Assembly (NCBI GenBank): GCA_015493475.1
Contig: WGDC01000026.1
Span: 19,116-83,115 of the forward strand
Direction: 5' to 3'
DNA length: 64,000 nt
DNA from: Deltaproteobacteria bacterium
GTDB lineage: Bacteria; Desulfobacterota; Dissulfuribacteria; Dissulfuribacterales; QOAL01
Below the pieces are notes generated by a model. That model did no database searches, was not told where the DNA came from, and saw only the letters and a program-made list of their open reading frames with translations. Shown in pieces: positions 1-64,000 of the stretch (within the stretch, counting starts at the first letter, position 1; every line of letters starts with the position of its first letter). A program made the translations under genes and the position numbers.

Positions 1-254
1 GCCGCATATTTTGTTGAAATTTTAGGGGCGAGGGACAGAACCGCCCTGTTTCCCCTCAAGTAGGGAAAACCGGCTATGGGGATAACCTCCTCACATCGAA
101 GCCCGTTCTTGCTCAGGAGTTTTTCCATCAAGAGCCATTCCCTTCCGCATTTTTCCCCCTTGGTGTGAGGGTAGTAAAAAAAGGCCTTATCTGAGGCAGC
201 TGCAAGGCTTGCAGCCATGATAATTGCAAGTAGTACGGGGACAATTTTCTTCAT
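1..254 (-). CDS. hypothetical exported protein (3' end cut by window edge)
   Basis: ATG at 254..252; absent from the ORF track because it is truncated. The translation MKKIVPVLLAIIMAASLAAASDKAFFYYPHTKGEKCGREW... has a typical signal peptide. It lies on the same strand as the NapA-like gene, 95 nt downstream. Confidence 0.4.
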   Translation of the reverse strand, partial: MKKIVPVLLAIIMAASLAAASDKAFFYYPHTKGEKCGREWLLMEKLLSKNGLRCEEVIPIAGFPYLRGNRAVLSLAPKISTKYA

Positions 255-272
255 ATCTTTCTGTCTGAAGAG

Positions 273-292
273 GCCGGCGCAAGGGCCGGCCA
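273..292 (-). terminator. GC hairpin downstream of NapA-like gene (weak terminator or stabiliser candidate)
   Basis: ggccggc-N6-gccggcc forms a perfect 7-bp GC stem. On the minus strand it is followed only by a poor U tract. Confidence 0.3.
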
Positions 293-349
293 CGTTTTAG
301 TTCTTTTTGTTTTCTGTACCTTTTTCTGTGTTCGCACCCAGTGACATGA

Positions 350-2761
350 TCAGGCCTTCATGTGAACGAGGAAGGGCTTCAGGGGCCTTGGCCCGGAAAC
401 CCTCTTTATTCGGCAGGCGCATATCTTAAATTCTGGCTCCTTTGAGCCAGGATCAAATGCATCCTTGGTGACCCTGTTTATCATCCTGTTTTCATCCTCA
501 TCATGCCAGTAAACAAAAACCATGCCCTCGCATGGCCCGACATAAACCTTTGCAGGCAGTATATTCCTGCCTCGCCTTGAAACGACTTCTATCATGTCTC
601 CCGGTTTTATCCCCAGCCTTTCCGCATCCTTTGGGTTGACCTCCACATAAGCGTATGGATTCGCCCGCATAAGCTCTATGATCCTTCCGGTCATGCTACT
701 CGTATGCCAGTGGTCGATAATCCTGCCTGTTGACAGGTAAAACGGATACTTGCTGTCTGGCATCTCTGCGGGACCCTTTTGTGGCCTGAGCCATATCCAA
801 AGTTTCCTGTCAGGATGAGCGGGGCCGTAGAACTGGTATGGGAGGTCGTTCTTTGCATACTTGTCGGCAAGTGGATCGAGGCCTCTTACAAACTTTATGT
901 CTGTTCCACCCTTTAGTGCCCATTGCTTGGTTGGGGCAGGCCACTGAACGCCGTCAGGAAGTTTCTCCAGGACTTCATAGGTTGCCCCGCTCAGGTCGTT
1001 GTCTCTGCCCTTGGTAAGTTTTTGCGTGTACTCCTCCCATATGGCCTTGGGTAACTCATAATCCGGTTCCTTGCCCATGAAGGGTTCCACGCACTTTTTG
1101 ATTACCGGATCATTAAGTTCCTTAGAAAGCCGAAGTGCCCATTCTCTGACCATCCATACCTCGGGTTTTGCCTCGCCCGGGGCATTAACGGCCTTTACCG
1201 TGAGCTGGGAACGCCTCTCGGTACACCCGTAGACGCCGGTTTTCTCAAAAATGAATGCCGTAGGAAGAATCAGGTTCGCAAGCTCCGTGGTCTTTGTCGG
1301 AAAGATATCCGAAACGACAATAAAAACATCCTCCCTTCTCATACCTTTCCGGTACTTGTCACAGTTTGGAAGAGACTGTGCAGGGCTTGTACAGTTTATC
1401 CAGATGGCCTTGATTTTTCCCTCGTTGACTGCCTCGAACATGGCCATTGTATGGTAGCCGGGCTTTGGAGGGATACGGCCTTCCGGTATTCCCCAGAGGC
1501 GTTCCACCTGATGCCTCAGTTTGTTTTTTTTGACTAGCCTGTGAGCCGGCAGTATATGGCAAAGACCGCCTCCCTCCCTGACGCCCCCGCAGGCATTGGG
1601 TTGGCCTGTAAGAGAGAAGCTGTCCGCCCCGGGTCTACAGAGTTGTCCGGTGAGTATATGCAGGTTGTGGATAAGGTTGTTCGCCCAGACACCCCTTGAT
1701 CTTTGGTTTATGCCCATGGTCCAGAGACTCATGGTCCCCTCAGACTTGGCAAACCACAGGGCCGCCTTTCTGATTTTGTCAGCTGTTATGTTTCCACCGC
1801 AGATTCGCGCCACCTTTTCCGGCGTGTAATCCTTGATAAAGGCCATGTATTTTTGAAGACTGACCTTTTTCTTTTTCTTGCCCATGCGAAAGTCCGCATA
1901 GTTTTTCAGAAAATCCTCATTATAAAGCTTGTCTTCAAGAATTACGTAGGCCATAGCGTTGAGAAGGGCGAGGTCTGTCCCCGGGGCGAACTGCAGGTGC
2001 AGGTCTGCAATCCTTGATGTGGGGGAAACCCTTGGGTCTGCATTTATGACCTTGACCGTATCCTTGTTGTCCATCTTTCTGCGCATTATGCGCCTGAAGA
2101 GTACGGGATGCGCTTCCGCCGTGTTACTGCCTATGATGAAAAAGCACGATGCCCGTTCAAAGTTGCTATAGCTACCAATAGGCTCATCCGCGCCGAAAGA
2201 GGTAACGTAGCCGCCGACTGCGCTTGCCATGCAAAGGCGGGGGTTTCCTTCAACATTGTTGGTCTTCAGGCCTCCCCGCATTACCTTCTGGAAGATATAT
2301 GTCTCCTCGGTAAATGCCTGGCCGGAGCCGTAATAGGCTACAGAGTTGTTCCCATATTTCTTGACGGTCTTGGCAAATTCCTTGGATGCGATATCAAGGG
2401 CCCTGTCCCAGGAAATTTCCCTGAACGGCTGGTCTTTCCTGGCCCTGTAAAGGGGTTTCTTCAATCTTTCCGGGTGATTGTTTCCCATGAGCTTGTAGAA
2501 AAGCATGCCCTTCATGCACAAGTAACCCATGTTTGTGCGCGACTGCGGGATTCCCCTGAGTGCCACGGCCTTGCCGTTTTTTACCTCGAGTTCAAGTCTG
2601 CAACCAGACCCGCAAAGGCGGCAGGTGCCCTTGTGCCAGCTATCAGCATCTGATGCGTGGGCGGAATAATCCTCGTTGGAGATGGGAAGGCTTAATCCAG
2701 CGTATGATGCGGCTGTGAGGGCTGCCGTTCTTTTGATGAATTCTCTTCTTGAAAGCCCCAT
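350..2761 (-). CDS. napA: periplasmic nitrate reductase catalytic subunit-like molybdopterin oxidoreductase (NapA-like), Tat-exported
   Basis: Twin-arginine signal MGLSRREFIKRTAALTAAS. N-terminal 4Fe-4S motif CRLCGSGC...C. NapA-type Mo-ligand context NPRLCMASAVGGY. NapA-like GRIIDHWHTSSMTGR. 803 aa, with a cytochrome rather than an FeS partner gene immediately upstream. Confidence 0.8.
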   Translation of the reverse strand: MGLSRREFIKRTAALTAASYAGLSLPISNEDYSAHASDADSWHKGTCRLCGSGCRLELEVKNGKAVALRGIPQSRTNMGYLCMKGMLFYKLMGNNHPERLKKPLYRARKDQPFREISWDRALDIASKEFAKTVKKYGNNSVAYYGSGQAFTEETYIFQKVMRGGLKTNNVEGNPRLCMASAVGGYVTSFGADEPIGSYSNFERASCFFIIGSNTAEAHPVLFRRIMRRKMDNKDTVKVINADPRVSPTSRIADLHLQFAPGTDLALLNAMAYVILEDKLYNEDFLKNYADFRMGKKKKKVSLQKYMAFIKDYTPEKVARICGGNITADKIRKAALWFAKSEGTMSLWTMGINQRSRGVWANNLIHNLHILTGQLCRPGADSFSLTGQPNACGGVREGGGLCHILPAHRLVKKNKLRHQVERLWGIPEGRIPPKPGYHTMAMFEAVNEGKIKAIWINCTSPAQSLPNCDKYRKGMRREDVFIVVSDIFPTKTTELANLILPTAFIFEKTGVYGCTERRSQLTVKAVNAPGEAKPEVWMVREWALRLSKELNDPVIKKCVEPFMGKEPDYELPKAIWEEYTQKLTKGRDNDLSGATYEVLEKLPDGVQWPAPTKQWALKGGTDIKFVRGLDPLADKYAKNDLPYQFYGPAHPDRKLWIWLRPQKGPAEMPDSKYPFYLSTGRIIDHWHTSSMTGRIIELMRANPYAYVEVNPKDAERLGIKPGDMIEVVSRRGRNILPAKVYVGPCEGMVFVYWHDEDENRMINRVTKDAFDPGSKEPEFKICACRIKRVSGPRPLKPFLVHMKA

Positions 2762-2776
2762 ATTGTTTTCCTCCTT

Positions 2777-3157
2777 TTATTTATGGATGAAAAAGTAATG
2801 GGCTGGATGACAATCCCAGCATTTTTTGTTCTTGGGACGCTTCATGTATTGAGCGTTGTGGCAGGAGGCACAGGTGGCTTCATCCGGACTGGCCTTGATG
2901 TCTTCGTAGGTGCCGTGGCACTGGAAACATTTCACGTTGTCTATGCCGTGTACGGAGTTGTACCACTCCTTGTACACAGTGGGCGTTGCGTCTTTATGGC
3001 ATTGAGAGCATGGAGTAAGTTTTTCCTGGGCGGACAGTTCCGGATGCGCGCTGGCGGGCTTGGAAGAAGGGGTATTCTTTGAAGCCCATGCTGGGCAGGC
3101 GACTACAAGGGCCACGGCTAATACGAGGATACACGATCTTAAGAATTGTCCTTTCAC
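2777..3157 (-). CDS. small tetrahaem cytochrome c (NapM-like)
   Basis: Four CxxCH motifs (CSQCH, CFQCH, CASCH, CWDCH) in about 100 mature residues. The signal peptide ends in VVAC (lipobox-like) and AWA|S. GTG start with AGGAGG 6 nt upstream. The stop lies 16 nt before the NapA-like start. Confidence 0.8.
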   Translation of the reverse strand: MKGQFLRSCILVLAVALVVACPAWASKNTPSSKPASAHPELSAQEKLTPCSQCHKDATPTVYKEWYNSVHGIDNVKCFQCHGTYEDIKASPDEATCASCHNAQYMKRPKNKKCWDCHPAHYFFIHK

Positions 3158-3170
3158 GTTTCACCTCCTT

Positions 3171-3204
3171 GGAAAAAAGAAAGGGCCAGACAGGCCGGCC
3201 CTTT
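3171..3204 (-). terminator. intrinsic terminator-like hairpin after the porin gene, directly abutting the napM-like RBS
   Basis: The minus-strand RNA reads AAAGGGCC-GGCCUGUCU-GGCCCUUU (perfect 8-bp stem) followed by CUUUUUUCC. An A-run on the other side makes it potentially bidirectional. Confidence 0.6.
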
Positions 3205-3209
3205 TTCAG

Positions 3210-4649
3210 TTAAAATGTAAACCTGAACTCCGCATAGAAAAAGTCAAGGTCATCATCCTTGGTAAAGACCTGTTCTACCACGTCATCTCCCCAGACATGG
3301 CTGTAATAGAGATCAAGCCCCATACTTACGCCATAGGCCTTGTAAATGTCCTTGATAAAGAGGGACAGGTCCCACATGGTTCCAAGATCATCGTTGTCAA
3401 AACCACCGGCAGGCCTCAGGGCCTTGTATCCGAAGATATCCGCCCTCGTGGCACCGGAGCCCTGGTACCAGGCATCCTCCTTTTCCGTAAGCCAGAGCCT
3501 CGTAACGTCGCTGCGGACCAGTACGTTTGGAAGTGGCTTTGCCATGACCTGTCCAAAACAGTATGTGGTATTCATGAGGTTAAACCACGGGGTCATGGCA
3601 TAGATACGCAGGGTGGGCATCATCATGAAGAAGGTATCCCGGTCATGATCATTCGGATCGTCATCACCGGAACCCTGGAAGTAACCGCCTCGCACCCATG
3701 GCTGCCAGGTGATGTCCTCGAACTTGTAACCGCCTTCAAGGGCTACCGCGTAGCCGCTTTGGTCATCGGAACCCCATACACCTGTCTGGTAGTCTCCCCA
3801 GACCAAGAAATCAAAGCTGCCAGGACCGAGCTTGGGAGTGACGTAAATGATGTGGCCCCCAAAGTTGTGTATCTCCGGATCTTGGTGAAGGATATGCCTA
3901 TCATCGTTGTAATAGTAGTAGAATAACTGGGCGTCTAGCCTCGGTATGACGGAGTCCTTGAGGGTAAAGACAGCGGTGAGTATGTCTATGTCATGGATTT
4001 TCTTCCCGTGTACCTCGTTTTCCATGTAATCAAGGTAGAATCCTCCCTGGGTTGGCTCGAAGCCCGCCACGGTAAAGTTGTAGTCCTTATCATTCCACGC
4101 CACTTGGAAACCGTCGAATGAACGGCCCACCCGTGACCATTCAAATCCGCCTATGAGTCTTTGGGACACACGTAGCTTCCTGAGCCAGGCGATACGCTTG
4201 TTCTTGGGTTTTGTGCCGTATTCAAGGCCACTGTTGTATTTGAAACGGCCGATGGTAGCGCTGAGGTTTTTACAGCCCGGCATGCGGCCGCGTAGCCACA
4301 ACTGGTCGATGCCAACCTTTCCAACGTCTCTGGCCCCGTTGTTCTGACCATAATAGAGGGCGCCAGTCCCGTAAGAGGCATGTCTCGGAAGGCCGAAAAA
4401 CTGGGTCCAGTTTATCTCGCTGTAGGCGTCTATGTTCTGGGAATCGAAACCAAAACCAAGGCGCATCTTGCTCGAAACAAAGTCGTATTGGTCATCTCTG
4501 GTGCTCTGTTTTTCAAAGGTGGACCAGTTTTCATATCTTACCTCTTCCTTGAACTTAATATACGCGTTCTTGTTGATTTTGTAGGCATAGGCGTTTGCTG
4601 CTGAAAGAAACAACAAGGCCAAAAACACTGCAAAAATTGGTCTTTTCAT
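3210..4649 (-). CDS. outer-membrane beta-barrel porin-like protein
   Basis: Signal peptide MKRPIFAVFLALLFLSAANAYA|YK. Alternating amphipathic strand pattern rich in G/Y/D/W. C-terminal aromatic signature ...YAEFRFTF. Strong RBS AAGGAGGG. Confidence 0.75.
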   Translation of the reverse strand: MKRPIFAVFLALLFLSAANAYAYKINKNAYIKFKEEVRYENWSTFEKQSTRDDQYDFVSSKMRLGFGFDSQNIDAYSEINWTQFFGLPRHASYGTGALYYGQNNGARDVGKVGIDQLWLRGRMPGCKNLSATIGRFKYNSGLEYGTKPKNKRIAWLRKLRVSQRLIGGFEWSRVGRSFDGFQVAWNDKDYNFTVAGFEPTQGGFYLDYMENEVHGKKIHDIDILTAVFTLKDSVIPRLDAQLFYYYYNDDRHILHQDPEIHNFGGHIIYVTPKLGPGSFDFLVWGDYQTGVWGSDDQSGYAVALEGGYKFEDITWQPWVRGGYFQGSGDDDPNDHDRDTFFMMMPTLRIYAMTPWFNLMNTTYCFGQVMAKPLPNVLVRSDVTRLWLTEKEDAWYQGSGATRADIFGYKALRPAGGFDNDDLGTMWDLSLFIKDIYKAYGVSMGLDLYYSHVWGDDVVEQVFTKDDDLDFFYAEFRFTF

Positions 4650-4680
4650 TTCCTAACCCTCCTTTTTGTCTGAAAGAAAC

Positions 4681-4711
4681 GAGGCCGTGGCTCCCTATAG
4701 ACCACAGCCTC
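4681..4711 (-). terminator. intercistronic hairpin between the hao-like and porin genes (attenuator or stabiliser candidate)
   Basis: The minus-strand RNA reads GAGGCUGUGG-N11-CCACGGCCUC (10 bp including one G.U) followed by GUUUCUUUC. Confidence 0.4.
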
Positions 4712-4746
4712 CTTCCCATGTTTATGCTCCTTCGAGAGCTTGCCCA

Positions 4747-6111
4747 TTAAAGAGGACCCGTACTCATGACGGTGCTTGGCTCTTCAATCTTGTTATATTT
4801 CATCCTGTAGTTGTAAATCTGCTGCAGGTCCTTATACATCTGGAATATCTGGAAAAAGCCGTGCCAGTGTGCATAGTCTGGTCCGTTCATCGCCGCGCCC
4901 TGGCGCGCACGTCTTCCGGCATGATGCCAAAGGTAGTACATGATTTCCTGGAAGCCGTCTGCCCACGGATCCTTCCCGAGGAGTCCCTTGGCCGCTAGCT
5001 CCTTTTTCATCTTAACAGCGCCATCCCAGTAAAAGTTGTAAAGGGCGACCGCGTCGTCAAGTGTGTGTATTTCCTTCTGCATTTGAGTGGGGCCATGGCA
5101 GTTTACACAAACCTTTCTCATGAGCTTTGCACCTTTTTCTCCGTCACCTCTTTCACCAGAACGGATTACGCTCTTTGGATGCACGAGGTCCCACTTCAGT
5201 CTCTCGTTTATGTTGTGAGTGGTTGTCAAGTCTCCTATCCCGCTCATGTGGCAGGTAGCACATGTGGGAGCAGTGTAGTCACCGGGCTGCCATGCGTCAG
5301 GAGCGCTGTCCCATTCCCAGGTATCTCCTTGGGTTTGGAATATCTGTCCGTGTTTGCTCTCCATGTAAATCTCTATGTCCGGATGATCTGGGCCAAGGTG
5401 GCAGCTTGCGCAGGCCTCCGGTTTTCTGGCCTCCTCAACAGAGAATTGATGCCTCGTGTGGCAGACAGTGCAGGTACCTATGGAGCCGTCTGGGTACCTG
5501 GTTCCAATGCCACCCGGCCATGTGTTCTTTATGGGCTTATGATCCGGGCCGAGCTCCACCTTGCCTCCGTGACACATCTGGCATCCTGATTCACGTGAGG
5601 CCATGTTGCTCGAGTTGGACCTGCTGTTTCCTATGAACCCACCACCTTCGAGGTGGTAAATCAGGTTCAGGGTCTTTTTCTTATCTACGACGGGAAAACT
5701 TGAAAGCTTTGCGTGACCGCTTTTCAGGAACTGCTCAACCTCCTGGGGGTGACAACGTGAACAGGTGCGGGACGACACCATGGGTGATATGAAGATATTG
5801 GAACCCTTTATCCCTGAACACTGGCTCGCCATTGGTGAACTTTTTTCCACCACGTGACAGTCAAAACAGGACACAGATGCGTGGGCCATCTTGCCACGTT
5901 TCCATGACTCAACGATGCCCGGGGTTTTCTTGGAATGGCAATCAACGCATTTTGCCGCCGCCGGTGACATGCCCCTTTTAATAACAAGCTCCTTGTGAAG
6001 CTTGGGGGTAGCGTTGCCACTGCCTTGGTCAGCAAATGCCACACTGCATACCAGGCAAAGGAACACGCTGGCCAATATCAGTGTGCCCGTTTTACAAGCT
6101 AATCGTTTCAT
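4747..6111 (-). CDS. octahaem c-type cytochrome, hydroxylamine oxidoreductase (HAO) family, epsilon-Hao-like
   Basis: Eight CxxCH motifs (CVDCH, CFDCH, CSRCH, CQMCH, CTVCH, CASCH, CATCH, CVNCH). HAO-family blocks [31 protein letters not shown] and [24 protein letters not shown]. Signal peptide present. Confidence 0.85.
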
Positions 6112-6151
6112 GTTAACCCTCCTTTGTTATTTTTATTTTCAAAAATCCAAA

Positions 6152-6703
6152 TTACTTGGCCTTCTTCGTAAGTTCCCTGAACTCCGCTACGAGATCCCCA
6201 TGTCCGACATCATGGTGGCAGTCCAGGCATGTCCTCTTGGTCTGCCCCACGAGGTAGGCCTTGTGGGCCGTAAATGCCTTTACGGGAATCCCGGGGGCAA
6301 CGAGTTTTTTATGACACTCCTTGCATCCGGAATTGTATGCTGCATGAACGTACGGCCCCCTATTTTTCCATAAGGTTAGCCAATCGGTTTTTTTCCCCAT
6401 CCAGTGAGCCTTCATGTCGTGAAGGCCGGCTATGGTTTTTGTTTTCAGGTAATCGGCAAGGCTATCGTGGGGCAGGTGGCAGTCAACACACCTGGCACGA
6501 ATCACGCCCTTTGCGTCTGTTCCGTGCTTGCCCGCTGCCCAGGTTCTGTAAAAGGGATGCATCTCGTGGCAAGAATTGCAGAATTGAACCGTGCTCGTAG
6601 ACTGGACCTGCCTGGCCATGAAAAAGGCTATTACAAGGGCTACAAGGAAGGCAATTACGCATGCGGCCAGTACAGCCCCCCCCTGATCTGTGATAATCCT
6701 CAT
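6152..6703 (-). CDS. NapC/NirT/NrfH-family membrane-anchored tetrahaem cytochrome c (quinol dehydrogenase)
   Basis: N-terminal TM helix AVLAACVIAFLVALVIAFFMA. Four haem motifs (CNSCH, CVDCH, CKECH, CLDCH). I place the start at the ATG at 6703, which has AGGAGG 6 nt upstream. The track start at 6811 is a TTG inside the AT-rich promoter region. Confidence 0.85.
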   Translation of the reverse strand: MRIITDQGGAVLAACVIAFLVALVIAFFMARQVQSTSTVQFCNSCHEMHPFYRTWAAGKHGTDAKGVIRARCVDCHLPHDSLADYLKTKTIAGLHDMKAHWMGKKTDWLTLWKNRGPYVHAAYNSGCKECHKKLVAPGIPVKAFTAHKAYLVGQTKRTCLDCHHDVGHGDLVAEFRELTKKAK

Positions 6704-6772
6704 GGAACCCCTCCTGCTTTGAGTTTGTTGAAGGATAATATAATTTTCATGCTTAATTTTAGCGAAATTTTC

Positions 6773-6851
6773 TGTTACTTTGTTGTTAAATATGTTACTA
6801 AATTGTAACAAATTTCATTAGTGCTGATTTCGTTGGAAATATTCTGTAACA
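6773..6851. promoter_or_regulatory. cluster of four TGTTAC/GTAACA hexamers, including an 18-bp palindrome, in the divergent promoter region
   Basis: TGTTAC at 6773 and 6793; GTAACA at 6805 and 6846. 6793..6810 reads TGTTAC-TAAATT-GTAACA. The outer copies share TCTGTTAC. Confidence 0.5.
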
Positions 6852-6864
6852 GACAGGAGGCCAC

Positions 6865-7239
6865 TTGACCGGTCTGGACAAGGGCTTGGAGGACGCGATG
6901 GCCATATTGAAAAGGGCGGACAGTATCAAGCTTAGGCCGCACCCGAGGTTTGATGGTGTTCAGATGGCAAAACTTGCTGGCAAGGCGGACGGTATAAGGC
7001 TTGGCGTATCCCTGCTTGTCATCTCGCCGGGGGTGCAGATTCCAATCCACACACATGCTGAGAGCGTTGATTCAATTTATTGCCTGAGCGGAAGCTGTGA
7101 GATATACCTGTCTGGAAGGTGGCGGTCATTTGGGAAGGGCGATTACTGCCTTGTCTCCCCCATGGAGGAACACGGGGTTAGGTGCGGGCAAGAGGGTGAA
7201 ACAAGGCTTTTCGTGGTGCACAGTCCTCCACTTTTTTGA
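6865..7239 (+). CDS. cupin-domain protein
   Basis: Cupin motifs IPIHTHAESVDSIYCLSG ... GDYCLVSPMEEHGV. TTG start with AGGAGG upstream (an alternative ATG lies at 6898). Confidence 0.65.
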   Translation: MTGLDKGLEDAMAILKRADSIKLRPHPRFDGVQMAKLAGKADGIRLGVSLLVISPGVQIPIHTHAESVDSIYCLSGSCEIYLSGRWRSFGKGDYCLVSPMEEHGVRCGQEGETRLFVVHSPPLF

Positions 7240-8792
7240 CTTTCATGTTTTTAAGCCTCGGACACAAGATCCTTTTCTGGATAATCCTAATATTCGGCCT
7301 TTTTGGTTCGGTTTTTCTTGTTTGGCAGGGGGCGCAGTACAGAAAGGCGGGTATATCCCAACTCCTGCAACAATCAAGGGGAATCTATCACTATGTGGTG
7401 CTTTCCCGGCAGTTGATTTCGAGCTGGCACGGAATCTACATTAAGAAGGGCGGCAAGTATATAGGGATGACCCCTTCGGCCTTCACTAAGGAGCTTGCAT
7501 CCTTTTCCGGACAGAAGGCACCCTTCAGCCTGAAGGTGGCAGTGCTCAACACCAAGAATCCTGATCATATCCCGGATGAATTTGAAAAGGAGGCAATCCT
7601 TTCAATGGCAAGGGGCAAGAAAAAGGAAGCCTGGATACTGGAGTATGACAAGGATGCCTACCTGTTCCGCTATGCAGGCGCCTTGATTTTCGAGAACGAA
7701 TGCAAGAGCTGCCATAGTCGCAGTCCCAAGGTAAGGACACTCGGTTGTATATCAATAGGGGTAAACGCTAACAACTTTTTTGACGTGCTCGAAAGCGATC
7801 TAGTCCACTACGTTATATACATGTTAGTAGGCATCCTCGTAATCCTGACACTGCTATGGTTCATGCTTAGAAGCTATGTGCTTAATCCCCTCAGTCAGTT
7901 GAGCGGTGCGGCGGAGGAGGTCAGGGGAGGAAAATTCAATGTCAGGGTTCATCTCGATCAGAGTATTGAATGGCTCAGTGTGGGGGAAAATTTCAACAAC
8001 ATGGTTGAAACCCTATCCAAGAGGCAGACAGCCCTCAGGGAAGAGGCGGATAGTGCAATCGAAAAGTTGAGGATGGCCTACGAAGAGCTGAAAAAGATCG
8101 AGAGATACAAATCAGGTTTTTTTACCAATATCACCCACGACTTGAAGACTCCAATTACTGCTATAAAGGGTGCAATAGCCATTTTGTCAAGAAAATGTTC
8201 TGATGAACACCATCCCTACCTTGAAATTCTCCAGAGAAACGTGGAAAAGCTTTCTTCCATGGTGCAGGATATCCTTGACTGTTCACGCATAGAAAGTGGA
8301 GAGCTTACCCTCCAAAAGGAGGAGCTCGATCTTGCTGAGGTATTGGAAGATGCGATACTAATGGCCATGCCTTTGGCCTGGAAAAAGAAGATCAAGCTCG
8401 ATTATCAGGTGCCTGAAGAGCCTTGTTTAGCCATGCTGGACAAGAAAAGAATGGAACAGGTAATTATAAATTTGCTTTCGAACGCCACCAAGTTTTCACC
8501 TGATGGTGAAGTCGTGGAAATTAGTCTTTTACGGGAAGGGAATTACTGGAAGGTTATGATAAAGGACAAGGGCCCAGGCATACCCAAGGAAGATCGTGAC
8601 AGGATATTCAACAAGTTTTTCCAGCGCTCAGATACCATGAATGACACTGGCATGGGGCTCGGCCTTGCTATTGCAAAGGGAATTATAGAGGCCCACTGCG
8701 GCAGGATAGGCGTTTGTGACAGGGGACTGGGCAGGCGTGGAAGCTGCTTCTATTTTTTGATTCCATGCCTTGGGATACGCAAGAGGGACTGA
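7236..8792 (+). CDS. sensor histidine kinase with N-terminal c-type-haem sensor domain (DUF3365/Tll0287-like), HAMP, HisKA, HATPase
   Basis: One CxxCH (ENECKSCHSRSP) closes a periplasmic domain flanked by two TM helices. H-box FFTNITHDLKTPITAIKG. G2 box GMGLGLAIAKG. The start is uncertain (TTG 7236 or ATG 7245). Confidence 0.8.
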   Translation: MTFMFLSLGHKILFWIILIFGLFGSVFLVWQGAQYRKAGISQLLQQSRGIYHYVVLSRQLISSWHGIYIKKGGKYIGMTPSAFTKELASFSGQKAPFSLKVAVLNTKNPDHIPDEFEKEAILSMARGKKKEAWILEYDKDAYLFRYAGALIFENECKSCHSRSPKVRTLGCISIGVNANNFFDVLESDLVHYVIYMLVGILVILTLLWFMLRSYVLNPLSQLSGAAEEVRGGKFNVRVHLDQSIEWLSVGENFNNMVETLSKRQTALREEADSAIEKLRMAYEELKKIERYKSGFFTNITHDLKTPITAIKGAIAILSRKCSDEHHPYLEILQRNVEKLSSMVQDILDCSRIESGELTLQKEELDLAEVLEDAILMAMPLAWKKKIKLDYQVPEEPCLAMLDKKRMEQVIINLLSNATKFSPDGEVVEISLLREGNYWKVMIKDKGPGIPKEDRDRIFNKFFQRSDTMNDTGMGLGLAIAKGIIEAHCGRIGVCDRGLGRRGSCFYFLIPCLGIRKRD

Positions 8793-8796
8793 GACT

Positions 8797-9492
8797 ATGG
8801 TTGCGGCCAAGATACTGGTCATCGAGGATGACCAAGATATAAGAACGGTGCTGATGGACCAGTTGCGACTTGATGGCTTTGAAACCGTGGGCGCGTCAAC
8901 TGGCAGGGAGGTACTTGAAAATTTCAGTTCCATTTCCCCGGATCTCGTAGTGCTTGATCTTAAACTGCCTGACATAGACGGTCTGGTGATATGCCAGAAG
9001 CTGAGAAGGCTGTCGAACATTCCCATAATAATTGTAAGCGCCCGTGATTCATTGCCGGACAAGATAAGGGGCCTTGAAGTTGGCGCAGACGACTATGTTA
9101 CGAAACCCTTTGAGTACTTGGAGCTTGAAGCCAGGATACGTGCGTGCTTGAGGCGCCGTCAAGCCACTGCTGCCATGATAGAGCCGTTGGACCTCGGTAA
9201 GCTGAAGATTTACCGCCAAAAGAGGATAATAGAGGTAAATGGAAAACGCGTGAAGCTTACCAAAAAGGAGTTTGAGCTCCTGACCCTCTTTCTAGAAAAC
9301 AAGGGGAAGGTCCTGAGCAGGGAATTTCTGAGCAGCCATCTATGGAATAAAAAGGAAGTGTACCCCTGGTCTCGCGCACTTGATGTGCACATAAGGAGGC
9401 TCAGGAAGAAGATAGAACCGGACCCGGCAAATCCCAAGTATATCCTGACTCATGCAGGCGTAGGCTACAGGTTTTCAACGCACGATGGGTGA
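8797..9492 (+). CDS. OmpR/PhoB-family response regulator
   Basis: Receiver (ILVIEDD ... DLVVLDLKLPDIDG ... KP) plus a winged-helix output (LTKKEFELLTLFLENKGKVLSRE ... GVGYRF). The ATG at 8797 follows the kinase stop by 5 nt. Confidence 0.9.
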   Translation: MVAAKILVIEDDQDIRTVLMDQLRLDGFETVGASTGREVLENFSSISPDLVVLDLKLPDIDGLVICQKLRRLSNIPIIIVSARDSLPDKIRGLEVGADDYVTKPFEYLELEARIRACLRRRQATAAMIEPLDLGKLKIYRQKRIIEVNGKRVKLTKKEFELLTLFLENKGKVLSREFLSSHLWNKKEVYPWSRALDVHIRRLRKKIEPDPANPKYILTHAGVGYRFSTHDG

Positions 9493-9635
9493 GGCTGGCT
9501 GACATGTGTTTCGAATCGCGGTTGCGTAGGGCTCGCCTCAAGAGAGGCCGTTATGCAGCGGCTCCCTCTTTGCCCTGGATGAAGCGAGGGGTAAATTTGT
9601 ATGTTTCTGTATGTTTCCGCTTTGCGGGAGGCACA

Positions 9636-12600
9636 TTAAACCAGGGTTTCCTGCTGCTCGTACTTTGGCCTGAGTGCTGGATAGCCGAGGACGCGCGTTA
9701 TGTTTTCAGCAAGCTCCTCGTCAAGGCGCGCATTGAACTCGTCGGGCAGGGAAAGGTGAACAATGCCCTTATTGTTTATCCGTATACTTAGAGTTACAGG
9801 CAGTTTTCCCCTGGCGCGTTTCAATACGTCTTTGAGCTGTTTCACCATTTCCGTTCCAACCTGGTCTTCCTTGATATCTATTATGACGCCGCAGGTCTTT
9901 CTCGCGCATACCTCTTCGAGGAGCTCCACCTTTTCGCTTATAATCTTATAGGTTGCCGATTCACTGTTTTCTCCCTCCTTTTTAAGGAGACCTTCAACAA
10001 AGATTGGTTTCTCCGAGGCTATAACCTCACTGAATCTCGAATACGCCTCTGGAAAACATATCACCTCCACCGAGCCTGTCAGGTCTTCAAGGATGAAAAA
10101 GGCCATCTTGGTCCCCTTTTTCGTAAGTTTATCCTTTTTAGACCTGACAACGCCGGCGAGGCAAAGCCTGGTTCCTTCTGGAATTCCAGACAGGTTACCT
10201 GCGGTAACGCTGGTCAGAATGGAAATATCCTGTCTGAAGGCGTCAAGGGGATGGCCGCTTACATAGAATCCAAGAGCCTCCTTTTCCATGGACAGCCTGT
10301 CCATCTCCTCCCACTCGTCCACGTCCGGGATATTGAAGGAGGAAGCGCCCTCGACAAGTGTGGAGACGTTGTCGAAGAGAGATTTTTGACCAAGGCTTTT
10401 TTCTTTCTGCTTTTTGTGGCCGAACTCTATTGCGGCATCTATGCTTTTAAAAAGCTGGGACCTCTTGAGGCCGAAACAATCAAGGGCTCCTGATTTTACC
10501 AGGCCCTCGATTACCCGTTTGTTGACCTTTTTAAGATCAACCCTTGAGACGAAATCAGTGAAGTCTTCAAATAGGCCATGTTCCTCCCTTTCCTTTATTA
10601 TTACTCGGATGGCACTTGCTCCAACATTTTTGACAGCCGCAAGGCCAAAGCGTATCTTGTCGTCCTCTATGGTGAAGTCCTCGTCGCTTCTGTTAATGTC
10701 GGGAGGGAGGACCTCGATTCCGCTAGAACGACACTCCCCGAGGAACTTTACTACCCCGTCAGTGTTCCCAAGCTCGTTTGAGAGGAGGGAAGTCATGAAT
10801 GGTATGCGGTAATGTGCCTTGAGCCAGGCCGTCTGGTAAGAGATGAGGGCATAGGCGGCGGAATGGCTCTTGTTGAAGCCGTAGCCGGCAAACTTGGCCA
10901 TGAGGTCGAAGATGATTTCGGCCTTTTCCCTGTCAATGCCTCTTTCCAAGGCGCCTTTCATGAACCTCTCTTTCTGAGCCTCCATGACATCGGCTATCTT
11001 CTTGCCCATTGCGCGCCTGAGGAGGTCACCCTCGCCAAGGCTGTAACCGGCGAGCTCCTGGGCGATCTTCATGACCTGTTCTTGGTACACAATGACCCCG
11101 TAGGTCTCTTTGAGAATGGGTTCAAGTTCGGGAAGAAGGTACTTTACCTCCACCTGTCCATGTTTCCTCTTTACAAAGTCAGAAACCATTCCGCTCTCGA
11201 GGGGGCCTGGCCTGTAAAGGGCAACAAGGGCAATGAGATCCGTAAAGGTTGTGGGCTTAAGCTGCCTGATAAGGTTTTTCATCCCTGAGCTTTCAAGCTG
11301 GAAAACGCCCGTTGTGTCACCGTCCTGAAGGAGTTTGAAGGTCTTATCGTCGTCTATGGAAATGGAGGAAAGATCTATCTCCATACCGTGGTGCTTCTTT
11401 ATAAGCTTTATTGCAGTATCGATAACCGTAAGAGTCTTCAGTCCAAGAAAGTCGAACTTGATTAGTCCAACCTTCTCCACGTCCTTCATGTCAAACTGTG
11501 TTACTGTCTCTCCCTCTTGACCCTTGGTAAGGGGCAGGTATTCTACCATGGGTTTGTCCGAGATAACCACCCCAGCAGCATGGGTGGAGGAATGGCGCGG
11601 GAGCCCCTCAAGAGCCCTGGCTATGGTGAGGAGCCGTTCAACCTGGCCATCATTCGCAGAAAGCTCCTTGAGCTTGGGCTCAAGCTTCAGGGCCTCCTCA
11701 AGGCTTATGTTGAGTTTTTCGGGAACGAGCTTTGCTATCCTGTCCACCTCATGATAGGACATGCCAAGCCCCCTTCCAACGTCCCTTATTACAGCCCTTG
11801 CCTTCATCTGGCCAAAGGTGATTATCTGCGCAACAAAGTCCTCGCCTCCGTATTTTTCAGTGACGTACCTTATTACCTCGTCCCTTTTAGCCATGCAAAA
11901 GTCAACGTCTATATCTGGAAGGGAGACCCTTTCCACGTTGAGAAAACGCTCAAAGAAAAGGCCGTAGCGTACCGGATCTATCTCCGTTATGCCCATGGAG
12001 TAAGCAACCAGGGAGCCTGCCGCAGACCCCCTGCCTGGCCCAACCGGGATTTCGTGGTTCTTTGCCCAGTTTATGAAGTCCGCAACTATGAGAAAATAGG
12101 AAGCAAACCCCTTTTCCTTTATGATTGCGAGTTCCTCCTCGAGCCTGTCCTGGTATAACCTGTATTCATCTTCAGAAAGGCCTAGTTGCGTTTTTCGCTC
12201 CTCAAATCCCTTTCTCGCCTGCCTGTCAAATACCTCCTCGTAGGTTTTCCCCTTATCAATCCTGAAAAAGGGAAAGTGATGCCTACCTGTCTCTATTTCC
12301 ACGTCACACATGGAGACTATTTCTCGGGTGTTGGCGAGGGCCTCCGGGCACCAGGCGAAACGGCGGGCCATCTCCTCCATGGAGGCAAAGTAGAGGCTGT
12401 CTGTTGAGAACCTCATTCTGTTCTTTTCGTTTACCGTTTTGCCGGTCTGAATACAGAGAAGGACGTCATGGGCGTCCGCATTTTCCCTGTCGAGGTAGTG
12501 GCAGTCATTTGTGGCTACCACCGGAATCCCGAGCTTTCTTGACAGGTGAACCATGGCCTCGTTGACCTGTTTTTGCTCAGGAATCCCATTTTCCTGGAGT

Positions 12601-13127
12601 TCGAGGTAAAATCTGTCTTTGAAGATGCTAGCGTATGTCTCTGCTAAGCTGCAAGCCGCCTTTTCATCACCTCTCAAAAAGGCATGGCTCACTTCGCCAT
12701 GCAGACAGGCTGAAAGCGCAATGAGCCCTCCGTTAAGCTCCTGGAGAATTTCCTTGTCAACCCGGGGCTTGTAATAGAATCCCTCGAAATTAGCCACAGT
12801 GACGAGCTTCAAGAGATTTTTATAACCATGCCCATTCATGGCGAGTAGCACAAGGTGAAAGGCTGCCTGTGACTGGCTCCTGGCGTTTCTGTCCTTCCTG
12901 CTGCCAGGGGCAACGTATAACTCACAACCGATTATGGGTTTTATTCCAGCCCTTATCGCCCCCTCGTAGAACTTGAGGACACCGTACATGTTGCCATGGT
13001 CGGTAATGGCTATGGAGTCGTAACCAAACTCCTTAGCCCTCGGAAACAGGTCCTTGAGCCGGATAGCCCCGTCAAGGAGGCTATATTCGGTGTGAAGATG
13101 AAGATGGGTGAATCCTGGTGCGTCCAT
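9636..13127 (-). CDS. dnaE: DNA polymerase III alpha subunit
   Basis: 1163 aa. PHP motif FTHLHLHTEYSLLDG. Catalytic LPDIDVDF. HhH and OB-fold C-terminus. Confidence 0.95.
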   Translation of the reverse strand: MDAPGFTHLHLHTEYSLLDGAIRLKDLFPRAKEFGYDSIAITDHGNMYGVLKFYEGAIRAGIKPIIGCELYVAPGSRKDRNARSQSQAAFHLVLLAMNGHGYKNLLKLVTVANFEGFYYKPRVDKEILQELNGGLIALSACLHGEVSHAFLRGDEKAACSLAETYASIFKDRFYLELQENGIPEQKQVNEAMVHLSRKLGIPVVATNDCHYLDRENADAHDVLLCIQTGKTVNEKNRMRFSTDSLYFASMEEMARRFAWCPEALANTREIVSMCDVEIETGRHHFPFFRIDKGKTYEEVFDRQARKGFEERKTQLGLSEDEYRLYQDRLEEELAIIKEKGFASYFLIVADFINWAKNHEIPVGPGRGSAAGSLVAYSMGITEIDPVRYGLFFERFLNVERVSLPDIDVDFCMAKRDEVIRYVTEKYGGEDFVAQIITFGQMKARAVIRDVGRGLGMSYHEVDRIAKLVPEKLNISLEEALKLEPKLKELSANDGQVERLLTIARALEGLPRHSSTHAAGVVISDKPMVEYLPLTKGQEGETVTQFDMKDVEKVGLIKFDFLGLKTLTVIDTAIKLIKKHHGMEIDLSSISIDDDKTFKLLQDGDTTGVFQLESSGMKNLIRQLKPTTFTDLIALVALYRPGPLESGMVSDFVKRKHGQVEVKYLLPELEPILKETYGVIVYQEQVMKIAQELAGYSLGEGDLLRRAMGKKIADVMEAQKERFMKGALERGIDREKAEIIFDLMAKFAGYGFNKSHSAAYALISYQTAWLKAHYRIPFMTSLLSNELGNTDGVVKFLGECRSSGIEVLPPDINRSDEDFTIEDDKIRFGLAAVKNVGASAIRVIIKEREEHGLFEDFTDFVSRVDLKKVNKRVIEGLVKSGALDCFGLKRSQLFKSIDAAIEFGHKKQKEKSLGQKSLFDNVSTLVEGASSFNIPDVDEWEEMDRLSMEKEALGFYVSGHPLDAFRQDISILTSVTAGNLSGIPEGTRLCLAGVVRSKKDKLTKKGTKMAFFILEDLTGSVEVICFPEAYSRFSEVIASEKPIFVEGLLKKEGENSESATYKIISEKVELLEEVCARKTCGVIIDIKEDQVGTEMVKQLKDVLKRARGKLPVTLSIRINNKGIVHLSLPDEFNARLDEELAENITRVLGYPALRPKYEQQETLV

Positions 13128-13169
13128 AACTTGCCTGCATACAGGGTTGCGGTTTAATGTCCTTGCCGC

Positions 13170-14723
13170 CTATTCCCATTCAATCGTTGCGGGGGGTTTG
13201 GAGCTGATGTCGTAACACACCCTGTTAACTCCCCTTACTTCGTTAATTATCCTGCTGGACATCCTGCCAAGGAGGTCATATGGGAGCTTAGACCAGTCTG
13301 CCGTCATGGCGTCGAGGCTGTCTACCACACGAATGGCTATAACGTGATCGTAGGTCCTTTCATCCCCCATAACGCCCACAGTCTTAATTGGAAGAAGTAC
13401 AGCAAAGGATTGCCAGACCATCCAGTACCAATCGGATGCCTTCATCTCTTCGAGTACTATATGATCCGCTTCCCTGAGGATATTCAGCCTGTCCCGCGTG
13501 ACCTCGCCGAGTATCCTTATGGCGAGACCCGGCCCTGGAAAGGGGTGACGGTTTATAAGCTCGTAGGGCATTCCAAGCTCTTTTGCGACCTTTCTCACCT
13601 CGTCCTTGAAAAGTTCCCGGAGGGGTTCGATGAGGTCAAGCTTCATGACTTCCGGCAGCCCTCCTACGTTATGGTGGCTCTTTATGGTCGCGGAGGGCCC
13701 CTTGAAGGACACGCTTTCTATGACGTCGGGATACAGCGTGCCCTGTGCAAGAAAGTCAACGTGTCCGATTTTTGCCGCTTCCTCCTCGAAGATTTTTATA
13801 AATTCATTACCTATGATTTTCCTCTTTTTCTCAGGGTCCTCAATACCCTTGAGCTTCGTGAGAAACCTTTCTTCAGCGTCAACGTAGACCACGTTTAGGC
13901 GAAACTGTTCTAAAAAGGCCAGGACTGTCTCTGGCTCGTTTTTCCTGAGAAGCCCGTTATTTACAAATACGCATGACAGATTGCCGCCAATGGCCCTGTG
14001 AATAAGAAGAGCGGTGACGGTGGAATCCACGCCGCCGGAAAGCGCGCATATTACCCTGCCGTCTTGAGCCTTGCGCCTTATTTCCTCAATGGTTGTGGAA
14101 ACAAAGGATTCCATTGTCCAGTCAGGAACGCACTTGCACACCCTGAAAAGAAAATTTCGCAGCACATCGGATCCTATCTCGGTGTGGGCTACCTCCGGAT
14201 GGAACTGGACGCCAAAGATGGATCTTTCGGCATGTGCCATGGCGGCGACAGGACATGAAGCGCTATGGGCAAGAACCTTGAAACCCTTAGGGATATTTTC
14301 CACCTTGTCCCCGTGGCTCATCCAAACCTGGTGTCCAGGCTTTCCACCGGCAAGGCCATAAAATATCTCGTCAGGTTCGTCTATGATGAGTTTTGCGTGT
14401 CCGTACTCCCTGTGCTCGCTTCTTTCCACGCGACCGCCAAGGAGCATGCCTGTAAGCTGCATACCGTAACATATACCGAGAAGGGGTATGCCGAGGTCTA
14501 ATATTTCTCTGTCAATCCTCGGTGCGTCATTGTCATAGACGCTGGACGGACCTCCGGAAAGGATAATGCCCCTTGGAGCCATTGCCACTATTTTGTCGAT
14601 ACTTATATTAAACGGGTGAATTTTGCAGTAGACCTGGGCCTCCCTGACCCGCCTGGCAATGAGCTGCGTGGTCTGGGAACCGAAATCCAGTATTAGTACG
14701 TTCTGTTTTGAGTTAGATTTCAT
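13170..14723 (-). CDS. guaA: GMP synthase (glutamine-hydrolysing)
   Basis: GATase domain (GICYGMQ) plus ATP-PPase SGGVDS. C-terminal ...PPATIEWE. 517 aa. Confidence 0.95.
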
Positions 14724-14802
14724 AACTACCTCAAATAATTATTTTTTCTTTTAAAAAGCAGAAAAAGAACTCTCTTCGACAGGGTCAATAGTAACTGAAG
14801 TC

Positions 14803-16779
14803 ATGGAAAATAAAAAGTGTATAAAGTTGAGAAGGAAAATCGATTGTGTTAATGTGAATTTCATGGATGATGATTGCAAACGATGCGGTTCGGCAGCTTC
14901 CCCTAATGAAAAGGGTGTAAGCCGCCGAAAACCGTCAGATTGTAATAAACTCGATATCGACCGTGTTTCTATGGATAGTGGCTGGACGGATATCGAGAAA
15001 AATAAGACGGCCCCAAGGGATGAGGACGAGTCCGAAAGGCCTTTTCCCTCACGGAAAACCCTCGAGAAGGAAATTAGCGAATACCTTGCCAAGAAGTATG
15101 GTGGCAGGGTCAAGGTTATATCTCAGATGGTTTTCCCCGGCGAGGCAAAAGTAGAAGAAACAGATCATACAGAGGAACAAGCCAAGAAAAAGGGCGGAGT
15201 AGTAAATTTCAGTATCAAACCGAGGGAGCTTGAGGAATATCTGAACGAATACGTGGTAAAGCAAGACGAGGCCAAGGCGGTTCTCGCCACCAAGATATGT
15301 ACGCATTTTAACAAGATCGCCTATCTCGAAAGACGCGGGAAAAGCCGTCACCCGGTTGGCAACATCAAAAATAACATAATACTTATCGGACCTACCGGGG
15401 TGGGGAAGACATACCTCATAAAACTCATAGCAGCTAAGCTAGGAGTTCCTTTTGTGAAGGGAGACGCCACAAAGTTCAGTGAGACGGGTTACGTGGGCGG
15501 GGACGTGGAGGACCTCGTGAGAGACCTCGTCAAGGAGGCGGACGGGGACATTGGAAAGGCCCGTTACGGAATAATATATATTGACGAGATAGACAAGATA
15601 GCCGCCACCGACGGGCTACGTGGGCCGGATGTGTCGAGATCCGGTGTCCAAAGGGCACTTTTGAAACCCCTTGAAGAAACAGAGGTGGATCTTAAGACGC
15701 CACATGACCCCATTTCCCAACTCGAGGCCATAGAGCACTTTAGAAAGACCGGTAAGAGGATGAAAAAAACCATAAATACCAAAAACGTCCTATTCATAGT
15801 GAGCGGGGCCTTTTCCGGTCTTTCAGATATTATAAAAAAGAGGCTTTCTGCGCAGGGCATAGGTTTTGGAGCCGAGCTCGACTTGCGCGAGGAACAGGAG
15901 TGGCTTAAAAAGGTCAAGCCACAGGACCTAGTGGAATTTGGTTTTGAAAACGAATTTATAGGCAGGCTTCCCGTCATCGCCGTTCTTGAGGAGTTAACAG
16001 AGGACGACCTTTTTGAGATACTCAAGAATCCAAAAAGTCCCGTGATCGTGAGCAAGAAACAGGATTTCAGGGCCTATGGCATCGATCTCAAGTTTGAAAA
16101 AGAGTCCTTCAGGCTCCTTGCTTCCCATGCCTACCATGAAAAGACAGGGGCCAGGGCCCTCGTAAGTGTCATAGAGCGGGCGCTTCTTCCTTTTGAAAAG
16201 GCCCTTCCTTCAACGGACATCGATTTTTTGGTTGTTACCCGTGATCTTGTAGAAGATCCTGAAAGTGCCCTGGAAGAGCTTTTGAGGGAACCGCACAGTC
16301 CTGAACGCATCAGCCGGTACGAGGCCATGGTTCATCATGAAAAGGAGCAGATAATCAACGGCCTCGCTTCCAGGCGTCTTTCTTCATGGCGGGAGCAGGG
16401 AGTCACCCTGAATGAGAACCGCAAGGAGCTTATCGCCCACCTCTGCCTGAAGGATGATTTGAGCGTGGATGAAGCGGCGGCTAACGTACTGTTCTGGATA
16501 CAGCAAATCAAGAGCTACGAGGCATCATTTTTCAACAGGTGTGAAATTGACATCACATTTGACGATGAGGCCGTGGACAAGATTCTCGATGCATGCCGTT
16601 TTGATCCCGCGAGCCTATATAGTCAGTGTGAACGCCTTACAAGCATATTGGAATACGGCCTTACACTCATCAGGGAGAGGACAGGACAGGCCGAATTCAA
16701 CGTTCCATCCGACGCGGTGGAAAATCCCGAGCTTTTCATAAACCGTCTAATCCGTATCTGTTACGAATCTAACAGCTAG
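14803..16779 (+). CDS. ClpX-like AAA+ unfoldase paralogue with atypical N-terminus and about 170-aa C-terminal extension
   Basis: Walker A GPTGVGKT. Walker B IIYIDEIDK. Pore loop ETGYVGGDVE. IGF-type loop AQGIGFGAE. Sensor-2 TGARAL. No C4 zinc-binding domain (only CKRCG). 658 aa, compared with about 420 aa for ClpX. Confidence 0.8.
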   Translation: MENKKCIKLRRKIDCVNVNFMDDDCKRCGSAASPNEKGVSRRKPSDCNKLDIDRVSMDSGWTDIEKNKTAPRDEDESERPFPSRKTLEKEISEYLAKKYGGRVKVISQMVFPGEAKVEETDHTEEQAKKKGGVVNFSIKPRELEEYLNEYVVKQDEAKAVLATKICTHFNKIAYLERRGKSRHPVGNIKNNIILIGPTGVGKTYLIKLIAAKLGVPFVKGDATKFSETGYVGGDVEDLVRDLVKEADGDIGKARYGIIYIDEIDKIAATDGLRGPDVSRSGVQRALLKPLEETEVDLKTPHDPISQLEAIEHFRKTGKRMKKTINTKNVLFIVSGAFSGLSDIIKKRLSAQGIGFGAELDLREEQEWLKKVKPQDLVEFGFENEFIGRLPVIAVLEELTEDDLFEILKNPKSPVIVSKKQDFRAYGIDLKFEKESFRLLASHAYHEKTGARALVSVIERALLPFEKALPSTDIDFLVVTRDLVEDPESALEELLREPHSPERISRYEAMVHHEKEQIINGLASRRLSSWREQGVTLNENRKELIAHLCLKDDLSVDEAAANVLFWIQQIKSYEASFFNRCEIDITFDDEAVDKILDACRFDPASLYSQCERLTSILEYGLTLIRERTGQAEFNVPSDAVENPELFINRLIRICYESNS

Positions 16780-16790
16780 GAGAACCTTTT

Positions 16791-17171
16791 ATGGGTAATG
16801 AGAACAAGCCGGTCGTACTTTTGGTGGACGACAAGCCTGAAGGAAAACAAATTTTTTCTCGGATTGCCCAAGACTTTCCCTTTGAGCTAATAGTGGCAGA
16901 AGATGGGCAGACGGGCTTTGATATCGCACGGGACCAGGAACCAGACCTGATTATTATCAGGAAGAATGTTCCAATCCTTAATGCCCAGTCGGTCAGTGTA
17001 CTTCTTAAACAGTCTGCTTCCACAGATAAGATTCCCATCCTTGTAATATGTCCCGATTTTTCCGAGGAGGACCGGGAAAAGTTTCAGGACGCAGGCTGCA
17101 ATGACTGCATAAGAGACCCGCATGAATTAGAAATAGTAATCTCGAAGTTAAAGGAGTGGCTCGCCCTATGA
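16791..17171 (+). CDS. single-domain pseudo-receiver (CheY-like fold, phosphoacceptor Asp replaced)
   Basis: Aligned to CheY, DD is retained (LLVDDKP). D57 becomes R (DLIIIRKNVP), T87 becomes C (ILVICPD) and K109 becomes D (CIRDP). Confidence 0.75.
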   Translation: MGNENKPVVLLVDDKPEGKQIFSRIAQDFPFELIVAEDGQTGFDIARDQEPDLIIIRKNVPILNAQSVSVLLKQSASTDKIPILVICPDFSEEDREKFQDAGCNDCIRDPHELEIVISKLKEWLAL

Positions 17172-18154
17172 TGTTTCCGGAGTACAGGCCAAGAAGGCTC
17201 AGACAGAACGACCGATTCCGTGCGCTTGTTAGGGAACATTGCGTATCATCACAGCACCTCATGTATCCCCTGTTCGCGGTTCCGGGTAGGAATGTTAAAG
17301 AGCCAATTGCATCAATGCCCGGTGTTCACCAGATGTCCATTGATTATATAGTTGAAGAGGCCAAGGAGGTTTACGATCTCGGCCTGCCAGCCATCTTGCT
17401 GTTCGGCATTCCCGAAAAAAAGGACTCCAAGGGCTCACATGCCTGGATAAAGTCGGGAATCGTCCAGAAGGCCGTTGAGGCAGTAAAAAAGGCGGTACCA
17501 GACCTTCTCGTGGTTACAGACGTCTGTCTCTGCGAATACACCTCCCATGGTCACTGCGGCGTTGTGGTCAAGGAGAAGAAGGGGGTCTTTCGCATCGATA
17601 ACGACGCCACTCTGGGGCTTTTACAGAAGGCGGCCCTTTCCCATGCCAGGGCAGGTGCGGATATGCTTGCACCCTCGGACATGATGGACGGAAGGGTAGG
17701 TGCCATCAGGGAGGTCCTGGACGATAACGGCTTTGACCACGTTCCAATCATGTCCTATGCGGTAAAATACGCATCGAGTTTTTATGGTCCCTTCAGAGAT
17801 GCAGCAGAGTGTGCTCCGCAGTTTGGGGACAGGCGTTCCTACCAAATGGACATTTCAAACAGCCGAGAGGCATTCAGGGAGGCCACCCTCGACATGGAAG
17901 AAGGGGCAGACATCCTAATGGTGAAGCCGGGCATGCCCTATCTTGACATAATCAGGATGCTTCGCCAGGAGTTTGCCCTGCCGATTGCAGCATACCAGGT
18001 CAGTGGTGAATACTCCATGATAAAGGCAGCGGTCCAGAACGGTTGGCTCAACGAGAACCTCGTGGTTCAGGAATCGCTCACGGCCTTCCGTAGGGCTGGA
18101 GCCGATATCATAATCACCTATTTTGCAAAGGATTTTGCACGGGCCTCCTTCTAA
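17168..18154 (+). CDS. hemB: porphobilinogen synthase (delta-aminolevulinate dehydratase), Zn-type
   Basis: MMFPEYRPRRLRQNDRFR N-terminus. Cys-rich Zn site DVCLCEYTSHGHCG. The ATG overlaps the upstream stop (ATGA). Confidence 0.93.
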   Translation: MMFPEYRPRRLRQNDRFRALVREHCVSSQHLMYPLFAVPGRNVKEPIASMPGVHQMSIDYIVEEAKEVYDLGLPAILLFGIPEKKDSKGSHAWIKSGIVQKAVEAVKKAVPDLLVVTDVCLCEYTSHGHCGVVVKEKKGVFRIDNDATLGLLQKAALSHARAGADMLAPSDMMDGRVGAIREVLDDNGFDHVPIMSYAVKYASSFYGPFRDAAECAPQFGDRRSYQMDISNSREAFREATLDMEEGADILMVKPGMPYLDIIRMLRQEFALPIAAYQVSGEYSMIKAAVQNGWLNENLVVQESLTAFRRAGADIIITYFAKDFARASF

Positions 18155-18155
18155 G

Positions 18156-19391
18156 GTGTCCGTCTGGCCAAGGGGAGTTTCAAGCTTCAGGCATAAAGGC
18201 TACCGGGTCTTCCTTATGGGGCAGGCCCTTGCACTTCTTGGTACGTGGGTTCAAGGCACAGCCCAGAGGTGGCTCGTTCTCGAATTGACCGGAGATCCCT
18301 TCCATGTTGGGCTTCTCGGTGCTGTTGCCGGGCTTCCCCTGCTTTTTTTCTCCCTTGCAGGTGGCGTCCTTGCAGACAGGCTGCCAAAGGTTTCCTTCCT
18401 GGTATTCATTCAGACCCTGATAATGGTTCAGGCACTGGCATTCGGGATACTTATCCACCTTGGCATGATATCCTTTTCCGTCATACTTTTTCTTGCCCTG
18501 GTTCTCGGAACCGGCATGGCCTTCGAGGTGCCTGCAAGGCAGTCCTTGATCTACGACTTGGTGGGTAGAGAAGACATCACTAACGGAATAGCCGTGCATT
18601 CAGTAGCCTTCAACCTTGCGAGGTTCGGCGGGCCTGCACTGGCTGGTTTCCTTATGCAGGCCGGATTTATGTCAGAATGTTTCTATTTCAAGGCGGCGTC
18701 TGCAGTAGCCGTTATATCGGTCCTCTTCTTTGTTAGAAGAAGGTATCCAGGAACCAACCGTCCCCTGAAGAAGCGGCGGAGATCCCCCTGCTCAGATATC
18801 AGCGAGGTATTGTCTTTCATCAGGACTAAACCGCTTCTCTTGATGATCCTTATTAACATAACGGGCTTCGGAATACTTCTTCTGCCCTATTCAATCCTTC
18901 TTCCTTCCCTAGGAAGGGACGTTCTTGGTCTCAACGCCAAGTACTACGGGCTCATGTGCGCTGCTAACGGACTCGGTGCACTGCTGGGAGCTGGTTTTGT
19001 GGCCCAGTTCGGGCATATGAAAAACAGGATGAAATGGTGGCGGTTCGGCGCGGTCCTCTTTCCCGCATCAATAACGGCAGTGGCCTTGAGCAGGACCTTC
19101 GCCGAAGCCTGTTCCATATTGTTCGTGAGCGGTTTCGTAATGGTCATCTGTTCCACGAGTGCCATCAGTCTCCTCCAAATTTACTCGGTCAACGAGCTGA
19201 GGGGCAGGATAATGGGACTTTTCACCACCTCTTTTATGGGCCTTTTCCCATTCGGGAGCCTTCTTCAGGGAAAGCTCGCATCTGTTTTCGGCGTACGCCT
19301 AACCATTTTTTTCTGCGGACTTTCCGCCTTGATCCTAAGCCTTGCCCTGCTGCTTGCAACAAGAAAGAGGTTTGCCGGTCCCGCCGTATAA
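18156..19391 (+). CDS. MFS transporter (EntS/MFS_3-like)
   Basis: About 12 hydrophobic segments. N-terminal FRHKGYRVFLMGQALALLGTW motif. The start is uncertain (GTG 18156; the track TTG at 18123 overlaps hemB). Confidence 0.75.
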   Translation: MSVWPRGVSSFRHKGYRVFLMGQALALLGTWVQGTAQRWLVLELTGDPFHVGLLGAVAGLPLLFFSLAGGVLADRLPKVSFLVFIQTLIMVQALAFGILIHLGMISFSVILFLALVLGTGMAFEVPARQSLIYDLVGREDITNGIAVHSVAFNLARFGGPALAGFLMQAGFMSECFYFKAASAVAVISVLFFVRRRYPGTNRPLKKRRRSPCSDISEVLSFIRTKPLLLMILINITGFGILLLPYSILLPSLGRDVLGLNAKYYGLMCAANGLGALLGAGFVAQFGHMKNRMKWWRFGAVLFPASITAVALSRTFAEACSILFVSGFVMVICSTSAISLLQIYSVNELRGRIMGLFTTSFMGLFPFGSLLQGKLASVFGVRLTIFFCGLSALILSLALLLATRKRFAGPAV

Positions 19392-19748
19392 GTGCCTTTT
19401 TGAAGGCGTTGCTAAGGCGTTGGCCTTGTCCCGCCGCCTGGCCCCCGTCCCCCTGTGCCTTCCTATGAGCATCCTTGCCTGTCTTGAGAACTTTTGCGAA
19501 AAAAGGAGATACCTTGCCCGCTCCCTTGGCGTAAAGACCTGTTTCAGGCCTTCAAGTTCTCTTTTGGGAATACGCGCAAGCTGCACGTTCAGTTGGGTGA
19601 TTTTTCTTGTAAGCGTATCAAGTTCATCCATAGGCATTGATCCTGTCTCAAGGGCATCTTTCAGCTTTGAAAGGAGTCTCCTGCGTTTCAGGATTAGCTG
19701 TTGTCTTTCATCGTCATATACTCCTTGCCATGATGATGTTTTTACCAA
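19335..19748 (-). CDS. Spy/CpxP (LTXXQ)-like fragment without signal peptide; possibly a decayed gene
   Basis: Helical repeats with an FTPRERARYLLFSQKF-type motif. No signal peptide. The Arg/Gly-rich tail overlaps the convergent MFS 3' end by 57 nt. Confidence 0.3.
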   Translation of the reverse strand: MVKTSSWQGVYDDERQQLILKRRRLLSKLKDALETGSMPMDELDTLTRKITQLNVQLARIPKRELEGLKQVFTPRERARYLLFSQKFSRQARMLIGRHRGTGARRRDKANALATPSKRHLYGGTGKPLSCCKQQGKA

Positions 19749-19775
19749 AAATTTCCCGAATTTTTTTTAACCATT

Positions 19776-20006
19776 TTAATCCGCCTTCCCTCCTTTCATA
19801 TCAAGGAGCCTTGCTATCTCTTTGAAAGAATGGCCACGCAGCAGTCTGAGGCTGACCACTTCATGCTGACGCTGGGGAAGGGCTGTAAGCGCCTCCCTGA
19901 TTAGTTGCTTTATTTCCACAGAGATGACCTTTTTAAGGCCCACCTTCCCAATTCTTGTTTCATCCACTAAAAGAGACACAAAAAACGCGCCAGGCGCAGA
20001 TGGCAA
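19776..20006 (-). pseudogene. remnant of an ECF-type sigma factor (region 4 only, truncated at both ends)
   Basis: ALTALPQRQHEVVSLRLLRGHSFKEIARLLDMKGG matches sigma70 region 4.2 but stops inside the recognition helix. Regions 2 and 3 are absent because the ABC-2 permease gene begins 15 nt upstream. Confidence 0.45.
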
Positions 20007-20020
20007 CCCGCGACCGTTTT

Positions 20021-21130
20021 CTAATAAAGCCTTCTTTTGAAGAGAAACCCAGCAATAGCGAGGGTGACTATTCCTATGATCGCCATTGGAACATACTGGG
20101 TCCAGAGCAATTCAAAGCCTGCCCCCTGGAGAAATACGGATCTTACGATAACGAGGATGTACCTCATGGGATTTAGCAGGGTAAAGTCCTGAACGAGCTT
20201 GGGCATGTTGGCAATGGGAGTTGCAAAACCGGAAAGGACCACGGCAGGCACTAGAAACATGAAGGCACCCATGAGCCCCTGCTGCTGGGTAAGGGAGATG
20301 GAGGATATCATGAGGCCTATGCCAATGGCGGACAACAGAAAGGTAAAGAGCCCTGAGTAGAGTACCAGGAGACTGCCCCTTAAGGGGATGTCAAACCAGA
20401 AACAGGTTACGAATATGATGAAACTTCCCTCTATTAGACCTATTATGAGCCCTGGAAGGGATTTCCCCACAAGTATCTCAAAGGGGGTCATGGGGGTGAC
20501 AAGGAGCTGGTCAAAGGTACCGGCCTCCCTTTCCTTGGCAACAGAAAGGGCCGTGACCTCCAGGGTGACCACTATGGTCAAAAGGGCCACTATACCGGGG
20601 ATTATGAACCAGTGAGAATCAAGCATCCGGTTGAACCATGAACGGACCACCAGCCTTGCAGGAGGCCGGCCCCTGCCGTTTTCAGCCGCCCAGGCCTTGT
20701 TGAAGTCTGCGATTATGGTATGAACGTAGTTCAGGGCAAGAAGGGCGGTGTTGGAGTTTCTTCCGTCAAGAATTACCTGCAGGTTACCTGAGCCGCCCCT
20801 CAAGATGTCCCTTGAAAAATCCCTGTGAAAGTGAAGGACTATCAAGGCCTTTTTTAGGTTTATCACCGGGGCTATCTGGCCGTCAGACTCCATGGTCCCT
20901 ATGATCTTGAAAACCCTTGAGCCTCGAAACCTTGCGATCACGTCCCTTGAGATCTGCCCCTGGTCCTCGTTGTATATGGCAACGGGAACGTCTTTCAGGT
21001 CAAAGGTAGCAGCATAGCCAAAGACTATGATCTGGGCAATGGGCGGGAGAATAAGCACCATGCGGCTTTTTTTGTTCTTAAGTATCCCAATGAATTCTTT
21101 GATGGTAAGTGCAAGGATTCTTCTTAGCAA
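20021..21130 (-). CDS. ABC-2 type transporter permease (YbhS/YbhR-like)
   Basis: N-terminal TM, large periplasmic loop and a C-terminal 5-TM ABC-2 domain. Part of the exporter operon. Confidence 0.85.
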   Translation of the reverse strand: MLRRILALTIKEFIGILKNKKSRMVLILPPIAQIIVFGYAATFDLKDVPVAIYNEDQGQISRDVIARFRGSRVFKIIGTMESDGQIAPVINLKKALIVLHFHRDFSRDILRGGSGNLQVILDGRNSNTALLALNYVHTIIADFNKAWAAENGRGRPPARLVVRSWFNRMLDSHWFIIPGIVALLTIVVTLEVTALSVAKEREAGTFDQLLVTPMTPFEILVGKSLPGLIIGLIEGSFIIFVTCFWFDIPLRGSLLVLYSGLFTFLLSAIGIGLMISSISLTQQQGLMGAFMFLVPAVVLSGFATPIANMPKLVQDFTLLNPMRYILVIVRSVFLQGAGFELLWTQYVPMAIIGIVTLAIAGFLFKRRLY

Positions 21131-21148
21131 GGTGCCTCCTGCATGGTT

Positions 21149-22291
21149 TTAAACAAGCCTCTTGTGTGATTTTTTCCTTATTATCCTGAAAAACACCAGT
21201 GCCATGCCTGCAAGCCACAAACAGTTCACTATGTAAATGGGCCAGATGTTGCCTGCAAGGAACAGGCTCTGGAGAATGCTTACGAAATATCTTGCCGCAA
21301 CAATATGGGTTATTATCTGAATGGGGTAGGGCATGGAATTTATGTCAAATACAAAGCCTGAAAGCATGAATGCAGGAAGAAAGGTGATTACTATTGCTAT
21401 CTGGCCTGCAACGAACTGGCTTCCAGCAGCCGTTGATATAATGAGCCCAAGGGCAATGGCAGTAAGCATAAAGAGGGACGAGGCAAAGCCAAGGGCAAGG
21501 TAGGAGCCTCTAAAGGGGACGTGAAACACCACGATGGCGATGAAGACGGAAAGAACCATGCCGCCCATTCCAAGAAAGAAGTATGGTATCACCTTTCCCA
21601 GGATTATTTCCTTGACCCTTACAGGGGTAACGAGAAGGGCCTCCATGGTGCCGCGCTCCCACTCCCTGGCAACCACCATGGAGGTAAGCATCCCGCCTAT
21701 AAGTGTCATGATTACGGCTATAAGGCCAGGAACGAGGAAGTTTCTGCTTCTTACTGCGGAGTTGAACCAAATCCGGTGTTTCACCCTGATGGGCACCTTT
21801 AGGGCAAGGCCATGGCTTCGAGCATAGGATACGAGCCATTTCATCCACACCCCTGTGATGTAGCCCTCAACTATCCTTGCCTGGTTTGCATCCACCCCGT
21901 TTACAATGACGCCTATGGGGGCCTCAGAACTTGAAAGCAAGGTCCTTGCAAAGTCGCTTCTCGTCCAGACAATTCCCATTATCTTTCTTTCAATAAGGGC
22001 CTTTTCCGCCTCCTGGACCGAATGGTATAAGATCGGCTCAAAGTACTCAGAGTCCTGGAATCCTGCCATGAACCCGTTTGCCTCAGGCCCTGGATGCTCA
22101 ACCACAAGCCCCAAGGGGACGTGTTCTGCATCAAGGGATACGCCGTAGCCGAAAATAATAAGCAGTATGACGGGCAGAAAAAAGGCAATACCGATGCTGG
22201 ACGGGTCTCTTATTATCTGCTTGACTTCCTTTCTTATGAGGCCTTTAAGACGCATCATAGAAAGGCTGCTTTCGTTTCGTAAAGAAGTCAT
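21149..22291 (-). CDS. ABC-2 type transporter permease (YbhS/YbhR-like)
   Basis: Paralogue of the downstream permease with the same topology. The start may be the internal MMRLKG. Confidence 0.85.
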   Translation of the reverse strand: MTSLRNESSLSMMRLKGLIRKEVKQIIRDPSSIGIAFFLPVILLIIFGYGVSLDAEHVPLGLVVEHPGPEANGFMAGFQDSEYFEPILYHSVQEAEKALIERKIMGIVWTRSDFARTLLSSSEAPIGVIVNGVDANQARIVEGYITGVWMKWLVSYARSHGLALKVPIRVKHRIWFNSAVRSRNFLVPGLIAVIMTLIGGMLTSMVVAREWERGTMEALLVTPVRVKEIILGKVIPYFFLGMGGMVLSVFIAIVVFHVPFRGSYLALGFASSLFMLTAIALGLIISTAAGSQFVAGQIAIVITFLPAFMLSGFVFDINSMPYPIQIITHIVAARYFVSILQSLFLAGNIWPIYIVNCLWLAGMALVFFRIIRKKSHKRLV

Positions 22292-22292
22292 T

Positions 22293-24062
22293 TTAGGCGG
22301 CCTCCTTCATCTCTATAAGGGTAATGAAGGTGTCCTCCATTGTGGGGTTGGTAACACCAGGAGGATGGTACCTTGACTTTAACTCCTCTGGGGTACCCTT
22401 TGCCAGGATGCGTCCGCGCTTCATTATGACCACCCTGTCGCAGTATTCTGCCTCTTCCATGAAGTGCGTTGTCACCATTATAGTGACACCTGCATCTGCC
22501 AGGGAGTTTATGTGGGCCCAGAACTGCCTGCGCGCCAAGGGGTCAACCCCGGAAGTGGGCTCATCAAGAAAGATTATGTCAGGTTCGTGCATGAGGGCTG
22601 CCGCAAGGGCAAGCCTTTGCTTGAAGCCCAAGGGAAGATCGCGGCTTATGCTGTTTTCCTCTTCCTTTAAGTCAAAGGCATCAAGTGCCCACTGGACACG
22701 TTCTCTCTGCCTTTTGCCATAAAGGCCGTAGGCGCTCGAGAAGAAGTTGAGGTTCTGGATTACGGTCAGATCCTCGTAGAGAGAGAACTTCTGGGCCATG
22801 TATCCGATGCGCTCCCTGGCCTCGGCCCTTGCCTCCCTGAGATTTTTTCCAGCCACGTAAAGCTCACCTTCAGAGGCTGGGAGAAGCCCGCACAGCATCC
22901 TGAAGGTGGTTGTCTTTCCTGCTCCGTTTGCACCCAAAAGGCCAAATACTTCCCCCCTTTTTACAGTAAAGGTTATTCCGTTTACTGCGTAGAAGTCTCC
23001 GAAACGCCTCTTGAGGTTTTTTACCACAATGACCTCGTCTTCTGGGCTGCCGGCCACCCTCTTGTGGGTGATGATTTTGAATTTTACGCTTCTTCCCAGG
23101 CTTACCAGCCTCTTCTTCAAACGGTAAATGAAGGCGTCTTCAAAACGGGGCTCAGACCCTTCAATTTCAATGTCCTCTGAAAGGTCAAAGGTCTTTCTTA
23201 CGTCCTGTGGCCCCATTTCATCCATTGTCACAAGGCGGATTTTCTCTCCAAGGATAAGCGCGTCTATGACCTCGTCCCTGTTGGCAAGCTCCCTTTGGAT
23301 ATGCCTTTTCTTTTCCCTGGGCCCCTTGAGCATGAAGCAGTGACCGGAAAGGGGCCTGCTGAAACTTGATGGCACTCCCTGGCCAAGCACATGGCCCTCG
23401 TGCATCAAGATGACCTCCTGGCACCTTTCCGCCTCGTCAAGGTATGCAGTGCTCAAAAGAACGCTCATTCCCTGCTCCTTGACCTGGGAGTAGACGATTT
23501 GCCAAAGCTCCCTTCTCGACACAGGGTCCACACCCACTGTGGGCTCATCAAGGATGAGAAGCCTTGGGGGCTTAATGAGTGTGCAGGCAAGCCCAAGCTT
23601 CTGTTTCATGCCTCCAGAGAGCCTACCGGCAAGCCTTCCCGTAAATGGGGCAAGGCCAGTCATTTTCATGAGGATGTCGTATCTCGCCTGTCTCTTGTCA
23701 GGGGGGACGCCTAGAAGGTCCGAATAGAGATCCAGGTTCTCCTGGACGGTAAGGTCCTCATACAGGCCAAACCTCTGGGGCATGTAGCGGATGTTGGCCT
23801 GTACGTCCAGAAAGTCAGAGGTTACATCAAAACCAAGGACCTCGAGGCTTCCTGCATCCGGTACGTGAAGTCCTGAGCAAAGCCTCATGAACGTGGTCTT
23901 TCCAGCCCCGTCTGGGCCAATGAGCCCTGTAACAATGCCGGATTTCACATTGAATGAACAGTCGTCAAGGGCAACAATGGTCTTTTTGCCAGAGATGAAG
24001 TGTTTTCTGACGCCAGAGGCAACTATGCAGAAATCGTCTTGCCTTGGCTGGGAGTGGGCCAT
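22293..24062 (-). CDS. ABC transporter ATP-binding protein with two fused NBDs (YbhF-like)
   Basis: Two Walker A motifs (GPDGAGKTT, GANGAGKTT). Two signatures (LSGGMKQK, LPLGFKQR). Two Walker B motifs (LLILDEPT, IIFLDEPT). Confidence 0.92.
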   Translation of the reverse strand: MAHSQPRQDDFCIVASGVRKHFISGKKTIVALDDCSFNVKSGIVTGLIGPDGAGKTTFMRLCSGLHVPDAGSLEVLGFDVTSDFLDVQANIRYMPQRFGLYEDLTVQENLDLYSDLLGVPPDKRQARYDILMKMTGLAPFTGRLAGRLSGGMKQKLGLACTLIKPPRLLILDEPTVGVDPVSRRELWQIVYSQVKEQGMSVLLSTAYLDEAERCQEVILMHEGHVLGQGVPSSFSRPLSGHCFMLKGPREKKRHIQRELANRDEVIDALILGEKIRLVTMDEMGPQDVRKTFDLSEDIEIEGSEPRFEDAFIYRLKKRLVSLGRSVKFKIITHKRVAGSPEDEVIVVKNLKRRFGDFYAVNGITFTVKRGEVFGLLGANGAGKTTTFRMLCGLLPASEGELYVAGKNLREARAEARERIGYMAQKFSLYEDLTVIQNLNFFSSAYGLYGKRQRERVQWALDAFDLKEEENSISRDLPLGFKQRLALAAALMHEPDIIFLDEPTSGVDPLARRQFWAHINSLADAGVTIMVTTHFMEEAEYCDRVVIMKRGRILAKGTPEELKSRYHPPGVTNPTMEDTFITLIEMKEAA

Positions 24063-24070
24063 GACCTTGC

Positions 24071-25126
24071 CTACTGGTTTTCTTTGGCTTCTTTGCAGAT
24101 TTCAGATGGTCTTATTGGCCCTTTAAGTTTCTCACCGGTTAGATCCACCTTGACCGTTGCGGGCATTCCAAGCCTTAGCTTGTTCTGTGCATTGCACACA
24201 TAGACCCGCACCTGGTAAACGAGCCTTGTTCTAAGATCCGGGGTTTCCACGTTTCTGGGCGTGAATTCCGCGGTAGGGGAAATGTATCCTATCCATCCCT
24301 TGAATGTTTCATCCGGGTAGCTGTCAACGGTAACGGTGGCCCTCATCCCAAGGGCTATCTTTCCAAGCTCAGGCTCTGGCACGTAGGCCCGTACCCAAAG
24401 GGGGTCGGTAAGGGCAAGGGTAAAGACAGGCCTTTCAGGAAAGGCCATGTCACCTGGCTCAAGTATCCTGTCGCGGATTATGCCTATTGCTGGTGCATAT
24501 AGCCTTGAATCCTTGAGCTTTTCACGGGCAAGCTTAAGGGCATTTTTTAGAGATCCAAGCCGTGCCTCTGCAGCCCTTATGTCTTCTACGCGAGGTCCTT
24601 CAAGGGCTAAGGAGTATATCTGTTTTGCCTCCTTAAGGGCCGCACGGGCCATGTCGAGCCGGGCCCGGGCATCGTCCAACTGCTGCCTTGAGACGTATTT
24701 GGTTTTTGAAAGCTCCTTTAGCCTCTTGAAGGTTATAAGGGCGTCTTTAACCGCGGCCTCTTCCTTCATGACCTTTGCATGGGCAGCCTTTATCTCCTGG
24801 GGCCGGGAGCCGTTGTGCATTCTGGTGACAACCTGTTCCTGGGCGGCAACGTCCTTTTCGAGCTTGCCTACGGTCGCCTTTAACCTGCTATCATCAAGGA
24901 TCCCCAAAAGATCCCCTGCCTTAACAGTGGCTCCCTCATCCACGAGGAGTTTTTGGATTCGTCCCTCGTCGTAAAAAGCAAGCTGCACCTGCCTGATATC
25001 TATGTTGCCGTATATGGTAAGGACGCCGCTATTACCCCCGTTTTCTTCCCGCTGGTATAAGCGGTAAGCAAGCACTGCCAGCAAAACGACCACTATCAGA
25101 ATTGCAATTCTCTTCTTCTTAGCCAT
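24071..25126 (-). CDS. HlyD-family membrane fusion protein (YbhG-like)
   Basis: N-terminal TM anchor, coiled-coil hairpin and barrel-sandwich motifs. Overlaps the TolC-like gene by 8 nt. Confidence 0.88.
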   Translation of the reverse strand: MAKKKRIAILIVVVLLAVLAYRLYQREENGGNSGVLTIYGNIDIRQVQLAFYDEGRIQKLLVDEGATVKAGDLLGILDDSRLKATVGKLEKDVAAQEQVVTRMHNGSRPQEIKAAHAKVMKEEAAVKDALITFKRLKELSKTKYVSRQQLDDARARLDMARAALKEAKQIYSLALEGPRVEDIRAAEARLGSLKNALKLAREKLKDSRLYAPAIGIIRDRILEPGDMAFPERPVFTLALTDPLWVRAYVPEPELGKIALGMRATVTVDSYPDETFKGWIGYISPTAEFTPRNVETPDLRTRLVYQVRVYVCNAQNKLRLGMPATVKVDLTGEKLKGPIRPSEICKEAKENQ

Positions 25127-26483
25127 TTTTTGAATCCTTCTCCTCTGGCTGCTTTTGTAACAAACCCTCCAGGGACCTCAGATCTGCCTCCCCAATGGTC
25201 CCGGAAGCGCTCTTTAGCAGAATCCTAGCCTTTAGATGGTTATAAAGGGCATGGAAGTACTGCTTCTTCCTGAATATGTATTTGTCCGTCTGGTCAAGGA
25301 CATCTATTACATCCCTGGTTCCCACCTCGTAACCCTTATTGGTGGCATCCATGGAGACCTTGGCGGATTCAAGAGCAAGGGCTGCGGCATCCACAAGGGC
25401 CACGCTGTCCTTGAGCGTGGAGAAGGCGTTTTTCGTCTGAAGGGTCACAATGTCCCTGAAATGGTTAAGCCTGTGTCTTGCAGCCACCGCCTCTGCCTGT
25501 GCCTTTTCAACCTTTGCTCCTATTGAGCCGCCAAGGTAGAGCGGAAACGTGAACTTAAATACTCCGTGGGCCTCCCGGTAAATAACATCAGGGAGGAACT
25601 GTCCATTGGCGTAGTCGGCAGCCGCCTCGAGGTCTATCCTTGGCCACCTGGCCCTTTTTTCATGTTCCACCTTCTGGGTTGCAAGAAGTAGTCTCTTGCT
25701 CGCCTCTTTGAGGATGGGCTGGTTGTCAAGGGCCGCTTCTATCCATTTTTGGGGATCATCAGGGTCTGGTGGAACGGGGGTAATTTTTCGCACGTCAAGG
25801 ATGTCTCCCACCTGGGAGTGGGTGACGATGGAAAGGTTCGTTTTTTTGACAGAAACGAGGTTCTTGGCACGGATTACCGCCGCCTTTGCCGAATCAAGGC
25901 GGGCCTCAGCCTCCTTGACAGAGACTATGTCTCCTGTTCCCACCTTGAGGAAGGTCCTGGCCCTATCAAGGACCTTCCTGTCAAGCCTCACCCTGTCCTT
26001 AGAAGCCTTTAGCCGCGCCTCTGCATCCAGGAGATCAAGGTAGGCAACGGCCACCCTCCTGATTAACTCCTGTTTTGCAAAAAGGAGTTGTGCCTCTTGG
26101 GCGCTAATAATGCTTTGCGCCATTTTGAGGCTGATATAGGCCTGTCCGTTAAATATTGGCTGGATAAGCCTCGCACCGTAGTTGTCACCCCAGTAGTCCT
26201 TCCTGACGTCCCTTGGCCCTACGCCCGATATGTTCTTGTCGTAGTATCCCTGGCCCATGGAGGCCTCGAGATGCGGCATGAGCTGGGAACGTGCAAGGGG
26301 TTTTTCAGTAAAAGATGCCTTGAGCTTTGCCTCAGCCTCAAGAACGAGTGGATCTTTCTTGACCGCCTTGTTATAGAGGCTCAATACAGAGTCATATCCG
26401 TAACAGGCCTTAACTGTAAGGAGCGAGGCAAGAAAAAAAATAAGGGTTGTTATGTAAGCGGATGATTGATACTTAGGTTTCAT
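25119..26483 (-). CDS. TolC-family outer-membrane efflux protein
   Basis: Signal peptide and duplicated alpha-helical/beta-barrel repeat typical of TolC. First gene of the exporter operon. Confidence 0.88.
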   Translation of the reverse strand: MKPKYQSSAYITTLIFFLASLLTVKACYGYDSVLSLYNKAVKKDPLVLEAEAKLKASFTEKPLARSQLMPHLEASMGQGYYDKNISGVGPRDVRKDYWGDNYGARLIQPIFNGQAYISLKMAQSIISAQEAQLLFAKQELIRRVAVAYLDLLDAEARLKASKDRVRLDRKVLDRARTFLKVGTGDIVSVKEAEARLDSAKAAVIRAKNLVSVKKTNLSIVTHSQVGDILDVRKITPVPPDPDDPQKWIEAALDNQPILKEASKRLLLATQKVEHEKRARWPRIDLEAAADYANGQFLPDVIYREAHGVFKFTFPLYLGGSIGAKVEKAQAEAVAARHRLNHFRDIVTLQTKNAFSTLKDSVALVDAAALALESAKVSMDATNKGYEVGTRDVIDVLDQTDKYIFRKKQYFHALYNHLKARILLKSASGTIGEADLRSLEGLLQKQPEEKDSKNG

Positions 26484-26647
26484 ATGCCCTTTAATAAGCC
26501 TAATAAAATATTAACGAAACCAATTAAATTTAATAAACTACCTCAACAAAGAAAAAGAAAAATCAACAGCCGGGCAACTTCAAAACAAATCCTTTTTATG
26601 ATAGGTATCTAAAGATAAAAAATCAAGACTTTTAAAACAAAAATAGG

Positions 26648-28408
26648 GTGTTAAAAAATCTACTTAATTGCGGGGTCATTTTCTTTTGTCTTGTTTTTAC
26701 CGTTTCGACTATCTGGGCAGAGGGTGCATGCACTGTTCAGGTAAAGGTTAATGGAGTAGAAGGGAAAGTACGCGAAAATGTGGTGTCACTTCTTGAGATA
26801 TGTGCTGAGAAGGACAAGGAGGGTCTCAGCCCTGCACGGATAGAACACCTTTTCAGAAAGGGCTATTCAGAAATAAGAAAGGCCCTTATGCCCTTTGGCT
26901 ACTTTAATCCAAGTATAAAGGGGAATCTCAAGAAAGGGCCCGGAAGGTGCCACTTCAAGGTAAGATACGACATCCACAGGGGACCGGCGACAACCATTTC
27001 TCATGTTGAAGTAAGGCTAACCGGCCCTGGAAAAGGGGAATTAAGGCCTTTACTAAAGAAATGCCCTTTAAAGACTGGTGATATTTTCAAACAGGAACGC
27101 TACGAGACCTTTAGGGAAGACCTTATTTCAAAGGCCCAGGCCCTTGGCTACCTTGATGCCTTTTATAAGCGGCATGATGTAATCGTTGACCCGATAACCA
27201 ATAGGGCCAGGATCATTCTTCATCTTTTTACTGGCCAAAGGTACCATTTCGGGACCTTAACATTTGAAAAGACCTTGCTCTCACCTTCCTTTTTAAAAAG
27301 GTTTGCAGATTTCAAGCGTGGAGAGCCCTTTGACGTATCAAGGCTGTCACGCTTAAAGACACGGCTTCTTGACTCAGACTACTTCAGGGACGTGCAGCTT
27401 GACTACTCCAAGGAAAATGTATCAGGGGAAAACGCTGTTCCTATAACAGTTACATGTCCCATGAAAAGGCCCAATGTCTTCAGGCTTGGTCTTGGTTACG
27501 TATCCGACGTTGGTCCAAGAGTGACCCTTGAATGGCAAAAGCGTTACCTTGGAAAGATGGGGCATCATTTAAGGAGCAGGTTCCAGATTTCCTCGGAGGA
27601 GACCCTTATTTCAGGCGAATACCTTGTTCCACTTAAGAGGCCCTATAGCGACTACCTATCCCTTCAACCCTTTATAGAGCACTACGATACCAGCTCGAGA
27701 AACGGTTGGCAGTACAACGTCTCCCTCATTTATTCCACGGCCTTGGAAGGGGGCTGGAGAAGGAACGCAGGTGTGAACTTTGGTTACGAGGATTACACCA
27801 TCGGCGGAGAAACCAACAATAGCAAGGAGCTTCGGCCCTTTGTCTCCTGGAATAAGTCAGTGGCTGACAACGTCCTTTATGCAAACAGGGGCTATTCCAT
27901 AAAGCTTGGCATAAGTGGAGAGTTGGGTAGATTCTTCGCAGAAAAATCCTACTTGAGCTCGCAATTAAACACCAAGTTCATAAGGCGTTTCCTTAGGGAC
28001 TACAGGATTATAACCCGTATGAATCTGGGCGCGACAGTTACGCCAAGGGTTGATAAGATCCCATCATCAGCCAGATTTTACGCAGGGGGCCAAGGCAGCA
28101 TAAGGGGATTTTCCCTTGAGGAACTTGGCCCAAAAAATCCGAAGACTGGGGACGTTATCGGGGGAAGATACCTTGCAGTTGGAAGCCTCGAACTTGAAAG
28201 GCACATATACAGGATTCTCAGCGCGGCCGTCTTCCTGGATATTGGCAACAGCTTTGACCCAGACTACGAAAACAGGGTTGAGGTTGGGACTGGATTCGGC
28301 TTGAGATTGAAGACCTTACTTGGGCCAGTAAGGCTGGATTTCGGCTTTGGTGTGAGCAGGCCTTCCGTGCCCTTTAAATTTTACCTGAGTGTGGGGCCTG
28401 ACTTTTAG
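26648..28408 (+). CDS. tamA: Omp85-family translocation and assembly module protein TamA
   Basis: Signal peptide, POTRA-like N-terminal repeats and an Omp85 barrel ending ...KFYLSVGPDF. 586 aa. Immediately followed by the TamB-like gene. Confidence 0.85.
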   Translation: MLKNLLNCGVIFFCLVFTVSTIWAEGACTVQVKVNGVEGKVRENVVSLLEICAEKDKEGLSPARIEHLFRKGYSEIRKALMPFGYFNPSIKGNLKKGPGRCHFKVRYDIHRGPATTISHVEVRLTGPGKGELRPLLKKCPLKTGDIFKQERYETFREDLISKAQALGYLDAFYKRHDVIVDPITNRARIILHLFTGQRYHFGTLTFEKTLLSPSFLKRFADFKRGEPFDVSRLSRLKTRLLDSDYFRDVQLDYSKENVSGENAVPITVTCPMKRPNVFRLGLGYVSDVGPRVTLEWQKRYLGKMGHHLRSRFQISSEETLISGEYLVPLKRPYSDYLSLQPFIEHYDTSSRNGWQYNVSLIYSTALEGGWRRNAGVNFGYEDYTIGGETNNSKELRPFVSWNKSVADNVLYANRGYSIKLGISGELGRFFAEKSYLSSQLNTKFIRRFLRDYRIITRMNLGATVTPRVDKIPSSARFYAGGQGSIRGFSLEELGPKNPKTGDVIGGRYLAVGSLELERHIYRILSAAVFLDIGNSFDPDYENRVEVGTGFGLRLKTLLGPVRLDFGFGVSRPSVPFKFYLSVGPDF

Positions 28409-28411
28409 AAT

Positions 28412-31400
28412 ATGAGCGGAAAAATCCTCAAGGCAACCATTGCCCTAATTGGCCTCCTGGCGTTTTTATTTTTCTCCACTTTCTATACCGAGCTGGTGCC
28501 AAGGTTGCTTTTTATGGCAGCCGGGGAACTTTCAAAAGGCGCAATACAGGCAGGAGAAACAACCGGAAGCCTTTCAAGGGGGCTTGATATAAAGGGCCTG
28601 AAGGTAAGGGGCCAGGGGTATTCGATGATTGTCAGAGGCATTCTCATCAAAATGGATCCTTTGAAGCTCTTCGAAAGGAATGTCTGTATCGATTTTCTCG
28701 GAGTGGGGACAATCGATGTCAGAATTGAAGAAGAAAAAGGAAACCAAAATAAAAAACACAGCCCGTCAGTAACCGGTTTGCCCAAATTTTGCCTCAAGTT
28801 CATCTTTAAGGATGCCAGGGTGCGGGAGCTTTCCATAAGGACCGGCAAGAACGAATCCCCTTTTATTATAAAGGATGTTGAACTTTCAGCATTCTTAACG
28901 GGGAAAAACTTTCGTCTAAAGCGCCTAAGGGGCAGGCTTTCAGAATACGAATCCACCTTTGTTTTGGACGCCAACGCTTCCGTCCTAGGAAAAGGTCTTG
29001 GTCTTAGCGCCCACGCCGTTTTTGTAAGGATGCCCAGAAATGCCAGAAAGACGGTTATTGATGCCACATTAAGGGGGGATCTTAAACGCCTATTTATCAC
29101 GGGCAGGATGAGAGGTGTTCCAACGGGCACTTTAAGGGGTGTCTTCTACGATATCCTCGGGCATCCGAGGTGGCGCTTCCTTGTTGATCTTAAGAGGCTT
29201 AACCCGAAAGATTTCGCCCATAGATTCCCATCTGCCCTCATCCATGCGCGGGCTAAGGTTCGTGGCGGAGATGGAAATGTTCTTGCCTTCCTAAAAGGAG
29301 ATTTCACCCTCCCTCGGAAAGAAAAGGGCACATTTTCCATAAAAGGGGAGTGGACCAGAGAGGGACTCCTAGTAAAAAAGGGCATAGTTTCAACACTTGG
29401 AGGAAGGCTTAGCCTTACTGGCAGGCTCTTTAAGGACTCAAGTTTCAGGGCAAGGGCAGATTTACTTGACATCAACCTCGGTATCCTCTTTCCAGATATT
29501 AAGGCAAAGGTTTCAGGGGCCGTGGAGGCATCCGGGCTGTTGGGTGGAAAGAGGGGCCCCATGGCAAGTGTCCGCCTAAAAGGCGTTCAAGGAAGACTAA
29601 ATGGCAGGCCATACCTTCTTAAGGGAGCAGTGGTTTTAAAGGCCGGGGACATAGCAATGAACGACATTTACTTCAAAGGTCCCAATACCTCCTTGTTTGT
29701 TAACGGCCTATGGAAGGAGTCAAGCCAGGATGTAAAGATCGCATTCAGGAGCACGGACCTTTCAGCCATCTATCCAAATGTTAAGGGACAGGCAAATGTA
29801 AAAGGCCATATATTTGGAGGCAGAAAGGATCCCGGGGTTCATCTTTACGCGCGCGGAAGAAATCTTTCGTGCCCGCAGGTAGCCTTTAAGACACTGAAGG
29901 TCGCCCTTGATTCGGCTGCCCTTGCAACATCGTCAATAAAGGCAATCCTACATGCAACAGGCGTTTCTTTCAGGGAAATTGCCTTAACAACCCTGCATGC
30001 CTCTTTTAAAGGCACAAGGATGAGACATACTTTCAGGGTAGAATCCCAGGGTCAAGGTATCATGGCGGACATGACAATATCGGGAAGTCTCAACGAGCGA
30101 CTTCAGTACACGGGTCTCCTTAAAGAGATAAATCTTGGGTCAAGTCTTTCAGGAAAATGGAGGCTGGTTAAACCCGCACGTCTTTCAATAGGCAGAAATG
30201 GCCTTGGTATTACCGCTGTTTGTCTCTCAAATAGACAGCAAGGAGGCAGGTTTTGTATCAACGGAGAGATGGGAAAAAGTCGTATGGGGCTTGAGCTTAC
30301 GTCATCTTCCATGCCACTTAAACCCTTTTCCACCCTTTGGGGCGGCATGGCCTCCATGTCAGGCACCTTTGATTGCAGGCTAGGTTTTCATAGAGACGGA
30401 ACATCTTCAAGGGGAAGCCTATTTCTTGAAACAAGGGATGCATCAGTCTTTTTCGAGGAAATACACAGGTCCCAGCCGTTAAAGTTGATTGCAAGGGGGA
30501 TGCTTTCAAAAAAAAGGCTTTGGGCCAATGTGCTTGCAAGACTTAACAGGGATACCGAACTTTCCGGAAACGTAACGCTTCCTGGATTTTTGCAGGGAAA
30601 CACCAGATTCAAAAAACAGGAGATAGTCGGCAGGTTTACCCTTCTTTCTAACGAGTTATCAATGATTCACGAGTTTTTCCCTGAGGTCTTTGTATATGAC
30701 GGAAAGCTAAGGTCAAAGCTAAGGTTTTCTGGAACTCAAGACAATCCTCACCTCCGGGCCAAATTGCAACTTTCGAACGTAAAGGCCGATTACCCTGAAT
30801 ATGGCATTATGCTCCATGTCAGGGATGCCTCCCTTGTTCTAAAGGACCAGGATCTTCAAATGGTTGCACTTCTTAAGAGTCCTGAAGGAAATCTGGCCAT
30901 AAAAGGGAAGGGCAGGTTGAAACCAAGGGACCTTGATCTTCTGCTTAAGGTCAGCGGGAGGGACTACAGGGCAGTCACCACTCCTTATGAGAAGGTTTTT
31001 GTTTCACCTGACCTGTTCGTATTCATCAAAAACAACCACATCAAGATAACCGGAACCATCATAGTGCCTCGTGCAAGTATCCAAGGGCTTTCCGCTTCAT
31101 CCTCTGCCATTGTGCCCTCCCCTGATATCAAGATCGAGGGAGAAAAGGATGAAAGGAGCAGAGAAACAACCAAAGTCTTCCTGGACGTCAATGTCGTTTT
31201 GGGAGACGGCGTAAAGGTAGGGGTCTATGGCCTGGAAGGGAGCATCAGGGGCAGAATAGGGCTGAAGAGTTCCCCTTCAGGCCAGTTACTGGGAACCGGC
31301 ATCTTGTCAATAAAGGACGGAACCTATTCGGCCCTTGAAACCAGGTTAAAAATAAAAAAGGGCAGCCTCCTTTTCTTTTCAAGCCCGCTTGACAACCCGG

Positions 31401-31849
31401 AACTTGAGATCGAGGCGGTACGCAATGTAGGCGACAGCCTTGTGGGATTCAGGATAAATGGCACGCTGAAGAACCCGGTTGTAAAACTCTTTTCAGATCC
31501 ACCCATGCCGGAATCAGAGATAGCGAGGTACCTTCTCGGAGGCAAAAATGGCACGGGAATAACAAAAACCAGTGTAATTGCAGGTGGTGCAAATCTTCTC
31601 TTGTCTCGTATAAGACAAAGACTTGGCATTCTCAACGAAATAAAGCTTGAGACTGGCCAGACCTCTGATGACCTGTCACTGATGGTGGGCACCTATCTCC
31701 GCCCTGACCTCTATCTGAAATTCATAAATGATTTTGAGGACAAGGTCACGAGGTTCATACTGAGATACGATTATTCAAAACATATAGAAATAGAGGCGGA
31801 AACGGGCGAATCCCCCTCTGCCGCTATTTTTTTCAAACTCGAACGGTAG
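28412..31849 (+). CDS. tamB: translocation and assembly module protein TamB
   Basis: 1145 aa. N-terminal membrane anchor and a long beta-rich repetitive body. Starts 3 nt after the tamA stop. Confidence 0.82.
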   Translation: MSGKILKATIALIGLLAFLFFSTFYTELVPRLLFMAAGELSKGAIQAGETTGSLSRGLDIKGLKVRGQGYSMIVRGILIKMDPLKLFERNVCIDFLGVGTIDVRIEEEKGNQNKKHSPSVTGLPKFCLKFIFKDARVRELSIRTGKNESPFIIKDVELSAFLTGKNFRLKRLRGRLSEYESTFVLDANASVLGKGLGLSAHAVFVRMPRNARKTVIDATLRGDLKRLFITGRMRGVPTGTLRGVFYDILGHPRWRFLVDLKRLNPKDFAHRFPSALIHARAKVRGGDGNVLAFLKGDFTLPRKEKGTFSIKGEWTREGLLVKKGIVSTLGGRLSLTGRLFKDSSFRARADLLDINLGILFPDIKAKVSGAVEASGLLGGKRGPMASVRLKGVQGRLNGRPYLLKGAVVLKAGDIAMNDIYFKGPNTSLFVNGLWKESSQDVKIAFRSTDLSAIYPNVKGQANVKGHIFGGRKDPGVHLYARGRNLSCPQVAFKTLKVALDSAALATSSIKAILHATGVSFREIALTTLHASFKGTRMRHTFRVESQGQGIMADMTISGSLNERLQYTGLLKEINLGSSLSGKWRLVKPARLSIGRNGLGITAVCLSNRQQGGRFCINGEMGKSRMGLELTSSSMPLKPFSTLWGGMASMSGTFDCRLGFHRDGTSSRGSLFLETRDASVFFEEIHRSQPLKLIARGMLSKKRLWANVLARLNRDTELSGNVTLPGFLQGNTRFKKQEIVGRFTLLSNELSMIHEFFPEVFVYDGKLRSKLRFSGTQDNPHLRAKLQLSNVKADYPEYGIMLHVRDASLVLKDQDLQMVALLKSPEGNLAIKGKGRLKPRDLDLLLKVSGRDYRAVTTPYEKVFVSPDLFVFIKNNHIKITGTIIVPRASIQGLSASSSAIVPSPDIKIEGEKDERSRETTKVFLDVNVVLGDGVKVGVYGLEGSIRGRIGLKSSPSGQLLGTGILSIKDGTYSALETRLKIKKGSLLFFSSPLDNPELEIEAVRNVGDSLVGFRINGTLKNPVVKLFSDPPMPESEIARYLLGGKNGTGITKTSVIAGGANLLLSRIRQRLGILNEIKLETGQTSDDLSLMVGTYLRPDLYLKFINDFEDKVTRFILRYDYSKHIEIEAETGESPSAAIFFKLER

Positions 31850-32167
31850 CGTCAGTAGGGGAATCAGTGGTCTTAACTCCAAAGTCTCGTCTTGCAGCAT
31901 TACACCATTTTTTGATCTTCAGTTGGCTCTATCTTTTCAAGGCCACTTCGCTCGCTACCTGCCATTTTCATCTCGGCAGGATGCCTCCGGCGGGGCGGTT
32001 CCCTAAAAAATTAACGTATGCTAAACAGTACAACTCTATTTGTTGACAACTGTTAGAATCCGGATGTCTTGACACGAATAGCCTGTTTTTTGTTTCCTTG
32101 AAGATGTCGTCGTCCCCAAAGACCTCTTCCGTTTTTAAGATTTATCGGTTGATTTATACGAATTTCT

Positions 32168-35100
32168 TCAGGGATTTTCGCTAATTGGCTGTCTTAATGC
32201 GTAAGATACCTCCTTGATGCTCCCGCTGAGTCCTGGGATTACCCTTATGGCCTTTATGGACAGGGATTTCCCGTTTTTGCCCTGCTTAAGGAGCCTTCCT
32301 TCAATGGTGAGTATCTCGCTGGTGTATATGACTTTCCCCCATCTTTCCTGCACATTGGGCATGATCACCGAGTCAAAGAGCCCCGTTTCATCTTCAAGGG
32401 TTGCAAATATTATCCTTTTGCCAGAGCGGGTGGGAGGGGTATGAAAAAAGATGACAAGGCCTGTCACCACTACCCTGCTGCCTGAAGGAAGACTTGAAAG
32501 CATGGAGGCAGGCATGGCTCCCTTCCTGAAAAGACCCCTTCTTAAGGCAGAAAGCGGATGAAAATGGCAGTATACCTCCATGAACATTCGCTCAAGGAGG
32601 ATCTTTTCAAGCCGCGTATCTTTCATGGAAACTTGAATATGGCGAGGTATCCACGGGGAGCCCGGAAAGAGCCCCGGAAAAGATTATGCCGTAACGGGCA
32701 GCCCTTGAAAGCCTGATCCTTGAGAAAAAGTCCTCCCAGCTCCTGAACCTGCCCCCTTTTTGTCTTTCCGAAACGATCTTTCTTGCCCCCTCAATGCCTA
32801 TGCCCCTTATTACGTGGAGGGGCACGCGGATGCCATGGCCTTTCCGCCTGTATTCCCAGCCGCTTACGTTTACGTGGGGAGGAAGGGTCTTGATGCCGGC
32901 CCTTCTTGCCTCGTTAAGTATCACAAATGGCGGATAGGAGCCCACGTGCCCTGCATTCAAAAGCCCTATGTAAAAGGCTATGGGCTGGTGGGCCTTAAGC
33001 CAGGCGCTTTGCCAGGTGATGTGCGAGAAGGATACCGCATGGGCCTTGCAGAATCCGTAGGCTGCAAAGGCCGCTATGCGCTCAAAGACAAGCTCGGAAA
33101 GGGCCCTGTCCCTTCCCATCCTTTTTGCCCTCTCCATGAATGCGGCCTTGAGCCGGCCCATCTCCCCCTTGGAGCGGTCCTTTGTCATGGCGCGCCTGAA
33201 TGCGTCTGCATCAGAGTATGAAAAACCAGCAAAGCGGTGCACTATCCTGAGGACCTGTTCCTGAAAGACAATTACCCCGCAGGTTGGGGAGAGGATGTCT
33301 GATAGGCATTCGTGTAGTATGTCCGTCTCTTCAGCGCCGTCTCGCCTCTTTATGAACCTGTTTACCATGTCTGACTTGACAGGCCCCGGCCTGAAAAGGG
33401 ATATCTCTATAACAATGTCATCAAAGCACCTTGGCTGGAGCCGTCCCACAAGGTTTCTCTGGCCAGATGACTCTATCTGGAAGACCCCAAGAGTGTTTCC
33501 TGAGCAGAGAAGATCAAAGGTCCTTTTGTCATCAAGGGGCAAATGGTCCATGTCTATGCTCACCCCTTCCTGAGTGAGCACCTCCATGGCCTTTTTTATG
33601 GCAGTGTGCATCCTTAGCCCCAGAAGGTCCAGCTTCAAAAGGCCCAGGATGTCAACGTCATCCTTGTCGAGCTGGGCAACGGGAAAGCCCTTTCTGGAAG
33701 GAAAGACCGGGCTCCAGTTGTTTATGTGATCAGGAACGAGGATTACGCCCCCAAGGTGCACAGAGGCCTGAAAGGGGAGCCCCTCCATGGATGCGGCCAC
33801 GCAAAGAAGGGCCTCTTCGTGCCTAAGGGGCGAATCCTTGAGCTCTGGCAGCCTTTCTATGGCCTCAAGAAGGGGAATGCCCCTAAGTGACCAGGGAAGA
33901 CACCTTGAAAGCCTGTCTATCTCCTTTAGGGGATAGCCCATGGCCCTTGCCGCAAGCCTGACGGCACCCCTCACCCTCATGGTGTGGACGGTTGATACCA
34001 GGGCTGCCTGCATCCTTTCACCAGAATAGCCTGTGCCATAGGTGGCGGCAGCCGGTGAAAATCGCTTAATGAGCCAGCCTGTTACCTCGTCCCTTCTTTC
34101 AGAGTCAAAGTCAATGTCTATGTCCGGAAGGTCGTTTCTTCCATCATTTATGAATCTTTCAAAGAGAAGGCCGTGTTTAATTGGGTCGGGGCCGCCGTGA
34201 AGGAGATGGACAAGGAGGGAGCCTGCCGCAGAGCCCCTTATGGAGTGCCTTATCCCCCTTTTTCTGGCAAAGAGGCACAGCTCGTTTACAAGGAGAAAGA
34301 AATCGCAAAGCCCCTTTTTTCTTACTGTTTCAAGCTCCCTGTCAAGGGCGGTAATGTAGGAAAACGGGGTGAGCGTTCCTTTTCGGGCAAGACACTTTAG
34401 GGCCCTTCTTGCAAGTATCCTTTCCGCCTCCTCCTTTTTCCTGAAACGAGGGGGATGAAGCCTTCCTTTTGGAAATGAAAAACCAGAGCACATCCTTGCT
34501 ATCTCACCTGAAGCAGGTATGGCCTCTTGGATTTCCATCTTTCTTGACATCTGCTCCTTTGAAAGGAGAAAGAAGGAGTCGTTTGGAAGGGGGCGGATGT
34601 CCCTGTGGTGATGCCTTCTTTGGACCTCAACAAGTATCTTGTGGACCTGAAAATCTCCCCTTTCAAGGTATGCCGTGTGATTTAGGGCAACGGCCCCCAG
34701 GCCGAGTTTTCGGGAAATTTCCATGAAAAGCAGGTTTGCATCCCTGTCTGAGGGCACGTTTTGCTGAAGGGAGATGTAGAGGTTTCCTTCTCCAAATATC
34801 CTTTCAAGCAAAAGGATGCGCCTTTTGCATGCGTCCATACGCCCTTTGGAGGCCTGTTTCCTTAAAAGAGAGCCGTGGCATCCGCAAAGACAGACGATCC
34901 CTTTACCCAACCCTTCCACCTTTTTAAGGGGAAACGGGGAAGGGGGCCTCTTGGTGTTTTTCTGCCCCGCAAGCCCTGCTGAGATGATGCGGCAGATGTT
35001 TGAATAGTCTGAAAGGTCCTTTGCAAGAAGTACCACCCAGCCTGCGCCTTCAAGCTCAATACGTGCGCCCACTATGGGCTGCATCCCCTCTTTGAGACAG

Positions 35101-35267
35101 CACCTGTAGAACCTGGCAACACCCCAGGTGTTCCAGATGTCCGTAAGGGCCACTGCCTCCTGCCCCAGGCCCCGTGCCCTCTTTACCAGGGCCCCTGGAG
35201 AAAAGGTGCCATAGAGAAAGGAGTAGGCGCTAGTGACATCGAGATTTACAAAGTTCTGTTTTGACAC
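32168..35267 (-). pseudogene. dnaE2: error-prone DNA polymerase DnaE2, split by a frameshift into 886-aa (32607..35267) and 152-aa (32168..32626) ORFs
   Basis: DnaE2-type degenerate PHP N-terminus (FVNLDVTSAYSFLYG). Catalytic LPDIDIDFDSERRDEV. The OB-fold (VVVTGLVIFFHTPPTRSGKRIIFATLEDETGLFDSVI) is encoded in a different frame that overlaps by 20 nt. Confidence 0.75.
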
Positions 35268-35271
35268 GTGC

Positions 35272-35889
35272 TTATCCCCTTCTCCTTATTATGCCTGCAA
35301 GCCTTCCGAGGATGTGCACCCGTTTTGCCTCTTTCCCCTTAAAGACAAGGGGCTCGTATGCGGGGTTTGCCGCATGGAGCTCCACTTTATCCCCTGTCTT
35401 TTTGACTATCTTGAGGGTTGCCTCAAGAAGAAGGCCCTTCACCTGCACCGCTGCTATCTGGCCGCTTTCAACATCCGGGCAGGGACGGATAACGGCAATG
35501 TCCCCGTCCTCGATGTGGGCATCTATCATGGAGTCCCCTCTTACGTAGAGGCCAAAGCAGTCCTCGTGGCCAAAGACGGAGCAGTCCACCTGAAGCTCTT
35601 CAAGAAGGTCGTCTTGAGCCTCGATGGGAATGCCTGCGGCAATTCTCCCAAGAACCGGCATCTTTTTGGGGGAAAAGGGCCTCTTTACAGGCCTCCATGC
35701 CCGTTTCTTTCCGGGGATGGAGCTTAGATACCCCTTTTTTTCAAGGCTTCTTAGAATCCTGTGCACCCCGGAGGTGCTCTTAAGGCCGAAATGTTCGCAT
35801 ATTTCCCTTATGGATGGGCTTATGCCCTCCCTTTCAATGTGCCTCTCTATGAAATCAAGCACCTGCTTCTGCCTTCTGGTGGGTTTCAT
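35272..35889 (-). CDS. lexA: LexA repressor
   Basis: Winged-HTH N-terminus (KQVLDFIERHIEREGISPSIREICEHFGLKSTSGVHRILRSLEKKGY). S24 peptidase core (VRGDSMIDAHIEDGDIAVI ... K). I place the start at the ATG at 35889, because the track TTG at 35925 would put the SOS box inside the CDS. Confidence 0.92.
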   Translation of the reverse strand: MKPTRRQKQVLDFIERHIEREGISPSIREICEHFGLKSTSGVHRILRSLEKKGYLSSIPGKKRAWRPVKRPFSPKKMPVLGRIAAGIPIEAQDDLLEELQVDCSVFGHEDCFGLYVRGDSMIDAHIEDGDIAVIRPCPDVESGQIAAVQVKGLLLEATLKIVKKTGDKVELHAANPAYEPLVFKGKEAKRVHILGRLAGIIRRRG

Positions 35890-35896
35890 GTACTCT

Positions 35897-35925
35897 ATTA
35901 TAGTGAACAAATGTTCACCCTTCAA
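35897..35925 (-). promoter_or_regulatory. lexA promoter (TTGAAG-N17-TATAAT) enclosing the SOS box
   Basis: On the minus strand: -35 TTGAAG, a 17-nt spacer that contains the SOS box, and a perfect -10 TATAAT. The ATG lies 7 nt after the -10 and has no Shine-Dalgarno sequence. Confidence 0.6.
35903..35918. promoter_or_regulatory. SOS (LexA) box, GAAC-N4-GTTC type
   Basis: Perfect 16-bp palindrome GTGAAC-AAAT-GTTCAC, 14 nt upstream of the lexA ATG. Confidence 0.8.
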
Positions 35926-36029
35926 GATGGTGAATCAACGTGCCGGCCCTTGCCAATTGTTACGCCGGGCTCTTAATTTTATGCCGTCCGGGTCCGCCAC
36001 GGTAAGAAGATGGGCAAGCCGACTATTGC

Positions 36030-36059
36030 TTGATTATTTTTTCGGATTTGCTGTACAAT
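36030..36059 (+). promoter_or_regulatory. candidate sigma70 promoter of the TonB-receptor operon
   Basis: TTGATT-N18-TACAAT, about 55 nt upstream of the receptor ATG. Confidence 0.45.
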
Positions 36060-36113
36060 AAATGTCAAGAAAATTTGTATTGAAATCTTTTTAATTCAGG
36101 AACTGCTGCCGAA

Positions 36114-38180
36114 ATGGGAAAAAGATACAAAATGATTCGACCTATCTATCCTCTCTTCTCCCGTCATTTCCTATTGAAACTCCTTCTTGTCTTAAGCCTC
36201 ATGAGCCTGTCGGTTACAGGTCATTCCTCAACCCGGGGCAACGAGTTCGAGGGACTTCTGCACATGGGGCTTGAAGACCTGATGAATGTAAAGGTCACGA
36301 CAGCATTTAAGAAACCGCAAAGCGTAAAAAATATTCCCGCTGCGGTCTATGTCATAACATCTGAGGATATACGCCGTTCAGGCGCTACTTCCATTCCTGA
36401 ACTTCTCAGAATGGTACCTGGGGTAAATGTGGCAAAGATAGATAACGGAGACTGGGCCGTTTCGATAAGGGGGTTTAACGGCCTTTTCTCTGACAAACTT
36501 CTGGTTCTCATGGACGGCCGCATCCTGTATGACCCGCTTTTTTCCGGCGTATTCTGGGATGTGCAGGACACCGTGCTCGAGGACATTGAACGGATAGAGG
36601 TTATTAGGGGACCGGGCGCCAGCATATGGGGAACCAATGCCGTAAACGGGGTCATCAACATAATCACCAAAAACAGCCGCGATACGGTCGGTGGAATGGT
36701 TAGTACTTCCGCAGGTAACCTTGACAGGGGCACCCTTTCCACAAGGTATGGATTGAGAATAGGGGACATAGGGTTTGCGAGGTTCTATGCCAAGACCTTC
36801 AAGAGGCATCAGCAGCTTCAGAGGGACGGTTCCACCGCCTGGGATGACAGGTTCATGGACAGGGCAGGCTTCAGATCCGATCTCAGGCTCGGCTCTCGGG
36901 ACAAGGCCTCAGTCAAGGGCGAGATATACACGGGAAGCGGCACCGACAAGATCTCGGTATTTGACAGCTCCTTTACCAAGAGGAGAGCTGTGAAAAACAA
37001 CGTGCCGGTATCGGGAGGCTTTATCGTATCTGACTTGATACACAAGTTCAGTAAAGGGCTTGATCTTTCTTTGAAATTTTACTTTGACCATACCGAACGC
37101 AAATATTCCAATCTGACATCCCAGACCAGGGACACGCTCGACTTCGAGTTCCAGAACAGGTACTGCCGCGACAATCTTTTTGATTTTATATGGGGAGGTA
37201 TCTACCGCCATACCAGCGATGACATACCTGTTTCCGATGGTGTAGTGTTCGGGGCCTTTATTCCCAAAAAGAGGAAGGATGACCTGTTCAGCCTATTTTT
37301 CCAGAATGAAGCCAAATTTTTCAGCGAAAGGCTTCATTTTCTTACCGGAGTAAGACTTGATCACTACAATTATTCCGGCCTCGAGGTACAGCCTACGTTC
37401 AGGGCACTATACTCCATCGGGAAGGATCAGGAACTGTGGGCAGCCATATCCAAAGCGGTCAGAAGCCCGAGCAGGTATAACAGGGACGCTGTATGGGTGG
37501 TTGGCGCGGCGTCTGTCCGGAATGAAGCCAGACCCATAGTGACCGCTTACGTGGGAAATGATGACTTTAAGAGTGAAAAGCTCTGGGCCTACGAGCTTGG
37601 TTATAGGTGGAGGGTGAACCAGAAAGTAACGGTAGATGCAACGGGCTTTGCCAATTTTTACAGAAACCTCTTCAGCGGCACTACGGGCAATCCCTTCCCA
37701 CATTACGGTTTCATGATAGTTCCTATTTACCCAGGAAATCATGGCAGAGGAGAAAGCTTTGGTGTAGAATTCACGGGCAACGTGAAGCCGTTTGAATGGT
37801 GGAGGGTGGAGCTGTCATATTCCTATCTTGATACACATTTGTGGATAGATGCGGGTCATAGGAATAATACGGAGATGTCCGCAAAGTTCATGGATGCTCC
37901 CCGCCACTCCCTGGTTTTAAGGTCTAACATGGACATAACGCCGAAGCTTGAACTCGATATGCAGCTACGCTACGTTGCTAAGCTTTCCAAGCTTGACGTG
38001 CCTTCATATACGGGCCTTAACCTAAGGATAGGATATAGGCCCGTCCATAATGTCGAGCTTTCCTTGGATGCAAAAAATCTCCTGGATCCGTATCATCCGG
38101 AGTTCAAGGACAAATTTTTGCGCCTCATTAATACCGAGGTGCCCCGTTCCATAAGCGGAAAGGTGACATGGCATTTTTAG
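36114..38180 (+). CDS. TonB-dependent outer-membrane receptor
   Basis: Signal peptide. Plug domain (IPAAVYVITSEDIRRSGATSIPELLRMVPGVNV ... IERIEVIRGPGASIWGTNAVNGVINIITK). Beta-barrel ending ...GKVTWHF. Confidence 0.92.
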   Translation: MGKRYKMIRPIYPLFSRHFLLKLLLVLSLMSLSVTGHSSTRGNEFEGLLHMGLEDLMNVKVTTAFKKPQSVKNIPAAVYVITSEDIRRSGATSIPELLRMVPGVNVAKIDNGDWAVSIRGFNGLFSDKLLVLMDGRILYDPLFSGVFWDVQDTVLEDIERIEVIRGPGASIWGTNAVNGVINIITKNSRDTVGGMVSTSAGNLDRGTLSTRYGLRIGDIGFARFYAKTFKRHQQLQRDGSTAWDDRFMDRAGFRSDLRLGSRDKASVKGEIYTGSGTDKISVFDSSFTKRRAVKNNVPVSGGFIVSDLIHKFSKGLDLSLKFYFDHTERKYSNLTSQTRDTLDFEFQNRYCRDNLFDFIWGGIYRHTSDDIPVSDGVVFGAFIPKKRKDDLFSLFFQNEAKFFSERLHFLTGVRLDHYNYSGLEVQPTFRALYSIGKDQELWAAISKAVRSPSRYNRDAVWVVGAASVRNEARPIVTAYVGNDDFKSEKLWAYELGYRWRVNQKVTVDATGFANFYRNLFSGTTGNPFPHYGFMIVPIYPGNHGRGESFGVEFTGNVKPFEWWRVELSYSYLDTHLWIDAGHRNNTEMSAKFMDAPRHSLVLRSNMDITPKLELDMQLRYVAKLSKLDVPSYTGLNLRIGYRPVHNVELSLDAKNLLDPYHPEFKDKFLRLINTEVPRSISGKVTWHF

Positions 38181-38770
38181 AAATTCCATACCTGCCTGAA
38201 GGGCCAATGCCGCTTCTGCCGGGAAACGGGGGCGTTTTGAACCTTGGCTTTTGGTTCGGCCTTTTTCTCGCTGTACTTTTCATGGTTTCGTCTATAGCAA
38301 TTGCCAAGGAACCGGTGGTTACGAGTGAAAACGAACTCAAGACGGCTTTTGTTTATCAGTTCAGCAAGTATGTAAGTTGGCCCAAATCCGCGAAGAATAG
38401 GAAAAAAATCGTACTCGGGGTCGCTGCTGACGACGATATGCTTGAGGCCATTTCACGCCTCGACGGCAGGCTCAGCCATGGGATGACCATTGTCGTCGTG
38501 CCGGTGGATGGAAGCTCTGACTTAAAGAACGTGGACATGTTATATTTAGGAAAAAGACATAAGGCCGATAAAGATATTATAGACCACGCAATCAAGTATC
38601 ATATACTTACCATTTCAGACGAAGATGACGCGATACAGAGAGGAATAATCATCGGACTCTACAAGGCTGATTCGAGACTCCGCTTCAAGATAAATCTGAA
38701 AGTCGCCACTAAGAGCAACCTCAAGCTGAGCAGCAGGCTTTTGAAACTGGCGGTCGATTTAATCAAATGA
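38168..38770 (+). CDS. YfiR-family (DUF4154) periplasmic protein
   Basis: Signal peptide, then [19 protein letters not shown] and ...[11 protein letters not shown], typical of DUF4154. Overlaps the receptor gene by 13 nt. Confidence 0.8.
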
Positions 38771-41547
38771 AGCCATTTAACTCCATCGAACGCAAGATTG
38801 CCTTTTTCATGGGGTTGGTAGCGATCTTTGTACTTCTTGCCTGCGCCACTCTTTTTATTGGATACTATTTCTGGGACAGCCAGATACGACACCGGGTCCA
38901 GACATCCGTCCTGACGCAGGTGGTAGGTTCAAACTGTGCCTCCGCCATAAGTTTCAAGGACGATTCAGCGGCCCTTGAGACCTTATCCCCTCTGAGGTCC
39001 ATGCACGACGTAATCCAGGCCTGTCTTTTCTTCGAGGATGGGAGCCGGTTCGTATGCCTTAACAAGTCTCCCTCCGTCAACACTCTTTCCGATCTCAAGG
39101 CCCTTACTGGTTTCGTATCCGGCCGGGATAGCGCTACTGATATTGAATCCGTCTTCAGCAACTTCCACGATTCCCTTAAACCCATCTTTTGGCAGGGTGA
39201 AAAGGTGGGATATATCTGGGTCAGGAAGGACTTGTCTCGTTTTTACGACGCCTTCCTTTCCACGGTTGTTCTTGTGGCGTTCGTATCATTCGTAATCGCC
39301 ACCATTTCCCTCCTTCTTGCAGGCTACTTGAGCAACCGCCTCGTGCAGCCAATCAACAGGCTAATTGAATCTGTCCGGGAAATTGCATCAGCAGGCGATT
39401 ATTCCCACCGGGTAAAGAAGACGTCCGAGGACGAGCTCGGTCTTCTCATAGAACAGTTCAATCTGATGCTTGAAAAGATCCAAAAAAGGGATTCCCTCCT
39501 TAAAAGGAGCAGGCAGGAGCTTGAACACAAGGTGGAAGACCGGACAAGGGAACTCGAGCGCCTTGTCAAAAAATACAAGGAGGCCAAGGACAAGGCGGAA
39601 GAGGCAAGCAAGACAAAGAGCCGTTTTCTTGCCAATATGAGCCATGAGATACGCACCCCGATGAACGGGGTGCTTGGCATGGCGGAAATCCTGTTAAACA
39701 GTGATCTAAGCCCGAAACAGCACAGGCTTGTGGAAGCCATACTGAAGTCCGGGGAAATCCTCCTGAATATAATAAATGACATCCTTGACTTTTCCCGTCT
39801 CGAGGCTGGCCGCGTAGAGCTTAAAGAAGAGCAATTCGGCATCCTTCATGTCTGCCGGGAAATAATAGAGCTCTTCCAGATACAGGCCTCAAAGAGGGGA
39901 ATAAACATCTACCTGTCATGGGATAACGACATGCCGCAACACGTAACGGGAGACCCTGACAAATTGAAGGAAATCCTCATAAACCTTGTTGGAAACGCGG
40001 TCAAATTCACCAAGGAGGATGATATCATTATCAGGGTTAAAAGGGGCGATGTGGAGCCATCAAAGAAACGGGCCGATTTCCTCTTGGAGGTTGAAGACAG
40101 GGGTATCGGAATATCGAAAGACAGGCTTTCGTCGATTTTTGATGCATTCTCACAGGCAGACGCTTCATCGTCAAAGACTTACGAGGGAACAGGCCTGGGC
40201 CTTGCCATAGTCAAGGGGCTTGTTAAAAAAATGGGAGGTAGGATAGATGTGGACAGCAGGCCTGGGAAGGGCACCTTGTTCAGAATGCGGCTTCCCTTTG
40301 CCATTCCCGGAGACTTTGAAGGCAAAACACCGGACCTTACACCCGGGGACAAGGAGGCCGCCTTATTGGTAAAAAATGATTTTCTCCGGGAGGAGCTCCT
40401 TTCCATGTTCCATGGACATGGCGCGCAGGTGATCTGTTTTGAGAGTTTGGACAGTTTTTTAAATGAAGATAATATCTTTGATTTCGTGGTTCTTGATGCA
40501 CAGCTCGTGCCCGGATTCCATTTAGGTGGGCTGACAAGCCATCTGTATAGTGCAGGCAGGCTTGTCTGCCTGTATGATAATTTTATCTCCACGGGGGAGG
40601 AGCCTGTGGAGGAATTCCTCAAAGTCAAGAAAAGCGATGTGTTATTCCGCATGGAAGAATTGCTCGGTCTCGAGGTGAAATTCGGTTCCATGGTAAAAAC
40701 CGAGAAGGAACAGGCAGGGAAGCCGGTGGACCTGAAGGGCGTAAGGGTACTCCTTGTGGAAGATAATGTCGTAAACAGGGAGCTTTGTTCCGAGATGTTT
40801 TCCTCTCTCGGCTGTTCCATAACAATTGCAAAAAACGGCGAAGAGTGTCTTGAAATCCTTGAGCAGAATTCATTTGACGTAATATTCATGGATTGCCAGA
40901 TGCCAGGGCTCGACGGTTACAAAACTACCGAGATATTCCGGCAGAAAGAGAAAGAAAGGGGAGGACATACTCCGATAGTGGCGCTTACTGCCTACGCAAT
41001 GGCCGAAGACAGAGAAAAGTGCCTATCTTTCGGAATGGACGATTATCTGCCCAAACCCTTCAAACTCGAACATTTGAAAGGGATGCTAACCAAGTGGACA
41101 TCCAATGGCGCATGTGCCAGAGCAATGTCTGATAGAGAAATCCGCCCCGGCACTCACGAGGATAAAGGAGACGCAGCAGATATTGTCGTGGAGCCTGCTG
41201 TAATAGAAGAGCTAAGAATGCTCGAGAAGGCGTCCGGCAAGAATTTTTTCAGCTCCTCCCTTAAAAAATTTTTTGAGAAAAGCCCAAAATATATAAGGGC
41301 CATGGAGCTTGCCATTGAAAAAGGGGATTTTGACAGCCTCAGCTTCAATGCCCATACCTTCAAGGGGACCACCGGTTTTATGGGCGCCATGAAACTGAGC
41401 AGCCTTTGTCTCAAGATGGAACAGAAGGCCAAGAAGAAAGAACGACATAGTCTCGAGAAAATCCTCCGTGAAATCAAGCAGGAGTATGCGAAGGTGAAGA
41501 ATTATCTTTCACAGTTTGTTGATAGTGGCCACATTTCAGTAAACTGA
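38767..41547 (+). CDS. hybrid sensor histidine kinase: TM-periplasmic (CHASE8-like)-TM-HAMP-HisKA-HATPase-degenerate REC-REC-Hpt
   Basis: H-box [19 protein letters not shown]2 box [18 protein letters not shown]. Receiver [10 protein letters not shown]...[14 protein letters not shown]...KP. Hpt motif AHTFKGTTG. The ATG overlaps the YfiR-like stop (ATGA). Confidence 0.9.
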
Positions 41548-41612
41548 CCCCCTTTTTTCCCTCTTCAGGGAACTTATCTTTATTTCCGGGAAACGGATAA
41601 CGAGTTATTTCT

Positions 41613-42365
41613 ATGGACCGGGAAGCCATCCTAATGGATGCTCGATATTACATCGGAACAAGCGGGTGGAACTACGAGACATTTATCGGAACGGTTTACG
41701 CTACGACTACACCCAAAAGACGCTACCTTGAGACCTATGCTGGTTTCTTTGATAGTGTTGAACTTAATGCGTCTTTCTACAGGACATTTAGCGAAAAGAC
41801 GTGGCGGGGCTGGTACAATAGGACACCTGCCCATTTTGTCTATGCAGTGAAGGCGCCCCGTTACATAACCCATATCAGACGACTAAATGTTGGCAGGGAG
41901 TCCGTTGACAGGCTCTTCAGCCGTGCCATGATTCTTAGGGAAAAACTCGGGGCCGTACTTTTCCAGCTTCCTCCAAACCTGAAGTACGATCCTGCCCGTT
42001 TTCGCGCGTTTCTTGCCATGCTTCCTAAAGGTATCAGGATTTCTATAGAGGCGAGAAACAGATCGTGGTTTGTTGACGAGGTATTCCGGGAACTCGAGGA
42101 AAGAAATGTGGCATGGGTCATTAGTGATACCAACGGACGCTATCCAGTGGCAGAGATATTCACTGCCAATTTTGGGTACATTCGTCTTCACGGGACCCGG
42201 GGCCTGTACAGGGGAGCCTATGGCAAGGCCGGATTGATTAAGTGGGTGAAACTGCTTAGAAAGTGGAACCGGGACACCTATGTCTATTTCGATAATACGG
42301 ATGATGGTAGCGCTGCCATGGACGCACTGTTGCTGAAGGAATTTTTGGAAAATGGAGTGGAATGA
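41613..42365 (+). CDS. DUF72 (YecE/UPF0759) family protein
   Basis: YIGTSGWNYETF... and ...YIRLHG... motifs. The start may be the internal ATG at about 41634. Confidence 0.8.
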   Translation: MDREAILMDARYYIGTSGWNYETFIGTVYATTTPKRRYLETYAGFFDSVELNASFYRTFSEKTWRGWYNRTPAHFVYAVKAPRYITHIRRLNVGRESVDRLFSRAMILREKLGAVLFQLPPNLKYDPARFRAFLAMLPKGIRISIEARNRSWFVDEVFRELEERNVAWVISDTNGRYPVAEIFTANFGYIRLHGTRGLYRGAYGKAGLIKWVKLLRKWNRDTYVYFDNTDDGSAAMDALLLKEFLENGVE

Positions 42366-44214
42366 CAGGGGCCTAAAGTACCGGTTAAACGAATGTTTCG
42401 ATCTTTCGGAGGTACCCAAGAGGCCTGGTGTATATATCTTCATTGGTAGGGGCGGCGATCCCCTTTATGTGGGAAAGGCCAAGGTGCTTAGACACAGGAT
42501 AGCATCGTACCTGCGGCAGGGAGCCGTCCATGCGCCAAAGACCTCAGTGATGCTCAAAAAAGCCAGGCTGCTTGATATTATTGTAACCGGATCCGAAAAA
42601 GAGGCCCTCATACTTGAGGCGGAACTTATTGGGGACCTCAAGCCGAGATACAACATCAGGCTTAGAGATAACAAGGCCTACCCCTTTCTTCGTATCGGGA
42701 CAGGGTCGTTATTTCCAAGGCTTGGAATAGTGCGTAAAAGATGCAGAGACAGGGCGCTCTATTTTGGCCCCTATACCTCCGCTGTTGAGCTTAGGCGCAC
42801 GCTTAACCTGATTTCTTCCCTTTTCCGACCAAGAACTTGTAGTGATGCCTCAATGAAAAACAGGAGTAGGGCCTGCCTCAGGTACCAGGTGGGAAAGTGT
42901 TCAGCACCTTGTGTCGGCATGGTCTCAAAGGAGGAATACCAGGCGTCCATCGACAGGATAAGGGCGTTTCTTAATGGAAGAACAAGGCGCGTTATAAGGG
43001 AACTTGAGGCGGAAATGAGGCAGGCTGCCTCAAACCTCGATTTTGAGAGAGCCGCCGTGTTGCGAGACTCCATAAAGGCCATAGAAGGGGTCATTGAGAC
43101 CCAGAGCGTGATCGCCCCAAAAGGTATTGAACTCGATGTGGTGGCCATTGAACACAGAGACGCCGCTGCACTTGCAACCATTTTGAAAGTGAGGGAGGGT
43201 GTCCTTTGCGACAAACTGGCCTTTGGTCTCAAAACTGGACTTGAGGAGGATATAGGACAGGTATACTTTGATTTTGTCAGGCTCTTTTATGCCAAGGCGG
43301 AGGTTCCAGGGGAGGTCATTGTTCCAGATTTGCTGGAAGAGTCACAGCTCGCGGAGCTTTCATCCTTCCTGACACAGGTTCGGGGGAAGAGGGCGGCCGT
43401 CAGGGTTGGCGTCAGGGGTATAAGGAAGAGGCTTCTTGAGACAGCAATGATAAACGCTAAGCAAAGGCTTGGCAGGGAACTTTCCAGGGAGGAAGATTGG
43501 AAAAGGCTTTCAAGACGGTTGCAGGAAATCTTTTCATTGAAGGTCCCTCCCGACCACGTGGAGGGTGTTGATATCTCAAATACCTCCGGGCGCGAGTCCG
43601 TTGGCAGCATAGTCTGTTTCATGGAGGGCATGCCTGACAAGGCATTTTACCGGCAATTCAACATGGATGTTGGCGGCCCCAATGATTACGCCATGATAAA
43701 GGAAGTGGTATCGAAAAGAGTAAAAAGGGGTGTAAAGAATGGGGATCTTCCCCATCTCATGATAATTGATGGTGGAAGGGGTCAGCTTTCCATGGCAATA
43801 GACGCTGCCACGGAACTCGGAGTTATTGGCAAACTCGACATAATTTCAATCGCAAAGGAACATGGCCCTGGGGGCGAAAAAATATACTTGGCAGGGAGGG
43901 GGAAACCCCTTCGCCTTGAGAGGAATAGCGAGGTTTTGAGGTTTTGCCAAAGGGTGCGAGATGAGGCCCACCGGTTTGGTCTCCGCTGCCACAGAAGAAA
44001 ACGCACCAGGAAGTCAATCTCATCGGTGCTTTCGAGTATTCCGGGTGTCGGATCCAAGAGAAGGGCCTTGCTTCTGAACCACTTTGGGAGTGTAAGGGCC
44101 ATAGCCTCTGCTTCCATCGAAGAACTAAGGTCTGTGCCCGGGCTTCCTACGAGTGTTGCCATCAAAATCCATGACTTTTTCAGGAAAGAAGTGACCAAAA
44201 AATGCCAAGGGTAA
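42352..44214 (+). CDS. uvrC: excinuclease ABC subunit C
   Basis: GIY-YIG N-terminus (PGVYIFIGRGGDPLYVGKAKVLRHRIASY). UVR domain. C-terminal RNase H-like and (HhH)2 domains. 620 aa. Confidence 0.95.
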   Translation: MEWNDRGLKYRLNECFDLSEVPKRPGVYIFIGRGGDPLYVGKAKVLRHRIASYLRQGAVHAPKTSVMLKKARLLDIIVTGSEKEALILEAELIGDLKPRYNIRLRDNKAYPFLRIGTGSLFPRLGIVRKRCRDRALYFGPYTSAVELRRTLNLISSLFRPRTCSDASMKNRSRACLRYQVGKCSAPCVGMVSKEEYQASIDRIRAFLNGRTRRVIRELEAEMRQAASNLDFERAAVLRDSIKAIEGVIETQSVIAPKGIELDVVAIEHRDAAALATILKVREGVLCDKLAFGLKTGLEEDIGQVYFDFVRLFYAKAEVPGEVIVPDLLEESQLAELSSFLTQVRGKRAAVRVGVRGIRKRLLETAMINAKQRLGRELSREEDWKRLSRRLQEIFSLKVPPDHVEGVDISNTSGRESVGSIVCFMEGMPDKAFYRQFNMDVGGPNDYAMIKEVVSKRVKRGVKNGDLPHLMIIDGGRGQLSMAIDAATELGVIGKLDIISIAKEHGPGGEKIYLAGRGKPLRLERNSEVLRFCQRVRDEAHRFGLRCHRRKRTRKSISSVLSSIPGVGSKRRALLLNHFGSVRAIASASIEELRSVPGLPTSVAIKIHDFFRKEVTKKCQG

Positions 44215-46016
44215 GAAGGCTCCCGGCCCATATTGCCAATCAAATCGCCGCCGGAGAGGTGGTGGAACGGCCCAATTCCGTGGTTAAAGAGCTTATTGAA
44301 AACTCTCTTGATGCAGGTGCGTCTTCTGTGGAAGTTCGGCTTTCCATGGGAGGGAAAAGGCTTATAGAAGTAACGGACAACGGGTCCGGGATGTCTCGTG
44401 ATGATCTTGCCCTCAGCATAGAGCCGCATGCCACGAGTAAGATAGAGGCCGTGGAGGATCTTTCGCGCATCACCACCCTTGGTTTCAGGGGCGAGGCACT
44501 GCCAAGCATAGGGGCCGTCAGTAGACTCACCATCTCGTCCTCCCAGGATAGGACTGAGGGGGGATGGAAAGTGGAGGTGATCTACGGAACCGTCGGTAGT
44601 CTGCTTCCACAGGCCTGTCCGAAGGGGACGATAGTGAGGGTAGAGGACCTTTTCTTGAAGGTTCCAGCAAGGGCGAAATTTCTGAAGTCGGACCAGACTG
44701 AATACGCCAGGTGCCTGAAGGTCATCCATCTGTTTTCGGCAGCCTGGCCCAGTGTTGATTTTAGACTGAAAAGGGAAAGAAGGGTCACCTTTTCATGCAA
44801 AGCGGACGTTGGCCTTGAAAAACGGATCGAACCTCTTCTCGGCAGGCAGGTCGCCAGCGCCCTAGAGGAGGTTAAGGGTAGGATGGAAGGGCTTAAACTG
44901 AATGGCCTCGTGGCAAGGCCCTCCGAGGTGCGTCTTTCAAGAAGGCATCTCTATTTCTTTTTGAACAAAAGGCCGGTTTCGAGTCCAGTTTTGTGGAGAG
45001 CGGCAAACGACGCAATGAAGGGGTTTGTTGTAAAGGGGAACTATCCGGCTGGGGTAATATTCATGAAAATAGACCCGGAGCTTATTGACGTTAACGTACA
45101 CCCCACAAAAAACGAGGTGCGCTTTGAACGACCGGGCGACGTTTACCGCCTTGTATTTCACTCTATAAGGAGAACGCTTGAAACAGGTGGGCAATCTATT
45201 TCAGCGGCTGCGACTCTGCATAACGCTGAGAACCGAAATAATCATTTTGGTCAAGCTGGCCCTCAAACAGGCAAGAAAGGGGTAAAAGGCCAGTATCCGC
45301 TGCCTTGGGAAGACAAGGATCAAGTTTCTACTGCTAAATATGGTATAGGTGAAAGTAGTCCCGAGCGGATCATGTACGGCAAACCGGGTGATAAAAGGCT
45401 TCGCGGGGCAACAGCAGGCATAGATGAAGAACGGGAGCGTGCTGGAATAAGAATTATTGGCCAGTTTGCAAAAAGCTTCATACTCTTCGAAACCGGCGAG
45501 AAGCTTGTGATTCTTGATCAGCATGCCGCCCACGAGGCCCTTATTTTCAAGGAACTCAACGGGGAATTTCATGTCCTGGGCCGTCTTGAAAGGCAGAAGC
45601 TCCTTGTGCCAGAGGTTATAGATGTTGGGGCACCGCTAATTGAGAACCTGCATAATGCCGGAAAACTTCTCGAAAGGCTTGGGGTGGAAGCCGAGGCATT
45701 TGGCGACGGCGAGTTGGTTATCAGGTCGGTTCCCTCATCCCTGTTCAGGCAAGAAATGGACATGGCCCTTATAAGCGATATGGTCAAGGAAGCCCTTAAG
45801 GCCCCGGAAACCCAGGAAATTGAGCTTTTAAGGAGCGTGGCGGCAATGCTATCATGCACCCGCGCAATAAAGGCCGGCCAAACCATGGATCACAGGGAGA
45901 TGGAGGTCCTTGTTCGCAAATGTATGGAAGAGGGCATAACCAATTGTCCCCATGGAAGGCCGGTTATGGCGCGAATTGAAAAGGATGAATTGCACACCGT
46001 CTTTTTTAGAAGGTAA
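44202..46016 (+). CDS. mutL: DNA mismatch repair protein MutL (endonuclease-type)
   Basis: GHKL ATPase N-terminus (IAAGEVVERPNSVVKELIENSLDAGA). C-terminal DQHAAHEALIFKE endonuclease motif and CPHGRP. Confidence 0.95.
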   Translation: MPRVRRLPAHIANQIAAGEVVERPNSVVKELIENSLDAGASSVEVRLSMGGKRLIEVTDNGSGMSRDDLALSIEPHATSKIEAVEDLSRITTLGFRGEALPSIGAVSRLTISSSQDRTEGGWKVEVIYGTVGSLLPQACPKGTIVRVEDLFLKVPARAKFLKSDQTEYARCLKVIHLFSAAWPSVDFRLKRERRVTFSCKADVGLEKRIEPLLGRQVASALEEVKGRMEGLKLNGLVARPSEVRLSRRHLYFFLNKRPVSSPVLWRAANDAMKGFVVKGNYPAGVIFMKIDPELIDVNVHPTKNEVRFERPGDVYRLVFHSIRRTLETGGQSISAAATLHNAENRNNHFGQAGPQTGKKGVKGQYPLPWEDKDQVSTAKYGIGESSPERIMYGKPGDKRLRGATAGIDEERERAGIRIIGQFAKSFILFETGEKLVILDQHAAHEALIFKELNGEFHVLGRLERQKLLVPEVIDVGAPLIENLHNAGKLLERLGVEAEAFGDGELVIRSVPSSLFRQEMDMALISDMVKEALKAPETQEIELLRSVAAMLSCTRAIKAGQTMDHREMEVLVRKCMEEGITNCPHGRPVMARIEKDELHTVFFRR

Positions 46017-46960
46017 TGATCTCTATACAATTCCCCGCGAGATTTCCCATTATTGCAGTTGTCGGGCCTACTGCCACAGGTAAGACGGCTGTATCCATCA
46101 GGCTTGCCCGCAGGCTCGGAGGGGAGGTGGTAAATCTCGATTCCATTCAGATATACAGGGGGCTTGATATTGGCTCTGCAAAGCCGTCTCCTTCCGAGAT
46201 GAAAGGAGTTGTCCACCACCTGATAGACATCAGGGACCCATGGGAAGCAATGGATGCAGCGTCGTTTGTGAGGGTGGCTGCCCGGGCCATAGCTATCGTC
46301 ATTTCAAGGGGAAAGGTTCCTATACTGGCTGGGGGAACAGGCTTTTATTTGAAGGCCCTCGAGGAAGGGCTGTCGATTCTGCCAGCTGCTGCGCCTGCAT
46401 TGAGGGAACAGGTCAGGAGTTTGATGAGCCGGTATGGCCACAACAGGGTTCACGACCTTCTTAGGTCAGTGGATCCGGAACGGGCAGCGGCAGTTCATCC
46501 AAGGGATACCTACAGGCTGTCAAGGGCGCTTGAGATCTTCCTATGTTCTGGAGTTCCCTTCAACAGGGTGTGTAAAAGAGAATTCCAGGGCAGGTTATCA
46601 GGGGTGAAGGAATACCAGATTCTGAAAATCGGCCTTATGATTGAAAGAGAATCCCTTTACAGGCGTATTGACGAGAGGGTGGAGTTTATGCTCGATCATG
46701 GCTTTATTGAAGAGGTGACTCGTCTTCTGGCGGCCGGGCTCAATCCCATGCTCAAGCCCTTGCAATCCATTGGTTACCGTCATATTATCTCGTACCTTCT
46801 TAAAGAAAAGGAACTTTCGCAAGCCATTCGTGAAATGAAACGGGATACAAGGCGTTATGCTAAGAGACAGATCACCTGGTTTAAAAAGGAACCCACGATA
46901 AGATGGCATCATCCTCAGAGGCTGCTGAAGTTACCTGATATCTGGATGGCAGTCAATTGA
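46016..46960 (+). CDS. miaA: tRNA dimethylallyltransferase
   Basis: P-loop GPTATGKT. Conserved DSIQIYRGLDIGSAKPS and HHLID. Confidence 0.93.
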   Translation: MISIQFPARFPIIAVVGPTATGKTAVSIRLARRLGGEVVNLDSIQIYRGLDIGSAKPSPSEMKGVVHHLIDIRDPWEAMDAASFVRVAARAIAIVISRGKVPILAGGTGFYLKALEEGLSILPAAAPALREQVRSLMSRYGHNRVHDLLRSVDPERAAAVHPRDTYRLSRALEIFLCSGVPFNRVCKREFQGRLSGVKEYQILKIGLMIERESLYRRIDERVEFMLDHGFIEEVTRLLAAGLNPMLKPLQSIGYRHIISYLLKEKELSQAIREMKRDTRRYAKRQITWFKKEPTIRWHHPQRLLKLPDIWMAVN

Positions 46961-47490
46961 ATCTCCCAAACCTTCTTACTATCCTGAGGATACTTTTGAC
47001 GCCGCTCCTGGTAATTTTCCTCATAAACAAGCGCTTTGACCTGGCTTTCGTAGTATTTGCCCTGGCAGGCATATCAGATGGCCTGGACGGTTTTCTTGCA
47101 AGGATCATGAAACAGAAAACGCGTATCGGTGCCATTCTTGATCCCATAGCGGACAAGGCACTCCTTGCCTCCGCCTACATCACCCTGTCTGTAATAGGCC
47201 TCGTGCCCAACTGGCTCGCCGTGACAGTGATAAGCAGGGATATAATCATAGTTTTTGGCGTACTGGTGCTTTTACTCTTCCAGTCCGGAATTGAGATACA
47301 CCCGACTATCATCAGTAAATTGACAACCCTTTTCCAGCTCTTAACCATTTTTACGGTGCTCTTTTGCACTGTGACACGTGTTGACCTGGAACGGCTCCTT
47401 TTCGGCTGTTACATAGCAACTGGAATCCTTACGGTAGCATCTGGCCTTCATTACCTTTACAAGGGTATCCTTATGCTTGGGAACGAATAG
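46957..47490 (+). CDS. CDP-alcohol phosphatidyltransferase (PgsA-like)
   Basis: Motif DGLDGFLARIMKQKTRIGAILDPIADK (D-G-x2-A-R-x8-G-x3-D-x3-D). About 4-5 TM segments. 177 aa. Confidence 0.85.
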   Translation: MNLPNLLTILRILLTPLLVIFLINKRFDLAFVVFALAGISDGLDGFLARIMKQKTRIGAILDPIADKALLASAYITLSVIGLVPNWLAVTVISRDIIIVFGVLVLLLFQSGIEIHPTIISKLTTLFQLLTIFTVLFCTVTRVDLERLLFGCYIATGILTVASGLHYLYKGILMLGNE

Positions 47491-47543
47491 CTTGAACAGC
47501 ACTGTGATCTGTGGTAAACAACAGCCGTTTTTTACGGCATGTT

Positions 47544-47620
47544 CGGGGCGTGGCGCAGTCTGGTAGCGCATCTGCTTTGGGAGCAGAGGGCCGGGGGTTC
47601 AAATCCCTCCGCCCCGACCA
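47544..47620 (+). tRNA. tRNA-Pro (anticodon TGG), CCA encoded
   Basis: Cloverleaf: acceptor CGGGGCG/CGCCCCG, D-arm GCGC-AGTCTGGTA-GCGC, anticodon arm TCTGC-TTTGGGA-GCAGA, T-arm GGGGG-TTCAAAT-CCCTC, then A-CCA. Confidence 0.92.
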
Positions 47621-47791
47621 TTCATCTGTAATAGTATTAACCTGTTTAATGTCTTTATTTCCTGCTGCTTATCGGCATTCTATACCTACGCCATTAAAAA
47701 AAGATTTGACATATTCAGGAAAGAAAAGTTAGTCTTATAGGTCTAATCTTTTTCCGGCTTGATAAAATCTTCCGATAATTTTTCAATAAAT

Positions 47792-48691
47792 ATGAATGAC
47801 TTTTGCTTAAAAAATTACATCCGGGAACGCAAGCAGATGGTTGACAGGCAAATCGATGTGTTATTGCCACAGCCGGAAGGTCCTTCTGGGAAGGTGGTAG
47901 AAGCGATGCGCTACAGCCTTTCCGCCGGCGGCAAGAGAGTCAGGCCGATCCTGATGATGGCGGCTTGCGAAGCCGTGGGCGGAGACTTCAAAAGTATCCT
48001 GCCGGCAGCCTGCGCAATGGAATGCGTACACACATATTCCCTTATCCATGACGACCTGCCTGCCATGGACAATGACGATTTAAGACGCGGCAAGCCTACC
48101 TGCCACAAGGTATTCGGCGAGGCGGTAGCCATTCTCGCAGGAGACGGGCTTCTTACCTACGCCTTTGAGCTCATGACGCATCCAGACCTGCTATCACGTG
48201 TTGATTCCGCCACGGTTAACCAGGCCGTATCTATCTTTGCGCGTGCCGCAGGAGTTCATGGAATGGTCGGTGGTCAGACAGCAGATGTACTTTTCGAGGG
48301 AAGACCCATTGACGCTGATATACTTTCGTACATACACCGTCACAAGACGGGAGCCCTCATCAGGGCCTCGGTGGAGATGGGGGCCCTGCTTGGTAACGGG
48401 GACTCTGGGGAGGTGGAGCGCCTTTCAAGGTATGGAACCGCACTCGGACTGGCCTTCCAAGTGATTGATGATCTTCTTGATGTGGTAGGTGATGAGGATA
48501 AAATAGGGAAACCCGTAGGCTCAGACGAAAGGAATATGAAGGCCACGTATCCGGCACTCTTCGGTCTTGAGGAGACGAGGAAGAGGGCGCTGGAACTGAA
48601 AGATGAAGCCCTTGGGAATTTAGCGGAATTTGGTCCCGAAGCCGAGCCGTTGAGGGCAATAGCCATCTATGTGGTAGAAAGAGACAGATAA
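47792..48691 (+). CDS. ispA: (2E,6E)-farnesyl/geranylgeranyl diphosphate synthase
   Basis: [38 protein letters not shown] take the start at the ATG (MNDFCLKNY); the track TTG at 47759 is less likely. Confidence 0.9.
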
Positions 48692-48710
48692 AAAAGGAGT
48701 TTTTTCAGAT

Positions 48711-50639
48711 ATGTCTTGCATATTGAACAGCATAAACAGTCCTGATGATCTCAGAAAACTGAGCGAGAAGGAGCTCAATGATCTGGCGGGAGAGATCAGG
48801 AAGACCATAGTAACCACGGTTTCGGAAAAGGGCGGACACCTTGCCCCAAGCCTTGGCGTGGTGGAGCTGACCCTGGCCCTTCACTATTGTTTTGAATCAC
48901 CTAAGGACAAGATCATCTGGGATGTTGGCCACCAATCCTATGCGCACAAGCTGATCACCGGCCGAAGGGACCGCTTCTCCACTCTCAGACAACAGGATGG
49001 AATAAGCGGCTTCCCTAAAAGAGCGGAAAGCAAGCATGACATACTTGATACCGGTCACAGTAGTACTTCCATTTCGGCTGCGCTCGGCTTGACAACGGCC
49101 CTTTCTCTGCTCGATAAGGAGGGGAAGGTAGTGGCGGTGATAGGGGATGGCTCCATGACCGCAGGCATGGCCTTTGAGGCATTGAACAACGCGGGCCATT
49201 TAAGAAAGGATCTCATCGTTGTGCTGAACGACAACGAGATGTCCATTTCTCCAAATGTAGGCGCTCTTTCGTCCTTCCTGAGCCGTAAACTTACGAGCAG
49301 GCTAGCCACAAGGCTCAAGACAGATCTGGAATCCTTTCTGAAACGATCGGAGGTTGGAGAGAATATTTGGCAGGTGCTGAAAAAGAGCGAAGATTCTCTA
49401 AAAAGCCTCCTGACGCCGGGCATGCTCTTTGAGGCCCTCCAGTTTGAGTACGTTGGGCCTATCCCCGGCCACCATATTGACACTCTCATCGAGACATTTG
49501 AAAATGTAAAGAACGTCCCTGGCCCGGTGCTTGTCCACGTGCTTACTAAGAAGGGTAAGGGCTATGCTCCGGCCGAGAAACATCCGGATCTATTTCACGG
49601 CCTTGGCCCATTTGATATTGCAACCGGAAAGCCCAAGAAGTCTCCATCCCCAAGACCCCCATCTTACACAGAGATATTTGGGCAGACCATGGTGAGACTT
49701 GCAAGGGAAGATTCCAAGATCGTGGGGATCACGGCTGCAATGCCTGCCGGCACTGGGCTGAAGGCTCTTCAGGAATCCCTTCCAGAGCGTTTCTTCGATG
49801 TGGGAATAGCAGAACAGCATGCCGTCACCTTTGCTGCTGGCATGGCCATCGAGGGGCTGAAGCCGGTAGTTGCAATATATTCCACATTTCTTCAGAGGGC
49901 TTTCGACCAGATAATCCACGACGTTTGTCTTACCGGGTTACCCGTGGTGTTCGCTCTTGACAGGGGAGGGCTCGTAGGCGATGACGGTCCTACCCATCAT
50001 GGGGTATTTGATCTTTCCTACCTTAGAATGATACCAAACATGGTAGTAATGGCGCCAAAAGATGAAAATGAACTCCAGCACATGCTTTACACGGCCATAA
50101 GGCATGATGGCCCTGCGGCGGTGCGTTATCCGAGGGGCAACGGCGTGGGGGTAAGCCTTGACTGGCAGCTAAGGGAACTGCCCATAGGCAGGGCCGAGGT
50201 ATTGAAAGAGGGGCAAGACCTGTCCATCTGGGCCATCGGGCACCACGTTCACACCGCACTGCTTGCAGCTGAGGAGCTTGAAAGGCAAGGTATAAAGGCG
50301 GCCGTGATAAATGCACGGTTCGTTAAGCCTCTTGACGAGGACCTGATAGGGAAGACGGCAGAGAAGTGCGGCAAGATAGTAACCATTGAAGAAAATGTAC
50401 TCCTTGGGGGTTTCGGCTCTGCAATCCTCGAGATACTATCGGAAAAGGGATTCTGCGACGTCATGGTCAGGAGAATAGGGCTACCAGACAGGTTTATCGA
50501 GCACGGTAGCCAGCAGCTTTTGAGAAAGCAGGTTGGCCTTGACGTTGATTCTGTTGTCAACACATGCAAGCAGATGGTGAAAAGTGTAACCACTGGCGAT
50601 GTTGATACCCCAAGGGTTCATCCGCTGCCTATTCAGTAG
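48711..50639 (+). CDS. dxs: 1-deoxy-D-xylulose-5-phosphate synthase
   Basis: [14 protein letters not shown]. ThDP motif [18 protein letters not shown]. 642 aa. Follows ispA, as in many bacteria. Confidence 0.95.
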
Positions 50640-50933
50640 CTTATTATCTTTAGAAAAAACCCCAACAAGTCCCCGCTCATGGAGGTGTGCGGCATCGTAA
50701 GTGTGTCAAAAAACCACGTCATGAATTTGACAACCGTGACTTTTCTACCACACTTAATTTTTCATATTTAAGGAATTACATTCAAACTGTTTCGTATAAA
50801 TTGATTTTTCTTGCTGGAGCAGGAACTTTCCCGCCATTTTTGCATTCTTCCATAAGGTTATCTTTTTATAAAAGGGTCTCTTTGCCTGAAAAATTATATT
50901 GAAGCCATATTTTATTCCCCGGTTTGATAAATT

Positions 50934-50949
50934 TGGTACGCGTCATGCT
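50934..50949 (+). promoter_or_regulatory. sigma54-type (-24/-12) promoter candidate
   Basis: TGGTACG-CGTC-ATGCT compared with the consensus TGGCACG-N4-TTGCW. GG and GC are separated by the canonical 10 nt. Lies about 65 nt upstream of the small-ORF ATG. Confidence 0.45.
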
Positions 50950-51012
50950 ATGCAAAAAATTAAATAAAAAACACAAGGCAAGCGTAAACAGTTAAGCAGA
51001 CAGGAGTAAAAA

Positions 51013-51132
51013 ATGTTTTGTCTGAAAAATCCCAACAGGCGTACGCAACCTGCCATATGCAACAACTGTAAAAGAAAGTGCGAGAGAGCAGGAAAACGCC
51101 AGAATAAGACAAAGGCCCGCAGGATGCGGTAA
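51013..51132 (+). CDS. unannotated 39-aa Cys-rich, extremely basic small protein
   Basis: AGGAG lies 6 nt before the ATG. Translation: MFCLKNPNRRTQPAICNNCKRKCERAGKRQNKTKARRMR (4 Cys, 14 K/R, 1 acidic residue). Below the ORF-track length cut-off. Confidence 0.4.
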   Translation: MFCLKNPNRRTQPAICNNCKRKCERAGKRQNKTKARRMR

Positions 51133-51190
51133 TTGTTTAGTAAACAAGCCGGGGAATGGCCATCAGCCTCCTCCTTTTACGTCTTGGCAT

Positions 51191-52033
51191 TTAGTTTTTC
51201 TTTGCTTTTATGGCCGAAACGGCCTCTTCTCCGCCAGAAAAACTTTCTTTCTTCGATGGAAATTCTCCGGCTTCCACCTCTTCCTTGAACAAGCCTATGG
51301 CATTTTTGATGTCTGGAGCAAGATTAACGTATTTTTTTACAAAGCTTGGAGTGAATTTTTCAAAAAGTCCTATAAGGTCGTGGGTCACCAGCACCTGACC
51401 GTCACATTTGTTTCCAGCCCCTATTCCAATTGTCGGGATATCAACGGTTTCGGTAATAAGCCCTGATAGTTCAGCGGGTACGCACTCGAGCACGATGGCA
51501 AAGGCACCCGAGTCTGCAACCGCCACTGCATCTTCGAATATCTTCTTCGCCTCCTCTATGTTCCGTCCCTGCACCTTGAATCCCCCGAGGCTTGATGCGG
51601 TCTGGGGAGTAAGTCCAACATGACCCATTACAGGTATACCGGCAGAAACAATCTTTTCAATTGTGCGCGCAACAACTCTGCCGCCTTCAAGTTTTACCGC
51701 ATCACAACCGGCCTCCTTAACGAACCGGCCGGCATTTTTCAATGCATCTTCCCGACTTACCTGATATGACATAAATGGCATGTCGCCGATCACCATTGCT
51801 TTTGTCACCGCCCTGTTAACCGCTTTGCAGTGGTGAAGCATTTCTTCCATGGTCACGGGTACCGTGGAATCATAGCCGAGCATAACCATGCCGAGCGAGT
51901 CGCCCACGAGCACCATGTCAATGGAACAGCCATCTATGAGCCGGGCGAAGCTGTAATCGTAGGCAGTGAGCATGGTAAGCCTTGGTCCGCTCTTTTTCCT
52001 TTTGCGTATCTCAGTAGGGGTAATCCTATGCAT
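51191..52033 (-). CDS. panB: 3-methyl-2-oxobutanoate hydroxymethyltransferase
   Basis: MHRITPTEIRKRKKSGPRLTMLTAYDY... and ...KLEGG... motifs. I place the start at the ATG at 52033 (GGAGG 8 nt upstream). The track start at 52135 runs into rnpB. Confidence 0.92.
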   Translation of the reverse strand: MHRITPTEIRKRKKSGPRLTMLTAYDYSFARLIDGCSIDMVLVGDSLGMVMLGYDSTVPVTMEEMLHHCKAVNRAVTKAMVIGDMPFMSYQVSREDALKNAGRFVKEAGCDAVKLEGGRVVARTIEKIVSAGIPVMGHVGLTPQTASSLGGFKVQGRNIEEAKKIFEDAVAVADSGAFAIVLECVPAELSGLITETVDIPTIGIGAGNKCDGQVLVTHDLIGLFEKFTPSFVKKYVNLAPDIKNAIGLFKEEVEAGEFPSKKESFSGGEEAVSAIKAKKN

Positions 52034-52057
52034 GGCTGACGCCTCCATGAAAGAAAG

Positions 52058-52440
52058 GCCCGGCAGAGGGCTATAAGCCGGGTTCTGTATTCCGGCAGGC
52101 CGTAACATGGCCTCTCCGAAACGATGATCATTCATCTATGATGCCGGTCGCCCGGCACCTCAAGCAACCTACCCGGAGACTCGGACGGGCCGCCCTCAAA
52201 CGTCTCCCTATTTGGTCTTGCTCCAGGTGGGGTTTACCAAGCCTGCAAAGTCGCCCTTGCAGCTGGTGAGCTCTTACCTCACCTTTTCACCCTTACCCCG
52301 CCGATGACAGGGCGGTCTGTTTTCTGTGGCACTTTCCCTGGGGTCACCCCCGGTTCGCGTTACGAACCACCTTGCCCTGTGGAGCCCGGACTTTCCTCCT
52401 GCCGCTAAAGCGGGGCAGGCGATCATCCGCCCTCTGCAGG
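52058..52440 (-). ncRNA. rnpB: RNase P RNA, bacterial type A
   Basis: The reverse complement contains the universal blocks GGAGGAAAGTCCGGGCTCCACAGGGCA, GGTAAGGGTGAAAAGGTGAGGTAAGAGCTCACC, AGATGAATGA and ACAGAACCCGGCTTAT. P1 pairing links GCAGAGGGC (5' end) with GCCCTCTGC (3' end). Ends are accurate to about 5 nt. Confidence 0.93.
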
Positions 52441-52460
52441 ACCTGTATAAAATCTAATTA

Positions 52461-53174
52461 TTAACTCTCCGTCTTCAATGCGTAAATGATTCTCTGGCAG
52501 GACGGACAGTAAAGTATCCTCTCTTCTCTAAGCAGCTCGTTAAACATTTGTGGAGGGATATTCATGTTGCAGGCGCTGCACACTCCCTGATCTACTGCGG
52601 CAACGACTATTCCAGCCCTCTTGTCAGCGAGGAACCGATACCTGTCGAGAAGATCGGGTTTGACATCCTTTTCCACTTCATTCCTTTCCTTGGTTAGCGC
52701 CTCGATCTTGGTGTCGTAATCCTTTTCTCCCGTCTCTATATGTTTTTTTTCTGCAGCGGCCTCCTTTTCAAAGCCGTCTATTTCGTTTTTCAGTTTTTTG
52801 GCCTCTTTCTTAAGCTCGTCTATCTGTTCCTCGAGCTGGAGGATTTCATCCTCTCTGGCCTTGTTCGCCCTTTTTATCTCTTCTATCTCCTTGGAGAGCG
52901 CCTGGAATTCTCTGTTGGTCTTAACTGCGGTAAGTTTTTGCTGTGACTTTTTAAGACGTTCAAGTTCCAGCTCAAGTTCGTCCTCCACCTCGGTCTTTCT
53001 TGTCCGAAGGTCCGCAAGTCTGTCCTTAAGTTCCTCTATCTCCCTGCCTTTCTCCTGGATAGTCTCATTAAGAGCGTCAAATCTCTCCGGGAGTTTTTCC
53101 TTCTCCGCCTGGAGTTTCCTGATCTCAAGATCAATCCCCTGTAGTCTAATGAGTACAGATAGTTCCGGTTTCAA
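52461..53174 (-). CDS. coiled-coil protein with C-terminal C4 zinc ribbon (COG1579/DUF164 family)
   Basis: Long heptad-rich E/K/L coiled coil. C-terminal CSACNMNIP...CPSCQRI. TTG start. Typical partner of Nif3. Confidence 0.8.
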   Translation of the reverse strand: MKPELSVLIRLQGIDLEIRKLQAEKEKLPERFDALNETIQEKGREIEELKDRLADLRTRKTEVEDELELELERLKKSQQKLTAVKTNREFQALSKEIEEIKRANKAREDEILQLEEQIDELKKEAKKLKNEIDGFEKEAAAEKKHIETGEKDYDTKIEALTKERNEVEKDVKPDLLDRYRFLADKRAGIVVAAVDQGVCSACNMNIPPQMFNELLREERILYCPSCQRIIYALKTES

Positions 53175-53189
53175 TGTGGCTCACCTCGT

Positions 53190-54032
53190 TTATCTTTTAT
53201 CTGAAATTGTTTCTTTTCTTGATACCGTTTGATAGAAATAGGTAGGCGGTCTTTCGTCGTCAAAGACCGCTACAGTGATATTCCACCCTTCAGCCTTGCC
53301 CGTCTCTGTCAGGAAACCCGATATGCTGGCCACAACGGGCTGTTCTGTCTCGAAGTGCCCTGCATCAAGAAGAAGAACGCCCTCGGCTTCTGCCTTTCTC
53401 GCAACACTGTGTTTTATCTCCGCAGTCACAAAGGCCTGAACCCCTTCAGCAAGGGCATAGTCAAACAGGGATGACCCAGACCCGGAACATACTGATACAC
53501 TTCTGATGGACATGCTGACCCTGCCCGCGTAAGGCAGACACTTCAAAGAAAGCCTTTCACGCACGTATTCCAGGAACTCTTCTTGAGCCATGGATTTTTT
53601 CAGTCTGCCTGTTCTTCCGAGGCCTACACCGGGAATACCCTTAGAAGGCACAAGGGGGTGCCTGTCTGTTATTTCAAGCAAATCACATAGCCTGTCATTG
53701 ACCCCGCCCGTGCACGAATCGAGATTGGTATGCATGGATATTACAGAGATTTCATGGCGTAAAAAACCCGCCAGGAGGCGGGCCGTATAATTTTTCAGAT
53801 TAAGGCAGCTCAGAGGTTTGAAGATCAAGGGATGATGAGAAATTACAAGATCAGCCCCATTTTCCAAGGCGAAGGAGAGGGAGGCCGGTGTGATGTCAAG
53901 GCAGATGGCAATTGTTTCTACATCTGCTTCAGGATTTCCACATTGAAGACCCACATTGTCCCATTCCTCTGCGAGGGACCTGGGAGCCCATTTGAAAAGG
54001 GCCTCCTCTATTTCTTTAACCGTTGTTGCCAT
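53190..54032 (-). CDS. Nif3-like dinuclear metal centre protein (YbgI/GTP cyclohydrolase 1 type 2 homologue)
   Basis: WDNVGLQCG..., ISHHPLIFKP..., HTNLD... and ...DAGHFETE motifs. I take the start at MATTVKEIEE; the track TTG at 54086 is less likely. Confidence 0.88.
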   Translation of the reverse strand: MATTVKEIEEALFKWAPRSLAEEWDNVGLQCGNPEADVETIAICLDITPASLSFALENGADLVISHHPLIFKPLSCLNLKNYTARLLAGFLRHEISVISMHTNLDSCTGGVNDRLCDLLEITDRHPLVPSKGIPGVGLGRTGRLKKSMAQEEFLEYVRERLSLKCLPYAGRVSMSIRSVSVCSGSGSSLFDYALAEGVQAFVTAEIKHSVARKAEAEGVLLLDAGHFETEQPVVASISGFLTETGKAEGWNITVAVFDDERPPTYFYQTVSRKETISDKR

Positions 54033-54176
54033 ATTTGTACTAAATGTAACATTAAAAAAGGTGCAATCCTTGGATTGCACCTTCAAATAATTGCCAAGTA
54101 GCTATTTTTTCGTATAATTAAACATATCTTAGACTCTCAAATACACTGCCAAAGAACCTCTGTCAAAATACCACAT

Positions 54177-54250
54177 TGGGCCCACCAGGATTCGAACCTG
54201 GGACCAACCGGTTATGAGCCGGTGGCTCTGACCAACTGAGCTATGGGCCC
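54177..54250 (-). tRNA. tRNA with CAT anticodon (elongator Met or lysidine-modified Ile2); CCA not encoded
   Basis: The reverse complement GGGCCCATAGCTCAGTTGGTCAGAGCCACCGGCTCATAACCGGTTGGTCCCAGGTTCGAATCCTGGTGGGCCCA folds as a cloverleaf. The G1-C72 pair and the absence of a GGG/CCC anticodon stem exclude an initiator tRNA. Confidence 0.9.
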
Positions 54251-54265
54251 TGAACTGAAAACGAC

Positions 54266-54293
54266 AATATATATGCAGTTGAAAAATTGTCAA
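54266..54293 (-). promoter_or_regulatory. candidate sigma70 promoter of the CAT-anticodon tRNA
   Basis: Minus strand TTGACA-N16-TATATT, ending about 15 nt upstream of the mature tRNA 5' end. Confidence 0.5.
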
Positions 54294-54388
54294 GATCGGC
54301 TTAAAGGCAGGCACCTTTCCCAAAATTTGAGCCTGTCCTGTGCATATTACTCCCTTTAAGTTAATATCGTTCTGGACATATTGAAACC

Positions 54389-55804
54389 ATGAAAATTTTT
54401 ACTACAGGCAAAAAGGGCGTTTCCGCCAGGTTTTTTTTCTCTGTGTGTGTCATTTCAACACTGTTCCTTATTGGAGGTTGCCGTGGTTACCATGCTGCGC
54501 CAGAAAAATCCCCATTCCGTCTTCCGGGCAGCTTTTCCGATTCCGGTAAGTCTGCTGTGGAGGCGCGCTGGTGGTGTGAATTCAATGATCCCTTGATGTG
54601 GAAGGCCGTTGACAAGGCCCTTCATGGAAATTTTACTATCAAATCCGCCCTTCAGCGTATCAAGGCCGCTTCAGCTGAGGTAGAAAGGGCGCGATCATCC
54701 CTGTTTCCATGGGTCAACGCTGGTACGGGTCTAAACCATACCATTGAAAAAGAGGGGGGCAGTTATCTGAATAAAGACAGGATTTACATTGATTCAACGG
54801 TGAGTTACGAGGTTGATTTGTGGGGACGGATAAGCTCGGGGGTAAGGGCTGCCGAGTACGATCTTGCGGCACAGCAGGCAGACTATGAAGCGGCAAGGAT
54901 ATCCCTTTCGTCACAGGTGGTTATCAAGTATTTAGAGATAGCGGCCATAGAACAAGAACTGCGATTCATCGGGAAACAAATAATAAGGAACCGTCAGTCC
55001 CTGCAAATTATTGAGGACAAGTACCGTTTCGGCCAGACTGATTCTCTCGACCTTTGGCAGCAGAAACAGCTCGTTGAACAAACTATCTCCAGAAAGATTG
55101 AGGCCGAAAAGGCCTTGGACGCTGCAAAAAAGGAACTCGCCCTGCTAATGGGACTTTCAGCAACCGATTCCCGGGAAATAGAAACATCGAGTGACCTGCC
55201 ACGCCTGCCGCCGCTTCCTCGGACAGGTATACCCGCAGCCGTTATCAGAAGGCGACCCGACTGCATTATGGCCTTGCTTAGGCTAAAGGCTGCGAACCAA
55301 AGGCTTGCAGCAGCTGTGTCCGCTCAATATCCGCAGCTTACCCTGAATGGAAACGTTGAAACCGATGCCTCAGCGGTAAAGGATCTGCTCGAAAATTGGA
55401 TCGTCACTCTTTCTTCATCATTGTTGGCCCCGGTTTTCCAGGGAGGTCAGCTTGAGGCGGATGTTAGGGCGGCAGAGGCAAAGGCCCGCCAACTCCTTTA
55501 CGACTATGGAAATACTCTTCTTTCTGCCATAGAAGAGGTAGAGAATAGTCTGTCAGCCGAAAGACATGAGAGGAAACTGGTCGCTAACATAGAGTCAAGG
55601 CTTGATCTTGCCAGGAAAACCAGCCTTTTCCTGAAGGAAAAATATCTTGCAGGAGACGTAGAGTACCTTAGGTTTCTGGCCTCTCAACTTAGCGTTGACG
55701 AGCTTGAAACGCAGCTTGTCCGTGAACGTTTCAAGTTACTGCAGAACAGGGTCCGCCTTTACAAGGCTCTTGGGGGGCCTATTCCTCCTGAACGGCGGCA
55801 TTAA
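54389..55804 (+). CDS. efflux outer-membrane factor lipoprotein (NodT family)
   Basis: Lipobox LIGGC. Duplicated TolC-like repeats. 471 aa. Confidence 0.88.
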   Translation: MKIFTTGKKGVSARFFFSVCVISTLFLIGGCRGYHAAPEKSPFRLPGSFSDSGKSAVEARWWCEFNDPLMWKAVDKALHGNFTIKSALQRIKAASAEVERARSSLFPWVNAGTGLNHTIEKEGGSYLNKDRIYIDSTVSYEVDLWGRISSGVRAAEYDLAAQQADYEAARISLSSQVVIKYLEIAAIEQELRFIGKQIIRNRQSLQIIEDKYRFGQTDSLDLWQQKQLVEQTISRKIEAEKALDAAKKELALLMGLSATDSREIETSSDLPRLPPLPRTGIPAAVIRRRPDCIMALLRLKAANQRLAAAVSAQYPQLTLNGNVETDASAVKDLLENWIVTLSSSLLAPVFQGGQLEADVRAAEAKARQLLYDYGNTLLSAIEEVENSLSAERHERKLVANIESRLDLARKTSLFLKEKYLAGDVEYLRFLASQLSVDELETQLVRERFKLLQNRVRLYKALGGPIPPERRH

Positions 55805-55827
55805 TCATAATGGTAAATGGTAAGTAG

Positions 55828-57072
55828 ATGAAACGATACCTGATCTATGCAGTTGTCCTCCTTTTTCTTGTTGTGATAGTCACGGCGGTTATTACAAGGG
55901 CCAGGAGAGGAAACAGGGCAGAAAATTTCAGGGAATTTCGTGTGAAGAGGGGCCAGGTAAGCGAAATCATAAACGCTACGGGAGAGATAAGGCCTGCTAC
56001 GGGAGCAGAAATCAGCCTCGGAGCGCGGGTAACAGGAACGGTAGTGAAAGAGCCGATAAGCGTGGGAGACCACGTAAGAAAGGGGGACCTTATAGCAATC
56101 ATAGACAACAGAGAGCTCAGGCAGGACGTTGAAAAGGCAGAGGCCGAGCTGGCAAGGATCAAGGTTCATTACGTTAACCGTATCAAGGAAAAGCAACAGG
56201 AGGTCAGGGAACTTGCAAATGGGCGTGAAAGTTCCATCCTCGAGATGAAAAAGGCAGAGGCCGAGCTGTCCTTCAGGAGGTGGAACTTTAACAGTTTGAA
56301 ACGCCTGTTTGAAAGTGAGAATCATAGCGTTTCCGAAAGATCCTTCAGACAGGCCAAAAACGACCTAGTCAAGGCGGCTGAGGGACTCAAACAGGCGAGA
56401 AACAACCTTGATTCCTCAAAGGCTGCCCTTCTTGAGGCAAAAACTGCCCTTGAAAGGCTCAAGGGAGAGTTTAAACAGGAACTCGTTAAGGCCAAGGCCG
56501 ATCTGAAAAAATCTAGGATCAGGCTATCCTATTCAGAACTCAGAGCACCCTTTTCAGGTGTAATCACCTACGTTTCCACCCAGGAGGGGGAGACGGTTGT
56601 TGCAGGCCTTAATGCCCCGCAATTCGTAAAGATACTTGACGAGTCAAGGGTGGAGAACTGGATATACGTGGACGAGACCGATATCGGGCGTATTAGGCCT
56701 GCCATGAAAGTCTCCTTCAACGTTGACGCCTACCCGGATGCGACCTTCAGAGGGAAGATCGATAAGATATACCCGGCCCCTGTCATCCAGAATAACGTGG
56801 TCTATTACATTGCCGTGGTGAAGATACTTCATGGCAGTGAAAGGCTTCATCTCAAGATGACCACCCACAATTCAATTCACGCCAGAACCATAAAAGATAC
56901 CCTGATAGTACCCAATGCCGCAGTGAAATTTTTAGATGGCCATTACGTGGTCAGGATCAAAGGGGCCAGGGGTAGGGGCTTTGTAAGGGTTACTACTGGT
57001 ATAAGTGACCCTAATTTCACGCAGATCAAAGGTGGCCTGAAGGAAGGCGATATCGTCCTATACAGACCGTGA
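55828..57072 (+). CDS. efflux periplasmic adaptor (HlyD/MacA-like)
   Basis: N-terminal TM anchor, long coiled-coil hairpin, lipoyl/beta-barrel motifs. Confidence 0.88.
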   Translation: MKRYLIYAVVLLFLVVIVTAVITRARRGNRAENFREFRVKRGQVSEIINATGEIRPATGAEISLGARVTGTVVKEPISVGDHVRKGDLIAIIDNRELRQDVEKAEAELARIKVHYVNRIKEKQQEVRELANGRESSILEMKKAEAELSFRRWNFNSLKRLFESENHSVSERSFRQAKNDLVKAAEGLKQARNNLDSSKAALLEAKTALERLKGEFKQELVKAKADLKKSRIRLSYSELRAPFSGVITYVSTQEGETVVAGLNAPQFVKILDESRVENWIYVDETDIGRIRPAMKVSFNVDAYPDATFRGKIDKIYPAPVIQNNVVYYIAVVKILHGSERLHLKMTTHNSIHARTIKDTLIVPNAAVKFLDGHYVVRIKGARGRGFVRVTTGISDPNFTQIKGGLKEGDIVLYRP

Positions 57073-57094
57073 TGAGGTTTGCCTGATATCCGCC

Positions 57095-57763
57095 ATGGCT
57101 ATCATAGAACTCAAGGAAATCAGAAAGGTCTATCACCAGGGCGACCTGCGCGTGGAGGTGCTGAAGGGAGTGACCCTAGAGGTTGAGAAGGGGGACTTCA
57201 TAGCCATCATGGGCGCAAGCGGCAGCGGCAAGTCTACGTTGCTCTACATAATCGGGTGCCTGGAAAGCCCTACTTCCGGTTCATACAGTCTCGGGGGGGT
57301 AGAGGTATCTTCCCTCGACGACGATGATCTTTCCAGGATCAGAAACGAGAGACTAGGATTCATCTTCCAGTCCTTTTACCTGATACCCTATCTTACAGTC
57401 ATGGAAAACGTACTCGTTCCCACTATATATTCCGCACGCCGCGCAGACTTCAAGTCCAGGGCAAGGGAATTGCTTGGTAGGGTAGGACTTTCAGATAGAT
57501 TTTCCTTTTTGCCCTCGGAGCTTTCAGGTGGCCAGAAACAGAGGACAGCCATTGTAAGGAGCCTGATAAACGATCCAGACATTGTGCTTGCAGATGAACC
57601 CACCGGCCAGCTCGACTCGAGCAGCTCGGCCCAGGTAATGGATATACTTAAGGGCCTGAACAATCAGGGCAAGACAGTGGTTCTAGTAACCCATGATGAT
57701 GCAACGGCTTCCTATGCAAAAAAAAGGGTGGTCATGAAAGATGGACTTATCCATCCTGCTTAA
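57095..57763 (+). CDS. ABC transporter ATP-binding protein (MacB/LolD-type)
   Basis: Walker A GASGSGKST. Signature LSGGQKQR. Walker B IVLADEPTGQLD. Confidence 0.93.
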   Translation: MAIIELKEIRKVYHQGDLRVEVLKGVTLEVEKGDFIAIMGASGSGKSTLLYIIGCLESPTSGSYSLGGVEVSSLDDDDLSRIRNERLGFIFQSFYLIPYLTVMENVLVPTIYSARRADFKSRARELLGRVGLSDRFSFLPSELSGGQKQRTAIVRSLINDPDIVLADEPTGQLDSSSSAQVMDILKGLNNQGKTVVLVTHDDATASYAKKRVVMKDGLIHPA

Positions 57764-58952
57764 AGGCCTATTTATTGGCTCGGTCTTGAAGGCCCTTCGA
57801 CAGGGCCTAATAAGGACGGTTTTTGCAGTTTGTGCCGTGGCCTTTGGCATTTCCTCCATAGTATTCATAATTGCCGCCATAGAGGGAAGCAATCTTCAGG
57901 CGCGGAACATAATAAAGCTTCTCGGTCCGAACAGCATTTTCGTAAGGTCAGGCTTCGGGGGTAAAAACAGTGTACGCAGGCTCACGTACAGGCTTGATAT
58001 TGATGATTTCAGGCTTCTAAATAAGGTGGTAGGAGTAAGGGCTGGGGCCTACATGCTGCTCAAAAGGGTGGATATTGCCACTATGGGCAACAACGTAAAG
58101 GCATACGTCGTGGCCGCCATGAAGGATTTTCTTCCGGTCTTTGACTACAAGATATCCTGTGGAAGGCCTTTTCTCCCGCGGGAATACAGGTACGCGCCCA
58201 AGGTTTGCATCATAGGAACCGAGCTTGCTGAAGAACTTTTTGGCAGGCAAAATCCCATCGGAAAGCATATCGAGATATCTAAGACCAGCTTCGTGGTTGT
58301 CGGGATGTTTGCGAAAAAGGGAAAGCTGCCAAGTGGCAGAAGCCTTGACAACAGGGCCATATTACCCATAGGTTCCTACAGAAAGTTCGTTGAGCCTGAA
58401 TACAAACGCTTTTTTGCAATAAAGTTGAAACTTGAGCCGCAGGTTCCCTACAAGCTTATTGTAAAACAGGTGAAAAAGGCGCTTCTTCTTCGCCATTCAC
58501 CAGAGGACTTCGTGGTAATAACCCCGGAAACCATAAGGAAGTTCCTGAATATCTTCAATCTCACCCTCTCCATCTACCTATGTCTGGTAAGTGTAACGGC
58601 CCTTTTTATAAGCGGTTTCGTCATGTCTAACATCTTTTCCATAAATGTTAAGGTACGCGCATGGGAAATAGGCATAAGGCGTGCCCTTGGCGCCTCAAGC
58701 ATTCACATCCTTGTCCAGTTTCTTGCAGAGGCTGTCATCATCTCCATTATCGGTGGTGCAGCGGGAAGCATTCTCGGCCTGGCCGCCATAAGATTTCTTA
58801 TGCCGCTTCTCGGTATTCCAAGAGTCTACCCCGTCGCATCATACGCAGCTGCCGTCTTTTTCTCAATTGCAACAGGGCTTTTGTCTGCCGTATTGCCTGC
58901 AAGGAAGGCTGCTCGCTGGCAGCCTGTACGGGCTCTGAGGTCGAGGCTGTGA
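57741..58952 (+). CDS. ABC transporter permease (MacB/FtsX-like)
   Basis: N-terminal TM, large periplasmic domain and a C-terminal 3-TM FtsX domain. Overlaps the ATPase gene by 23 nt. Confidence 0.88.
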   Translation: MDLSILLKGLFIGSVLKALRQGLIRTVFAVCAVAFGISSIVFIIAAIEGSNLQARNIIKLLGPNSIFVRSGFGGKNSVRRLTYRLDIDDFRLLNKVVGVRAGAYMLLKRVDIATMGNNVKAYVVAAMKDFLPVFDYKISCGRPFLPREYRYAPKVCIIGTELAEELFGRQNPIGKHIEISKTSFVVVGMFAKKGKLPSGRSLDNRAILPIGSYRKFVEPEYKRFFAIKLKLEPQVPYKLIVKQVKKALLLRHSPEDFVVITPETIRKFLNIFNLTLSIYLCLVSVTALFISGFVMSNIFSINVKVRAWEIGIRRALGASSIHILVQFLAEAVIISIIGGAAGSILGLAAIRFLMPLLGIPRVYPVASYAAAVFFSIATGLLSAVLPARKAARWQPVRALRSRL

Positions 58953-60157
58953 TCCTTTCCATAACGGAACTCTTTGCATACCTGAAGCAGGACAGGCGTC
59001 GGACCATTATTGCCCTTCTTGGCATAGCAATGGGGACGACTTCCCTGGTGCTGATGGACACCATAAGCGGAGGCATGAGAAAAAAAGTGGAGATGGAGCT
59101 TGGTAGGCTTGGTGCTCTTCTTGTAATGGTAGTGCCTGGGGAGGTGAGGGCGATTGGACAAAGAAGGGTGCAGTTTTCCAGATACACCACGCTGAAACCG
59201 GCGGACGTGAGAAAGATAAGAACCATGATTCCATTTGTAAGGGAGGCAAGCGGGCTGAAGAAAAAGGCGGTCTCTGTTAAGGACGTGGTCAACGAATCGA
59301 GCCTCGTAGTAACCGGAGTAGAACCTTGCTACTTCAGGCTCCTTGATTACAAAGTCGACAGCGGCACGGTCTTTACCAAGCGAGCAATGGACAGGAAGAG
59401 AAAGGTGGTAGTACTCGGGGCCAAAGCCGCTGCCGATTTTTTTGAGAGCCCTTTTGACGCCATAGGAAAGAGCCTTGAGCTCGGTGGAACCCCGTTCAGG
59501 GTTATCGGAGTGCTTGCAAAGAGGGGCAGCTTCAGCAACGAGGATTTTGATGAAACACTCTTTATACCTCTTGCCACCGAGATGACCATTTTGGAAAACG
59601 TAGACTTTCTGGACGGGGCGGTGGTCCAGGTCAGCTCACGGAATGAGCTTGCACCCGCCATTAGTGACGTGGAGGGACTCCTTGAAAAAAGACACGGGAG
59701 AAAGGACTTTACCCTCAATACCTACCAGGAGGTCCAGGGGACCGCCGCCAAAACCCTCCATCTTTTTTCCCTGTTGAGTAGGATAGTGGCCTTTGTGGCC
59801 TTTTGCGTTGGCACCCTCGGGATTCTTGCTATCATGGCCCTATCCATTTATGAAAGACTCCTCGAGATTGCAGTTAAGAGAGTTGCAGGGGCAAAGAAAA
59901 GGGACATATTTCTCCAGTTGTTAACGGAGTCGATGTTCCTGAGCCTTGCCGGTTCTTCAGCAGGCGTGGTTTTTTCCGTAACAGTAGGACTATTTGTGCA
60001 GTTTTTGGCCTCCTGGCCATTGTTTCTTCCCATTAGGACCATCCTCGTATCAATGGTGCTTTCTATAGTGACAGGAATAAGCGCGGGCATCTATCCGGCA
60101 ATAAAGGCCCTCGAATTTGAGCCAAGATACATTCTGAGGCTCTTTGAGGAACTGTGA
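58949..60157 (+). CDS. ABC transporter permease (MacB/FtsX-like), second copy
   Basis: Same architecture as the first permease. GTG start overlaps the upstream stop (GTGA). The track N-terminus (58661..58948) is an out-of-frame read-through of the previous gene. Confidence 0.85.
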   Translation: MILSITELFAYLKQDRRRTIIALLGIAMGTTSLVLMDTISGGMRKKVEMELGRLGALLVMVVPGEVRAIGQRRVQFSRYTTLKPADVRKIRTMIPFVREASGLKKKAVSVKDVVNESSLVVTGVEPCYFRLLDYKVDSGTVFTKRAMDRKRKVVVLGAKAAADFFESPFDAIGKSLELGGTPFRVIGVLAKRGSFSNEDFDETLFIPLATEMTILENVDFLDGAVVQVSSRNELAPAISDVEGLLEKRHGRKDFTLNTYQEVQGTAAKTLHLFSLLSRIVAFVAFCVGTLGILAIMALSIYERLLEIAVKRVAGAKKRDIFLQLLTESMFLSLAGSSAGVVFSVTVGLFVQFLASWPLFLPIRTILVSMVLSIVTGISAGIYPAIKALEFEPRYILRLFEEL

Positions 60158-60303
60158 GACTCGAGGCAGATTGCTCCTTTTGTCAAACATCCGGATGCCC
60201 CCTTGTGAAGATTTCTTATTCCCCCTGTTAAGCGGCCTCTTTTCAAACATGGCCGTGTTTTCCTTGAAACAGTAATATATTTTGGCAATTCTTACGCGAT
60301 TAT

Positions 60304-62388
60304 CTATTCAAGTTTAGAGGGAAGGTTGAATTTTCTGCCGCGAAAGACGTGTCTAAGGCCCTTCCACGAAGCAGGAAGCCTGATTCGTCTTTTCTTTTTA
60401 CCCGGGGAAAACCGCATGTCGAGTATCCAAGTGGCAATTCCCGCTTCCAACAACTTGCTGCCATTATCAAGAAACGAAAAAGGGATTTCTGGATAAAGAC
60501 AGCCCAGATCCTTTTCTCGTTTCCAGTAAAAGGATTCTCCCTTGGGGCTTCTTACACGATCCCTTGATGTATAAGTCCTGTGAAGCAGCCTGGTTGTGAA
60601 AAGAGGTATGAACCCATAGACCGTGGCCGATGCCTCGTTGCCAAACCTTGACATGGCCATTTTCAGGTTTCCCAGGTCCGTTTCGATACTGAACTGCGGC
60701 CTTGTTACACCAAGATCCTTCAGCAGGAGCATGGCCTCGGAATTGAGCGGATTGAGTTCATAAGAGGATGTAATCATCGCACCCTTAAGTGGAAGCATGG
60801 TATGCCATAAATTGGTGATCTGAAATTTGGCAAAGCCCTGCTTCCTCGCCTCCCTGACTAGCCCTTTCATTCTATGAACCTCCTTCTCCCATGCCACAGG
60901 GGGAAGGTGCCAGGTTATCCTTTTCCTAAGGGGCTGGTTCAGACCAAGCCTCGATGCTGCGCCGAGGTTCTTGCGGGAAAGGGGAATGAGAAATTCATCA
61001 ACACACCTGTACCTATCCATGCCCTTGACTTCCTTCATATCCCGCAGAAAAACGACTACCTCCGGGGTAGAGCGTTTCCCGATAGGATGCCGTCTCGTGT
61101 GCCCCGCCTTTTGAGAAAGCCTCCTTACGGATCGGGCCGCTTTTTGAAGCGCCGTTCTGTTTCTGAACCTTTCAAGCTTTTCACCCGCCCACCTGGTTTT
61201 TTCGTATCCGCCCGAATCGGACTTAAATACCATTGCCCCCTTTAGATCATGCATAGTGCCCCGGGAACCGAGATCCCCAGCAAATTTTATCCTTCCATCG
61301 TCTGAAACAGACTTCACTGATACGGAGAATTGCCTGTCATCCTTCTTTCTGACAATACGCAACCTATCCCCGGACGACAGAGTTTTTGACGACGATACTA
61401 TAACCTCGTCTTCTATTACCGAGGCGATTTTCCCTATGAAGGTCCCAGTGTTTGCAGTTCTTGTGGGGCAGACTATGTCTTTTGGGTTAGAACTAAGGAA
61501 AAAACCCCTCGATAGTGGACGTCCCATTGCCTCCTGAAGCATCTTCCTGCTTCGGTCAATGGTTGCGGCAAGCTCCTTCTTGCCGGCGTCAAGAACAGCC
61601 CGGTAGGCCCTGACCACCCTGTAGACGTAGGACGGTGGCTTAAGACGGCCCTCTATCTTAAGGGAAGAGATACCAAGCCGCCTCAGTTCAGAAACCACTT
61701 CCAATGCGCAAAGATCATCCATGGAAAAAAAGGTTCCCTTGTAACCATGCCAAGTGTACGTACGCCTGCAAGGCTGTACGCACTTTCCCCTGGTGCTTGA
61801 TTTCCCTCCGAAGTAGCTGCTGAATCTGCAAAGTCCAGATATTGAAAAACACATGGCCCCATGCACAAAAACCTCTATTTCCACGGAGGCCCTCCTGTTA
61901 ATCAGTGCGATTTCGGACAGTGTGAGCTCCCTCGCTATCACCACCCGCGAAAAACCGAGTTTCCTGCACGCCTCGACACCAAGGCTATTGTGAATGGTTA
62001 ACAGGGTGCTTGCATGAAGCCGAAGGGAGGGGAAATGCCTTTTAGCCATGCGGAGGATGCCGAGGTCCTGGATTATGAGAGCATCAACGCCAATGGTGTC
62101 GATCTCGGAAAGGAGCTCCATGCAGAGGGGAATCTCTTCCTCTTTCATGAGAGAGTTCAGGGCAACGAACAGTTTAATGCCTTTTTTATGCGCGGTAACT
62201 GTAAGGTCGGCGATCTCCTGCATTGAAAAATTTTTTCCATAGGCCCTGGCATTCAGTACCCTGGGACTGACATAAACGGCGTCTGCACCGCCTTCAATGG
62301 CTGCGAAAAAGGCGTCCTTGGTTCCGGCCGGTGCAAGAAGCTCTGGTATGCCGAAAGTAGCATCTGACCTTTTCCGGATACTTTTCAT
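60304..62388 (-). CDS. peptidase U32-family protein (long RlhA/YdcP-like form) with Fe-S Cys motif
   Basis: PELLAPAGT N-terminus and a TIM-barrel-like U32 core. Cys motif CFSISGLC-x15-CVQPC (C-x6-C-x15-C-x3-C). 694 aa. Confidence 0.85.
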   Translation of the reverse strand: MKSIRKRSDATFGIPELLAPAGTKDAFFAAIEGGADAVYVSPRVLNARAYGKNFSMQEIADLTVTAHKKGIKLFVALNSLMKEEEIPLCMELLSEIDTIGVDALIIQDLGILRMAKRHFPSLRLHASTLLTIHNSLGVEACRKLGFSRVVIARELTLSEIALINRRASVEIEVFVHGAMCFSISGLCRFSSYFGGKSSTRGKCVQPCRRTYTWHGYKGTFFSMDDLCALEVVSELRRLGISSLKIEGRLKPPSYVYRVVRAYRAVLDAGKKELAATIDRSRKMLQEAMGRPLSRGFFLSSNPKDIVCPTRTANTGTFIGKIASVIEDEVIVSSSKTLSSGDRLRIVRKKDDRQFSVSVKSVSDDGRIKFAGDLGSRGTMHDLKGAMVFKSDSGGYEKTRWAGEKLERFRNRTALQKAARSVRRLSQKAGHTRRHPIGKRSTPEVVVFLRDMKEVKGMDRYRCVDEFLIPLSRKNLGAASRLGLNQPLRKRITWHLPPVAWEKEVHRMKGLVREARKQGFAKFQITNLWHTMLPLKGAMITSSYELNPLNSEAMLLLKDLGVTRPQFSIETDLGNLKMAMSRFGNEASATVYGFIPLFTTRLLHRTYTSRDRVRSPKGESFYWKREKDLGCLYPEIPFSFLDNGSKLLEAGIATWILDMRFSPGKKKRRIRLPASWKGLRHVFRGRKFNLPSKLE

Positions 62389-62485
62389 ATAGATGCAGGG
62401 TATGGGTAAAAAAAGCCCCCTGCAACGCCATGGTGAAGGGTTCAGGAGGCTTACTGGAAAAATAGACCCGCGTCTTTAACCGTGG

Positions 62486-63067
62486 CTATTTCTTTGTTTT
62501 ATCCGGATGAAAAGGGGTAATTTTTATTCCTTGGAGGCCAAGACCGGCCATTAATCCCTTTTGGCTGAAGACAAATGCATAGATATCGTCCTTGGCCGTG
62601 GTAGTAGTAAGATTCTTGGCAGTGCCTGCATCTACCACCACTATGCTGGGCCCCACGCCTATTTCCCATCCGTTGGTATTTATAATATACTTGAGCGCCT
62701 TGTCTGTCATGAGAAACAGAGCGTAGCCGTATGCCTGTGCACCGGCCTGGAGCCCGTATGATGCACCAACACTCTTGAAATAGGCCACAGTGTGCCCATT
62801 CACCCTTAGCGCGCCTTCACCATACTGTCCTCCTACTATGAGCCCAGCCTTGTAAATCCTTGGGAAAACGAGAATGCCCTTTGCCATCTTTGCAAGCTGC
62901 CGGGCCTGGGGAGATTCGTGGAGAAGTTCCTGAAGAGCCTTGTCAACATTGTGATCAATTTCCGCGGCAGTAGCCGCTAGTAGTTTGCCAGAGCCTGCCA
63001 AAATAAGAAATAGGCTACAAAGACCCACCATAAATGTTTTCAGGCCATGTTGTTTCTTTCTCATCAT
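62486..63067 (-). CDS. SYLF (Ysc84/DUF500) domain lipid-binding protein, exported
   Basis: Signal peptide. GGQYGEGALRVNG...SVGASYGLQAGAQAYGYALF...GWEIGVGPS pattern. Confidence 0.75.
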   Translation of the reverse strand: MMRKKQHGLKTFMVGLCSLFLILAGSGKLLAATAAEIDHNVDKALQELLHESPQARQLAKMAKGILVFPRIYKAGLIVGGQYGEGALRVNGHTVAYFKSVGASYGLQAGAQAYGYALFLMTDKALKYIINTNGWEIGVGPSIVVVDAGTAKNLTTTTAKDDIYAFVFSQKGLMAGLGLQGIKITPFHPDKTKK

Positions 63068-63111
63068 TTTTTACCTCCGTTTCTATTGTTTAAATTCTTG
63101 CAGGTGCCCGA

Positions 63112-63948
63112 TTACCAGCTATAGGCAAGACCCAGCCCGCCTATCCACTGGTTTGACGAGCCCCTTTTGTCTACAACCGGGCTGTCATCAGCATCGCTGA
63201 CGAGCCGCCTGTATTGAACCCCTGCCGCAACGTGCCAGTTCATGTTAAGATGCATTACGAAGACGGGATTTACCCTAATGTCTTTTACGCCGCTATCGGC
63301 ATCAAAAACGGGCAGCCCCGTTTTTGCAGAGTTGTGCTTGCTGACACCGAAGTAAGTAGACATGTAGTTGTCGCTGGCGTAACAGAGGCCAACCCCAAGA
63401 CCAAAATCAAACATCTTGGAAAGTGGATACCAGGCCCTGGTGCTTGCGGTAATCGTGTACCCGCCATATTCGTTACCAGCATCGGTCAGGAAGTCAACGT
63501 CTGCTATAAAACGTTTTCGCGGATTTTGATGATCTATGAATTCAACGCCTACAAAACCACCAGCCTCCACCGTATCATCTATTTTTTTCATCTTTTTGAC
63601 CACGGAGTCGTCCACGTGATGATCCCTGCCAAAATGATATTTTACAGAGGGGCCAAGCCTGAACCAGGGATGATCTATGAGGTTAATCTGTAATTCATAA
63701 CCCTTTATTAGGAGATACTGCTGATGTCCCTTGAGCTGGAATCTAGCAAATGGCGCCACCCCGAACATGTAGTCGTCTGATCCCTCGTAGTCTGGCACCA
63801 TACCGAGGCCAAGCCCGAATATCCTGGGCATATTGTCTATGGCCAGGTTCATGCTTTCAGCCCTCACTGCGCCTGGCTGAAAAGTGGAAAGGACAGTGAG
63901 AAGGGCCAATGTCACCATAAAAAGAAATTTCAGATGGATTTTTTTCAT
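63112..63948 (-). CDS. MipA/OmpV-family outer-membrane protein
   Basis: Signal peptide, beta-barrel pattern, C-terminal ...GGLGLAYSW. I take the start at the ATG at 63948 (GGAGG 5 nt upstream) rather than the track start at 63960. Confidence 0.85.
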   Translation of the reverse strand: MKKIHLKFLFMVTLALLTVLSTFQPGAVRAESMNLAIDNMPRIFGLGLGMVPDYEGSDDYMFGVAPFARFQLKGHQQYLLIKGYELQINLIDHPWFRLGPSVKYHFGRDHHVDDSVVKKMKKIDDTVEAGGFVGVEFIDHQNPRKRFIADVDFLTDAGNEYGGYTITASTRAWYPLSKMFDFGLGVGLCYASDNYMSTYFGVSKHNSAKTGLPVFDADSGVKDIRVNPVFVMHLNMNWHVAAGVQYRRLVSDADDSPVVDKRGSSNQWIGGLGLAYSW

Positions 63949-64000
63949 TAATACCTCCATTTTGATTGAAGTGAATTTTTTCGACGAAGTGAAGCTATAA

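Follow-up and report, generated by a model that had tools for sequence, protein, structure and literature searches.

A nap gene cluster headed by an NrfH-type/Hao pair in a Dissulfuribacterales genome

Genes and sequence elements of the locus

The locus lies at the start of a 64,000-nt window, the whole stretch of DNA that was analysed, and comprises five co-oriented minus-strand genes encoding, in order, an NrfH/NapC-type cytochrome, an HAO-family octahaem cytochrome (Hao8), an outer-membrane barrel, a NapM-like cytochrome, and NapA. All five have AGGAGG-type ribosome-binding sites, and the gaps between them are short (15-97 nt). The initial annotation had described five such genes, and coordinates, motifs, and domain matches bear this out; the three HAO blocks that it quoted for the octahaem protein and its three NapA motifs were all found.

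1..254, minus strand: orfX, first 84 codons, running off the window start
272..291, minus strand: GC-rich stem-loop GGCCGGC...GCCGGCC with a weak T-run, between the napA stop and the orfX start codon
350..2761, minus strand: NapA, catalytic subunit of periplasmic nitrate reductase, 803 aa, Tat signal SRREFIK
2777..3157, minus strand: NapM-like tetrahaem cytochrome c, 126 aa, signal peptide, four CxxCH
3170..3204, minus strand: intercistronic GC-rich hairpin with a T-run, following the barrel stop codon and preceding the napM ribosome-binding site
3210..4649, minus strand: AlgE-like 18-stranded outer-membrane barrel, 479 aa, PF13372 (Alginate_exp), E 1e-20
4747..6111, minus strand: Hao8, octahaem HAO-family cytochrome, 454 aa, Sec signal peptide, PF13447
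6152..6703, minus strand: NrfH/NapC-family membrane-anchored tetrahaem quinol dehydrogenase, 183 aa, PF03264, four CxxCH
6773..6810, minus strand: four (G/T)T(A/T)ACA hexamers in tandem, spaced by about one turn of the helix, some 70-110 nt ahead of the nrfH-like start codon
6865..7239, plus strand: small cupin, PF07883, divergent
7236..8792, plus strand: sensor histidine kinase with a Tll0287-like periplasmic haem-c domain, PF11845, E 9e-11
8770..9492, plus strand: OmpR/PhoB-family response regulator, Response_reg and Trans_reg_C

The molybdoenzyme has a twin-arginine signal and Fe4S4, molybdopterin, and dinucleotide-binding domains. Against NCBIfam profiles, it scored 666 bits for NapA, below the equivalog cut-off of 904, compared with 486 for Fdh-alpha, 376 for NasC, and 69 for ArrA. 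Among solved structures, it is matched best by the monomeric NapA of Desulfovibrio desulfuricans (780 bits, residues 40-787 aligned; PDB 2nap, 2jio), and in that alignment the equivalents of Cys140, which is the Mo ligand, Met141, Met308, and Arg354 are kept. Profile comparison and structure match thus agree with the earlier assignment to the NapA group, and as judged from sequence the identity of the enzyme as a monomeric, NapB-independent NapA of the D. desulfuricans type is well supported.

The napM gene ends 15 nt upstream of napA. Its product matches cytochrome c3/c7 families and sits in the same place as NapM, a position that justifies the name it was first given. Of the 12 orthologues retrieved, 11 have four CxxCH motifs, and the remaining one, from L026, is truncated. 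The signal peptide ends in a lipobox-like VVAC, a Cys-containing lipobox recurs in 9 of the 12, and NapM is probably lipid-anchored.

Only 349 nt lie between the napA stop codon and the window edge, which falls within orfX. This gene, located between napA and napD, encodes a conserved protein of ~220 aa with a signal peptide and no match in Pfam or NCBIfam, 47-65% identical to the product of the gene after napA in 10 relatives. In L003, whose NapA is 91% identical, a full-length orfX is followed by genes for NapD (PF03927, E 3.7e-18), a NapG-like, and a NapH-like protein, and orfX-napD-napG-napH follows napA in all 11 loci of this arrangement that reach past napA. The locus had initially been described as lacking NapB, NapD, NapGH, and NrfA. 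As far as the locus is visible, no NapB or NrfA gene is present, but the absence of NapD and NapGH is not borne out by these 11 relatives and is an edge artefact, because the cluster runs off the window start. As the organism's own DNA before position 1 is unseen, we infer its napDGH genes from the relatives. A missing NapB is normal for this monomeric NapA type. No further nitrogen-cycle gene occurs between 9.6 and 64 kb of the window.

The actual unit runs from nrfH-like through hao, barrel, napM, napA, orfX, napD, and napG to napH. We favor, with moderate confidence, the reading that the window holds two-thirds, on the 5′ side, of a respiratory cluster of nine genes in which two modules are joined, nrfH-like with hao8 and the seven genes from barrel to napH, under divergent two-component control. 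This gene order, with hao8 adjoining nap, was found in 12 loci (11 from a species-representative scan plus L026), and its carriers are uncultured MAGs throughout.

The NrfH-like/Hao8 pair

The NrfH-like protein has 183 residues if translation starts at an ATG that has a strong Shine-Dalgarno sequence ahead of it; in the ORF list, the frame runs on to a TTG at 6811. It has a single N-terminal transmembrane helix and a first haem motif, CNSCHEM, of the CxxCHxM type. Its best NCBIfam match is NrfH, at 79 bits and below the equivalog cut-off of 134. The protein invariably occurs together with Hao8, near nap genes or away from them, and this constant pairing upholds the suggestion that it is the partner of Hao. 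Indeed, because the gene travels with hao in other genomes, its product probably serves Hao and not Nap. It is probably not the electron donor of NapA, since NapGH and NapM are available.

Hao8 belongs to the HAO family, as first proposed: in addition to its PF13447 domain, its closest solved relative is Ignicoccus IhOCC (4qo5, E 6e-54), followed by KsHAOr and NeHAO. It has eight CxxCH motifs and no CxxCK, and more than 6000 homologues. Its AlphaFold2 model is poor (pLDDT 54). Asp242/His243 correspond to NeHAO Asp267/His268, the catalytic pair of N-oxide-converting HAOs, and are invariant. Sequence comparison with the NeHAO loop GGWTY467TEG gave no convincing equivalent of the cross-linking Tyr. 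Tyr413 is near-invariant, being present in 119 of 121 sequences, and may be the counterpart of Tyr467 according to one alignment made by hand (GAAMNGPDY against GLAHVNPGGWTY). The Tyr cross-link appears to be absent from Hao8, and IhOCC reportedly lacks it.

In vitro reduction of nitrite and of hydroxylamine has been described for HAOs without this Tyr (Haase 2017, as cited in PMC8042395), and KsHAOr, one reductive HAO that lacks the Tyr and has the Asp-His pair, yields NO, not ammonium (PMC8042395). Hao8 would act on the nitrite that Nap produces and most likely reduce it to ammonium, with hydroxylamine or NO as possible intermediates or end products. It is also conceivable, although we consider it unlikely, that the pair mainly detoxifies nitrite, NO, or hydroxylamine beside nap instead of catalyzing an energy-conserving DNRA step; it would then remove the toxic product of Nap, as NrfHA does in Desulfovibrio vulgaris, and the Hao8 product may be NO or hydroxylamine that is passed to enzymes such as Hcp. 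The NO made by KsHAOr fits such a role, as does the Hao plus Hcp route via hydroxylamine proposed elsewhere (PMC6896113). Moreover, the Hao8 family is widespread in sulfate reducers that are unknown as nitrate respirers, the Maridesulfovibrio pair is a stand-alone two-gene unit, and the neighbors of hao8 in Desulfoluna are of a stress type, with two adjoining hcp genes, a CRP-type (CRP/FNR) regulator, rubrerythrin, and cytochrome bd. However, an NrfH-type quinol dehydrogenase partner is the respiratory NrfHA design, in the clade of the window the pair heads the nap cluster under the same operator, and the window contains no hcp gene. With this chemistry, the same pair could serve both detoxification and respiration.

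The barrel, the hairpin, and the control region

The AlphaFold2 model of the barrel (pLDDT 91, pTM 0.87) has AlgE as its best PDB match (3rbh, 4afk; TM 0.64-0.66), followed by the OccK/OprD channels. In common with AlgE, the protein has the PF13372 domain, a modeled 18-strand fold, and many conserved arginines, nine of them invariant and a tenth nearly so. In contrast, it is only about 10% identical to AlgE, no alginate biosynthesis genes are nearby, and the neighbors of its family are nap genes, other oxyanion reductases (of the type-II DMSO-reductase family), or anion ABC transporters (NMT1, nitrate/sulfonate-type). The barrel gene is directly upstream of napM both in Thermosulfurimonas, where the Hao543 module precedes it, and in Thermosulfuriphilus, where it opens the nap unit. 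Because it precedes napM with the same hairpin in both, it belongs to the nap unit, and we propose that it is the anion (nitrate/nitrite) channel of that unit: an arginine-lined, AlgE-like channel would admit nitrate or nitrite. The published papers on the Thermosulfurimonas type label it a periplasmic protein of unknown function (PMC5276818, PMC9676032).

The hairpin between barrel and napM has a GC-rich stem of 10 bp and, after it, a T-run. A hairpin is found at this position in 13 related loci, among them those of Thermosulfurimonas and Thermosulfuriphilus, with differing stem sequences. Only about 10-20 nt separate the hairpin from the napM ribosome-binding site. As it resembles an intrinsic terminator placed exactly between the two genes, nrfH-like-hao-barrel could end there and merely abut an unrelated, functionally uncoupled unit from napM-napA onwards. 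This is improbable, as the short gap leaves no room for a promoter, the barrel-hairpin-napM order also occurs in Thermosulfuriphilus and Thermosulfurimonas, and the whole order is kept in the 12 MAG loci. In Thermosulfuriphilus, napMADGH must be transcribed through the hairpin, because the only operator found is upstream of barrel. Within a single cluster, the hairpin would be read through and would set the ratio of upstream to downstream transcript.

The tandem hexamers are the probable operator of the OmpR-type regulator. The site is the sole one in the 64-kb window, where 0.21 would be expected by chance, and is conserved across relatives. Such repeats were found upstream of nrfH-like or barrel in most other loci with an orthologous kinase/regulator (none were detected in L028), and in loci lacking the kinase/regulator they precede neither gene. 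They stand before nrfH-like in some genomes and before barrel-nap in Thermosulfuriphilus. The kinase has a CKSCH motif in its haem-c domain as well as HAMP, HisKA, and HATPase domains, and its start codon overlaps the stop codon of the cupin gene, which is kept in the clade and in L026. Its orthologues adjoin nap and/or hao in L024, L026, L028, and L033; in L024, hao8 and nap flank the same kinase/regulator pair. The haem-c kinase and the OmpR-type regulator would switch the cluster on via the four tandem GTWACA repeats, which would stand in for a −35 element upstream of nrfH-like.

Relation to known nap-hao systems

The initial annotation had not recognized the gene order as that of any described nap or nrf operon. 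The order is not unrelated to described nap types, as barrel-napM-napA-napD-napG-napH with the kinase/regulator is the Thermosulfurimonas/Thermosulfuriphilus cluster (PMC5276818, PMC9676032), known as an 11-gene nap cluster in Thermosulfurimonas dismutans and Dissulfuribacter thermophilus (PMC5276818) and in T. marina and strain F29 (PMC9676032). Cultured T. dismutans, T. marina, and D. thermophilus perform DNRA, and the Thermosulfurimonas species do so without NrfA (PMC5276818, PMC9676032). Orthologues are shared for barrel (49-57% identity), NapM (47%, to the NapM of the F29 napMADGH cluster), NapA (75%, to that of Thermosulfurimonas sp. F29), NapD, NapG (56%), NapH (57%), the Tll0287-type kinase (41%), and the OmpR-type regulator (55%, to that beside the F29 nap cluster). 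Both types lack NapB, NrfA, and a NapC serving Nap, and both have the hairpin after barrel and an HAO-family cytochrome adjoining nap. However, Hao8 is another paralogue, only 30% identical to the 543-aa Thermosulfurimonas Hao, and is fed by an NrfH-type cytochrome, whereas the latter is fed by an NrfCD-like FeS/NrfD module and a c3-type cytochrome. The window type also has orfX between napA and napD, a cupin before the kinase, and divergent regulator genes at the opposite end of the cluster.

Other systems share parts of this design. As here, Deferribacter autotrophicus and D. desulfuricans (PMC6896113) combine napMADGH and an octahaem Hao in one cluster, for which an NrfA-free nitrate-to-ammonium route was proposed in a vent thermophile; there, however, hao follows nap and is accompanied by genes for a small membrane protein, Hcp, and a decahaem cytochrome, and no NrfH-type partner or outer-membrane barrel is mentioned for the cluster. 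Desulfovibrio desulfuricans napCMADGH, which has the closest solved NapA, is described as having NapM, NapD, and NapGH and no NapB (Marietou 2005, as cited in PMC5276818), but in the window the NapC/NrfH-type gene is split from napM by hao and barrel. The Campylobacterota epsilon-Hao systems and the reverse-HURM pathway proposed for Nautilia profundicola, by the descriptions available (PMC3701875; Haase 2017, as cited in PMC8042395), combine a Tyr-less octahaem HAO with Nap and no NrfA and imply a NapC/NrfH-family tetrahaem partner, as appears to be the case for Hao8; Hao8, however, is from Thermodesulfobacteriota, and Campylobacterota HAOs form their own lineage (Speth et al., PMC9213671). 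The two-gene logic of NrfHA is also present, a membrane NrfH-type protein with a CxxCHxM first haem and then a periplasmic multihaem reductase, but NrfA is pentahaem and the catalytic subunit here is an HAO-family octahaem protein.

Speth et al. (PMC9213671) hypothesized sulfur reduction by Desulfobacterota vent HAOs, as nitrate and nitrite were scarce in Auka sediments. The Auka vent setting resembles that suggested by the names of related MAGs. A sulfur compound as the substrate of Hao8 (sulfite, polysulfide, thiosulfate, or tetrathionate), with nap adjacency reflecting joint regulation of alternative acceptors, is very unlikely, even though its fold superfamily includes the sulfite reductase MccA and the tetrathionate reductase Otr and many members are promiscuous (PMC13510729), as hao8 and nap are associated in two different layouts (that of the window and that of L024), another, only distantly similar Hao paralogue adjoins nap in Thermosulfurimonas, operator-like repeats are common to hao8 and nap promoters, hao8 is beside hcp in Desulfoluna, the Asp-His pair is invariant, and the cluster contains no sulfur-metabolism gene.

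The locus is a periplasmic nitrate reductase cluster joined to a haem-rich Hao-type enzyme that probably finishes nitrite reduction. NapGH would oxidize quinol and NapM would carry electrons to NapA, exported by Tat with NapD as chaperone, which would reduce nitrate to nitrite; the membrane-anchored NrfH-type cytochrome would take menaquinol electrons for Hao8. The self-contained nitrate-to-nitrite-to-ammonium route with Hao in place of NrfA that was first suggested is plausible, because the placements of NapA, the NapM-like protein, and the HAO-family protein with its NapC/NrfH partner are supported. It is not new, as nap-hao clusters were proposed as an NrfA-free ammonification route in 2017 and 2019 (PMC5276818, PMC6896113). 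Three features are new here: an NrfH-type/Hao pair joined to the upstream end of the nap unit, the reading of the barrel as an arginine-rich AlgE-like channel within that unit, and the conserved operator and intercistronic hairpin. The locus arranges in a new way a pathway that had been put forward earlier for vent bacteria in culture, and it is not a new type of system.

Composition of the cluster and identity of its molybdenum enzyme

As proposed in the initial annotation, five open reading frames lie co-oriented on the minus strand and span positions 350–6703, each preceded by a ribosome-binding site of the AGGAGG type and separated by intergenic gaps of 40, 97, 52, and 15 nt. The nrfH-like frame had been listed from a TTG at 6811, and the ATG at 6703, preceded by AGCAGGAGGGG, gives the 183-aa length stated for the membrane-anchored tetrahaem protein.

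Features of the cluster in the window, in the direction of transcription
6152–6703, minus strand: nrfH-like gene, 183-aa tetrahaem protein
4747–6111, minus strand: hao8, 454-aa octahaem protein of the HAO family (Hao8)
3210–4649, minus strand: gene for the 479-aa outer-membrane protein (the barrel)
3204–3170, minus strand: intercistronic hairpin, 10-bp GC-rich stem and T-run, between the barrel stop codon and the napM ribosome-binding site
2777–3157, minus strand: napM, 126-aa tetrahaem protein
350, minus strand: napA stop codon
272–291: GC-rich stem-loop between the napA stop codon and the orfX start
254, running off position 1, minus strand: orfX fragment; the window DNA ends inside this gene

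The locus had also been described as lacking NapD and NapGH, which was not borne out. Scanning species-representative genomes with the octahaem protein gave 22 loci, mostly from hydrothermal metagenome-assembled genomes labelled Deltaproteobacteria, Thermodesulfobacteriota, or Thermodesulfatator. In all ten of the scan loci that reach that far (L003, L004, L005, L007, L008, L009, L010, L019, L021, and L022), tblastn placed orfX-napD-napG-napH directly after napA. The more distant genome L026, in which the cluster is flanked by other genes, shares this order and brings the total to 11/11, so that the apparent absence of NapD and NapGH is an effect of the window being cut inside orfX. In L003, whose NapA is 91% identical to that of the window, orfX (15828–16490) encodes a 220-aa protein with a signal peptide, and the window fragment is 65% identical to its N-terminus. 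It is followed by an 85-aa NapD (PF03927, E 3.7e-18, with a score exceeding the cut-off), a 224-aa poly-ferredoxin with a Tat signal and NapG as best model (E 5e-38), and a 267-aa membrane ferredoxin with NapH/MauN as best models (E 4e-33). Pfam and NCBIfam searches with the ~220-aa OrfX of L003 found no match; the gene is conserved and inserted between napA and napD in the window clade only. A CxxCxxCC (PF03692) protein follows napH in L003, L004, L005, and L022. Judging from these relatives, in which napD, napG, and napH were seen, the real unit is predicted to be of nine genes: nrfH-like, hao, barrel, napM, napA, orfX, napD, napG, and napH.

The 803-aa product of napA, with Fe4S4, molybdopterin, and dinucleotide-binding domains behind a twin-arginine signal (SRREFIK), had been read as a NapA, and this identification held: NapA is its top family by profile comparison, and its top solved match is the enzyme of D. 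desulfuricans (DdNapA). The NCBIfam NapA models scored 666 and 627 bits, ahead of Fdh-alpha (486), NasC (376), and NasA (314) and of other Mo/W-bisPGD families, namely Aio (arsenite oxidase, 152), DmsA (148), PhsA (133), and ArrA (69). Both NapA equivalog cut-offs are missed (666 vs 904 bits for NF010055, 627 vs 930 for TIGR01706) and the match is broken into two to three stretches; these models would represent mainly NapAB-type enzymes. Among solved structures, the monomeric DdNapA was the best match by far, with 780 bits in a single stretch (query 40–787 against chain 6–722), followed by heterodimeric NapAs at 458–510 bits and FdhF at 345. The protein carries the N-terminal 4Fe-4S motif CRLCGSGC...C and the Mo-ligand cysteine in CMASAV. 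Its block NPRLCMASAVGGY is identical to that of DdNapA, including the Mo-ligand Cys140 and Met141 (DdNapA numbering), which are the same in both proteins (NPRLCMASAVGGYVTSFG), and Met308 (TMGINQR) and Arg354 (GGVREGG) are also kept. By sequence, we assign the enzyme to NapA of the monomeric D. desulfuricans type, for which the absence of NapB is normal. It shares 75% identity with the NapA of Thermosulfurimonas sp. F29. The cultured members of that genus, T. dismutans and T. marina, are nitrate respirers performing the dissimilatory reduction of nitrate to ammonium (DNRA) (PMC5276818, PMC9676032), and T. dismutans, whose respiration of nitrate to ammonium has been demonstrated, carries its NapA in a napMADGH cluster that has neither NapB nor NapC (PMC5276818, PMC9676032).

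Among the Pfam-scanned large ORFs between 9.6 and 64 kb, we found no nrfA, nir (nirS, nirK), nor, or hcp and no further nap gene (napB, napF). The uvrC-mutL-miaA genes adjoin the cluster's regulator gene in L026 (1–4068) and lie ~33 kb off in the window (42352–46960), where dnaE is the neighbor of the regulator gene; the cluster and its regulators therefore behave as a movable module. The housekeeping dnaE is at 9636–13127. On the minus strand at 32168–35925, lexA (35272–35925) is directly followed by a second polymerase of the DnaE type, 886 aa long with PHP, pol III alpha, and HHH domains, and by a separate OB-fold ORF of 152 aa, an arrangement that resembles an SOS-inducible DnaE2-type cassette.

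Other features of the window
20–26.5 kb and 54.4–60.2 kb: two efflux clusters of the ABC/MacB type, including OEP and HlyD components
26648–31849: TamA/TamB, ordinary housekeeping
47544–47617 and 54177–54250: two tRNA genes, ordinary housekeeping
52058–52438: RNase P RNA, ordinary housekeeping

NapM and the outer-membrane barrel

The NapM-like protein of this NapB-less cluster is 126 aa long, with a signal peptide and four CxxCH motifs, and its gene ends 15 nt before napA. Pfam returned generic cytochrome c3/c7 matches only, and the protein is 47% identical to the product of the gene in the NapM position of the F29 napMADGH cluster. Four CxxCH motifs are present in 11/12 retrieved orthologs, the L026 copy having come out truncated. 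A lipobox-like ..A-C.. motif stands at the end of the signal peptide in nine of the twelve, the window copy included (VVAC), which suggests that NapM may here be a lipid-anchored lipoprotein and not a soluble cytochrome.

The barrel matches PF13372 (Alginate_exp, E 1e-20), and its AlphaFold2 model is confident (pLDDT 91, pTM 0.87), with about 18 strands. Foldseek ranked AlgE first (TM 0.64–0.66), followed by monomeric substrate-specific OccK/OprD channels. A role as alginate exporter was rejected: the fold family is common to AlgE, but the neighbors are nap and hao genes and there is no alginate operon. Two nap clusters have a homolog, at 49–57% identity, immediately upstream of napM. In Thermosulfuriphilus sp., the barrel gene is the first of a barrel-napM-napA-napD-napG-napH series, with a regulator and a kinase convergent to it; in Thermosulfurimonas sp. 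F29, an Hao543 module precedes the barrel. The barrel belongs to the nap unit. The pore of AlgE is electropositive, and in an alignment of 34 barrel homologs, down to 33% identity, nine arginines are invariant and a tenth is nearly so. The barrel would then be an anion-selective outer-membrane channel supplying nitrate/nitrite. A dedicated AlgE-like channel of this kind is undescribed in the nap-cluster papers that we compared, and the proposal offers a testable role, as an anion channel, for what published nap clusters list as a conserved ‘unknown periplasmic protein’. More distant homologs neighbor other genes for handling anions: one adjoins a 1152-aa enzyme of the type-II DMSO-reductase family, accompanied by NarJ-like and EB_dh subunits, one in Methylomonas adjoins an NMT1-type (nitrate/sulfonate/bicarbonate) ABC transporter, and another adjoins a luciferase-like monooxygenase.

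The octahaem cytochrome Hao8 and its NrfH-like partner

Hao8 combines eight CxxCH motifs with the HAO-family core PF13447. Its family counts >6000 proteins at E <= 1e-10 among the candidates tested, many of them 65–75% identical, with Maridesulfovibrio, Desulfovibrio, Desulfoluna, and Desulfuromusa among the named sources; the family is strongly conserved and occurs in Desulfobacterota as well as in other sediment bacteria. The multihaem selenoenzyme MccSep is pentahaem and unrelated. The CxxCK-containing octahaem nitrite reductase of the ONR/TaNiR type from cable bacteria and Desulfurivibrio, reported for the latter (PMC12142623), was excluded because CxxCK is absent from all 121 family sequences examined, each of which carries eight CxxCH motifs.

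The closest solved relative of Hao8 is the Ignicoccus octahaem protein IhOCC (4qo5, profile E 6e-54), followed by the Kuenenia reductive HAO, KsHAOr (6h5l, 1e-30), and the Nitrosomonas HAO, NeHAO (1e-28). Asp242 and His243 are invariant in the family and align with NeHAO Asp267 and His268, the pair beside the catalytic haem, and NeHAO Tyr334 aligns with Hao8 Val310. The AlphaFold2 model of Hao8 is poor (mean pLDDT 54) and was therefore not used for a fold search.

Whether Hao8 carries the cross-linking tyrosine of NeHAO, Tyr467, was addressed by several alignments. This residue lies in the loop VNPGGWTYTEGWGP and was located in VGLAHVNPGGWTY467TEGWGP by counting from haem 8; for the comparison, C-terminal fragments of HAOs of the AOB type were retrieved via the NeHAO fragment, three of which cover Tyr467. 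The global profile-profile alignment pairs the family's FFQIF with FFQLF of NeHAO and makes GGWTYTEG an insertion with no counterpart in Hao8. A local C-terminal alignment weakly gave the same register (probability 6.6%), with the Tyr467 position past the Hao8 C-terminus, and sequence alignment of the Hao8 C-terminus against the solved HAOs returned chance-level hits only and no NeHAO alignment. A hand alignment on G-x-A-(H/M), in a region of low similarity, compared the window (...413AHWHG) with IhOCC (GTAMNGQDWTTF), KsHAOr (GTAHAQQDVSWWWG), and NeHAO (GLAHVNPGGWTYTEGWG); here the window loop is short, as in KsHAOr and IhOCC (3 residues shorter), and Tyr413 stands where IhOCC has Trp and KsHAOr has Val. 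Of the 121 family members, 119 have Tyr at residue 413 and 2 have Phe. No alignment offers a confident equivalent of Tyr467, and we lean towards the cross-linking tyrosine being absent from Hao8, at a similarity too low for proof. The last dozen or so residues of the family (C-terminal end, window 4747–4830, minus strand) are highly conserved across the 121 sequences; IhOCC is without a counterpart of them, its aligned region ending earlier.

IhOCC is not known to carry the cross-link. KsHAOr lacks it and reduces nitrite to NO (PMC8042395). Among HAOs without the tyrosine, epsilon-Hao reduces nitrite and hydroxylamine in vitro (PMC8042395), and the Campylobacterota HAOs form a lineage apart from those of Desulfobacterota (PMC9213671).

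The 183-aa tetrahaem protein combines a single hydrophobic helix at its N-terminus with four CxxCH motifs and a NapC/NirT domain (PF03264, E 2e-26). NrfH is the best NCBIfam model for it, with 79 bits under a cut-off of 134 (49 vs 311 for NapC/NirT); it belongs to the family but is neither a canonical NrfH nor a canonical NapC. The first haem motif, CNSCHEM within FCNSCHEMHPF, has the form CxxCHxM, which marks NrfH and is known from the D. vulgaris NrfH structure. The gene stands directly before hao8 in nearly every locus recovered, whether nap genes are present or not. The two are a stand-alone pair in Maridesulfovibrio hydrothermalis and are also paired in Desulfoluna spongiiphila, while an nrfH-like gene is missing from the nap clusters of Thermosulfuriphilus and Thermosulfurimonas, which encode NapGH. 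This distribution points to the NrfH-like cytochrome as the quinol dehydrogenase of Hao8, which it would feed in a manner analogous to NrfH-NrfA, and NapGH and NapM would serve NapA. The D. spongiiphila pair (L032, 5291–15040) is flanked on one side by rubrerythrin and cytochrome bd genes and on the other by a CRP-family regulator and two hybrid-cluster-protein (hcp) genes, a neighborhood typical of nitrosative stress responses.

Probable shared regulation and the proposed pathway

Divergent from the nrfH-like gene are a small cupin gene, a sensor kinase, and an OmpR-type regulator, and the intervening DNA carries operator-like repeats.

Regulatory features upstream of the nrfH-like gene
6773–6810, minus strand: four tandem (G/T)T(A/T)ACA hexamers at ~10–11 bp spacing, in the 160-nt intergenic region upstream of the nrfH-like gene
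6865–7239: small cupin gene, overlapping the kinase start codon
7236–8792, plus strand: sensor kinase with a periplasmic Tll0287-like haem-c domain (PF11845, CKSCH motif)

Through its haem, the kinase may sense nitrate, nitrite, NO, or the redox state. The hexamer block is nearly identical in relatives, L026 included, and it is the sole site of the two-hexamer pattern within the 64-kb window (3 overlapping hits vs 0.21 expected). A similar repeat pair was found ~100 nt upstream of the nrfH-like gene in the more distant loci L013, L015, L016, L017, and L024, where the orthologous kinase and regulator are present; in Thermosulfuriphilus, it precedes the barrel gene by ~137 nt. L033/L034 are among the loci with such repeats. 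The pair was undetected in F29 (L028), despite the kinase and regulator there, and loci without the kinase/regulator pair have repeats upstream of neither the nrfH-like nor the barrel gene. With the relaxed pattern, ~0.4 hits are expected per locus by chance and a few hits elsewhere look like chance; it is the position that is significant. In L024, napADGH is followed by the convergent regulator and kinase and then by nrfH-like-hao. One two-component system thus seems to act on nap in one lineage and on nrfH-hao8 in others, and this shared system is the strongest genomic argument for placing Hao8 and Nap in one pathway. It also provides a candidate regulator-operator pair for nitrate/nitrite sensing via a haem-c domain.

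The hairpin between the barrel gene and napM is found at the same position in 13 related loci, with differing stem sequences and compensatory stem changes between genomes. It is terminator-like, yet only 10–20 nt separate it from the napM ribosome-binding site, which leaves no room for a promoter after it, and the only operator found in Thermosulfuriphilus is upstream of the barrel gene. For these reasons the hairpin is probably read through and would act as an attenuator or 3′-stabilizer and not as an operon boundary.

An NrfA-free route to ammonium that combines Nap with an HAO-family cytochrome was previously proposed for Nautilia (PMC3701875), for T. dismutans and D. thermophilus (PMC5276818, 2017), and for Deferribacter with its ‘nap-hao gene cluster’ (PMC6896113, 2019). 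The suggestion in the initial annotation that this gene order is undescribed holds only in part: the arrangement differs from those published, but the nap and hao parts and the NrfA-free route had been proposed already in 2017/2019. The Hao paralog of the window differs, being 30% identical to the Thermosulfurimonas Hao, and the quinol module is of the NrfH type, whereas that of Thermosulfurimonas is of the NrfCD type. Unlike in known nap-hao clusters, hao lies upstream of barrel-nap on the same strand, and the orfX insertion and a cupin gene are present. The new points are modest: the channel, the regulon link, and the fusion of NrfH-Hao8 to nap.

Speth et al. suggest sulfur reduction for (vent) Desulfobacterota HAO clades (PMC9213671). 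The ‘Tharpellota’ genomes of that study seem an unlikely source of the window, as no recognizable terminal reductases were reported for them. The linkage data collected here favor N-oxides, at least for the Hao8 clade, and NrfH-like/Hao8 appears to be wired to Nap via the shared haem-c sensor regulon, here and in Thermodesulfobacteriales. A tentative reading, which we consider possible but would not yet call probable in all its parts together, is that NrfH-like/Hao8 is a physiological nitrite/hydroxylamine reductase and the marker of a large, overlooked DNRA/N-oxide-reducing guild, and that nap units include an AlgE-like channel.

Finally, genes of the HAO family that lack the cross-linking tyrosine rank with the most abundant ‘nitrogen-cycle’ genes of anoxic mats and sediments (PMC8940962). 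For one large Hao clade of Desulfobacterota, the window locus and its relatives give consistent genomic evidence of joint action with the periplasmic nitrate reductase, on a threefold basis: adjacency to nap in two arrangements, repeats and a kinase/regulator common to hao8 and nap, and hcp neighbors elsewhere. If this is confirmed, surveys based on NrfA would underestimate the DNRA and nitrite-reducing potential of sulfidic and hydrothermal sediments.
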